DNA of 64,000 nt, from positions 372,001-436,000 of the forward strand of contig MCFH01000012.1 in NCBI GenBank assembly GCA_002104945.1, written 5' to 3'. The notes below the pieces were generated by a model, which did not search any database, was not told the origin of the DNA, and saw nothing but the letters and a program-made list of their open reading frames with translations. Every line of letters begins with the position of its first letter. Within the stretch, counting starts at the first letter, position 1. Both the position numbers and the translations under genes were made by a program. Origin of the DNA: Piromyces finnis finn. Taxonomy: Eukaryota; Fungi; Neocallimastigomycota. Shown piece after piece: positions 1 to 64,000 of this stretch.

Positions 1-2083
1 AAATGATTATTCTTTTAATCCAAAAAATGCTAATATAGATAAAACAAAATTAAAAAGAAGACACAGTTTTAATGATATATCTTACAACAAAAAGAAGAAA
101 ATATATCAAGAATATTTTAATTCAATAGTAAAAAGAAAATTAGATGACAACGACTATAAAATAAGTAATAAGAAATATAAAATTAATGAAATAATTAACA
201 ATTTACATGTTAAAAGACCTGGAAGTAAAATAGATAATAATAATGTTAAACGTGCTACAAACATTAATTATGATAGGGAAATTGCAAATATAAACATGGA
301 TTCTCCACTAACATTTAATGATGCTATAACAAGCAAATATAAAAATAAATGGATAGAAGCAATTAAAAATGAATTAAAAAATTTATACGATAACAATATT
401 ATGAATTTAGTTTCAAAATTACCTGAAAATAAAAATCCAATTAAAACAAAATGGGTTTTCACAATAAAACGTGACAGTAATAATGATATTGTAAAATTCA
501 AAGCAAGATTAGTAGCAAAAGGATATAGTCAAATAAGAGGAATTGACTATGAATTAACATTTTCTCCTACTCTTAGCATCGATAGTATTAAACTTATTAT
601 TTCATTATCAGCAAAATTTCATTGGAAAATATTTCAACTTGATATTAAAGCTGCTTACCTTAATGCAAAATTAGATAAGGACATATATGTTACAATCCCA
701 CAAGGAGACAAAAATTATGGAAAAGGATACTGGAAATTAAACAAAGCTTTATATGGCTTAAAACAGTCTGGACGTCAATGGAACGAAACAATTACTTTAT
801 TTCTTAAAAATAATGGTTTCAAACAACTGATTTCTGAACCATGCATTTTCAAAAGAGAACGAAATGGTATTACAACATGCATTATAGGTATATATGTTGA
901 TGATATGATCATCACTGGGAAAACGTTTGAAATTGAAAAAACTATTAAACTGATAAAAAACAATTTTAAAATATCAAATTGTGAAAAAATAAATTATTTA
1001 CTTGGAATAAAAATAGAAAATAATGGTTTTAAATATTCAATATCACAAACAAATTATATTGAAAACATTTTATCTAAATATAATATTAAAAATACTCGTA
1101 AAGCAAAAACACCATGCACAGGAGATAATATAAACGAAAATAAAACACCATTCGAAAAAACCACATACAAAAGTGTTTTAGGTTCTTTGATTTATTTATC
1201 AAAATGTAGCCGACCAGATATTGCCTATGCAGTAAATAAAGCAGCCAGAAATGCGGAAAATCCAACAATATCTGATTGGCATAAGGTAATGAATATCTTA
1301 AAATATTTAAATTATACTAAAAATTATAAAATCGAATATTCAGGAACAGGGGAAATTTTAGCTTATTCAGACTCAGACTTAGGAGGTGACCCAAAAGATA
1401 AAAAATCAACATCAGGTCACATAATTTTGATGGGAAATGATCCAATATGTTGGTCCTCAAGAAAACAATCTACAGTAGCTACTTCATCAATGGAGGCTGA
1501 ATATATAAGCACAACGGAATGCTCAAAAAAGGTATTATGGATAAGAAGCATATTACAAGAACTATTCAATTTTAAAAAACCAATAAAAATCTTCACAGAC
1601 AATTTATCAAGTAAAACTTCTATTGAAAATGGACAATTAAACTCAAAATTAAAACATATAAATATAAAATTTTATTTCAATCAAGACCACATTAAAAATA
1701 AAAGAATAATTTTAGAATACATCAATACAGAAGACATGTTGGCTGATGTTCTAACTAAAAATGTTAATGGACCAAAAATGAAGAAATTCTCAAACATAAT
1801 TTTCAAACATGCAGAAAATTAAGTTTGACAGGGGAATGTTAGAAATATTGAAAAACAAAGAAATATTTTTTTTAATATATATAATGAATTTAAATTAAAT
1901 TAAGATCGTTGTTAAAATATATTAAAGTATATTTTTTTACATCTCATTGTATTATTTTGACATGTATTATTAACAAGCCACAATTAGTATAAATATGATT
2001 GTAATTTTCCATTTTTGTAATACTTTGTAATTACCAAAATATAAAATATATTTTATTATTAAATAAAGTTTATTATTAAAAAC
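1..2083 (+). mobile_element. Ty1/copia LTR retrotransposon, 3' end including PPT and 3' LTR
   Basis: The pol stop at 1822 is followed by purine tract AGGGGAA (1830-1836) and TGTTAG at 1837. The LTR end is uncertain: AACA ends at 1975, 2083 and 2335, with AATAAA near 2061. Confidence 0.8.
2..1822 (+). CDS. Ty1/copia pol, 3' part (reverse transcriptase + RNase H); frame open to the window edge
   Basis: KARLVAKGYSQIRGIDY, QLDIKAAYLNA, LNKALYGLKQSGRQW, IYVDD, YSDSD, SSMEAEY, DN and ADVLTK motifs. I translated 2-295 in the same frame and found no stop. Confidence 0.96.
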   Translation, partial: NDYSFNPKNANIDKTKLKRRHSFNDISYNKKKKIYQEYFNSIVKRKLDDNDYKISNKKYKINEIINNLHVKRPGSKIDNNNVKRATNINYDREIANINMDSPLTFNDAITSKYKNKWIEAIKNELKNLYDNNIMNLVSKLPENKNPIKTKWVFTIKRDSNNDIVKFKARLVAKGYSQIRGIDYELTFSPTLSIDSIKLIISLSAKFHWKIFQLDIKAAYLNAKLDKDIYVTIPQGDKNYGKGYWKLNKALYGLKQSGRQWNETITLFLKNNGFKQLISEPCIFKRERNGITTCIIGIYVDDMIITGKTFEIEKTIKLIKNNFKISNCEKINYLLGIKIENNGFKYSISQTNYIENILSKYNIKNTRKAKTPCTGDNINENKTPFEKTTYKSVLGSLIYLSKCSRPDIAYAVNKAARNAENPTISDWHKVMNILKYLNYTKNYKIEYSGTGEILAYSDSDLGGDPKDKKSTSGHIILMGNDPICWSSRKQSTVATSSMEAEYISTTECSKKVLWIRSILQELFNFKKPIKIFTDNLSSKTSIENGQLNSKLKHINIKFYFNQDHIKNKRIILEYINTEDMLADVLTKNVNGPKMKKFSNIIFKHAEN

Positions 2084-2398
2084 ATATTATAAAACGTTTT
2101 GTAATTAATAATAATTCTCTATATTATAATTGATATTCAATTATATTTAATTATAGGAATTTTATAATATAAAGATATTGATGTTTAATAATTAATTATA
2201 GAGGTTCTAATAATTAATAATAAATATAATAATTAAAGAAGTGAAATTATTAGAAAGAAGAATTAATTATAATAATAAAATATATTCACCTACTATAATA
2301 TATTATAAATAAGCTAATATTAAATTACTACAACATAAAAGAAACATATATCATTTATTTTATCATTTTAGAAGAAAATGAAAAAGGTATTTGTGTTA

Positions 2399-2658
2399 TT
2401 TATTATAATTTATTCTTTTATAATAATAACTCTTGAATTTCTAAAGAATTTCAAGAGTGTTTTATTTAAGACGCAATCAGAAAAACCTTAAAAAATACCG
2501 ATTCCTATTCTATTCATATTTAATACAATATTTATTATAATTTATTCTTTTATAATAATAACTCTTGAATTTCTAAAGAATTTCAAAAGTGTTTTATTTA
2601 AGACGCAATCGGAAAAACCTTAATACCGATTCCTATTCTATTCATATTTAATACAATA
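2399..2658. repeat. Tandem duplication of about 130 bp
   Basis: 2399-2530 is nearly identical to 2531-2658. Each copy holds the near-palindrome TCTTGAATTTCT-AA-AGAATTTCAA(G/A)A. Confidence 0.9.
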
Positions 2659-3173
2659 ATTAAATAATTAAAATATAATTAATACTTAATTATTAATTCT
2701 TTAAAATGATAAATATAATGAATATTAATTATCAAAGTTAAATGTATAAAATAATAATATGTAAATAAATTATTTATATTAATTAAATACACATAACTAT
2801 AATAAATAAATAAATTTTATATTTTATATTAATGTATATAAAATTAATATTTTAAATACACTATTAATATTAATTAAGTGAATGGAATATTTAATGAATG
2901 AATAAATTATTAATAATAATTGAAGGTATAGAAAGTATAATAAATAAATAAATTTCATATTTAAAAGTTGGTGTATATGTAGAGTAATATTTTAAATTAA
3001 TTATTATTAAATAATAAGAAATAGTAATTATTCAATTAAGAATAATTATTATTTCTTACAGTATGTGTAAGAAATTATATTTATTTCCTTATAAATAATC
3101 TAAAAATGTATCATCGGCAATATTTACTTCCCGCAAACTAAGTAGCCGGATGCTAGATTAATTGTCTTTGATG

Positions 3174-3445
3174 AATTTGATAAGTGGTTAACAACACATA
3201 GCAAATTCAATTCAACAACTACCCTGCTTTAGGAAAGATTGGAAAAGCCTTAAAAAACTTGCCAAACCAAGTTATTTATCTTCTTATGTTTTAACCATTA
3301 AGAGCAAAAATTTGATAAGTGGTTAACAACACATAGCAAATTCAATTCAACAACTACCCTGCTTTAGGAAAGATTGGAAAAGCCTTAAAAAACTTGCCAA
3401 ACCAAGTTATTTATCTTCTTATGTTTTAACCATTAAGAGCAAAAA
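3174..3445. repeat. 135-bp perfect tandem duplication inside the LINE remnant
   Basis: AATTTGATAAGTGG...TTAAGAGCAA starts at both 3174 and 3309. Confidence 0.95.
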
Positions 3446-4100
3446 TGACAAAAAACTTATTTTCTCCATGAGAACAACTAAGACGTTGGGCTGAACATTA
3501 TGAAAATCTCGCATTTGATGTTATAAGTTATAGCTTAAGCCGTTGTCATTGAGAAAGAGTCTTCCATTTCAATCGTATCAATCAAAAAGCATGGGATATT
3601 AATGGTCCCATTTCTATTAAAAAAATTAAAAATACTGTTCTGTCAATGAAGAATAATAAAGCCCCAGGTCCTGATGGCATCCCAATTGAATTCTTCAAAG
3701 CTTTCTTTTGTAAAAAAGAATTGGAAAAAAACTTAAGTCTGCTAAAAATTGTCTTAAATTAATTTTCGAAAAAGTATGGAATGGTATAGAATGATACCTT
3801 TCCTTTAAAATGGAACTCTACTTCCATTGTTTCTATTCCAAAAAAAAGGTGATCTTTCAGATTGTAATAATTACCGTGGTATCTCTTTCATCAATATAGG
3901 TCTTAAAATTATTTCTAAAATTGTAGTGGATAGAATTTCAAAGTATGTTCTTTCTCATAACTTTATCAGACCTGAGCAATTTGGTTTTCGTAATAAGTAA
4001 GAATGTATTAGCTTACTTATTTCTATTAGAGAAATCTGTCAAAGAAAATTTAAAGGAAAAGCTACTTATGTTGCTTTTCTTAACCTCAAAAAAGCACACA
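3174..4100 (+). mobile_element. Decayed non-LTR (LINE) ORF2 fragment, RT N-terminal domains
   Basis: Translates with stops and frameshifts to EQLRRWAEHYENL, KNNKAPGPDGIPIEFFK, SIVSIPKKGDLSDCNNYRGIS, IRPEQFGFR and YVAFLNLKKA. Confidence 0.9.
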
Positions 4101-4269
4101 ACTTAGTTTCTTGATATACTTGTCTTGGAATCCTTTTCCACAAATACCTTTCTTCTTCTCCTATTCTATCTAACATGTAAAAAAAAAGTTCAAAAATCTT
4201 TATTCCCTTTTTATTTAAAACATTGTTTTGTTTAAATAAAATGCATTTTGTAGACTGGCTTCAAAAATA

Positions 4270-4490
4270 GTAGGGAGAACTTCCAGATTCTTCAAATTTT
4301 TCTTGATATTTTGGATGAAAGCCATTGTAAAACATAAAAAGTAATTGCTTTATAATTCCAATAAAAATATTAAATATATGATCTAAATTCTCCCATATAT
4401 TCATTGATTTTCCCACATGATTGTTTCAGTTTTATTAATTTAATTCTAGTTAATTTGCAGCTTGAAACATTAGAGAAAGCATTTTTTTAA
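4270..4490 (-). mobile_element. Degenerate retrotransposon Gag remnant (Ty3/gypsy-like)
   Basis: The minus strand reads KLIKLKQSCGKINEYMGEFRSY*..WNYKA, then after a frameshift MFYNGFHPKYQE. This resembles the Retrotrans_gag pattern (LKQ-G-V-EY--EF...W...F--G). Confidence 0.5.
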
Positions 4491-5913
4491 TTTTCTAATA
4501 ATTCAAATATTATTAAAGGGTGAGCGTATCTTGTTTAGTATCAGATTTTAGTAGTACCTCTTATTCTAATTTTAACAAAGTTAATTTTGGCTTCCTCCAT
4601 CATATATTTATTAGAGCATGTGCTATAAATTTAATAGAAAAAGTTTTGGATTTAAGAAGATCTAATTTTAAAAATTATAAAATTTGATAGAAAACTTAAA
4701 AAAAAAAGACCAAGTCAAAAAATATTTCTGATAAACTGAATAAAGAAAAAATAGTAATTTAATTAGACAGAGAAATTAATTGTTTGTAATTGAAAGAATT
4801 CTATGAATTCAAAATTCAAATTAAAAATCTTCACAAACTATATATGAAAAAAAAAAAATTAGATTAAATACAAACACCGTAGTTCAATACTTAACTCAAT
4901 TATACAAATTGTTTTATAAAATTATAATAATCATTATATAAAAGAATATTTAAAATTAAAATAAAAAAAATAAAATTTGGTTTACTTTTAATAGAAATTA
5001 GAATAAGTATTATATAAAAGATTAATTAAATATATATATATATATTTCATTTTAGTTCAAATTATTTATAAAAGTAACGTTATTTATGATAAAAATATAT
5101 AATTAAATGTAATACGAATGTTAGAATAATAAAAAAAAAAAATAAATGGGCATACTAACTTAAATAACCGATATATTATTGAACTAATAAGTTTAATAAA
5201 ACATTTAAAACTTTATTTTAGTCTAAGATAGTTATAAATTATTATAAATGGTAATTAAGTAAAGAAAAGATATTATATATAAAAGGTAAAAATTTGATAT
5301 AATTATCATTATTTAATAATTATATATAATAAAATAGTGATAGTGGTAAAGCTATATTAGACTTTTTTTAATAAATATTATTATTTTTTGTGGTATTAAA
5401 AAAAGTTTTTTAAACTTTAATAATTTATTACATGTATTATATGTTACATCATTTATAAAATTATATACTATTATACAAAATAATTAGTTTTTATTAGAGT
5501 TAGTTATACTTTTACGATACATATATATATACACGAAATGATAAATTTTTCATTTATCATTGAACTTTATTATTTTCATTGACAAGTGACAAGTGAATAA
5601 AAAGAGGACCTCTAATTTTATTATTTTTATTGACAAGTGACAAGTGAATAAAAAGAGGACCTCTAATTTCATATCATAATAACTATGCATGATATATACG
5701 CTACAATATAAAAAATAAGATGTTTACTTCATTACAATAATGAAGTATTTAATTATAAATAAAAATGTTTTTTTCATATTAATAACTTTTATAATTTTAT
5801 AATTCTTTACATTTTATTATTTATTTAATATTTATACACATTAGAATAAAATAAATTTTTTTATATTCACAGGGAAGAATATAATTTTTTTTTTGGATAA
5901 TGAAATACCCATT

Positions 5914-5924
5914 ACAACAACAAC

Positions 5925-5963
<39 letters not shown>

Positions 5964-6023
5964 CTAATTATTATTATTATTATTATTATTCTAATTATTA
6001 TTATTATTATTATTATTATTCTA

Positions 6024-6054
<31 letters not shown>

Positions 6055-6086
6055 TAATTATTATTATTATTATTATTATTATTCTA

Positions 6087-6126
<40 letters not shown>
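5914..6126. repeat. Compound microsatellite (ACA)n(AAT)n(TTA)n with periodic TTCTAA interruptions
   Basis: Read directly from the sequence. Confidence 0.95.
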
Positions 6127-8963
6127 GTTAACATATTATATTTTTTCTTTATTAACAATCATCTAGCTAAAGATTATTTTAACAAATATACATTATTTCA
6201 TAAATATGAATTGTTTTAAAATTAATATAGTTTATCTAATAACAAATATTATTAGTTATATTTCTATTTTTATTATTCAATATTTAACTTTTTCATAACT
6301 TTCCAACTTTTTATTATTCAACGTTTGCGTTTGACTCTTTCAGATCTTTTCACCTTATTTTTCTCCAAATCATCATTTTTAATATTAATTAAGATTTTAA
6401 AATTTTAATATAAATGGACTTGTCTCCCAAATTTTAGTGCTCATTTTTTTATAAAGAATGCTTTAATACTTTTATAAATAATAGCAAATTTTTAATTTTT
6501 TTTTTTTTAATGCTATTGTATCTCTTTGATAACAGAAAAAAGAACGAATATATAAAAGTAGCTATATTTATTTTAAATACTATAAGCTAATTCTTTTTAA
6601 ATAAAAAAAAAAACACTTTTCTTTTGTTACTTTTACCTTTTCTTTTTTAAATTTTTTATTATACAAAATGATTTATTTTGATTGTAATGTATAATATATT
6701 ATAATATATTATAAATAAATTGATGTAGTATATTAAAATTAATTCAAAGAAACATTCTTAAAATTTTAAAAGGCATTTTCAGTAAAGAAAAACTTTTTTT
6801 TTTTCTTTACCATTTTATTTGGCAAGAAAAAAAAGTAATAAAAATAAAAGGATCAAAAGGTTTCTTTTTTTGTTCTTTTTGGTTGGCATTTTTTCTTCCT
6901 TTTCAAAGGTTTTTTTTTTTTAAATAAAAAAAAAATGTTAAATTGAGGCTGAATTTTGACTGAATAAATTAAAAAAAAGTGGCAATTTTAAAAAAATATT
7001 AAAATACTAACCCTTTATTTTCTTTCTATATATTTACCTAACCCTTACAAATTTCGGTATAATTTTTAAATGCCAATTTTTATTTATCCTATGAATAATA
7101 CATAAAACATCATTAAAGACTTAATTAATGTATACATTAATGTATTTAGTGAATAAACCATTAATGTAAATGATTCATATATATAGAATATAATATAAAT
7201 TGCATTTAATATACTATAATTAAGATATAATATGTAGATAATATATAATATAAAAAAAAAGCAACATACTAAAAAAAATTGCTTTTTATATTGAAAAAAG
7301 AATAGAAATAGTTTAGGTCAAAGATAGCGTACATTTAATATAAAATATATAACAATATAGGAAATAAAAAGCTACACTTTAAAAAAATTGCTGGTTTATC
7401 CTTTCCTAAGTCCTTTTTTTTTTATATAAAATAAAATGATGTTAAATTTGGAAGAATTTTTATTTTTATCTCTAATATATTATAAAATAAATAGAATAAT
7501 ATATTTCTATATATAAATATATATGGTTAAATATATAATAAATATATTATAATTTCTCGAAATAAAAAATTATTAAAAATTTTTAATTTAATAATAAATT
7601 AATTTATCATTCAAAAAAAAAAAACAAAAAAAAAAGAGCATTTTTGTTGTTGATAAAAAAAAATAAAAAAAAAAGAAGAAATTGATTGATTGATTGAATA
7701 TAAAAAGAAAAAGAAATTGACCATTTTCCCTTTTAAATAATAAAACTTAAACTATGTCTTAAAATAATAAAATAAATAAATAATTTAAAATTCAAAAATT
7801 AAAATTTATTTAATATCGGTAGTTTTTTTTCTTTCTTATCAATTTAAAATATAAGAAATACTATAATTCTTTATAGTGAAAAAAAAAAAAATAGTATCAA
7901 TCTAAAACTGTTAAATAAACCATTATCACTTTAAAATTCATAAAGATTTTACATATATTATACTTTTTATATAAAAAAAATAAAAGTTGTTATTTCTTTT
8001 TTTTTTTTTAAGAAAGAAAGAAAAAAAAGAGACAAAATAATAAAACTTTAGGTATATTTTTTTATTTAAATTATTTAATAAATTATTATTTGTTTTTAAA
8101 GTAAAAGTATATATTATATAAAGACTGGAATAAAAAGAAGGGATAATTTATTTAAAGTTGCTTATATGATATTAAATATAAAAAGTTGGTTGTTTATTAG
8201 GAAAATTAAAAAAAAAAAAGTTTAATTTTTTATTTTTATATAACTTTATATAAATAAAGAATGAACTTGCATTAAATTTATTAAATATAATGTATAATGT
8301 ATAGGAAATAGAATAGTAACTATAACAGTATAATAGTAATATATATAAACATATATTAAATCATCTTTTTAGTATTCATTCTACATGAAAATAAAACTTT
8401 GTTTTAAAAAATTTCTATCCAACTGATATAATTTTTAAATACAATTAAATATTAAGTAAATAATATATTAATAATATTTTTTATTTTATATATATATATA
8501 AAACCTTTAGAGATTTTTATAATATATTATACACATACAATAGAAATAGAAAAATAAAGACTTTGTATAAACATTGTTAATTTTATAACAAAAATAAAAA
8601 AGAATAAAAATATTAAATATTACATATAAATATAATCAATACCATAACAATAAAATTAAAAGTATTTTTTATTTAAAAAAAAAAGGAAAAAATTGAAATA
8701 TTTTTATCCATAAAGATAATTATTAATTTATCATTAAAGGAAAAACTAATGAATTATTAAATTTTTACAATTCAAAAAGGTATAATAAGATAAAAGAAAT
8801 AAATGAAATTATTATTATTATTGTTATTATATAAATTTATACTTAATTGAATAAAAGTTATTATTATTATTAATATATTTGTGTATTTATCTTTCAACAT
8901 TAATTATAGTTATTTATTTCAGGTTTCAATAATTTATAATATATAATAATATAAAAAAAAAAA

Positions 8964-11505
8964 ATGGATCATAAATATATTGAATTAAATGATATTTCAC
9001 CAAAGGATAATAAAAATATCGATACTAATTATGAAGAACATATATTAATGCAAAATAATCCTTCTGCAGGTGAAGATATAAATTTATCTATCGACATACC
9101 TCTTGACTATATAGACGAAAATGATATTCAAGAAACTTCATCTGTTTCTGATTTTACTCCAGTTTTGGAAAATCATCCTCATGAACCTTTACTTGCTACT
9201 AAGGGCAATGGTAAAGATTCTTTAGAAAACACAAACAGTCCTATCGCACAACAACCTAAATATAAAATTACTTTTAAATCCTTATTTTTACTCGATTATG
9301 AATTAACTGCTGAAGTAATTATCATTATTTTTAATAATACCAATATATAAAATAAAATACTTATTAAATACATTATTATTGAATTACTGAATATACATTT
9401 ACGATATATAAAATATATTAATGTTATATATTTATAATTTAATTTTTTTTTTTTTGGTAAAATAGGCACTACCATCACTCATTATTTCAGTAATTGGTTT
9501 AACCATTTCAGGTTGGCTTTTAAATATTGTAATGGTAAGTATTAAATATAAAATAAAGGTTATTAATGTAGTTATATAAACTATTTAGATATTCAAAAAA
9601 TGATAGAAAATAAAAATATTATTAGTAATAATAAGAAAATAAAAATATTAAAAAAATTTTATTATTCATTTTTTTTTTTTTAAAAAAATATTCCTTTTAC
9701 TTAGAGTTGGGAAGTATATGAAAAAATTTCAGAATTGATTGTTTTGATTCCAATTTTATTAAATTTAAAAGGTAATTTGGAAATGAATTTAGCATCCCGT
9801 TTATCTACAGAGGTATAGTAAAATTATTATAACAAAATTTAATTATATTCAATAGAAATAAATTTATATGAATTAACAATAATTTATATTTATACATTCT
9901 TAATATTATCTTTTTATTTTTTAATAACTGTAATAATAGTCAAATTTAGGACATTTAGATACTTATAATATGGCAAAAGATATTATTGTCGGTAATATGA
10001 TTGTATTGCAAGCTCAAGCCTTTATTGTAGGATCAATTTCTGGTTTATTTGCATGGTTTATGGGAGGCATGTCAAATGGTGAATTTATTGGTCTTGATAA
10101 GACTATTGTTTTAGTTATATCATCAATATTTTCTGCATCAATTTGTAGTTTAATTCTGTAAGTTTCTTTATTCCTTGTTCTTATATATATATAGATATAT
10201 AGATAGATTTTAATAATAATTACTTTTGTTAACATATATTTAAATAAAATTTAGTGGTATCATGGTATCTGTAATTATTGTATATAGTAAAAAATTAAAG
10301 ATTAATCCAGATAATGTTGCTACTCCATTAGCAGGTATATTTTTTTTTTATCAAAAATTTTATTAAATTAGATAAGTCATTATGATGAAATACTAGAATA
10401 ATAAATACACTTTTTTTTCTAATACTTTTATTATTATTATTAAATATATCTAATTAAATAGCTAGTATGGGTGATTTAATTACTTTACTTGTTTTATCTG
10501 TTTGTGGTGATGTTTTAATAAGATTACAAGGAACCATTTTCAATGATATTCTTTTAATTGTTTTATTTGCCTTAATTCCATACTTTTGTTATTTGGCATT
10601 AAAAAACATCGTAAATATACCTTTCAGTAACATATAGATTATCAAAAAACTTATTATGCTTTATTTTCTAAAAAAAATGAATAATTACATACTATATTAA
10701 TTTAATTGTATAATATATAATATATTTATTTAAATTTTTAATAGTATGTTCGTGATGTATTATTTGCAGGTTGGGTTCCTATCATTTCTTCATTAGTTAT
10801 TACCAGGTAAATAATAATAAAATCAATAATTAAACTTGTATAATTTGTTTAATTTATATTTAAAAAATATTTATATGAAAATAATATTATATATTTCTGC
10901 AAAAAAATAGTATTGCTGGTATTGTATTTGAAAAGTATATGGACTCTTACAAGGGTATAGCTGTTATTATGCCAGTACTCAACGGTATTGCTGGTAATAT
11001 TGGTTCTTTATACGTTAGTAGACTTTCCACTGATTTACATATTGGTGTAGTCAATAACTATGTAAAAACATTTGTTACCTTATTCTGGATTCATTTACCA
11101 ACTGAATGGTCCTTCCTTATATTAATTGAAGTTTTCAATTTGGGTGATACTAATGTTAACATCTTATTCATTATCGTCTATACCCTTATGAGTGTATTAT
11201 TGGTAAGTTGTCTTTTTTTTTTTTTTTTTCACATTATTAATATTTTTTTTGTATTATTAATATATATATATATATTTTACAAATATTTCTTAAATAATAA
11301 TTTATATTTTTAGATGACGATTATTTTACTATTTGCTCATAAAGCTACATATTGGTTCTGGAATCATCACTTTGATCCAGATAATTATTGTTTACCAACT
11401 TTAACTGCTTTATCAGATGTTTTAGGTACTGTATTATTAGTTTACCAATACTATTTATTATTTATTATGGGCGACAAAACTAATTACATTGAAAGCAGTG
11501 CTTAA
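8964..11505 (+). CDS. SLC41/MgtE-family divalent cation (Mg2+) transporter, multi-exon
   Basis: Spliced exons give [76 protein letters not shown] and [19 protein letters not shown] (two MgtE repeats). GT-AG junctions are canonical. Confidence 0.92.
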
Positions 11506-11926
11506 GTATCACCAAGAAAATAATTTGAATTAAAAAGACATAAATTTTTATAAAAAGAAGAAAAAAAAAAAAAAGGAAAAGAGAAAAATATTTAAAAAAA
11601 ATTAACAAAAAATGAAGAAAATATCATAACCATAGAATCATAATATTTTTTTATTTTCTTAATTATATTATTAATTTATTTAAATTTCATCAATATCTCA
11701 TGTTATGATTAAAATTCAAAATTACAGAAAAAAAAAAAAAAAAAAAAAGCAATGATAATAACATAATAACAATACTTTATCATCAAAAAACATAAATACC
11801 AACATAGATAGTAATATTATTCATGATTTTCATTTCATTATTTATCTTTTTCCTATTTCCTTTTTTTTTTTTTTTTTTTATTTTATTTCAAATATAATTT
11901 TGATTAATATAGAAACTATAAATCCT

Positions 11927-11957
<31 letters not shown>

Positions 11958-12107
11958 TATTTATTTTAATATTTTGTTTATATAAAAGAAAAAAGAAATA
12001 ATAAAACATAATATTTTATTATATATATATATATAAAACTAATAAAAATATGTATGACTTTTTTTTTTTTCTTTATTTTTAGGGATTACATTTAGTATAC
12101 AATAGGA

Positions 12108-12148
<41 letters not shown>

Positions 12149-12161
12149 TAATAATAATAAC

Positions 12162-12195
<34 letters not shown>

Positions 12196-13089
12196 TAGAA
12201 AATAAAATTAAATAATATTTACACCATTTTAATAAAACATTTTTTTTTTCGTTCTGTTTTTACATTTATTTCTTTTTTTTTTTTTTTTTTTTTTAATGAT
12301 ATATATTATTTTTTTTTTTCTGAGAAAGAGAAGAAGAAGAAGAAAAAAAAAAAAATATCTAAACCTTCTTTAAATTAATATATATATATATAAATATAAA
12401 TATATAAATATATAAATATATAAAGTAAATAAATAAATTAAATTATAACAATATTGTATATATATACATATTATATTTGTCTTGAAAAAGGTAATACTTT
12501 TTTTTTTTTTTAAAAAAAAAAAAACAAACAAACAAATAAGAATTGAAAAGAGATGTATTTTTTTTATTATTTTGATTATATAGGTGTTGTTTATAGTTTT
12601 ATTACATAAGAAACTTGATTAGTTATTGTTGAAAATAATAGTAACCTTAAATTATGCAAGCAACAAATTCTTTAAATTCAAATCGTTTTTATGTTTCATT
12701 AGTCTTAGCAAATCCCACTTCAATTTAGAAAAAAAAAAATTACTTGGATTATTCTCTCTGATTACAAGAATACTATTAAAATTGTTATCTTGTTGTTACA
12801 AGTAATAAAGTTACTACCCCTCTGTGTCTGTTCATGTTAAGACGGTAAGAATGAATAATTTATTTTTTCTTTATTTTTTATTTTTTTATCATTGAATTTA
12901 AAGTGAATACATAGACCTTCTTCACATAACTGTTCTTGACGTTTTTTATTACCTTTTTTTTTAATAATAAATAAAAAAATTTATTACTCCCTAGAAATAA
13001 AAGGTAAGAAAAATCATAACTTTTTTTAATTTTATTAGTTAAAAGATAAAGATAAATTCCATGAAGTACAAACTGCAGAGTTCAACTTA

Positions 13090-13120
<31 letters not shown>

Positions 13121-13636
13121 GTATTTATATCATAATTTTCATAATTTTTATTTATTCTTTATTTAATTAATATTATCATTATGTATTATTTCCTAATAGA
13201 ATAGGAAATTAATAAATTAATATAAATAAGTAGATACAAAATTTGTATTCTCCTTGTCCAAAAAAAAGTTCTTACATACAAATATTATATATATTAATTA
13301 AATATTAATGTCTTGGTAGTGTATCTTTTTCTTTCATTTTTGACTTTTGCTTTTTATTCCCTTCTTATATTAATTTCCATATGAGATAGGTGAAATGAAA
13401 TCGCTAATGAAAAACCAAGATTATCCTATATAAATATTGGATTATGAAAACTAGTCGCTCTCTATATTTTTAAATAAATCAATTTCGAAAAAAAAAAAAA
13501 AAAAATTAATTGATGGATTTGCTGCTGATATCTATATAATAAATATCATTTATTCTAAAGGATAAATTTTTTTATATAGAAATTATATAGATTATATTAA
13601 AAAAGTTGTCTTTTTTACTGCTTTTTTGAATCTGGA

Positions 13637-13957
13637 AAGAGCGTCAATGCTGAAGAAACAGTAAGACAGGCCAGGAGGACCAGCGCAACCAATGGAGATC
13701 ATAATTTTGTTCCATGATAAAATTTTGATCTTTGGCTCGGTGTCCCATTGAAAGTCAAATACAATTATTATACTTTAGTATCATAGTGGCTTTCTTATTG
13801 TACTAAAATACATTATACTCAATTTCTATTCATTTGTGTTTATTTAAACCTATTTCTTAATTTTAATTTCTATTTTTAATTTTATTTTCTTATAAAATGT
13901 ATTATAAATTTAATAAAGTTTAAAAATATTTGATGCCATTAAAAAAAGAAAAAAAAA
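13637..13957 (+). mobile_element. 5'-truncated LINE 3' end with poly(A)
   Basis: Highly similar to the reverse complement of 21941-22261 and ends in TTTGATGCCATT plus an A-tract. A possible degenerate TSD is TTGAATCTGG / TTGATTCTGG. Confidence 0.85.
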
Positions 13958-16900
13958 TCTTGATTCTGGTTCATGATATCTTTTAAGAATTATTTTTAAA
14001 ATATTTTAATTTAATGAAATTTGATTCAATAATCTCCAACTATTCTAACTAAAATATTTATATACTACTACTACTACTACTACTACTACTAAAACTATAA
14101 TAAAATATATTTCACCAATGCTATCTATCAATAATGAATATTTTATAATATAAAAATTAAATTATATATATCACGAAAAAAAAAAAAAATTTATATATTA
14201 ATTACTAAAAGTATGGATTTTCTAATTTTTTTTTTTTAATATTATAAATCTATATGTTGTTTAATGTTATTCTTGGTGTATTTAATTAAGCTTCATAATA
14301 TGTATAGTGTAAAACAATTGAAGAGATAAATATGTATATATATGAAAAATATGATATTAGAATGTTAAAATTTTTTTTTTAATTCCGTTGTATTTTAATT
14401 AATGATTATCTTTACAAATATATAAAAATATATGTATCAGAAATTTATTTTTACATTTTTTATTATTTCATATAATACTTTTTTCATATCATCGTGTAAA
14501 AGTTTTAATTAATCCTTTGATTAATAGTCTTAAATGAAATAATTGATTAATAATATACCTTTAGAATATAAAATATAATAATTAATTATATATGTCAAAC
14601 AATATACTTTTTTTTTTTTATAATTAATTCACTAATAAAAGATAATATAAATTGAAAATGAAGATAAAAATAGACCAATACTTTAAAAGTATTAAAAGAC
14701 AATAGTGTTTTTTTCACTACTAAATTTCCTAAAGAATGTTAATACGCTTTAGAGACACTAAACCTTCTTTTTCATTATTTATAGCATTGTAGTTAAACGA
14801 TAATTCAGAAAAAATATTGTATAATCTTTACAAAACTTTATCTGGACTATAATTCTATTTACCAATTTTAATAAAACTCTCTTAATTTCAAATATCAACT
14901 CAAAATGTATTTCATTAAAAATAAAACAGTCCTTATACGAGTTTCCCGCCGTTTTTGAAGTAATTTTTCACATTAGAAAATAATTTATTATACATATATT
15001 TTTACAGCCAGCATTTTCTTTTCACCTTAATAATTAATGTATATCCATATCCTTTTTACAATCAATAATAAAGGACAAGTCTTTTAGTAATAACCTCAAA
15101 CATTAATTTTTTGTGAAATTTCAATGCTTTAATTAAAATAGGTTAATTAGTTCACACTATAATGACTTTTATTTATACCGCAATCAAGTTTAATCAATTC
15201 TTTATAAAATAATTTAATATATTCATATTTTATATGTGTATTTTCCTTATTTATCATTGTTAATTTTCTTTATTTTTTTAGGATTTACATTGTATAACCA
15301 ATTTCATTTATTAGATATTTATAATCTTTTTCGTTTTTATTTACACGCCTTAATAAAAGATTTATTTTGTAGTTTCATTATTATTAAAAAAATAAAATAA
15401 AAAATGATATTGGCGCTTGTAACAATTATACAGAGCACAATAAAATTAATAATTACGTTACGTTACGTTAATTATTACATTTTAAAAATAGATCAAACTT
15501 TAATTACTATTTTTTAACCCATTTAATAAAACAAAACTATCCTAATATTGAAAAGGCACAAAGTAAAAGTATATACATGTATCTATATATTTGCAATACA
15601 AAATTAATAATGCTTAAAACTTTTATCAATGCATCAATGTATATACAAAACTTTAAAATAATTTATTAGCAATATAGTACCACCAACAGAATAGTATACT
15701 GAGTTTATACAATATATAATGTAATTCTTAAAATCTTATTGCTTCAAATGTTTTATTTCCTGAACCAGATTATATGAAAAAGTGTATAATAACTTAAAAG
15801 ATAAAAGAACAATCATTTAATAATAATAATGGCAAACATAACTTTTTATATTTTTTTTATTACATTTATAAAAAAGATAATTATTTTATATTTAATTAAA
15901 CCAAATTAAAACGTTTTAACATCTTATACCCTACTTTTTTAAATATATATACATACCTATTCATTAAATAGTTTTGTAATATAAGATATGTGCTTTAATT
16001 AAATGCTAAAGATAGTATGAAACAATATTATTATGTACTTTATAAATAAATAAAAAAGAAATAAAGGACCAAATTAAAATAAATATTAAGGAATATTGCT
16101 AAGAATTGAGGAAAAAAAAAAAGTTTTTTCATTGCCCAGTAAGCTAATGAAATCCATTACTTTTAATTCTTAGTTAAAATTGGCATATATTCATTTTCAT
16201 TATTAGTAAATAAAAAACCTAACCCACATCAATTTTTGATCTACATTTCAATACATTTTTAACTTTTAAATACAAAATGTATTTGTGATACATTCATTTC
16301 AAAAAAATAATTTTTATTTTAAATTTTATAATATTATATTTATTTTTAAAAATTATTTCTGATATGATTGGTTATAAAATATCCAATCAATAATACTATT
16401 TATATATATTTTTAAATTTAAATTTAATATATTATAATATATATGAATATTATATATTACATCATATATTATGTTTTTTTTAATTTAAAATTTTAAAATA
16501 ATAATTATTATAATAAATTAAATTTTGTATAAAAAATTTTAAATTTAATAAAAAGTATTTTTAAAGAGAATCCTAATTATTATGATGTCGTCGTTGAGGT
16601 GTGGTGGTGTGGTGTGTGTGTAGTAGGAATTTTTTTTATATGGTTAATCATTTGCTTTTTTTTTTTTTTTTACTATCTTTTATAGTATCAATGTAATAGT
16701 ATGGAGAATATAAAATTATTTTATTGAAAAATAGTTAGGATTAAATTTTTATAAATAATTTATTTCAATACATCATATATTATAATATATCATAATAAAT
16801 TGTAGAATATAATCTAATATATTGAACATTTTTATTATATTATTATTTGTCAATTTAATATTAATTTTTTTTTTTTTTTTAAATTTTTTTAATTTCTTAT

Positions 16901-17055
16901 TTTTACATATTTTTTATTCTTTACAAAATAATATAGATTTCAATAATTGGGAATTGAATTATTGAAAAATCATCAATTTTATAATAAAGATTTGAATATT
17001 TGTCATCGTTTTATTTTTTTATCCATATTTAATTTAATAAAAATCAATAATCAAA

Positions 17056-19301
17056 ATGCTTGTTTTATTTGAAACTCCAGCTGGTTATGCCTTATTTAAA
17101 ATGGCCGATGAAGGTCAACTTAAGAATGCTGATGATATTTGGAAGAACTTTGAAACCCCAGAAGCAGCAAACAAGATGTATGTTATTTAATTTTTTTTTA
17201 TAACATTTTTTATTTAAATTTAAAAAAGATTAGATTGGTGTTGATTTCTTTGTATTTAGCTACTTGAATATACTTTTAAATTATAATTCTTTTATATCTA
17301 TCTTTTATTCGTTCTTTTTATTTTTTACTTTTTATTTAATATCCATAAATCTATACTTTTATTAAAAGTAAAGATCTATAGAATTTAAAATAAAGTGAAA
17401 AAGGAAGAAAATAAAAGTGACAATACAAAAGAAAAATATTTTAAAATATATAATGATAATGGAGCTAAAGGAAAGAAAAAATTTTTTTTAAAAGAAAAAA
17501 AAAGCATGGATAATTTTTTTAGATGCAAATAAAATATGAGATAAAAAAGAAAGAAAAAAAAAGGGAAGAGAATTTATATGGAATTTGAATTTTTTGAATT
17601 GATTATAAAAAGTAGTAAAAAGATTTGTATCTCAATTATCAGTGAACTTTTTATTTAAAGAAATATTGTGGAATATTGATTGATTAATGAATTATTCTGT
17701 TTCAATATGAAAATTACATTAAAATAGTTTAAAGCTTAAGGCTTTCTCCAAGTTTGAAAACACCACTGATGCCCTTTCAGCTGCTACTGCTATTGTTGAA
17801 GGAAAGATTTCAAAGAATTTAAAGAAATTCTTACAAACTGAATTAACTGAAAAGGATTTAAAAGAAAAGTTAGCTGTTTCTGATTCCAAATTAGGTAAAT
17901 AATTTGAAGAAATATTTAATTTTTGATGACCACTTTTTTTTTAAAAGTGTACTAAATAGAATTTTATATAATTTTATATAAATTTAATATTCTTTTAATT
18001 CTATTATCAAAAAAAAAAAAAACAAATATTCACTGGGAAAAATAATGAACCATCAAATATTATTGAAATAAATCAATGGATTAATTAATAAAGGTAACGC
18101 TATTGCTAAGAAGCTTAATATTCAAGTTGTTTCTGACAATGCTGTCTTTGAATTAATGCGTGGTATTAGAACTCAATATGAAAGTTTAATTACTGGTATG
18201 AAGAAGGAAGATATGAACGCTATGGTTCTTGGTTTATCTCACTCTCTTTCTCGTTACAAGTTAAAGTTCTCTCCAGATAAGGTTGATACTATGATTATTC
18301 AAGCTATTAGTTTATTAGATGATCTTGATAAGGAATTAAACACTTACGCTATGAGAGTTAAGGAATGGTACGGATGGCATTTCCCAGAAATTGCTAAGAT
18401 TATTGTTGATAACTTAGCTTATGCCAAGACTATTAAGGCTATGGGTTTCCGTACTAATGCTCAAACCACCGATTTCTCTGATATTCTTCCAGAAGAACTT
18501 GAAAAGGAAGTTAAGGAAGCTGCTGAAATTTCCATGGGTACTGAAATTAGTGAAGAAGATATTGAAAACATTCACCTTTTATGTGACCAAATCATTTCTC
18601 TTACTGAATACCGTACTCAACTTTACGATTACTTAAAGAACCGTATGCAAGCTATTGCTCCAAACTTAACTACCTTAGTTGGTGAATTAGTTGGTGCTCG
18701 TTTAATTTCTCACGCTGGTTCCTTATTAAACCTTGCTAAGCACCCAGCCTCTACTGTTCAAATTTTAGGTGCTGAAAAGGCTTTATTCAGAGCTCTTAAG
18801 ACTAAGCACGATACTCCAAAGTACGGTCTTATCTACCACGCTTCTTACGTTGGTCAAGCTGGTCCAAAGTTAAAGGGTAAGATGGCTCGTACTGTTGCCT
18901 CCAAGGCTGCTATCTCTGTCCGTTGTGATGCTTTAGGTGACAAGGATACTAAAGAAATTGGTACTGAATTACGTAACAAGATTGAAAACCGTCTTCGTCA
19001 ATTAGAAGGTCGTTCCGTTCATACTGCCAATGCTGGTGCTGCTGGTGGTAAGGCTAAGCAAAAGAAGTTCAACTTTGTTTCTTCTTCCTCATACAATGCT
19101 GCTGCTGATTCTACAATAAAGCCAGAAGAACCAAGTAAGAAGAGAAAGGCTGAAGAAGAAGTTGACAATGAAGTTGAAGTCAAGAAAGAAAAGAAGGAAA
19201 AGAAAGAAAAGAAGGATAAGAAGGAAAAGAAAGAAAAGAAGGACAAGAAGGATAAGAAAGAAAAGAAAGACAAGAAAGAAAAGAAATCCAAGAAGGATTA
19301 A
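17056..19301 (+). CDS. NOP58: Nucleolar protein 58 (box C/D snoRNP); join(17056..17177,17728..17894,18094..19301)
   Basis: [15 protein letters not shown] start, [65 protein letters not shown] and a KKE/D tail. The junctions keep the frame. Confidence 0.96.
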
Positions 19302-20010
19302 ATAGTTAATAAATCCTAAAATATATTCATATGGCACCTTTTTTAATTTATTTTTTTAGTATAATTTACCTAATATAATTATAGATTAACTAGTTATAGA
19401 TAAAAATAATTATTTTTTAATATTTTCAAATAATGATTGTAATTGAAAATTAAAAAAAAAAAAAAATTATATTTCATTCACAATAAAAACTCAAATCATT
19501 CATAATTAAATATATATATATAACTATTACTATTTTGTAGTAATTGTTGAATTAAGGGAGGAGAGGTATTTTTAGAGGTGTGTTTTTAATTTTTTATTTA
19601 GTTTTTAAAATAGTAAAAAAAAAAAAAAAAGATGTTTTAGTTTTTTTTACCCCACGATAATTCAACGTGATAAAACATATGGATTAAACTGGTAGAAAGA
19701 AAATCATTTTTAAAAAGAATATACCCTCTATTAAAAATGAAAAAGATTCACATTTTTATATCTATCTATATCTATTAATTTTATGTTTCTATGAATTTAA
19801 AAAAAAAAAAAAAAACATGTATAATCACAAATAGGTATTAATTCAAGTAACTTGTTTCTTTTTCTTTTTCTTTTTTTTTTTTTCTTTTTTTTTTTTTTTA
19901 AATTTCTTTGTTATTGATAATTTAAAAAAAAGTATCTTTAGTAATATTACCACTGGTAATGTATTTTTAATCCTTTTTAGTTAAAAACCATGTGAGACTT
20001 TTGGCCTTTA

Positions 20011-20052
20011 TTTTTAACAGCATCAACTATTTTTTAAAAATTAAAATCCATG

Positions 20053-20088
<36 letters not shown>

Positions 20089-21910
20089 TTGGTTAAATCC
20101 AAAGGAATAAAGATTGAGTATAATGTGTTCTAGTAACCTTAAAGTAAGAACGCCACGATTATACTAAAGTATCATAATTTGTATTTGACTTCCCACATAG
20201 GAGACACCGAATCAAAAGATTAAAAAACTTTATCATGGATCTTTCCATTGGTTGCGTTGGTTCTCCCTGACCTGTCTTACTGTTGTTGCTTGCTTGCTTC
20301 AAACCTTTTGACCATTGACCATTGCTTGACCAATAACAAAAGACATGATTTTGGTTAAAAGTTTCGCGGTTACCGTCAGGAATGGTGTGTTCCTTCATTA
20401 GTGTCAGATTGAATCGGACACTTGCAAAGTTCTTTCCATTCCCTTGAATTGTAATTGATATCGGTAAAACTTTTTCCCCCGGGGAAGGAATTTAAATATT
20501 TTACTGCACACACTAGAATAATCATACACATTAATATTCATCGGCCGGATTTTTTGAACTATTACTATTATTAACTAAATTACTATCAAAAATTAGAATT
20601 ATTATCTTCGCTATTGCTATCATTACTAATATTATTATTTCTACTACTACTATTGTTATTATTACTATTTCTACTACTACTATTATTATTATTACTATTG
20701 TTATTATTACTATTGTTATTATTATTATTGTTTCTATTATTACTACTATTGTTATTATTACTATTAATATTATTGCTATCTCTACTGATATTAACATTAT
20801 TAATATTATATGCAATGAATTATATTATAATTAAGAAATAATTAATATTATTAATACTATAAACAATAGTTATTTTCAATAATTAGTAATAAGTCTTAAG
20901 TTTAGTTTTAGTATTATAAAATATATTATAAATATAATCATGCATTGAAAAGTGATTTCATTATTAAATGTAATTTTATAAATAGTTTAGAATATTTTAT
21001 AAATTTAAATCCTTTGTAAAGATTATTAACAATAATTAATACTTAATGAGTATTACTATTAAATAATCTTATTATTATATTCTTTATTAATATTTTATTT
21101 AAATAAAATAAAAAGGAATTATTTTAATTGTTTCTATTATTACTACTATTGTTATTATTACTATTAATATTATTGCTATCTCTACTGATATTAACATTTT
21201 CATTATTATTGATAGGGCTGTTGGCATTACGTTGACTGAAAAAAATTTAATAGCTGGACTGTGGAATCATAATGTTTAATACGGATACCTCTGAATGTTG
21301 GTCAATCTAATAACCAATGCTTAATATCTTGAACACCACTCTTACAACATGGACAGTAGTTAGGACAAACTGGATCAACAAATTTAGCAGCTTTGGCAAC
21401 TCTAGCATCCAACTTGTATCTGATTCTTGCTTTCAATAGCCAGTAGAAACCATAGGCAAACTTTGGGTATTCATAACATAATTTGATAAAATCTTTAGTT
21501 TCAATAAGATTATTATCATCCTAATATTGCGCTTTGATTGAATTCCCTTTGAGATCTTTCCAATAAAAGTTTTTAACTGCTTTAACATCTCCATACCTCT
21601 TTAATTTTTTATCAAGTGTCCTACTTGATTTGCACCACGTGTATTTTCTAAATTTAGGAATGTAATTGACAAGGTATGAGATAATACAATTTGAGTTTTT
21701 CCATTTGTTAAAACATCTAACCTGAGCTAACGCACATTTGGCTGACAATGGAGGAATATTCAAATCTTTTGAGATAGAGTATAAAGATATAAACGATACA
21801 GCTTTATGAACTCCGGCAACCCATCGTATTCCTTTATTAACATGCTTCTGAGCAATTCTAGACCTAGCTTTATTGGATCCAAGTAATGGTGCAAAGTATG
21901 AAACTCTGCT

Positions 21911-21943
<33 letters not shown>

Positions 21944-22497
21944 GGCATCAAATATTTTAAACTTTATTATTAATTTAATTAAAATTATAATACATGTAAT
22001 ATAAAAATTAAAATAAAATAAAAATAAAAAAATATGTTTAAATAAACACAAATGAATAAAAATTGGGTATAATGTATTCTAGTAATTTTAATTAAAGTAA
22101 GAAAGCCACTATCATACTAAAGTATAATAATTGTATTTGACTTCCAATGGGACACCGAGCCAAAGATCAAAATTTTGTCATGGAACAAAATTATGATCTC
22201 CATTATTGGTTGCGCTGGCCCTCCTGGCCTGTCTTACTGTTTCTTCAGCATTGACGCTCTTGGATGTTGCTTCAAACCTTTTGAACATTGACCATTGCTG
22301 GCCAATAACAAAAGGCATGATTTTGGTTAGAAGTTCCGCGGTTACCGTCAAGAATGGTGTTCCTTCGTTAGTACCAACTCTGCTAATCACTTGTGAGTTA
22401 AGTACTAGCTTTTTGAAGGGAATAGGAATATTAGGATTTCTTAAGAATTTACTGACTGAAAAAAGTCCTTTCAAAATGTTGGATCTTTCCTCCATGC
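20011..22497 (-). mobile_element. 5'-truncated LINE (ORF2 C-terminus + 3' UTR) interrupted by two insertions
   Basis: After removing 21914-22387 and 20799-21198 the minus strand reads KFLRNPNIPIPFKKLVLNSQVISRV-SYFAPLLG...CPCCKSGVQDIKHWLLD*PTF (CCHC knuckle; the stop sits where the last Cys is expected), then an Asn-rich linker, a C-terminal tail and a 3' end matching the other copies. Confidence 0.85.
21914..22375 (-). mobile_element. Nested 5'-truncated LINE copy with 12-bp TSD and poly(A)
   Basis: AACTCTGCTAAT occurs at 21902-21913 and 22376-22387, with a T tract to 21940. The body is homologous to 20011-20400 and 13637-13957. Confidence 0.92.
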
Positions 22498-22557
22498 TTT
22501 TTTTTTTTTTTTATTCTCAATAAATATAAAATGATGGTTCCATATATTCTGACCACC

Positions 22558-22590
<33 letters not shown>

Positions 22591-23240
22591 GTTCAGAATG
22601 AATATTGGTGATTTTTTAAATTCCATTTTATTCCAGATATTTAATGTATAATATATATAATATCTATATTTTATTTTTTTTTATTGTTATTAAAAAATAA
22701 ATCATTATTTATTTTAAAATATATATCTTTAAATAGACTTATTTATTTATTTTTCTATATATCAATAATTACTTTATTTTTTTTTTTAATTTTTTTTATT
22801 TTTATTTTTATTTATTATTTTATTTTATAATTAACACAATTAAAAAAATATTAAAATTCTATATATAAATTATTTTAAGTTATTTTTTTTTTTATTTTTA
22901 ATAAAGAAGAAAGAAAAAAAGTAAAAAGTAATAAAATAAAAATAAAATAAAAAACATTTTATAGAATTGTTTGAATTTAAAAAAAAAAAAAAAAAATTAT
23001 AAATTTTAAAGAAAATAAAAATTTATAGTATATATATATATATATAATATTGAACATCATTTATAAATAATAAAAAAACATTTAAAAAATAGAAAAAAAA
23101 AAAAAAAAAAGGGAAAAGGAAACTTTTATAAAGTTTATTATTCTCTGTTACAATTTTTCTTTCGTTTTTTTTTTTCATTTTTTTTTTTAAATAATAGGTT
23201 GATGATATATGATGTTTTTATAATGAGGATTTAAATGAAT

Positions 23241-23256
23241 CTATGCCCAAATCTAG

Positions 23257-23288
<32 letters not shown>

Positions 23289-25111
23289 TAAAATAAAAAA
23301 AAATGTTAATTAAAAATGATAATATGAAAAATAGATATATATAATCATTATTGAATAATAGATATATATATAAAATAATATATATCTATTGAATTTACCT
23401 TAAGCATACTATCCCAACTACCAGTACAGAGAGCCATACCATCAGATGAAACACCAAGGCAACTAACTCTGTTTTCGTGACCAGCTAGTACACCAACACG
23501 TTCACCCTTTAAGGTATCCCAAACGTTACAATTGAAGTCATCATAACCAGCAAATAATAATCTACCAGAAATAGAGAATGCAACAGAGGTAATACCACAA
23601 AGAATATTATCATGAGTATATTGGTTCATTTCACGATCAGCTCTTAAATCGAATAATCTACAAGAAGCATCATCAGAACCAGTACCGACAGCATCACCGT
23701 TAGGGAAGAATCTATAATAAATTTAGATTTAATATATTTGTTATACAAATCATATATTATTAATAATTTTACTTTTAATAAATTATAATAATTCTAAATT
23801 AAAAAAAAAAAAAAAACTATCTTTCTTTTTTTTTTTTTTCTGATATCATTTTATGTATTGTATTTTATGATGGCTTTAATAAATGAATAAATAGAGAGTA
23901 AAAAAAAAAAAAAAAAAAAAAACTTACTTAACAGCATTAATATCTGATTCATGACCAGTAAAGGTTTGTACACAACGACCAGTTCTAATATCCCATACCT
24001 TTGCAGTGGCATCACAAGCACCAGAGACAAAGATATTCTTATCTGGAGAAAGAGAAAGACTCATTACATCACCAGTGTGGTCAGTAAATTCTAAAGTTTT
24101 CATACCGGCATCAATATCCCAAAGCATACAAGACATATCACCAGAACTTGTCAATATTTGACGATCTCCAAGGAATCTACAGCAAGAAAGATAACCAGTG
24201 TGAGCACTAAGTTCTCTAGCAACCTTTACAGATCCTTCCTTTGTTTTTAAATTATAAATGGAACAAATATTATCTAAACCACCACAAGCAACAAAGTTAC
24301 CAGATGGAGCATAAGCACAGGTCATAACCCATGATGAACGTAATGGAATAGCGTGTACCTTATTTGTAGTATAACCATCCCAAACAATTAATTTACCATC
24401 TTGTGAAGCACTAACTAAATGTCTTTTATCAGAAGCCCAGTGCATAGCGTAAATTTTAGCAAGGTGACCCTTTAAGGTTCTTCTTACTTTCATAGAGAGA
24501 CGTGGAAGTTGTTCAACATCTTGAGCAACAGCTCTTACTGTTTTTATTTTACACCAATTTTTATTTTTTTATTTTTTTTTTTTAGTTTGTTATTAATTAT
24601 TAGTTATTATTATGGTTGTTATTATTGTTCAACATAATATTTCAAAAAAAAAAAAAAAATTATTTGGGTTTTTTATTTTCGGATATTTTTTTTATTTATT
24701 TATTGTAATATTTAAAAAAAAGTATTGTTGTTGTTGTTGTTGTTGTTTTATTTATTAAAAGGTGAATATTATTGTGAGAAAAATAAAATAAAATATAAAA
24801 GCATATAGATATATAAAATATTATATTAGTAAATTAATAGTTGGTAAATATATGGTTTTCTTATTATATATTATATATATAAATAAATAAAAAAAAAAAA
24901 AAAAAACATGGTATAAAATGTATGAAATATTTTCCGATACTGTTTACTAAAAAAAATATTCAATATTTTTAATGTATATGTATATTTTTTTAACATTATT
25001 TATTTGCTTACAAGTAGTATCATTTAATGAATCTTTTTTAGCCTTAATTTTTTCTTTTAAAATTTCGGCTTCTTTACGAGCATTAGCTGTTCTTTCTGCG
25101 ATATCACCCAT
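23241..25111 (-). CDS. GPB1: Heterotrimeric G-protein beta subunit; join(25111..25012,24537..23928,23711..23399,23252..23241)
   Basis: [76 protein letters not shown] and a terminal IWA*. Seven-WD40 layout with GT-AG introns. Confidence 0.97.
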
Positions 25112-28100
25112 GTTTATTTATTTATATATTTTATCTACTTTAAATTACTGAATATAATAATAATAATAATAAAAAAAATATTAATATAAATTAATTATTA
25201 TCAAAGAAAAAATAAATTCAAAAACATATAATTGTTTTTTCTTTTTGTATTTTATTCTATTTTTATTTTTTATTTTATTTTATTTTTTTTTTCTTTATTG
25301 ATGAGTACTATTATTGTATATATATATAAAAAAAATTATGCTTTTTATTTTAAAAATATATATATATTTATTTTATTTTTTTTTATAATTATTAAAACTT
25401 TTATTTCGCCGAAAAAATAATTTATAATATATCGGTCGTGTTTTAAAGTGTTTTTTTTTTTTTAATTTTATTTTTTTTTTTTATTGTCATTTCTATATTT
25501 ATATACTTGTAATGTTTTGTACATTGAATACTATAATAATATTATCATTTTACATTTATATATTCAAGTTTGATGAATTATTTATAATAAATATATATAG
25601 TTTTTTTTTTTTATTATTAAAACAACTATTTTTACTTTATGAAATTTAAATGAATATTTTTATTTTTATTATGTATTTTTACTTTTTTTTTTTTTTTTTT
25701 ACAAAAACGTTTGAAATAATATGGGATATTATGTATTTTATACTATTAATAAATAGAATATAAATTATTAAGGGGTTTAAAAAAATAAATACTTTTTTAA
25801 AAGTTTCTATTATTTTAATTGTATTAAATATGAATTAATCGTATAGCGTTATTATATGTGAATGTGAAGGATTAAATTATAAATTAAAACATTTATTCCT
25901 GTGTAGAACTATAATATTACTTTTGATATGACTATTTTATTTTTTTATAATAACAAAAATAAAAAAAATAAAAATTTTTACTTTTTTTTTTGTTTTTTTT
26001 TTTTTTTACTTTTGTATAATTAATGAAAAGGTATAAATGTATAAATTATAAATATTTTTTTTAAAAATAAAATTAAACTTTTTTTTTTTTATATTAATTT
26101 AGATTGTAGGAAGAATGATATATTCTATAAATAATGAATACTTTAAAATTCAATTTATTATCTGCTATGTCAATAAAAATTATATTATTTTGTTTATTTT
26201 GTATTCTTAAAAAAGATAGAAAATATTTAATAATTCTATTTGGTTTATATTAATTAAAATTACAAATAGTATAAACTTTTACTGTTGTATCCTTCTTTTG
26301 ATATTATTTAAAATTTATAATGGATATTTTTATCCATCATGGGCTATTATTATTAAAAGTTCAACTTTGAATTATAATATTTAGCTATGATTAAAAGTTC
26401 AACTTTGAATTGTAGTATTTTAGCTATTATTAAAAATTCAACTTTGAATTGTAGTATTTTAGCTATGATTATGATGATTATTATTATTTTTAATTTTTAG
26501 TGTTAAATCATCTTGTTTTATTTATACACTTTGGATTATTATAGTTTTGTATTTATCAAACTTTAACTTTTTAAAATCAAAAAATTTAATATATTAAACT
26601 TAATATTCCATCCTTTGCATCATTATAAACATCAACATATTATCGTTTTATTTATATCAATTTTATATTTATTTTTATAGGGTAGATCGTTGTATAGCGT
26701 TAATTTTAAATTGCTAAAATGGTATTAATAGTAAACTTTAAAAAATTTATATTCGAATAAAAATTTTTGACTTTTGAGCTCTTTCAACCCTAACTATTAA
26801 AAAATGTTTCTTCTTCTTCTCCTTCTCCTTATTATTATTATTATTATTTAATTTTAATATTCTATTTTATGATAATTAGGATTTATTTTTTATTAAATAT
26901 AAAGTTTTATCAAGTTTTTGTTCATTTTTATATTTATTAAAGTTATAATTCTTTTATGTACTAATTTATTTTGTCTTTTTTTTTTTTTATTTTGATGACT
27001 TTTTTTTTTTTTTCAGTACCTACTACTAAACTTGAACAATCTTTTTATTATATTTTTTTTAATTAATCCTATAGAAATACCAATAAATAATAACTATCCT
27101 ATTGATGTATTATACATATAGCATTGTAGTAATTTATGATGATGGTTCTTATTTTTTTTCATAATAGGTTGGGTGGTGGTGGTGGTGGTGGGGTGCCAAT
27201 AATTTTAATAAATCTATGCTTCCATCACCCATGATTTACATAAATTTATTGAAATAGATTCCTTTTTTATTGAATAAAGTTTGCTTTATTAAATTGTTTA
27301 TTTCTTCTGTTGATGATTTTTTCTTTAATCTATTTTTAATATGGATGATACTATTGTGTGTAGTGTGGTATGGGTTGGTTTGGATGATAAATATTTAAAA
27401 AAAAGAAAAAGTGGATTTCATTTATTTTTTATGATAATAATGATTTATTATTGCTATTCTTAATATTTTCAACATTATTATTACTCTAATTATTATTATT
27501 ATTATAGGATTATCCTATCATTATTATCCTTGCACTATTATTATTATTATAGAATTATTATATTCTTATACACACTATTATTATTATAGGATTATCCTAT
27601 CATTATTGTTAGTCATTAACAATTTATTAGTATAGATACTATTATTGATAAACATTACAACATTAATAGCGTTATTATTAATAATTATTGTAATATTAAT
27701 TTTTTTTTCTAAAAAAACAAAACAAAACAAAATGAAAATACAAAATGTAAATATACAATTTCATTATTTTATTTTTTATTAAAATACTTTTGAATCTTTG
27801 CCGTGAAATTTCATTAAATTCCATAAATATATTTTATTATAAATTCATTTCTATTTAATTATAATAATATGTTATACAATAGTTATGTATGACTCAGTAT
27901 ATTGATAAGAACATCACTAAAATTATATACACATACACACACATAAATATACATTATTTATCTTGTGGCCAAAATACTTTTTTTTTTTTTAAAAAAAAAA
28001 CTTTACTAAAATTTTAAATTTTGTATAGAGATTTTTATTTACTAATTTTAATTAATTACTTTTTTTTTATTTTTTTTATTTTATACTATGTTTGGCATTT

Positions 28101-28717
28101 ATTATAAATTCTTTTTCTTTGAAACATTAAAAAAAGTTTTTATATATATATATATATTTATTTATCCCATTCAATTATCATAATTTTTATATAAAGACAA
28201 GAGTGAACTAGTATAAATAAATGTTTATAAAAATGTTATAATAAATGATATTACTAAATATTTATTCTTACTTTTTTCTTTATCTATATATACAGTTTAA
28301 GTTTTGGGTAATTTCTTTTCTTTTCTTTTTTTTTTTATTTCAAATCTACATTCAATTTTTTTTTTTAAAAAAGGGAACAAGAAGAGAGAATAAAAACTAA
28401 ACATAATTATAAATTTTTTTGGTTTATTTTGGGTAAAAAAAATTCTTGTTTTTTTTAATTTTAAAAGTGTCACTTTTCAACTCTTTTTTTTTTTTTAATT
28501 TTTTTTATTATTAGTACAAAAGATGAAGGCTTTTTTTTAAGTGTGTGTCAAGATATCTTTTTTTTTTTTTTTTTTACTTTAAATATATTTTGTTCAAATG
28601 GATAGGGTAAAAAAAAAAGATATCTTTTTACCTTATCGAAATGAAAAAAAAAATAAAAAAAAAATTGAAAATACAATTATGTATTTATACAATTTTTAAA
28701 TCAAAATACACCTACAC

Positions 28718-28806
28718 CTAGCCTCTAGCATCTAGCATCTAGCATCTAGCATCTAGCCTCTAGCCTCTAGCCTCTAGCCTCTAGCCTCTAGCCTCTAGCC
28801 TCTAGC
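28718..28806. repeat. 7-bp minisatellite (CTAGCAT / CTAGCCT), about 12-13 units
   Basis: Read directly; a CTAGCAT block is followed by a CTAGCCT block. Confidence 0.95.
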
Positions 28807-29173
28807 ACTTATCCAATATGTCAATAATAATGTAGATAGTAAATACAAAAAAAAAAAAAAAAACAATTTTTATTCAATTTAAAAATAAATCTTTTCATTT
28901 GATCTTTTTTTTTTTTTTTTAAAAAAGAAATAACCATTCAAATTTATTTTTTTTTTAGAAAAACAGCAACAACCTTGAAAGTTGCCTTTTTAAAATTTGA
29001 AAAAATATTTTTTTTTCAAAAATCTTTGATTTCAAAAAAAAAAACTTTATTTAATAATAAAAATTTTATAATTCATTTATTAATTAAGAAAAAAAAAAAA
29101 AAATTTTTTTATCAAGACCAAGTTTTGACCTTTTTTTTTTTTTTCTATTTTATAAAAGAATAAAAGAAAGAAA

Positions 29174-32598
<3,425 letters not shown>

Positions 32599-33059
32599 TG
32601 AAAGGATGTATTATTAGGATGCTATTTTATACACACACACACACACACACACAATAATAATGATAATAAAATTCTTTTTTTTTTTTTTTTAAAAAAAATA
32701 AGAAGTAAAAAAAAAATAATAATAATAATAATAAAAAAATAAATTTGATTATACCCATTCTATTCTATTCTCTTTTTTTCTCTTCCTTTTCTTTTTTTTT
32801 CTTTCTTTTTTTATTAAAAGAAAACCATTTTTTATTAATAGATTAAAATAAGAAAAAAAAAAAAAATAGTCACTTTAAAATAATAGGAATAAATCTATAA
32901 TACTATCTTTTTTTTTTTTTTTTATAATAAATAATAAAATCGTCTAATTTTTTTTTATATTGAAAACCTAAAAATTCTTTTTAATTTTTTCAAAATGGGT
33001 AAAAAATACAAAAAAAAAAAAAAAGGTAAATAGAAAGTAAAAAATGATCATCATAAAAT

Positions 33060-33096
<37 letters not shown>

Positions 33097-33203
33097 TATT
33101 TTTTTATTTTTATTTTATTTTTTATTTTTTTTTTCTTTGTAACGATTATTACAATTAGCAATTAGATTATCGTAGGTGGGTGTATAAAAGTTTTTATTAT
33201 TTT

Positions 33204-33241
<38 letters not shown>

Positions 33242-33772
33242 AATAATAAATAAAAATGGAATTAAATTAAAAATTGAATATTTTTCTTAAAGGTATATAT
33301 ATACAATTATTTAATTTGTATATTATTATTATTATTTTTTTTTTTCTATTATATATATGCTTTTATTATTATTACTATGGTTTGTGTATGTATGCTTTTT
33401 TTTTTCTTTATATAAAATATTATTATAAAAAGGTTTATAACAGGCTTTGATTTTTTTTTTTTTTTTTCATTATTTAACACATTGCTGGATGATGAATTAA
33501 TGTTTATATATATTATAGTATTATTTATAGTAGTAGTAGTAGTTTTTTTTTTTTTTTTTTTCCTGACGATAAAACTTGAATTCTAAAAACTTTTTTTTTT
33601 TAAAATTTTTTTTTTTTTGAATTTGTTAGTGTATAAAATAAAAATAGAAAAATGTATAGGCAGAGGCATATATATATATAGGTGTGTGTGTGTGTGTATG
33701 TTTTTTTGTGTAAAAAAATAAAATGGTATAAATATTAATCTTGTATTTCAAATGAAACTATTAAACTTTTTT

Positions 33773-36085
33773 TTAAAATAATTTAGAAACTTGATAAAAT
33801 AGAGCTGATACTATCCACGCTAGAACTGTAGTATAAACAGCTGTAAATCCAGCCCATTTCCATCCTGCTTCATGATTAATAGCAACTATAGTTGCTATAC
33901 ATGGGAAATAGAATAGAGTAAATAACATGTAGGCATAAGCTCCTCTGGCATCAAGATCGCCACTATCCTTAAGTTTGACAGATAAGTTATTTGCTAATGA
34001 TTCTTCATCATCTTTTTCTTCTTCTTCTTGTACATTCTCAGCATCCTCTTCACTGCTATATAAAATATTCAAGGTAGACACTACAACTTCCTTAGCACCA
34101 ACACCTGCTATTAAACTAACATCCATCTTCCAATTGAAACCTTGTGGAACAAAGACGGGTTCAATGAAATGTCCAATAACACCAAGACAGGTTTCTTCAT
34201 TTTTTAAATGTCCCTTTTCATCTTTATGATTTGGATAGTTGGAAAGGAACCAAATAACAATACTTGCTGCTAAAATGACCGTTGCCATTTTTTTCAAGTA
34301 TTGTTTTGCTCTTTCCCAGGCGTGTTTTAAAACATTAAGAAGGGATGGTAATCTATATTCAGGAAGTTCCATAATAAAGTTCATTTCCTTTTCCTTGACA
34401 AGGAAAAGACTAAATAATTTAGCTAAAATTAAAGCAACAATAATACCTATAGCATAAATAGAGAAAATAATAAGAAAAGAGTAACCGGGGAAGAATACTC
34501 TACATAAAACATTATATACTGGAATTCTAGCAGAACAAGAGAACAAGGAAGCAACAAGAATAGTAACAACACGATTCTTTCTGTTTTCAATAGAACGTGT
34601 AGACATAATGGCTGGTACATTACATCCAAAACCACAAATCATTGGAATAAAGGATTTACCGTGAAGGCCAAAGGCTCTCATAATACGATCTAAAATAAAA
34701 GCAGCACGTGCCATGTAACCACTGTCTTCCATGATGGAAACACAAACATACAAAATAAGAATGTTTGGAAGGAAAACAATGACGCCACCAACACCACTTA
34801 TAATACCATCAACCAGTAAATCTTTGAACCATCCATCTGAGAGAGCATTACCAACAACTTCTCCTAACCATTCAAATAAGGCTTCAATCCATCCCATAGG
34901 ATAGTCACCTACCTTGAATGTGAGTATAAAAAGAATAAGAATGACAATACAAAAGATAGGGAAACCAAGCCATCTATTAGTAACAATAGAATCAATTCTT
35001 GCAGTGAGTTTACCCTTTCCATTCTTACTTCTTGTATAGATGCCTTCTAACATTTGATTGATAAAGGCATAACATTCTCCGGTATTCTTGGTATCAATAA
35101 GGGCGGTTTGTTTATTGAATTTTGGTGTGGTATCCTTAACCGCTAAAACCTCATCAAATAATTGTTTTAAACCCTTACCATAATTAGAAACGGTTGGCAT
35201 AAATTTCATGCCAAAACGTTTACTTAATTCTTCATGATCAATGGAATCGCCTCTCTTTTCCAATTCATCATACATATTTAAGGCACCAACCATTGGAACA
35301 CCAGCTTTTTGAGCCTGTAAAGTTAAGTAAAGGTTACGTTCCAAATTGTTGGAGTCAAGTACATTAAGGATGACATCAACCTTATTATTTTGTAAATAAT
35401 CTTCAACATACTTTTCTTCAGGAGAATAAGAAGCCAATGAATATGTACCTGGTAAATCCACGAGTTTAACCTTACAACCATTGTGAATAAATGTACCTTC
35501 TTTTGAATCAACGGTTACCCCACAATAATTACCTTCCTTTTCGTGACCACCACTAATATGATTGAAGAGGGTAGTCTTACCACAGTTTGGATTACCGATA
35601 AGAGCAACGGTAATCGTTTGACCATTCCATTTTCTATTACGTAAATTAGTGACAACCTTATTTTTCTTTTTTTTACACTCCTTTTCTTCTGGACAAAATT
35701 TACAGAAATTGGATATATTCTCTTCTTCTATTGTTTTAATCTCAATTTCAGAATGTTGACTATCATCATTTAATTTATCTGTTGTTTCAACTTTTACCGC
35801 CGCATTACCTTCTTCTTCTTCAATACAGAAAACACTTGCTGGACAAGTATCTTTTTCAACGGGTTCTCTTGAAACTTCAATATTTTTAGTTTCAGAACGA
35901 CGTAAGGTGACAGTCGTACCCATAATTTCATATTCCACTGGATCCATTAATGGCGCTTTCATGTGGTTATAAATTTTTTCACCACGTATGAAACCGATCT
36001 CTGAGAGTCGACGTGCAAATGCTTTATCGCCATTAACCTGCAATATGTAAGCCGATTCACCGATTTTTAAATCTGAAAGTTTCAT
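33773..36085 (-). CDS. feoB: FeoA-FeoB fusion ferrous iron transporter, copy 1 (770 aa, intronless)
   Basis: N-terminal FeoA (RRLSEIGFIRG..APLMDP), G1 GNPNCGKT, G2 GVT, G3 DLPG, SPEE, G4 NMYD, and transmembrane/gate motifs EDSGYMARAAF, GFGCNVPAIM, CSARIP, GAKEVVVST and LFYFPCIATI. Confidence 0.96.
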   Translation of the reverse strand: MKLSDLKIGESAYILQVNGDKAFARRLSEIGFIRGEKIYNHMKAPLMDPVEYEIMGTTVTLRRSETKNIEVSREPVEKDTCPASVFCIEEEEGNAAVKVETTDKLNDDSQHSEIEIKTIEEENISNFCKFCPEEKECKKKKNKVVTNLRNRKWNGQTITVALIGNPNCGKTTLFNHISGGHEKEGNYCGVTVDSKEGTFIHNGCKVKLVDLPGTYSLASYSPEEKYVEDYLQNNKVDVILNVLDSNNLERNLYLTLQAQKAGVPMVGALNMYDELEKRGDSIDHEELSKRFGMKFMPTVSNYGKGLKQLFDEVLAVKDTTPKFNKQTALIDTKNTGECYAFINQMLEGIYTRSKNGKGKLTARIDSIVTNRWLGFPIFCIVILILFILTFKVGDYPMGWIEALFEWLGEVVGNALSDGWFKDLLVDGIISGVGGVIVFLPNILILYVCVSIMEDSGYMARAAFILDRIMRAFGLHGKSFIPMICGFGCNVPAIMSTRSIENRKNRVVTILVASLFSCSARIPVYNVLCRVFFPGYSFLIIFSIYAIGIIVALILAKLFSLFLVKEKEMNFIMELPEYRLPSLLNVLKHAWERAKQYLKKMATVILAASIVIWFLSNYPNHKDEKGHLKNEETCLGVIGHFIEPVFVPQGFNWKMDVSLIAGVGAKEVVVSTLNILYSSEEDAENVQEEEEKDDEESLANNLSVKLKDSGDLDARGAYAYMLFTLFYFPCIATIVAINHEAGWKWAGFTAVYTTVLAWIVSALFYQVSKLF

Positions 36086-37273
36086 ACTGATTTTGTTATT
36101 TAACTTTGGATTAAATTTTTAAAAAAATAAATGATAATTTTAATATATATGTTCTCTTATAACATATATATTAAAATCTTTCTTTTGAAATTCAAATGAT
36201 TTTTTTTGTTTTTGGTTTTGTTTATTGATTTATACTTTCAATTTTCAATTTTTATATTTTTAATACTATTAAGAATTATTATTAAAAATCTTTTAAATTT
36301 TTTTTTTTTACCTTTTCCCTTTTAACAATGCCTTTCTTTTCCTTTTTTTTTTTATTTTTTATTTTGCTGTTTATTATTACTTTTTTTTTTCCTTTTTTTT
36401 TTTACTTTTCTTTCTTTTCACCAAAATTTCTTAATGGAAAGGAAAAAAAAAAAAAAGAAAAAATAAATATGAAAATATTAATAAAAAAATTGTTTTTTTT
36501 TTCTAGAATGAAAATATAAAATAATTTTATTGGATCAATATCCCATATATAAATAAAAAATTATCTATCAATCTAGTATAAGAAATAAAAAATAAATGAA
36601 TGAATCATTAAATAATAAATGAAGAAAATAACTAATTAATTAAATGAATGGATAATTAATTAACTAAATAAATTACTACGAATTCATTATTGAAAGGATT
36701 AGGATTAGTAAAAAAGGGATTTTTTAACAACAGCAATCTATCTATAATGTCAATATAGTATAATATATGAATTGAATAAATAAATAATATATTTGATTCA
36801 TTATATTCGTTCATACTATAAATATATTCTTCCATATATTATTAATATATGATGTAGAATCAAGGATGAATCTATCATTTAATATATGCTTTGCAATTTA
36901 AAATTCTATTCTACATTATACTGACAAATATATTATTTTTAATTAACAATATAAATTGCTTTGTGTGACATTCATTCTTAAAATAATTAATAAAAAAAAA
37001 TTAAAAAAAAAGTGCTGAATTTTAAAAGAGCGTTTTAGTTACCCTTTTATGGTACGGTACAGAGAAAAAATGATATAGGATGGAAGAAAGAAAAAGGTTC
37101 AAAGAACAGGCATAAATAACCTAATACTATTAAAAAATATTGTGTTTTTTATTTTTTAATGCTATAAAAGTATATTCTATTTTTAAATATATATATAATA
37201 TTATTTTAGTTTTGTAATGGCAATACTTTTAAAAAATATTTAAATATATCCTATGAATATTACCTTTGATAAA

Positions 37274-37750
37274 AAAATTGGTATAGGTAGGTATAATGAG
37301 TATAGAAAGCAAATTTAGTTGGTAGTAGTATTAAAATTGGTATAGGTAGGTATAATGAGTATAGAAAGCAAATTTAGTTGGTAGTAGTATTAAAATTGGT
37401 ATAGGTAGGTATAATGAGTATAGAAAGCAAATTTAGTTGGTAGTAGTATTAAAATTGGTATAGGTAGGTATAATGAGTATAGAAAGTAAATTTAGTTGGT
37501 AGTAGTATTAAAATTGGTATAGGTAGGTATAATGAGTATAGAAAGCAAATTTAGTTGGTAGTAGTATTAAAATTGGTATAGGTAGGTATAATGAGTATAG
37601 AAAGCAAATTTAGTTGGTAGTAGTATTAAAATTGGTATAGGTAGGTATAGTGAGTATAGAAAGCAAATTTAGTTGGTAGTAGTATTAAAATTGGTATAGG
37701 TAGGTATAGTGAGTATAGAAAGCAAATTTAGTTGGTAGTAGTATTAAAAT
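37274..37750. repeat. 59-bp minisatellite, 8 copies
   Basis: Unit AAAATTGGTATAGGTAGGTATAATGAGTATAGAAAGCAAATTTAGTTGGTAGTAGTATT. Copy 4 has a C>T change; copies 7 and 8 share an A>G change. There are no spacers. Confidence 0.97.
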
Positions 37751-38844
37751 AAATATAATGGTTAAAAAAAATATAATGCTTTAATTGTTCAATGGAAAAA
37801 ATTATGAATCCTTCAAATCGTTACAATAAAATTTTATAACTTTCTTCCAGTTATTTTAATGCATCCTATAGCCTTCGAGACATCTTTGTTTCTTTATACT
37901 AAAAAAGGATAGGGATAAAATAGATTTTTATAATTTATGTTGTGAGTTGTTAAAATAAAATAAAATAAAAAAAGAGTGTGTTCAATTTCTTTTGATTTAT
38001 TTTTTAAATATGTATTGTTTATTTTATTTTCTATTTATATTTTTGTTATTTTTTTTATGTATATTAATATGATGGTATATAGATATATATTTTTTTACAT
38101 TGTTGTATATTATTTATTTATATTTTTTTTGTTCATATTATGTATATAGGAATACTATGGTATAGTTATTATATATTAATAATAATTATAGAGTTTAATG
38201 CCGAATTAAAACCTAAAAAATATTTTTAATATATTTAGTTTATACAAAAGAATTCTTTTTTTTTTTTTTTTAAAAAAAAAAAAACTTAAATCGTCCATAC
38301 TAATACTATTTAATTAAAACAGAGTTCATCTCTTTTTTATATATATATTTATTTATTTAAATTATTAATTTTAAAATATATAATATATATATATTTTTTA
38401 AAAAAAAATATAGTTTAGGGATGGATAGATGATAAAATGATAAATAGATAGATATATTTTTTATTTTTTATGTAATTACTCTTTTATTCTGTAAAGAGTT
38501 AAAAAAAATAATTCAAGTTTAAAAAAATATTAATGATAAATTCAGTGATATTGATATTTTGTAAATTAAATTTATATGAATAAACTTCTTTTACCAATTG
38601 TCCTTAAATTAAATGATATTTTAAAATATTAATTTATACTATCTTTTTTTTTTTTTCAAAAAAAAAAAAAAGATTATTTCTCAGGTAGGCAGATATACTT
38701 TAAACGAAACTGAAATAAATAATAGGAAGAATGATGATATTAGTTAATAGATATTATGAAATAAAAAAAAATAGAAAATGCAACATTCTAAGGGAAATGA
38801 TGATCTACTTTTTTTTTCTTCTTCTATAATTTCAGTATAGTTGC

Positions 38845-41241
38845 TTAAAATAATTTGGCAATTCTGTAAAAGACTGCAGAAACTACCCAAGCTAATACTA
38901 ATGAATAGGTAACAACAAAACCGGCCCATTTCCAACCAGCTTCATAACCAATGGTGGCAATGGTAGCAACACATGGGAAGTAAAGTAAAGTGAATAACAT
39001 GTATGAATAGGCACCTATAGGATCAAGATCACCACTGGCTCTCATTTTTTCAGAGAGATTCTTGGCTTGAGCTTCTTCTTCATCTTCTTCTTCCTCTTCT
39101 TCTTCCTCCTTACCTTCACCTTCCTTTCCAGCTTCAGCTCCAGCATCATCACCAGCTTCTTCTTCTGGACCTTCATCTTCACCACCATATAAAATGTTCA
39201 AGGTGGAAACAACAATTTCCTTGGCACTTAAACCAGCTAATAAACCGACATCCATCTTCCAATTAAAACCTTGTGGAACAAAGACTGGTTCAATGAATTT
39301 ACCGACACGACCTAAACAACTGTCTTCAGTTTTGAAATTTCCATTTTCGTCTTCATGGTGTGGGAAGTAGGAAAGGAACCAAATAATTACACTAGCACCT
39401 AAAATGACAGTACCCATCTTTATTAAGTATTGCTTAGATCTTTCCCAGGCATGTTTTAAAACATTCCAGATGTATGGAATTCTGTAATCTGGAAGTTCCA
39501 TTAAATAGTTCATTTCCTTTTCCTTGACAAGGAAAAGACTAAATAATTTAGCTAGGATTAAAGCAATGATGATACCGACAACGTAGATAGAAAAGATAAT
39601 GATGAAAGAATAATCCGGGAAGAAAACCTTACAGAGAACACTGTAAACTGGAATTCTAGCAGAACAAGAGAACAAGGAAGCAACAAGAATAGTAACTAAA
39701 CGATTCTTTCTGTTTTCAATAGAACGTGTAGACATAATGGCTGGTACATTACATCCAAAACCACAAATCATTGGAATAAAGGATTTACCGTGAAGGCCAA
39801 AGGCTCTCATAATACGATCTAAAATAAAAGCAGCACGTGCCATGTAGCCACTATCTTCCATGATGGAAACACAAACATACAAAATGATAATGTTTGGAAG
39901 GAAAACAACAACACCACCGACACCACCAATAATACCATCAACCAGTAAATCTTTGAACCATCCGTCCTTCATACCACTATCTGAAATTAAACTTCCAAGC
40001 CATTCGAATAAGGCTTCAATCCATCCCATAGGATAATCACCAATCTTGAAGGTTAACCAGAATACAGCAAATATAATAAGACAGAAGACGGGGAAACCAA
40101 GCCATCTATTAGTAACAATAGAATCAATTCTTGCAGTGAGTTTACCCTTTCCATTCTTACTTCTTGTATAGATGCCTTCTAACATTTGATTGATAAAGGC
40201 ATAACATTCTCCGGTATTCTTGGTATCAATAAGGGCGGTTTGTTTATTGAATTTTGGTGTGGTATCCTTAACCGCTAAAACCTCATCAAATAATTGTTTT
40301 AAACCCTTACCATAGTTAGAGGCGGTTGGCATAAATTTCATGCCAAAACGTTTACTTAATTCTTCATGATCAATGGAATCGCCTCTCTTTTCCAATTCAT
40401 CATACATATTTAAGGCACCAACCATTGGAACACCAGCTTTTTGAGCCTGTAAAGTTAAGTAAAGGTTACGTTCCAAATTGTTGGAGTCAAGTACATTAAG
40501 GATGACATCAACCTTATTATTTTGTAAATAATCTTCAACATACTTTTCTTCAGGAGAATAAGAAGCCAATGAATATGTACCTGGTAAATCAATGAGTTTA
40601 ACCTTACAACCGTTGTGAATGAAGACACCTTCTTTTGAATCAACGGTTACCCCACAATAATTACCTTCCTTTTCATGACCACCACTAATATTATTGAAGA
40701 GGGTAGTCTTACCACAGTTTGGATTACCGATAAGAGCAACGGTAATTGTTTGACCATTCCATTTTCTGAAACGTAAATTAGAAAGGACATAACCCTTTTT
40801 CTTTTCACAATCCTTTTCTTCTGGACAGAATTTACAGAAATTTGGAGTAGCTTTTTCAATTTCTTCAGTAGTGGCATCTTCAATATCGATATTAACATCA
40901 GAGATATCAGTTGTTTTTTTATTACAACGGCAACTGCCTTCCTTTTTACCACTGCAGCAGTTACCTTCTTCTTGACCTAATGAGGTATAACTAGATGGGC
41001 ATTTAATTTTTTCAACAGGTTCCTTAGAAACTTCAATATTTTTAGTTTCAGAACGACGTAAGGTGACGGTCGTACCCATAATTTCATATTCCACTGGATC
41101 CATTAATGGCGCTTTCATGTGGTTATAAATTTTTTCACCACGTATGAAACCGATCTCTGAGAGTCGACGTGCAAATGCTTCTTCGCCATTAACCTGCAAT
41201 ATGTAAGCCGATTCACCGATTTTTAAATCTGAAAGTTTCAT
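38845..41241 (-). CDS. feoB: FeoA-FeoB fusion ferrous iron transporter, copy 2 (798 aa, intronless)
   Basis: Same motif set as copy 1, with a longer Cys-rich linker and a longer acidic loop. Confidence 0.96.
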   Translation of the reverse strand: MKLSDLKIGESAYILQVNGEEAFARRLSEIGFIRGEKIYNHMKAPLMDPVEYEIMGTTVTLRRSETKNIEVSKEPVEKIKCPSSYTSLGQEEGNCCSGKKEGSCRCNKKTTDISDVNIDIEDATTEEIEKATPNFCKFCPEEKDCEKKKGYVLSNLRFRKWNGQTITVALIGNPNCGKTTLFNNISGGHEKEGNYCGVTVDSKEGVFIHNGCKVKLIDLPGTYSLASYSPEEKYVEDYLQNNKVDVILNVLDSNNLERNLYLTLQAQKAGVPMVGALNMYDELEKRGDSIDHEELSKRFGMKFMPTASNYGKGLKQLFDEVLAVKDTTPKFNKQTALIDTKNTGECYAFINQMLEGIYTRSKNGKGKLTARIDSIVTNRWLGFPVFCLIIFAVFWLTFKIGDYPMGWIEALFEWLGSLISDSGMKDGWFKDLLVDGIIGGVGGVVVFLPNIIILYVCVSIMEDSGYMARAAFILDRIMRAFGLHGKSFIPMICGFGCNVPAIMSTRSIENRKNRLVTILVASLFSCSARIPVYSVLCKVFFPDYSFIIIFSIYVVGIIIALILAKLFSLFLVKEKEMNYLMELPDYRIPYIWNVLKHAWERSKQYLIKMGTVILGASVIIWFLSYFPHHEDENGNFKTEDSCLGRVGKFIEPVFVPQGFNWKMDVGLLAGLSAKEIVVSTLNILYGGEDEGPEEEAGDDAGAEAGKEGEGKEEEEEEEEDEEEAQAKNLSEKMRASGDLDPIGAYSYMLFTLLYFPCVATIATIGYEAGWKWAGFVVTYSLVLAWVVSAVFYRIAKLF

Positions 41242-44200
41242 ACTGATTTTGTTATTTAACTTTGGATTAAATTTTTAAAAAAATAAATGATAATTTTAAT
41301 ATATATGCTCCCTAAAACATATATATTAAATATAATAATATTATAATTTTTTTTTCTTTAAATTTTTTATTTTTTTTTTATTTTTTTACTTTATGGTTTT
41401 GAATGAATAATAAAAGAAAAAAAAATTAAACTAAATCTTGTTTATTTTATATGTTTTTTTTTTTTTTTTTTTTTAATTACACACAATTAATATATTTATA
41501 TTTAATAAACTTTATTAAATAGTGTTGTTGTTGCTTTTTTACCAACATTACATCGTGGTTAGGCAAATTCTTTTAGCTTAGTAAATTTTATTATTTTCCA
41601 TAAAGATTCAATTTTTAATTTATTTATCTCTATAAATAAATATAATCTAATATATTAGATGTTATAAATCAATACATTTTCCATAAAAAACAATATATTA
41701 TATTATTTAATAATGTAAATTTGTATTCCATATCAATTTCATTTAAATAACAAAAGAAAACAGAAAGATTAAAAATAAATAAATTCATATATTAAAGTAT
41801 AATGTAATATATATAAATTAATTTATTATATAATATAATTTTATATGATAAAAACTCCACTTGATTTTTATTTGTGGAGGAGTCCGAAGGATTGAATTGT
41901 ATCTTTTTTAATTTATTAAAATTTTCCTAATAATAACTAATCTAAGTAAATAAATACTATTTAAATAAATAAATAATTAATATTATTAAATAAATAGTCA
42001 AATAAATAATATTAAATGAATGAATAATTAATAAAATAAATAAATAAATAACCATTTCCCACGCTGTATATAGAGTGAATGAAAAACTATTACACTATGC
42101 AATTTTAATTTTAATGAAATGATGCCAAAGTAATAAATAGGAATAATACTATATAATACTGATTTAGTTACTCCAACTTTTTTTTTTTCCCTTATTTATT
42201 ATCTTTTGATTAAATAAAGAATATTATTCCAAAAGTAAGCTAATATTATATGCAATTAAGTCAACTCTATCCTTTCTTCTTTATCTTCTTCCTTATGATT
42301 AAAATACAGACTTGTTTTCTACATGATTGGTGAAACCAGACCGTTACAACAATTTAATTTATGGTTTTATGTTTAGGCCAGTGTATAAAGTTTAAAAACT
42401 TTAATTATTATTATTTCATATCAAAAACTAAAAAGATAACAATTAAAAGAGCAGTTGCTGTTTTGGTATTTATAATAATAGTAATTACATCGTCCTTTCG
42501 ATGTATATATTTATAAAAAAAGAAAGAGAAAGGATTGCTTTTCTTTAAATAAAGAATTTTTAATAACACTTTTTTACATTTCAAAGAGTTTTTTTTTTTT
42601 TATTTTTACTCTTATTATGGAAATAGGAAATAATAGAAATAGGCGTCTTTTTTTTTCTTTATATCTTATAAAGAACTTTTTTTTTTATATCCCTTATTAT
42701 TCCTTACAATTCACAACAATGAATGTAATTTTAAATAGTTTTATATAATTCATTCTTTTACACATATTTTTTTTTTTTTTGACTTTATATCACACTAAAA
42801 ATAATCGAAAATCTAACCATTATTTTACATTACAAATTTAAAGTTTTTTTTCCCCTTCCTAAAATATTTATTTTTTTATTAGAATAAAAAAAAAAACAAA
42901 ATAATTTTATCGCCTAAAGCTTCCTTAAAAATCGAATAATTGAATAAAGTTTAAAAACTTTTTAGATGGGAACAGATACAATACATCATTCAGAATTATT
43001 ATATAAAAAGAACCAGAATTTCCATTTCATTTATCTATTTTTTTTTAAAAAAAAAGTAGCGAAAAAGACATTTTCTTATTTAATAAAAATAGGTAACTTT
43101 TTTTCTTTTTTTAAAAAAATAAGTAACAATAAAATATATTTTTTAAAATAGGGGAAAAAAAAAAACATCAGCAGCTTCAACATAGCAAAATAATAATAAT
43201 AATAATAAATTAATTCAACCAACTCAATGATAATATTATTCATTCACCATAACAATTTAAAAATAGTAATAACAAACTAAATCCTATTCATTCACCATAA
43301 CACCTTTTAAAAGGACACTTTATTAAAATTGCTGAGTTAAAAAATTGACTAATTTAAAGTTTTCATTTTTAATTATTTTTTAATTATGGTAAATTTAACA
43401 TTTTAATGATAGTAAAAATTAACCAATAAAAATAAAGCATTTTAATATTATGGAAAAGGTAACAAATAATATAAAATCTAAAAATTATTGGTTGAAATCT
43501 GCGAAATTGAAATTTTATTTTTTAAAAAATACAAGGAAATATTTTTTATTATAACTTAAAATTGTAATATATAATTAAAAAGAAAACCATTAAAACTAAA
43601 CACTTTTGAAGAAAGGCATTCTAATGGGACTATTACCAAAACAACAACAACAACAACAACAACAACCAAATCAAGGATTCAATTGCTTGTTTCAATCGTT
43701 ACAATGATACAATCAGTCTTTCATTAGGAAAAATAATATAAAATAAAAAAATATTTAATATGTTTTATAAAATTTATATTAAATTACAACCAATAATATT
43801 AATATATAATTAATTAAAAAGAAATTGATCATTGGTAGGAAATTAGTTTTTAAAGGTGGAAATTCCCTCTTTTCATTTTAATTAAATTTTTCTTTGCTTC
43901 AAAGGTAAGTTTAAAAAATGTTTTTTTTTTAAATGTATAGTAAATTTATTAAAAAAAAAAAAAAGAAATTAAAATGTTATTTAGGCTTTTTTTTATTCTT
44001 TGGAAATTACACCAAAGAATCAATTTTAAATAATCAATATTATAAATGATAAAAAAAAAAAGTAATAACAACACCTACTAAAAATAAATAATTTTTTCTT
44101 AAAAAAAAAAGGTAAGAAATTATTATATTTTATAATGTATATATAAAAATAAAGAAATGTATTTATAAAGAAAAAAAAAGTAATCAAATAGATAAAATAA

Positions 44201-45666
44201 ATAAATACTATAATTATCCATTAAATAAGTATGATTGCAAAATATAGATATATATTTAAATCTAATATATAAATTTAATCAACAAATAGATTTTCTTTTT
44301 CTTTTTTTTTTTTTTTTTATGTTGAATAGAATGGTTTAAAATATAAAATTTATATAAAATGGATTGATTTTAATTTAAATATTACAAGATTTAATCTAAA
44401 AAAAGAAAAACTTTTTTTTAACCCTAAGTAAATTACATTGATGAATAAAAGTAATTTAAGATGGAATGTTTTTTTTTTTAAAAAAAGAATTTAAAAATAA
44501 AAATGTATATTATTGGTGTGGAATAACAATTTTGATGCCATCTGTTTTTAAAATAATTTAATGGGATTATCACAATAAATTTTAAGATTGTAAATTTTCA
44601 AGGGTTTAAAATTTCATTAAATTTTTTATTACACTTCATTCTATAATATTAAAATGAAATGAAATTCCTTTCCTATTTACTTTTGAAATTATTCTACCAA
44701 TGCAAGTGGTTCTTTCCAATAATTAAAGATTAATTGATAGTCGGAATGAAGAACCAAAAATAATAAAAAAAGGATTTCAATTTAATTTAATTTTTAATTT
44801 TGATAATAAAAATTTTACTTTTTTTGTTTTGCGTGTATTCTATTTGTTCTTTCATCCGCAAACTTTATTTTATATAAAAAGATAAAGTATGTTAAAAAAA
44901 AAAATCGGTAAAATGAACCAACCAAAATGAAAAGGAAACCCTTTTCCTTAATTGTGATACTTTCTCAGGAACTAATTAATAGAAAAAAGGAAAAACAGAT
45001 AGTAGGGAAGGATAGATGCTATAAATAAAATAATAGAAATAAAAATAATACTATTAATAGATTCATACTGCTTCTTTTACAATAGAGTAGGTGTAACACT
45101 ATTTTCATTGCATATAAATGGAAAAATACTACTACGTATAATAATAACATTATTTTCATTAAAATTGTAATAGCTGAATAATTAAATCATAAATAATTAT
45201 TGAATTGTAATACCATTAAATATAATTATAATTATTGAAAAAAATCAAATTGATTACACATAAAATACAAGAAAAAAATAAAAAAGATTTCTTTGTAATT
45301 GTTTCTTTTCCTGATTTATAAAATGCTATATGAAAATAAATATAATATTCTAAATTTATATATTAATTAAAATTAATGAATGAATATTCTTAAATGAAGT
45401 TTTAATAATAAAAATAGATAAAATAGTATAGAATTTTTCCCAGTTTTTTTTTTTTTTTTTTTTTTTAAAAAAAAAATATAAATTTTAGCATAATAATTAA
45501 TAATATTTTTATTATCATTACTATTATCGTTTATTGTTATTAATGAATATTTATTAATAATAATTATAGATATATTTTAGAATAAAAAAAAAAAAAAAAG
45601 GTAGTTTACATGATAACTTTTAAATTAAAACTTTATGAAAAATTAAAAAAAAAAAAGAAAAATAAT

Positions 45667-46440
45667 TTAATTTTTCTTTTCAATTTCAATAAAACCTTGT
45701 TGTTTTAATAATTCATAATCATTATTATATCTACCAGAATTGTAGGAGGCTGTATATAATTGATAAAGTCTTTTAGACCATGTTGTATCACGTTCATTAG
45801 AATTTCTTTCAGCAACATACTTTTTATATTGTTCATCATAACTATCAATATTAGAAGAAAGTTTACTGGTGTCATATTCTTCTTGGAAACACATGGCTTG
45901 TGAAGGTAATCTTGGTTTAATTCCTGGTTCTTCCTCTGGATAACCAACACATAAACCAATCATTGGAATGACATATTTTGGTAATTTTAATTCTTTAATG
46001 ACTTCAAGAGATTGAGAACGAATGGTACCAATTGGAACAGTACCAAGTCCCATAGATTCAGCAGCTACAATAGCATTATCTAATGCAATACCAACATCAT
46101 GGGCACCAACCATAACAATATCTAATTGACTAATATATTTTTCAGCAAATTCTTTGTCCCCTACTTTTTCAAAAGCAAGAGATGCACGATAATAATCAGC
46201 ACAAAAAACTAAAAATGCAGAACAAGATGCTATATAAGGTTGATTTAAATTTAATTTTGCAAGTCTTTCTTTTCTTTTTTGGTCTCTAACAACAATAATA
46301 CTAACTTGTTGTCCATTACACCAATTTGGAGCGGCTTGAGCGGCTTTAATAATAAGATCTAGTTTTTCATCTTCAATAGGTTGATTTTTATATTTACGAA
46401 TTGATTGATGTTTTAAAAGACTTTCAATCACTGGATTCAT
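45667..46440 (-). CDS. NfsA/Frp-family NADPH-dependent nitroreductase / flavin reductase (intronless, bacterial type)
   Basis: HQSIRKY, AAQAAPNWCNGQQVSIIVV, FLVFCADYYR, AAESMGLGTVPIG and GLCVGYP..KPRLP. The likely start is the MNPVIESL ATG at 46440. Confidence 0.92.
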   Translation of the reverse strand: MNPVIESLLKHQSIRKYKNQPIEDEKLDLIIKAAQAAPNWCNGQQVSIIVVRDQKRKERLAKLNLNQPYIASCSAFLVFCADYYRASLAFEKVGDKEFAEKYISQLDIVMVGAHDVGIALDNAIVAAESMGLGTVPIGTIRSQSLEVIKELKLPKYVIPMIGLCVGYPEEEPGIKPRLPSQAMCFQEEYDTSKLSSNIDSYDEQYKKYVAERNSNERDTTWSKRLYQLYTASYNSGRYNNDYELLKQQGFIEIEKKN

Positions 46441-47186
46441 ATTAATTATTATTATTTTTTTTTTTTTTAAACTATTCAATTATAATAATTATTTTATTTC
46501 TGCTTTTTTATTGGTATTAATTTATTTTTTTAATTATTATAAAATTTCATATTTCTAAATATAGAAATTTATTCATTTATTAAATGGAAGAAGAAGAAGA
46601 AAAAAAAAAGAAACTTTTAAATAATAAAAAGACAAACCATTTTTTATCTATTGTTTGGTATTGATAGATTTTTTTTATTATTTAACTTATCTATTATTTG
46701 GTTTATTATATTGGCGTTGTTATTTATCCAAGTATATGGTAATATTGCTAAATTTACATATGTTCTGAACTATCTTTTATTGAAAAAGTATTTTAAATAA
46801 AAGATAAAACTAACATTATAACCCTTTGAATATAAATATTTATAAAATGTAAAATGTAAAATGTAAAATGTAAAATGTAATTAAAATTTAAAGATTAAAA
46901 ATTTAAGATTTTTTATTTATTATTACTTTTAATTTATAATTTTTGAAAGAATAATAAAATGGACATTAGTTTTAACAAAAAAAAAAAAAAAAAAAAAAAC
47001 CCTAATATATATATAAATGTATATATAGTTTTATTAAAATAGCTACTTATAAAGATTATTATAAATACTCTCACTTTATGACATTATTGAAAATAAGATA
47101 AACTTCATATTATTACTTATTTAGAGAGTTTTAATTCTTTAAAATTTCAGTGCCGAGCCGAAATATGGAATTTCAAGATTTTTTAA

Positions 47187-49334
47187 ATTTTATGCAAGTA
47201 CAAAACCAAAAATCCTCGTCGACAACAACAACAACAACAAAATGAAAATCAATTTCTTGAAAAACATCAATCAACAGAAAAAGAAGGTTTAGAAGAACCA
47301 CTTGGAAATGAAAATAGAAATACTATTTTGAGTGAACGCCAACTAAATGAAGAACATAATTCAGAAAGATTACAACAACACCAACAAAAACAACAACAGA
47401 ATGAAAAACAAGATTCAGAAGAATTATTACAACAGCAACAACAAAATGAAAATCTGATGCTTGAAGAATCTCAATCAACAAAAAAAGAAGTTTTAGAAGA
47501 ACAACCTGGAAATGAAAATGCTACTTTGAATAAATATCAACGAAATGAAGGCTCAGATTCGACAAGCCAAAAAAAAGTAGAATTAAATAAAGAATTAATG
47601 ATAGATCAAGAAAATAAATGTGAAGAAAAAACTTTATTACATGATGCTTGTCTTTCAAAAGAGGAAAATATTAACAATATCAAATTTTTAGTTGAAGAAA
47701 AAGAAATAAATATTAATTCAATAGATAAAAATGGTTGTACTGCTTTAATGTATGCATTAAAAAATGGACATAATGCCACTGCGAAATACCTAATGGAAAA
47801 TGAAGAGAATACATGTATTAAAGATAAGAATGGAAACACATTATTATTATTATATTATGCTTGTCTATCAAAAAAAATTAATAAAGACGCAATTAGATAT
47901 ATAGTTGAAAAATTAAAAGTAGATATAAATTCCCAAGATAAGTTTGGAATGACGCCTTTGATGTATGCTGTTCAAAATCAAAATCAAGATATAGTAAAAT
48001 ATTTAATAGAAAGAAAACCAGATATAGATATAATAGATAACGATGGATGGTCATATTTACATTACGCTTGTAAATATGGACTTGAAGATCTTATTAAATA
48101 TTTAATTAAAAATCTCAAAATATAGATGGGATGACACCTTTGATGTGTGCTATTCAAAATAAAATTAAAGATATAGTAAATTATTTAAGAGAAAAACTAG
48201 ATATGCTAGATATGAGTATAATAGATAACGATGGATAGTCATATTTACATTACGCTTGGGAATATGGATTTGAAGATCTTGTTGTATATTTAAGTAGAAA
48301 AATAGCTGTTGATATAAATTCTCAAAACAAGGATGGTGAGACACCTTTGATACTAGCTATTCAAAGTGGAAATAAAAATACAGTAAAATATTTAATAGAA
48401 AGAAAACCAGATATAAATTTAAGTTTAACAGATTATAATGAATTAACCTATTTACATTACGCTTGTAAATATGGACTCGAAGATCTTGTAAAATATTTGA
48501 TTGAAGAAAAATCTATGGATATAAATTCTCAAGATAAGTATGGAATGGCACTTTTGATGTATGCTATTGGAAGTAAAAACGAAAATGTAGCAAAATATTT
48601 AATAGAAAGAAAATCTGATATAGATATAAAAGATGAAAATAGATGGTCATGTTTACATTACGCTTGTAAATATAGACTTGAAGATCTTGTAAAATATTTA
48701 ATTGAAGAAAAATCTATGGATATAAATTCTCAAGATAAGTATGGAATGACACTTTTGATGTATGTTATTCAAAGAAAAGATCAAAATATGATAAAATATT
48801 TAATAGAAAGAAAACCAGATATAGATATAATAGATAACGATGGATGGTCATATTTACATTACGCTTGTAAATATGGATTTGAAGATCTTGTAAAATACTT
48901 AATCGTAAATAATATATTAAAACAAAATTCATCATTCATAGATGCTTATACTCACCAAAGATTTACACCATTTCGTTTAGCAATTGATAATAACAATGAA
49001 AATATTGTAAAACTATTAATAAACCATGGTGCTAATATAACTATTAAAACAGGTTATTACTATTATGATTCAAAAACTTGTTTAAATTGTATCTTTTCTT
49101 ATAAAAATAAAGAATTTAATAGATAAAAATAGGATAGATGTGAATCTACAAGATATTGATGGATGTACACCTTTACATTATGTAATGATGGCGGGATATG
49201 AAAATATGGCTATATATTTGAAGAACAAAGGTGCAAAAATAAATATTAAAAATAGAAAAGGTGAAACACCTTTGCTTTTAGCACTTCATTATAGATATGC
49301 AAAAGTCATAAATAACTTTATGTGTAATAATTAA
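47187..49334 (+). pseudogene. Ankyrin-repeat gene with internal frameshift and stops
   Basis: Gln/Glu-rich N-terminus, then repeated LHYACKYG.EDL.KYLIE units at about 201-bp spacing. The unit at 48084-48272 has a deletion and a TGG>TAG change; there is another stop at 49126. Confidence 0.75.
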
Positions 49335-49449
49335 TAGGACGAAATATATTTACTTTTACATATTAATATTAAATATCTATAGTATTTTATATTATATAAA
49401 ATAACAATAAATATTTATTGAAAAATATATTAATAAAGAAATATTATTA

Positions 49450-49480
<31 letters not shown>

Positions 49481-51099
49481 CTATTTTAGTTTACTCTTTT
49501 ATTAATCCATTTTATATATTCTTTTTTGAAATAAGGTTTATTATTATTTAATATATTTATATATAAATAAAATATAAATATTATCTGTATTATTAATTTT
49601 TTATTATTTCTTCTTTTTGGTATTATATGTTTATTAAAGCGTTATTTCTACTTTTTTATAATATTTTTTTAGAAAAAAGATTATACAAAAATGAAATATT
49701 GCTATTAACCTCAAAGTATAAAATCAAAATTTTAAATATTTAAATATTAATAGATTAATAATTATTGTTAATTTTATACTATGAAAAAAATACTTGTAAC
49801 TAATAAATTTTAGTTATTTTGTATGTGTTTTTTAATTATTATTACTATATAAAGTATAATTAATATTATGAGAAAGAAAAAGAGTTAAATTTTATAATGA
49901 CTCTAACTAATTTAATAACCTTTTTTAATTTCCTTACTGCTCTTTAATCAAATTCATTATGATAAGTTTTTCATAAATATTACTAATTTTTTATATTTAC
50001 AATAATACAATACAATTATTGAAAATGTAATTAAAATGTATTAAATGTATTATACTTTAAAAAACAATAATAAATATATTATTATTATTAATATAAATAT
50101 TGTGTAACATTTCATAGATTTAATTTAATTTTTTTTTTGTGTATATTCTCTAAATTTCTTTTTTTTTTTTGTATGAAGCATTTTAAAAAATATTGTTATT
50201 TTGAATAACTTATCAAATGTCACTTTATTGGTGAATGCATCTTTAAAGCAATATTTCAATATTTTTATTAATAAATATAATAGTTTAAAGACAGGTTATA
50301 GAGAAATATAAGTAAAAAAAAAAAGATATTTTCCATGATTTGCAATTTGGTGAAATTCTTTCCAAAAAAATTTTTCTATCTGTTTTATATTTAATATTAT
50401 TTTATATATTATAATATATTATTAAATTAAATGGAAACATTTATTTTTTTAATCCAAACATTTTTAATTAATTCATTTAAATAATATTATTAAATAAAGT
50501 TCAATATCATTTTCAAAATTATATTTATTAAAGTTTTTAATCTTTTTTTTTTTATTATAATTATATTTGTGTAATACAAAAAAAATTTAAGTTTTTTTTT
50601 TAAAGTAAAAAGAAAACATAAAAAATTTCCAAAAAAAAAAAAACAAAAGTAAAAAGATCAAAAGATAAAGAAAAATAATAATAAGAAGAAGAATATTTTT
50701 TGCTAATTATATATATATAAAGATAAATATAACTATAGTTTGCAAATCAAATAGAAAGTTAATGTTATTAGTTTTTGATTAAAATTTCAATAAAAAAAAA
50801 AAGTGAATAAAAATGAATTGATATTATTCAAAATAAAATAAAATAAAATAATTAATACAACAACAACAACAACAGCAACAATAACAACAGTAATCATAAT
50901 AAAATAATAAAAATAATAAATAATAATAAGTGTAGTAATTATAATAAATAATAATAGATGTAAAGTATATTAATCTATATTATACTTAAAAAAATAAATA
51001 GATATGAGTAATTAAAAATGTTTTTATTTATAACATTATTGAACAAAATAAACAATTAGCATTATTTATTAGAATATAATTTATTTTTTATATATTAAA

Positions 51100-53163
51100 A
51101 TGGAAAACTTCTTATCACTATATCAATTTATATATATATTCATATTATTCTTATTATTTACTTTTGTTGAAGGAAAAGATAATGTAATTAAAATCTTAAT
51201 TAAAAAACCAGATAAAATAGAATCATCATATATTTATGAAAAGCAAGAAATAATAAAGCAAAAATATAGAGAATTGACTCAAAATGATGAAGATCTTAAA
51301 AATTCACAATTAGAATTTATTTTTTGCCCAGGATCAGATACTGAAAAATCAAATTTCTATCAAGATTTATTTTTGAAAGATAAAGAATATAAAAATTATT
51401 TAAATTGCATTTCAGAACATATAAAAAACTCCAGTTGTGACTTATTGATTCTAGATGATAAATTTATATTTGGTGACATTGCTCAAATAGAAAATTATGC
51501 AATAAATAGACTATTTGGATATAAAAAAGTACATAGTAATTTCTTAGAGTTAAATAAATATATTAATCATAAAGATAGAGATATTTCTTTTCATGATAAA
51601 AGAATATTAGGTGAAGGAAGTTATAAGGGTAAAATTTACGGATTACCATTTGAAGTTGACTTTGATGTAATTTATTTTCATAATGACTCAACATATTTGA
51701 ATAATTTACCAAAGGAATTAATAAAATGGGAAAACTTATTGGATATTGAAAAATTCAAGAATGAAACAATATTTCAGAATGAAACAATATTTCAATATCA
51801 ATTAAATAATAGCTATTATAAAAGCCCTTTTAGTATAGCATTAGGTGATAATGATGAATTATTAAGCATTTTTACTGAATTTACTGGTTATGAATATGGT
51901 AAAGGTTCTGTTACAAATCCAGAAATTAAAATAACAGATTTATTATCTTCTGAGCAACATTTTTTTAATTTTAAAGAATTTATTATGCGATCTACAGGTG
52001 CAAGCCAAGAAAAATTAAATGAAATTTTGAATATTCATGCAGATAATGCATATAATTTATTTAAAGAAAGAAATAATCCTCTATATATAGGAAAGGCTTC
52101 TTATAACAAACGTATTTTTGAAAATAATAATGATAATGTATCAGCGCTATTGTTACCAATGGGTGTAACTGTAGTGACAGAAAAATTTGTAATTGTCAAT
52201 AATAAAAGCAATATAGACAAAGAGATATTAGCAAAAGTAGCTTTTAAACTGGCATCAAAAGAAATGCAATATTACAAAGCTGAAAAACTGGGTTGTATAC
52301 CAACTAATGTTAAATTTCAGAGTAATTATAATAATGCCCGTAATAGACAAGATGATTTTTTTATAGATTGTCCAATTAATAATACAACGTTTTGTAATAC
52401 AATAAAAAATATATATCCTATTAGTATTAAAAACAAATTCTTTAATGAAGCGTCTAGCTCAAGTATTATGGAGGTGAGAGATATTCTTCCACATGCTTTG
52501 CGATTATTTCTAATTAGTGGTGAGGCAAAGGCAATCGTAGAAACTTTTAAGAATAATATTGTCTTAAACACCTATAGTAATAATTATATGGAAACACCAT
52601 TTATCATCTTGTATAGTACTTTAATTGTCTTTGTTTTATTATCAATAGTTGTCATGTTATTTGTTTATAAATATAGAAAACATCCTTATTTGAAAATGAT
52701 TTCTCCTTGTATTTGCATATTAGCTATTTTAGGATTAGTATCTAATACTGTTTCTCTTCCATTTTATGGTCAATTCTCATCTTACACTATGTGCAAGGTG
52801 TGCTTTGTTTTGGGTATTATTATTAGAGATTTAATTTTTTTACCAATGTTTGTCATTATATATAGAATTTACTATATTTATTCAAATGAATCAAGAGTAA
52901 ATTTTGGTAAGAAATTGAATGATAAACGTTTATTTTCGTATATAGGAATCATAATGTTTGTTAATGTATCCATTGGTATTATCCTTGTAGTATTTAAGGA
53001 TTTCTATGTTATTAATATAAATTGTAATCATCGTCGTTATTTCAGAGGTGAATTTGAAGGTTCTATATACTATAGTTATATATATGTTGTATATTATTTC
53101 TTTATTGTAAGTAAAAGTTAAAAAAAATTAATATATATAAATTTATTTGTTTATAAACCATAC

Positions 53164-53237
<74 letters not shown>

Positions 53238-53834
53238 TATATATATATATTTATGATCTATTTATGGATTTCAAATATATGATAATAAAATTTTGTATAT
53301 ATCTACCAGTCCCTAAGTTCCATAGTAATGATATTTAAAACAGGGAAAGCTTCCAAAAAGTATGATGAGTTTAAACTTATGTATGTTATCATTGTTCTTT
53401 CGATATTATCAATTATCATGGAATGGAATTGTTTTACTTTACCAGCTAGGAATTTTTCAATATATTTTTCAATAGTTTGCTTTATATATATGTTTTGTTG
53501 TATATTTTGTATTTATCTTTTAGTAGGTTCAAGATTAATATATGCTATTAAACATACAAATACAAAAGACAATGATAATACTTTTAATAATGACTATTTT
53601 AATTCAATTGATATTGCTGATTTTATACCAAAACAAAAAAATCAGAGAATTCTCTTTTCATATGGTAAAAAAAATGCTAATAATAATATCAATAATTATT
53701 CAAATTCAGTATCAACAGTTGGTGGTAATGACTTTTTACTTAATAATTCTAATAATTATTTCTTTAATCAAGATTTGGCATTGTTTTGTAAATCCGAAAA
53801 CTCAAAAATAAATTTAATTGATAATATGAAATAA
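51100..53834 (+). CDS. Class C-like GPCR with bacterial-type solute-binding ectodomain; join(51100..53106,53310..53834)
   Basis: Signal peptide, SBP-like YKGKIYGLPFEVDFDVIYFH, TM1 followed by YKYRKHPYLKMISP (7TM_3-like), further TM segments, an in-phase GT-AG intron and an Asn-rich tail. Confidence 0.8.
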
Positions 53835-54459
53835 TAATAAGGATAGCAACAACAATAACTACAAGAAAAATAATAAATAATACTAAGAATTTATTTATTT
53901 TATTTATTTATTTATTTTTTTTTTTTTAATTAATAAGCCATTTTAATAGGATAAAATACCCTTAAAATATTATATAGTTGTATTATCATACAATTCTATA
54001 TAAAAAAAATCCCATATATATATATAAAATAAAATAATAAAAATAATTTTTTAATAAAATAGATAAAATAAAAGTATAAACTTTTATATGAAATAAATTA
54101 TATTTCATTTTGTAATTTTTTTTTTTTTTAAAACAAAACAAAACAAAAAACAAAAAACTTTTATGTATTGATAGAAAATAAGATATTTTTTATGAAAATT
54201 CATATTTATTATAATGATAAAGAAATAGTAAATGACAATGAAATTTTTAGATGATTGTTGGATAGTTAAAAAATCTTTTCGGTTTATTTTATGTTTGAAA
54301 CATTATTAATAAATTATAATATGTATTAAATTATATGTACTTAATTTTATTGCTTTTTTGAAAAGAAAGAATGTATATAGAGTTTTATGATGATTAGGGT
54401 TTTGTATTATATAACATGTTTTGAAAAAAAAAAAAAAAGGAAATAAATAAATAAAAAAA

Positions 54460-56007
54460 TTATTTAATAACTATTTTGATGGCCACAGGGTATTTAATTT
54501 TTGTTTTATTTTTTTCTACTTTCGATAGAGTATATATTGTATATAATTTATTTATAAAAAGGTAATAAAGGATAACAGATGTATTAATTGTGTTTCCAAC
54601 ACAACCAAATACATCTTGAGCTAAAATTGAAATATCATCATTTTCACTAATTACTTTAATCATTGCCTTTGTGAGAACATAAATGTATACTGGTATATTA
54701 AGATTCTATCATTATAATATAAACATTAAAAGAAAAAATTATTATTATTATGTAATTTATGTAATCATTATATATATAAGATGCCTAAGATGATATATGT
54801 ATATATTTAGGATTACCTCTTTAAAATTTCTTTTAACATTTCTTGTTAAATAAGATAGAATGCATCCAAAGGATAGTATAACAAATTTTAATAGCATACT
54901 GAATAATAATAATAATAATAATAATTAGAAAAATGGATATTAAAGCATAAATATATTATATAATTAATGAAATTTTTTTTAAATAATTTAATTGATAATC
55001 AATTATTAAATTACCATAATGATATAAATTTGGAATAGACACATTTTCTAAATTCTTTAAAGTCGCTTGATATCGATAATTTATTATCAATCCAATTATT
55101 CTTTATGTCTATTATTAACATGATTATATAGAATAACACTAGTGAAAATATAATTGCATACATCGTTTTTTTTTTTAGAGCTAATTGATAATTTAATTTG
55201 GTATAAAAACTTTTTTTTTTTTTTTTTAAATTTTGATAAATAATAAACAATAATAAAATTATTAAAAGAATGAATTATTAAGTTATCATTTATTTGATAT
55301 TGAATTTATAAAAGTAATTACATTTTATATATTCTCAATGTTTTAACAAGAATTGATCCAAAGACTAGAGAAAATCCCTAATCAATTTATATTGATATAA
55401 AAAAAAAAAAAAACAATGTTAATAAATATATAAACATAAATTTCTTCATTATATATTAATTTACTCATTTTTTATAATTACAATATAATCGAATAAATAA
55501 CTAAGTATACAGGTAATTTTCGTTCTTTCAATCGTTAAAAGATATATATATCCACAATTATTTAATATTCCAACAAGTATTAATAACAGAAAATCAACAC
55601 CTCCTATATTTCCAAAAATATGAAATTTAAAGTATATATAATTATTTCATTAAATATTTCATTGTCTTTTTACTACTACTACTATTACTATTACTATTAC
55701 TATTACTATTACTATTACTATTACTATTACTATTACTATTACTATTACTATTACTATTACTATTACTATTACTATTACTATTACTATTACTATTACTATT
55801 ACTATTACTATTACTATTACTATTACTATTACTATTACTATTACTATTACTATTACTATTACTATTACTATTACTATTACTATTACTATTACTATTACTA
55901 TTACTATTACTATTACTATTACTATTACTATTACTATTACTATTACTATTACTATTACTATTACTATTACCGATTGCTATTACTATTACTATTACTATTA
56001 CTTTGAC

Positions 56008-56065
<58 letters not shown>

Positions 56066-59000
56066 TCCTTTAACTGTAGGGTGATGTCTTAACATGAAAA
56101 CACCAATTGACATCATAATAGTAATACTTATTAATATAAAAGTTGTAAACCTAGCTATATTAAAAAACATGGAATATGGAGCTCTATCTAATTGATAATA
56201 TTGATCACAATGACTTCCAGTATATAAAGTATCGGTACAATTACATATATTATTATTAATGCATTTTCCTTTATTACATGATGGTTCACAATAAGGTTGA
56301 TAACTATGATAAAGAATATAATTTATTTATTATTTTTATTTAGTTCAGTAGATTTATTATTTTGCTTATGGTTTATAAGTGTACATATAATGAAAAATTA
56401 CCATGATTTAAATTTAGTACTATCTAAATATTGATTTAGAAAAGTGGTATCATCACAGCTTTTTATATTAATTTTAATATCAATGTAATTCTTTTCAAAT
56501 GCACTATACTGACCTTTAAAATATTTATAATATTTAGTATATATTATTTTATTAAAAAAAATTAAAGAAATAATATGCTTATTTTATTTTTTTTTTTAAA
56601 AAGATATCTTTATTTTATAATATTAATATTATTATTTATTGAATTATTCTAATATAATTATTATATTACCAAATGTATTTATTTTTAGTTTTAAGTAATA
56701 TTCACCAGGGTTACCAACAACTAATATTAACACATTAATATTGTCATTAGGAAATATATTTAATTTTTTTTTTTTTTTTTTTTAACTTCCGAGTGCATTT
56801 CTCCCATCGATCAGAGTTAGCTCCAATGGTGGTTCTTAGAGAAACGTTGGCTCATTCCTATTGCTAGGTGGTTGTGACCCTCCTGGTCTGTCATACTGTT
56901 TCTTCAGCTTCGACGCTCACTTAATCCATGTACATTAGATGCATGTCGTTGTACGATATTTCACAACTACAATGCTAAGCCTCTTATAGTCAATTTGATC
57001 ACGTGTCAACCGCCCCCTAATGTTTACACTTAAATTGATTAAGGAATATTATGTGTTTTTGGCATAGCCTAAGTCACCACTTATTAAGTTCTAATTTGGA
57101 ATGTACCATGTACACTAGACCCTCTCAGGCCGGCTAGACGAGTGTTATTATCATAGTAGTAAATTAGAAAGTTCATTTATACTTACCTGAATATCATAAC
57201 CCAACCCATGGCAAACCCAGTGGGAAAATCCACAGGCACTGACATCTGCGGGGTCGAACCAGAAGCCTTATGTATACTAAGGCAACGCCTTAACAACCAG
57301 GATAAAATATATTTAATATATTACTCTCTTTAATTTATAAATAATAGATCTAGATATAAAATTACTTTTTATAGTTGGAAATATACAAGAGTCACCCCAA
57401 CAATAAGATTTTGATTGACCTAGCAATATAGCATTATAGTTATCATTAATTTCAAGATTATAAAACATAAATTTCTCAAATTGGATATTTGACATATCTA
57501 TATCAAATAATTTTACTTTAAATAAAAATGTTAACAAAATATATTAGAAATAACTAGTGTAGAATAATATTACTTCTATAGGTTTATATAGATATATAGT
57601 TACAATTATTATAATCATCATATAAGCTAGCTATTCTTATTTAAAATATATTATTTTATTTAGTTTTTTTTTTTATAATTACTATTGAGTCGTCGTAAGA
57701 TTATATATATTTATATTACCTGAAATTCCTTCGGGTAGCATTTCTCCTGAATAAATTGATATTTCTTCATCTAATTCATTATTGAGTATTAATTTTGTAG
57801 GGTTTGTTGCAAAATTACCTTTGATACTTTTTAAAACTTCTATATTTGTAATATTTGGTTCTGATTTTAAATCGTAACTATATACTATTTTTCCAAGTAA
57901 TGCATTATTATTATAAAATGTACAGTTTACTAATGAAAATATTTTATTTGCATATGGACTTATAGAATAAATAACACCTCCATATTTTTCCGCAACATTG
58001 CTTTCAAATACGCTATTGGTTATATTTACTGTTGTTTTTGTCGTTTTTTGTAAACTGTCTACATGAATTACTGATCCACAATTTGATCTTATATTATTAA
58101 AATAAATATTATCCATTATATAATTCCCAAATAAACTGTTTTTTTCATCAATTTTAATAAATCCATTATTAAAATAACAGTTTTTGATGGAATTATTGTA
58201 AAGTGAAATTTTTCCATTAGAAAGAATATTAATACCAACATCTAATTTAATTGAAGTATACAAGAATATAAAATTTTTTTTTAAATTAATATAAAGTAAT
58301 TTTTATTAATATTATTATATCATAAAATAATTTTAAATATTAATTAATAACCTCCATAAATATTATCAAAAACAGTATTATTAACAACTAAACTAGAAGC
58401 TGATCCAAGTAATGCAATCTCAGAAGAATAAATAAATCGATCAACAGAAATATCAGTGTCACAGCTATTATCCATATAACATTTATGCATATTCTTTATC
58501 TATTAATAATATTAATTATTATCATGGATCATCAGGATTACTAATAATATAACTATAATCATTTAACTATCATATTACTTCACTATTAATTAATGCTATA
58601 TTTCCTTTTTCGGTTCTAAATAATACTTTAATTAAAGTAGGAATAATTTAAGAATACTTTTTAGATTAAAATTCAGCAAAAAAAAAAAAAAAAAAAAAAA
58701 TTAAAATTAATTTACATTATTGAAAATATTACCTCCTCTGGAATTTACATTATTTAGTTTAAGATTATTAATTGTCATTCCTAAACCTTTATTGAATATT
58801 ATTTAATAGTGATATCTTAGATTCCCCTTTGTTTATATACAATTTTATTCAATATTATTATAATATACCATTAATGAAACCATTATAATTAAAAAGTTCA
58901 ATGGCCATTTTTGAATAAAATTCTTTTACATTTAAATTACTTATATATAATACTGAATTATTTTCTTGATAGACCAAACTATTTTTTTATTTTTATTTTT

Positions 59001-60943
59001 ATAAGAGAAATCAATTAAAATGATTTATTATTATTAGTTTATTAAGGAAAAAAAATATATATACTTTGTGTATAAGCCACTGGTATTTATGATTTCAATA
59101 CTATTATTTAAAAAAAAATATTTATCGAGTTAAAAAAATTTTTTTATTGATTAAATAAAAAATAAATTATTCATTACTTATCAAATGTTGCACGACAATT
59201 ATCACTTATCCATATGATTGACGTTTGCCTTACACTTAATTGCTTACCATTATTTATTAAAACATTTGTTACACTAATGTTTATATTATAACTATTACAT
59301 GTGTAAACAAAAAGTCCATTTGTTCCTCTTCCTTGTATAGTATCAATTTCTATATTACTAATATTAATTTTTATTAAAATAATATTAATATATGTAAGAA
59401 TAAACTAATATATTTTATCTGATAACATTAAACCTCATTGTAAGTGTTGCATATTCTGATACAACAAAAGCACAAGCCGTTTCATAAGGATTAATTAGAT
59501 TTTCTGCATAATAATTATCTATTAATACATTGGATGATTTCTCAAGTCTTTAAATATATATAAGAGATAAAAAAGAAAAGTTAATTACATTTTTTTCTTA
59601 TTTACATAAATTGTTATTATGAAATTCATATTATAAAAATACCCCATAATTAAACCTCCATTTGTCATTCCTAAAATATTTCCTGTATCTATTTGTTTAA
59701 TATTTGTAAATTTCGCAATAGAATTGATATTTTCTGATGTTGAAATATATGACATACTTCCCTTTTTTGTTTTTATCATATTTATTATTTTATTTAAATT
59801 ATATTTATTGTTTAAAATTTTTTTATATTACAATCAATAAATTAATGAATTAATATTTAGTCAATGCAATTAAAATTATTTAATTTTTAAAATATTACTA
59901 GTTTTAAGGATGTAGTATTAAATATATCAAGGTGATCCGCTTCAAAATCATATAAATCATAAAGATAAAAAGCTCCACCTTTTTCTGAACTCAAATTGTC
60001 TTTTAATGTACAATTTTTAATATAAACATATGAATTTAATGCATGCATCACTGATCTTTTTATCATGAATTAATTTTTCATGAATCGATTAATCATGAAT
60101 TAATTCATAATTAAAAAATGATTTAATAAAAAAAAAAAAAGATATAGAAAAAATTGAATATAAATAGTCACGTCATCATTATATTATTATTTATTCTACT
60201 TTTTTATTTATTTATTAATATACAAAATATTACCCTCCTTCAATACTTTCTGAACTGTATGCTTTTTCAAATATTGAATTATTTATATCAATGTTAAATC
60301 CATTAATTATATCTAATATAGGGCATTGATATTCACCACTAAAGTATGAATCTTTTATTATTAAGTTATATTTATCATCTCCATTTCCATTATAATTAAT
60401 TAAACGATTTTGACATGATGAACTACCAAAAAATGTTGAATTATTTATATTAACATTTCCTCCTCTTAAATTTATACAATTATCACTTTCATTGGATGAT
60501 GATTCATATTTAAAATTGGATATATTTATATATTCATTTCTAATATCAAATTTCGAATTTATATTTCCGGTTAAATGTACATTCTGTATATTGATTTTTA
60601 AATTATCATGAAAATATAGATTTCCTCGTATTGACAGACTATTTAATTGTATTTCCTTAACACCATTATCAAAATGAAGATAGTGTGATAAATTCAAAAA
60701 ATTTAATATAGAATTTTCAGTGGAACCTCCACTTATTATAACTTTTTCAAATGAATTAACGTTAATATTATTTGTTATATTTATTTCATTTTCAACATTA
60801 ATTTCCAAAATTTTGATATTACTTGAAATTATTTTTAACAAATCCTTTTCATCTTTAACAACTTCCAGTTTAACACCGCCGATACATAAATTTAATAATA
60901 AAATAATTAAATGTAATAACAAATTTTTATTCCCGATCTTCAT
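54460..60943 (-). CDS. Large multi-exon class C-like GPCR with beta-helix (pectin-lyase-like) ectodomain and EGF module; may be disrupted
   Basis: Signal peptide MKIGNKNLLLHLIILLL, repeated NCTF.NN/GG motifs, YCWGDSCIFPTIK-IVGNPG, EGF-like CEPSCNKGKCINNNICNCTDTLYTGSHC, then TM1 with LRHHPTVKGG and further TMs. There is an apparent 1-nt deletion near 59968. Confidence 0.7.
55670..55995. repeat. (TATTAC)n intronic microsatellite, about 50 units
   Basis: Read directly; it explains the poly-Y ORF artefact. Confidence 0.97.
56765..57304 (-). mobile_element. tRNA-derived SINE with 13-bp TSD and poly(A), in GPCR intron 56721-57365
   Basis: TSD AAATATATTTAAT at 56752-56764 and 57305-57317; A-tail. 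The head has the A-box-like TGGTTGTTAAGGCG, hairpin GCCTTA-GTATACA-TAAGGC, B box GGTTCGACCCC and acceptor-like AGATGTCA. A LINE-related segment lies at 56869-56918. Confidence 0.85.
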
Positions 60944-61811
60944 ATTAATAGTAACCAAATATAAAGTTAATGTGTTAACTTGTTCTGTGATTTTCTTGAA
61001 GTTTCATAAAATAATATCAAATTATAATTATATCAATTAATACAATAAATGATATTGTCTTTTTTTCTATCTTTTTTTTTTTATTGTTTTTATTAATAAT
61101 TAACGCTAATAAAATAACAAACTTTTTTTTATTAATAATTAAGTTTTTTTTTTTTTGGTTTATTTCAATTAAAAAAACTAAAAACTTATTTTTTTTTTCA
61201 TTCCACATACTTAATTTATTTAATCATTCATATACATTTTAATCAAAACAAAAAATTTTTTTACATTTGAAACAAACTTTTAAACATAATTTTTTTTTAA
61301 CTTTATTTAGAAAAGTTTTTGTGTAATAAAATTAATGCCAAGTAAATTGTAATAATAAATATAATTAGAATTTAATTGCTAAAGAGAAGTTTAATAGTTA
61401 ACTTCATTTTAGCAGAACTAAATATATAAAAAAAAACGATAAACTATAGTTTTATTTATACTGAAAAAAGGATACAAATATAAACTTTATCAAATAAAGA
61501 ATGAAAGGACTTAATAAGTATATTTATCATTAATTTCATTGTAATTTTAAATAGAAGTAAGGTAAATGAACATTTATAACTTTCTATTAATTATTATATT
61601 AAGATATTGCTTTTCTATTTTATTTTTATTTTTACTGCTGGTAGAAAAAATTCACTTGCAAATCTCACAATTGAAAAATCTAAATAAGATCTAATTATAC
61701 AAAATTTAGGAAATGTTCCGTTTTAGAGGGCTCGAAATCCGTCCCCTCAAAAATCTACGCATGTTTCAAATGAGAATAATTAAATTTTCAAGCATGATAA
61801 TTTTCAATTAA

Positions 61812-62077
61812 CATGCCCTCCTACTCGTTATAGATTCGCTTGAGCTCCATCCATTTTCAGGGCTAGTTCATTTGGAAGATGAATTGTTACACATTTCTTA
61901 GCAGATTCCAACTTTCATGGCCACCATCATACTATCTAGATAAACCAACACCTTTTGTGATATAAATGAGCGTGTATTTCGGTTCTTTAACCCCACGATT
62001 GGTTCATCCCACATCACCTTCCAAAAATGGTATATAGTTCTGCTTACTAAAAATGGCCCAAGTTCAAATTAAGTAAC
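61812..62077 (-). pseudogene. Degraded 28S (LSU) rRNA fragment
   Basis: The minus strand matches conserved LSU core as recalled: GGGCCATTTTT.GTAAGCAGAACT, GGGATGAACC, CACAAAAGGTGTT, GTGGCCATG.AAGT.GGAATC.GCTAAG, AATGAACTAGCCCTGAAAATGGATGG and ACGAGTAGG. It carries internal deletions. Confidence 0.9.
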
Positions 62078-62174
62078 TTAAACTTATTATATAATTTTTT
62101 TAAAAAAGAAGAAAAACATTATAATTAGTATATATGTTACATATTTTTAACTTTAATTGTAAATTTGTTGGAAA

Positions 62175-62227
<53 letters not shown>

Positions 62228-62558
62228 AATAAATAAATAAATAAATATAAATTATATTATAAAAATTAAATTTTAAAATTTACAGAACTTTATTAATTTA
62301 TTTAATCATTCATTTACTTTTCAAATAATATTTTTTATTTTACTAATTTACTTTTTTATTTTATTCTTATTTTTATTTTTTTTTATAATCAATTGGAATA
62401 AAGAATAATGAAAATCTCTAGTTATTATTAAATAGATATTCCATTCAATTTGAAAATGGTTATTGAAATTAAAAAAAAAAAAAAAAAGAAACATGTATTA
62501 AATTAAGAATGGGATATTATAAAAAATATATATAATTATTTTTATTATTATTTTTTGC

Positions 62559-63868
62559 TCAAATAGTATATAAGTACATACATTGCATTATAATGATTAT
62601 ATAAAAACAATTTGTATTGGAGTAATGTATTTATTTCTTGGCTTGTTTTTTTTTTCAATTTTCGATACAAAATAAATTTCAATTAATTTATCTATATAAA
62701 GATAGTAAAGAATGACAAAGGTATTTATTATGGTTCCAATACATCTAAATAAATTTTGAACTACAATTGAAATTCCGTCATTACCGTTAACAATTTCAAT
62801 TAATGTTACTGAAGTAACATAAATGTATACTGGAATATTAAGATTCTATTTTTGAACATTTAAGAAATATGATTATTATGAAAAATTATATATAAGACGA
62901 ATAAAAAATTATATTTATAGTTCTATAGTTACCTCTTTAAAATCTTTTTTAACATTTCTTATTGAATAAGATAAAATGCATCCGATAAATAATACAATGA
63001 AGTTTAATAAAGTACTATGGAAAAAAAAAAAAAAAAACAATGATATTTAAAATAATATATTTAATATATGGGTATTAATAATATCAATGAGTAGTTTTAA
63101 AAAGATAAAAATATTTTTAACATTCTAATAGCTTAAAACAATTATTAGTTATTACCATAAAGTCATAAATTTTGGATAGACACATTTTTTAAATTCTTTA
63201 AGGTCATTTGTTAGTGAAGATTTATTATCGATCCAATTATTCTTTACGCTTACTACTACTACAGAGATGTAGAATAATACCAATGAAAATACAATGGCAT
63301 ACATAATTTCTATTCTGAGTCCTTTATTTCTATGTGATACAACATTGAAACTTTTTTTTTTTTTTTGTTTGGTTTATAATAATTAAAAAAAAAAAAAAAA
63401 AAAAAAAAGGAAATAAATAAATATTAAATAAATGAATTATTAAATTGTAATATAACTAAATTTATAAAAGTAATCACAAGAATCGATCCAAAAACTAGAG
63501 AAAATCCCTAATTAATTAGTATTTATAAAAAAAGAAAATATTAATAAATATATTTATATATATGTATATGTATATATATTTAAAATATTTTATTATTTAT
63601 TATATTATATCATTATATCAGTAGTATATTTGTTTATTCATTTTATAATTACAATATTATTGAATAAATAAATAAAAATGCAAGTGGTTTTTATATTTTC
63701 AATGGTTAAAGGATATATACGTAGTTAATTAATAATCCAATAAGTATTAATAATAGAAAATCAACGCTTTCTATATTTCCAATAATATAAAATTTTAAAT
63801 ATAATTAATTACTTCATTAATTATTTCATTATCCATTACTACTATAACACTACTACTACTACTACTAC

Positions 63869-63906
<38 letters not shown>

Positions 63907-64000
63907 GTAGTAGTAGTAGTAGTAGTAGTACCTCCTTTAATAGTAGGATTATTTTTTAACATGATAATAGCAATTGATATCATGATAGTAATTGGATTAG
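62559..64000 (-). CDS. 3' part (7TM region) of a paralogue of the 54460-60943 GPCR; extends beyond the window and carries an apparent frameshift
   Basis: Exons are colinear with 54460-56170 (MLKNNPTIKG, SVDFLLLILIG, KNNWIDNK..KEFKKCVYPKF). The stop is at 62559-62561. Confidence 0.75.

Follow-up and report, generated by a model that had tools for sequence, protein, structure and literature searches.

Feo is regarded as a prokaryotic system, and iron uptake in model fungi proceeds via Fet3/Ftr1, Fet4 or NRAMP, of which the Fet3 route requires O2. These transporters share with Feo the proposed role, iron entry into the cell, but belong to unrelated protein families. A tandem pair of Feo genes in the anaerobic fungus Piromyces finnis raises the question of (i) whether the genes reside in the fungal genome, (ii) where they came from and (iii) what they would do there. 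We analysed a stretch of 64,000 nt around the pair (hereafter the window; positions below are counted from its first nucleotide) and compared the encoded proteins with fungal and bacterial relatives.

A list of 40 Pfams found in anaerobic gut fungi alone, published in 2019, includes FeoA and FeoB_C (PMC6712302). An evolutionary survey of 2022 called Feo in anaerobic fungi unexpected and left undecided both the choice between ancient relics and transfers and the matter of FeoA and FeoB as separate genes (PMC8749426). The core finding is therefore not new, and an earlier note, made from this sequence alone, overstated the novelty but was right on one point: our literature search found no functional description or assay of any eukaryotic Feo, be it of transport, nucleotide hydrolysis, localisation or iron regulation. 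The lists of horizontal gene transfers in anaerobic fungi that we consulted, with their supplements, do not mention Feo either, so that this transfer appears to be absent from the published record of such events. We add the donor lineage, the age of the transfer, the ongoing sequence exchange between the copies and an annotation error. The account as a whole, a resident FeoAB pair derived from Bacteroidales, subject to gene conversion and importing Fe2+, is probably correct. Within it, the sequences show that the genes are intact, which family they belong to, where they came from and that selection and conversion act on them; that the proteins transport, which metal they carry, where they sit and that this fungus expresses them is what we infer.

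The FeoAB gene pair and its genomic setting

Both genes lie on the minus strand and are intronless FeoA-FeoB fusions: Feo1 (33773..36085) encodes 770 aa and Feo2 (38845..41241), the upstream copy of the tandem pair, 798 aa. The proteins are 78% identical and score 585 and 586.5 bits against TIGR00437 (feoB), for which the cutoff is 315.65 bits. Each ORF runs without interruption from FeoA through a linker and the FeoB G domain to a membrane domain with two Gates. Pfam assigns FeoA to aa 1–72 of both proteins, FeoB_N to aa 158–312 of Feo1 and 166–320 of Feo2 (profile positions 1–155 of 156 matched, E 7e-56 and 3e-55), followed by two Gate domains (147–149 bits) and FeoB_C (60–68 bits). The G1 (GNPNCGKT), G2 (T191), G3 (DLPG) and G4 (NMYD) motifs are intact in both copies, as are the pore or gate cysteines C488, C517 and C729 (Feo1 numbering) with their GFGC and FPC motifs. 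These three cysteines, which we equate with those essential in P. aeruginosa FeoB, and the G1–G4 residues do not vary among the 49 sequences compared, fungal and bacterial.

In Feo1, the SH3-like FeoA domain (35870..36085, minus strand; PF04023) matches the FeoA of a FeoAB fusion solved as PDB 7r7b (E 6.9e-14). The linker that follows (aa 73–157; 35615..35869, minus strand) is predicted to be disordered, with pLDDT <50, and carries a CxxCx5C motif at aa 128–137 (35675-35704). The assignment of the G domain (35150..35614, minus strand) draws on Pfam FeoB_N, on the invariant columns and on NFeoB crystal structures matched by both sequence and fold; its motifs lie at aa 164–171 (G1), T191 (G2), 210–213 (G3) and 270–273 (G4), with the G5 region at 297–305. 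The membrane domain (aa ~360–770; 33776..35008, minus strand), defined by the two Gates, FeoB_C and the helices of the AF2 model, contains GFGC (485–488) in Gate 1, SCSAR (516–520), AKEVVVSTL (664–672) in Gate 2 and YFPC (726–729), as well as a disordered acidic loop at aa 679–702. In the AF2 model, the FeoA, G and membrane domains are confident, and helices span residues 374–769. Feo2 follows the same plan, with the G domain at 40282..40746 and the membrane domain at 38848..40137 (both minus strand), where the acidic loop is longer (aa 688–730). Its linker (aa 73–165; 40747..41025, minus strand) contains CxxCx5C at aa 136–145 (40807-40836) and an additional CC...CxC segment (Cys 95, 96, 104 and 106) absent from Feo1. 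The linker cysteine triad is invariant in 29 of 29 fungal sequences.

Searches of the PDB by sequence and by fold matched only soluble NFeoB and FeoA domains and no full-length FeoB structure. The helical GDI/S domain PF17910, present in typical Bacteroidota, was not detected in any of the fungal proteins or those of the bacterial sister clade described below. Its lack does not exclude membership of the FeoB family, because some bacteria also have this short form; combined with a connector between G domain and membrane domain that is ~75 residues shorter than usual in both groups, however, it means that gating may differ from that of the studied E. coli-type proteins. By domain content and motifs, the pair are FeoB family members and FeoAB fusions of the Bacteroidota type, and the genes are intact. 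The earlier note had described two complete FeoAB ORFs with all GTPase and Gate motifs; its coordinates are exact, and both motifs it had singled out, QYLKKM and AKEVVVSTL, occur in Feo1.

The annotated models break each ORF up and lack the G domain, and exact-sequence look-ups retrieved truncated models only, with neither full-length protein on record. For this genome, the apparent separate FeoA genes are thus an artefact of split gene models.

The pair sits on a 994-kb fungal contig (GCA_002104945.1) among a Nop-domain gene, a G-beta gene, a Rad60-SLD (Esc2-like) gene, ankyrin genes, a class C GPCR and a copia reverse transcriptase. The nearest native neighbour is the Rad60-SLD gene (32077..32598, plus strand; PF11976), convergent with Feo1 and intron-containing, with a model of 96 aa over 522 nt. 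Several further neighbour models cover far more DNA than their products require and are therefore intron-bearing. Bacterial contamination or a chimeric assembly would fit the intronless ORFs of a bacterial family and their GC content of 34.5–36.5%, above that of the flanks at 14.5–19.5%. The flanks, however, are AT-rich DNA typical of fungi on a long contig, native exons in the window share the GC content of the ORFs (0.37), and GC3 of Feo1 and Feo2 (0.24–0.29) is like that of native genes (0.10–0.31), as against 0.55–0.75 in the bacterial sister clade. Intronless orthologues occur in independently assembled genomes of three other species, and the closest bacterial protein is just ~50% identical. 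One DNA run, possibly of the source sample, contains 87% of the words sampled over genes and spacer. Given the flanks, the native-like composition and the orthologues in independent assemblies, we reject contamination, the probability of which is practically negligible. The genes are physically linked to native intron-bearing genes and their base composition has ameliorated, which confirms the eukaryotic setting described in the earlier note. Comparison of the flanks with the Feo loci of Piromyces E2, Neocallimastix californiae and Anaeromyces robustus gave ankyrin-repeat matches only and hence no synteny of use, the E2 locus being gap-rich.

Donor lineage and age of the transfer

In the tree, the 30 fungal rows are monophyletic (support 99–100). 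Their sister (support 99) is a clade of ~704-aa FeoAB proteins from uncultured bacteria (P0032, P0033, P0035-P0038 and P0040), placed among Bacteroidota fusions; the base of the Bacteroidota tree has no resolved order. The sister-clade genes are located on ordinary bacterial contigs, and we assigned the clade to Bacteroidales through contig-linked YchF, which on one of these contigs is 89% identical to YchF of Bacteroidales MAGs. A scan of species-representative genomes gave, among the matches listed, relatives 36–48% identical over the full length, and the species of the sister clade was not found among those matches. AT-rich fungal and GC-rich bacterial composition would separate the sequences and therefore cannot explain their grouping.

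Structural features point to the same relationship. The spacing from G1 to Gate 1 is 274–276 residues in fungi and 271–272 in the sister clade, compared with 347–396 in typical Bacteroidota. Both groups have the N-terminal FeoA-FeoB fusion, a P-loop cysteine and, ~30 residues before the P-loop, a cysteine triad, in which fungal CxxCx5C aligns with bacterial CxxCxxC, there followed by His; identity between them is 49–50% over the full length. Differences from the short-form bacterial proteins are a two- to six-fold expanded linker, a conserved RKWNG stretch and the acidic loop in the membrane domain, which only the fungal proteins have, as well as GC3 (0.15–0.32 in the fungal genes) and location in eukaryotic chromosomes. 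FeoAB of the Bacteroides/Prevotella type (~800 aa; FeoA domain solved as PDB 7r7b) agrees with the fungal proteins in the order of fusion, in the motifs of the G domain and Gates and in the pore cysteines, and is 40–45% identical to them, but typical Bacteroidota FeoAB differs from them in having PF17910 and the longer connector and in a linker without the cysteine triad.

Since the sister of the fungal clade is an uncultured Bacteroidales lineage, the genes derive from horizontal transfer and not from an ancient eukaryotic relic. Under vertical inheritance, raised as a possibility in PMC8749426, Feo would be a 'living fossil', a remnant of the protein from which eukaryotic G proteins arose. 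The fungal clade, however, shares with one bacterial lineage its derived fusion, short connector and cysteine triad, and PMC6712302, which compared anaerobic fungi with chytrid relatives, reports the Feo Pfams from the anaerobic fungi alone. On the strength of this placement and these common derived features we reject vertical descent as extremely improbable. The sequences argue for one transfer, long ago, of a Bacteroidales FeoAB of the short form, and the Bacteroidetes origin proposed in the earlier note is borne out by this phylogeny. Together with the split models, the transfer answers for this genome both questions left by PMC8749426.

The earlier note had named presence across Neocallimastigomycota as a check. 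Piromyces sp. E2 and A. robustus, whose genomes were assembled independently, also have intronless tandem pairs, and N. californiae has a single copy on a 1.5-Mb contig. The deep members on the fungal side are transcript-sized contigs with ends of 7–15% GC, and the two deepest sequences probably come from tortoise gut fungi. In one such fungus, Astrotestudinimyces divisus, mass spectrometry of the biomass fraction revealed FeoB protein (PMC10978972 Dataset S5), the sole case in which translation is documented. The lineage of this fungus is dated to 104–112 Mya and is older than ruminants. The deep transcript-like members and this proteomic detection suggest that acquisition predates the rumen, and a donor among rumen Bacteroidetes, as proposed in the earlier note, is not supported.

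In the history that we propose, one ancestral gene would have been acquired, before the radiation of the known Neocallimastigomycota, from a Bacteroidales bacterium with a short-form FeoAB, that is, with a truncated helical connector and a cysteine-triad linker. Inside the fungi, the gene would then have lost its bacterial base composition, lengthened its linker to 85–190 residues with retention of the invariant CxxCx5C, and gained the acidic loop.

Duplication and gene conversion between the copies

The earlier note had suggested transfer followed by duplication. This order holds, but a simple, recent duplication does not fit: the event is older than the split from Piromyces sp. E2, and gene conversion is overlaid on it. 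Three tracts of the two copies are nearly identical, with dS of 0.02–0.07 compared with ~1.1 elsewhere. Tract 1 (35876..36175, minus strand; Feo2 partner 41032-41331) comprises ~90 nt upstream of the Feo1 ATG, 95.6% identical between copies, and codons 1–70, with dS 0.022. Tract 2 (34961..35608, minus strand; partner 40093-40740) covers codons 160–375, from the G domain to the first membrane helix, and contains identical runs of 268 and 224 nt; its dS is 0.050 between the copies versus 1.01 to the Piromyces E2 orthologue, and in trees computed by segment Feo1 and Feo2 are sisters only here. Tract 3 (34526..34765, minus strand; partner 39655-39894) spans codons 441–520 with Gate 1, has dS 0.068 and includes an identical run of 147 nt. 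Gene conversion keeps these three tracts near-identical, and the A. robustus pair shows a similar mosaic.

Outside the tracts, the linker has diverged with dN 0.39 and the C-terminal half of the pore with dS 1.1, dN 0.17 and dN/dS 0.15. Both copies are under purifying selection, with dN/dS of 0.05–0.37. Tandem duplication would have occurred more than once within the fungi, the present pair having arisen before the Piromyces sp. E2 split. Conversion continues to level differences at the 5′ end including FeoA, across the G domain and in Gate 1; the linker and the C-terminal pore half have drifted apart.

Proposed transport function and its alternatives

The fungal G domain is 37–46% identical to solved NFeoB of the canonical FeoABC systems (E. 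coli, Klebsiella, Vibrio cholerae) and has the same fold. Conserved residues include the Thr of switch I and the P-loop Asn, the presumed equivalent of N11, which has been studied in S. thermophilus NFeoB. At the G5 position the fungal proteins have Asn, like V. cholerae N150, where strict GTPases have Thr (Klebsiella T151), and they may accordingly not be restricted to GTP. They also differ from the canonical systems in their fused FeoA, the absence of FeoC and the truncated GDI/helical domain. In the mechanism that we propose, the N-terminal 360 residues would lie in the cytosol and the membrane would most likely be the plasma membrane. A cysteine-lined pore, gated by FeoA together with the nucleotide-bound G domain, would admit iron as Fe2+, in which form it is soluble in the anoxic gut, so that uptake could proceed without the O2-dependent ferroxidase/permease route. 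Iron uptake by a strict anaerobe would thereby find a simple explanation.

Two other readings concern where and what the proteins transport. Hydrogenosomes, considered as a site in the earlier note, have a high iron demand, and a transporter there could supply Fe2+ for Fe-S and [FeFe]-hydrogenase assembly; in a vacuolar or endosomal membrane it could release stored iron, and passage from vacuole lumen to cytosol is topologically equal to uptake from outside. For the Astrotestudinimyces protein, the evidence comes from the biomass fraction only, in which membranes are not separated. Residue 1 of the fungal proteins, however, aligns with residue 1 of bacterial FeoA, so that a hydrogenosomal location is disfavoured by the want of any N-terminal extension or presequence; three of the first 20 residues are acidic, and matrix import would place the 360-residue N-terminal part inside the organelle. 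We consider an organellar location very unlikely. As to substrate, one of two FeoB paralogues of Porphyromonas gingivalis reportedly imports Mn2+ or another divalent metal instead of Fe2+. One or both fungal copies might do likewise, or the copies might form mixed oligomers with distinct regulation. They diverge exactly where specificity or sensing could sit, in the linker and the pore half, Feo2 has the additional CC...CxC segment, and the cytosolic modules are held identical through gene conversion; Mn2+-transporting Feo derivatives are also discussed in PMC8749426. Against this, neither copy departs from the invariant pore cysteines and Gate motifs, residues that would discriminate Fe2+ from Mn2+ are not known, and the dN/dS of the divergent half amounts to plain purifying selection. 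This reading is rather unlikely, and Fe2+ uptake across the plasma membrane remains the preferred one.

A further, speculative proposal, possible though doubtful, is that these proteins represent a eukaryote-adapted FeoAB. The invariant CxxCx5C linker, joined in some paralogues by metallothionein-like CxC runs, might act as a metal or redox sensor that replaces the missing FeoC and GDI, and tandem paralogues might form mixed oligomers or divide the import of Fe2+ and Mn2+ among themselves. Conversion, which recurs in at least two genera, would then hold the FeoA and G modules in the cytosol to a common sequence as the linker and pore half diverge. A compact, intronless and long-conserved eukaryotic FeoAB is a candidate for expression and structural work.

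With regard to regulation, the extended GATA-type iron-repressor site ATCWGATAA has three matches in the window versus 2.96 expected, none of them near the Feo genes. Four sequencing runs, which we guess to be of RNA, contain 55–73% of the sampled words, and the coding share of the stretch is 56%.

Intact FeoA-FeoB fusion genes in an AT-rich stretch of a fungal contig

The window was located on contig MCFH01000012.1 (993,787 bp, GCA_002104945.1) by exact look-up of a truncated gene model and is extremely AT-rich, with mostly 13-25% GC per 1-kb bin. Against this background, blocks of 34-38% GC at 34-36 kb and 39-41 kb mark two uninterrupted ORFs on the minus strand, Feo1 (33773-36085, 770 aa) and Feo2 (38845-41241, 798 aa). 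Each encodes FeoA (aa 1-72), FeoB_N, two Gate stretches and FeoB_C, and scores 585-586 bits against the NCBIfam equivalog TIGR00437 (feoB; cutoff 315.65); the two proteins are 78% identical. The earlier note had placed a tandem pair of complete FeoAB ORFs at 33773-41241, which we confirm, and the motifs it quoted are found in the sequence. Across 49 aligned fungal and bacterial sequences, no variation occurs in the G1-G4 motifs or in three cysteines of the membrane domain (C488, C517 and C729, Feo1 numbering).

The neighbours are eukaryotic and include a Nop-domain gene, G-beta, ankyrin genes, a class C GPCR, a copia reverse transcriptase and, 1.2 kb downstream, a Rad60-SLD (Esc2-like) gene. 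Several of these models cover far more DNA than their products require, so the neighbouring genes have introns. DNA flanking the Feo genes contains 14.5-19.5% GC, and the GC3 values of Feo1 (0.24) and Feo2 (0.29) lie among those of native window ORFs (0.10-0.31), far from the 0.55-0.75 of the nearest bacterial genes. The deposited gene calls split each ORF into one part with FeoA alone (92 or 95 aa) and another with Gate and FeoB_C (446 or 426 aa), omitting the linker and the entire G domain; at the DNA level, each split model is a single reading frame. Bearing only indirectly on the gene-flank junctions and on expression, one DNA run contains 87% of the words sampled from the 8.4-kb Feo stretch, and four runs from three studies, which are only guessed to be RNA, contain 55-73% of them (coding share, 56%). 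Both genes are real, intact, long resident and of bacterial origin.

At 37001-38000, the spacer between Feo1 and Feo2 shows a strong G-over-C skew of 0.57. A nitroreductase-family ORF (PF00881, E 6e-22; 45667-46479, minus strand; 270 aa, uninterrupted, GC3 0.10) lies 4.4 kb upstream of Feo2 and may be another intronless bacterial-type gene. The copia-type reverse transcriptase ORF (RVT_2, E 6e-65) occupies 296-1822 (plus strand) at the beginning of the window, and a 673-aa ORF at 51100-53121 (plus strand) carries a C-terminal class C GPCR seven-helix domain (7tm_3), its large N-terminal part having no Pfam match.

Donor lineage and age of acquisition

A word-based protein search returned about 30 proteins 57-80% identical to Feo, among them named proteins of Piromyces sp. 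E2, the closest named relative in the tree, Neocallimastix californiae and Anaeromyces robustus. Next in similarity is a distinct set of ~704-aa proteins, with a full-length identity of about 50%, and after it come numerous Bacteroidales proteins of ~800 aa, at about 42%. In an 85-row tree rooted on Gammaproteobacteria, the 30 fungal rows form a single clade (support 99) whose sister is the ~704-aa clade (99), both placed among Bacteroidota FeoAB fusions; in a careful 37-row tree, each of the two clades reaches 100/100. The contigs bearing the ~704-aa proteins are ordinary bacterial DNA of 49-56% GC, and a YchF encoded 2.9 kb from one of these genes is 89% identical to YchF of Bacteroidales MAGs and 82% to that of a Prevotellaceae MAG.

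Fungal proteins have 274-276 residues between the P-loop and the first Gate motif and sister-clade proteins 271-272, as against 347-396 in typical Bacteroidota, where the PF17910 helical domain is present. A cysteine triad about 30 residues ahead of the P-loop reads CxxCx5C in 29/29 fungal and CxxCxxC in 7/7 sister sequences and is missing in most other Bacteroidota. Short spacing and triad are two rare characters that independently link the fungi with the sister clade. Base composition cannot account for this grouping, because the partners are biased in opposite directions. It follows that the Feo genes were acquired horizontally from a Bacteroidales lineage with short-form FeoAB, in line with the Bacteroidetes transfer suggested in the earlier note. 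Transfer and ancient retention had both been kept as possibilities (PMC8749426); we reject a relic of early eukaryotes, since the fungal clade is sister to the Bacteroidales short-form clade and has rare characters in common with it.

The two deepest fungal-side sequences are transcript-sized contigs from two adjacent 2023 runs, with ends of 7-15% GC that terminate in A-runs, and contain the fungal linker motif. Independently of these contigs, feoB protein was detected by mass spectrometry in the tortoise gut fungus Astrotestudinimyces divisus, with a signal of 6.2e7 in biomass and of zero in the cellulose-bound fraction, and the lineage of this fungus was dated to 104-112 Mya, before ruminants (PMC10978972). 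One early acquisition is the simplest reading, under which the rumen donor proposed in the earlier note is an anachronism.

A 2019 list of 40 Pfam families specific to anaerobic gut fungi contains FeoA and FeoB_C (PMC6712302), four Neocallimastigomycota FeoA hits were termed unexpected and in need of validation in 2022 (PMC8749426), and the N. californiae and A. robustus proteins are named 'ferrous iron transport protein B' at NCBI; the core finding, Feo in anaerobic fungi, is therefore already known. We found no phylogeny, donor or functional test for anaerobic-fungal Feo in the literature searched, nor, as the earlier note had stated, any functional description of a eukaryotic Feo. Two catalogues of transfers in anaerobic fungi make no mention of Feo in their main texts and part of their supplements. 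The donor lineage with the characters common to donor and fungi, the evidence for a single early acquisition, the duplication history with gene conversion and the corrected gene structure appear to be new.

Two uncultured Bacteroidales loci (L081:10001-12115 and L083:10001-12112) encode compact FeoAB of 701-706 aa with a CxxCxxC-His linker and without PF17910, a form for which we found no description in the literature. Cys-rich linkers together with short connectors recur in MAG proteins of Alloprevotella and Paraprevotella (L005, L008).

Predicted structure and gating

The AF2 model (mean pLDDT 73) shows FeoA, the G domain and a helical membrane domain as confidently folded and predicts disorder for the linker (84-150) and for an acidic loop (679-699). 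Both in sequence (E 1e-39) and in fold, the G domain resembles solved NFeoB structures. The hydrogenosome had been considered as a location; because alignment with bacterial FeoA starts at the first Met and three of the first 20 residues are acidic, an organellar presequence is absent. The N-terminal 360 residues would be cytosolic and the first membrane helix would act as signal anchor, placing the protein in the plasma membrane or, less likely, in an endomembrane.

Bacterial Feo is believed to form a nucleotide-gated Fe2+ pore. Nucleotide binding to the fungal G domain, aided by the fused FeoA, would likewise gate a Cys-lined Fe2+ pore, the same view as is held for bacterial Feo (PMC8749426). 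As regards nucleotide specificity, strict GTPases have Thr at one G5 position (Klebsiella T151), whereas fungal Feo has Asn, as in the promiscuous V. cholerae enzyme; the Ser two residues before this Asn in the latter is, however, missing from fungal Feo. Gating may differ from that of E. coli-type proteins, since the helical GDI domain is truncated in comparison. The linker triad could be a sensor of metal or of redox state, and the Feo2 linker contains four Cys more than that of Feo1. Feo1 and Feo2 are very probably working ferrous-iron importers. Such a route would fit the anoxic conditions of the gut, under which iron is in the ferrous form and an O2-dependent ferroxidase is unable to work.

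Duplication and gene conversion

Tandem intronless pairs are also present in Piromyces sp. E2, where assembly gaps interrupt one copy, and in A. robustus (759 and 801 aa; L093:9878-12157 and 16225-18630), and N. californiae has a single copy on a 1.5-Mb contig. In the tree, the upstream E2 copy is the partner of Feo2 (97/98) and the downstream E2 copy that of Feo1 (87/90), in conserved order. Because each copy groups with its positional counterpart, the duplication, which the earlier note had also recognized, predates the split from E2. The A. robustus copies belong to separate deep clades of the 37-row tree, which indicates an additional, older duplication.

Divergence between Feo1 and Feo2 is strongly uneven. 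In three tracts, Feo1 codons 1-70, 160-375 and 441-520, dS is 0.022, 0.050 and 0.068, respectively, versus 1.16 in the linker (codons 71-159), 0.74 in codons 376-440 and 1.11 in codons 521-770. The tracts are 97-100% identical including third positions, and their longest run without a mismatch is 268 nt; the dS between the Feo1 G domain and its E2 orthologue is 1.0. In segment trees, Feo1 and Feo2 are sisters in the G-domain segment (97/99), whereas in the C-terminal segment each of them joins its own orthologue. The first tract reaches ~90 nt upstream of the ATG at 95.6% identity, and the 3' flanks are unrelated. The A. robustus pair shows a similar mosaic, with near-identical tracts at codons 1-60, 462-521 and 562-601. 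The mosaic of Feo1 and Feo2 reflects gene conversion between the tandem copies; constraint on synonymous sites may also contribute to the identity at the 5' end, as dS even to the E2 orthologue is only 0.20 there. Values of dN/dS of 0.05-0.37 throughout the copies indicate purifying selection on both.

At the E2 locus (L089:5143-7906), the upstream Feo is broken by N runs and a FeoA fragment is called beside it on the opposite strand, which looks like an assembly or annotation problem, not biology. The public 718-aa A. robustus protein corresponds to the 759-aa ORF without its first 41 residues.
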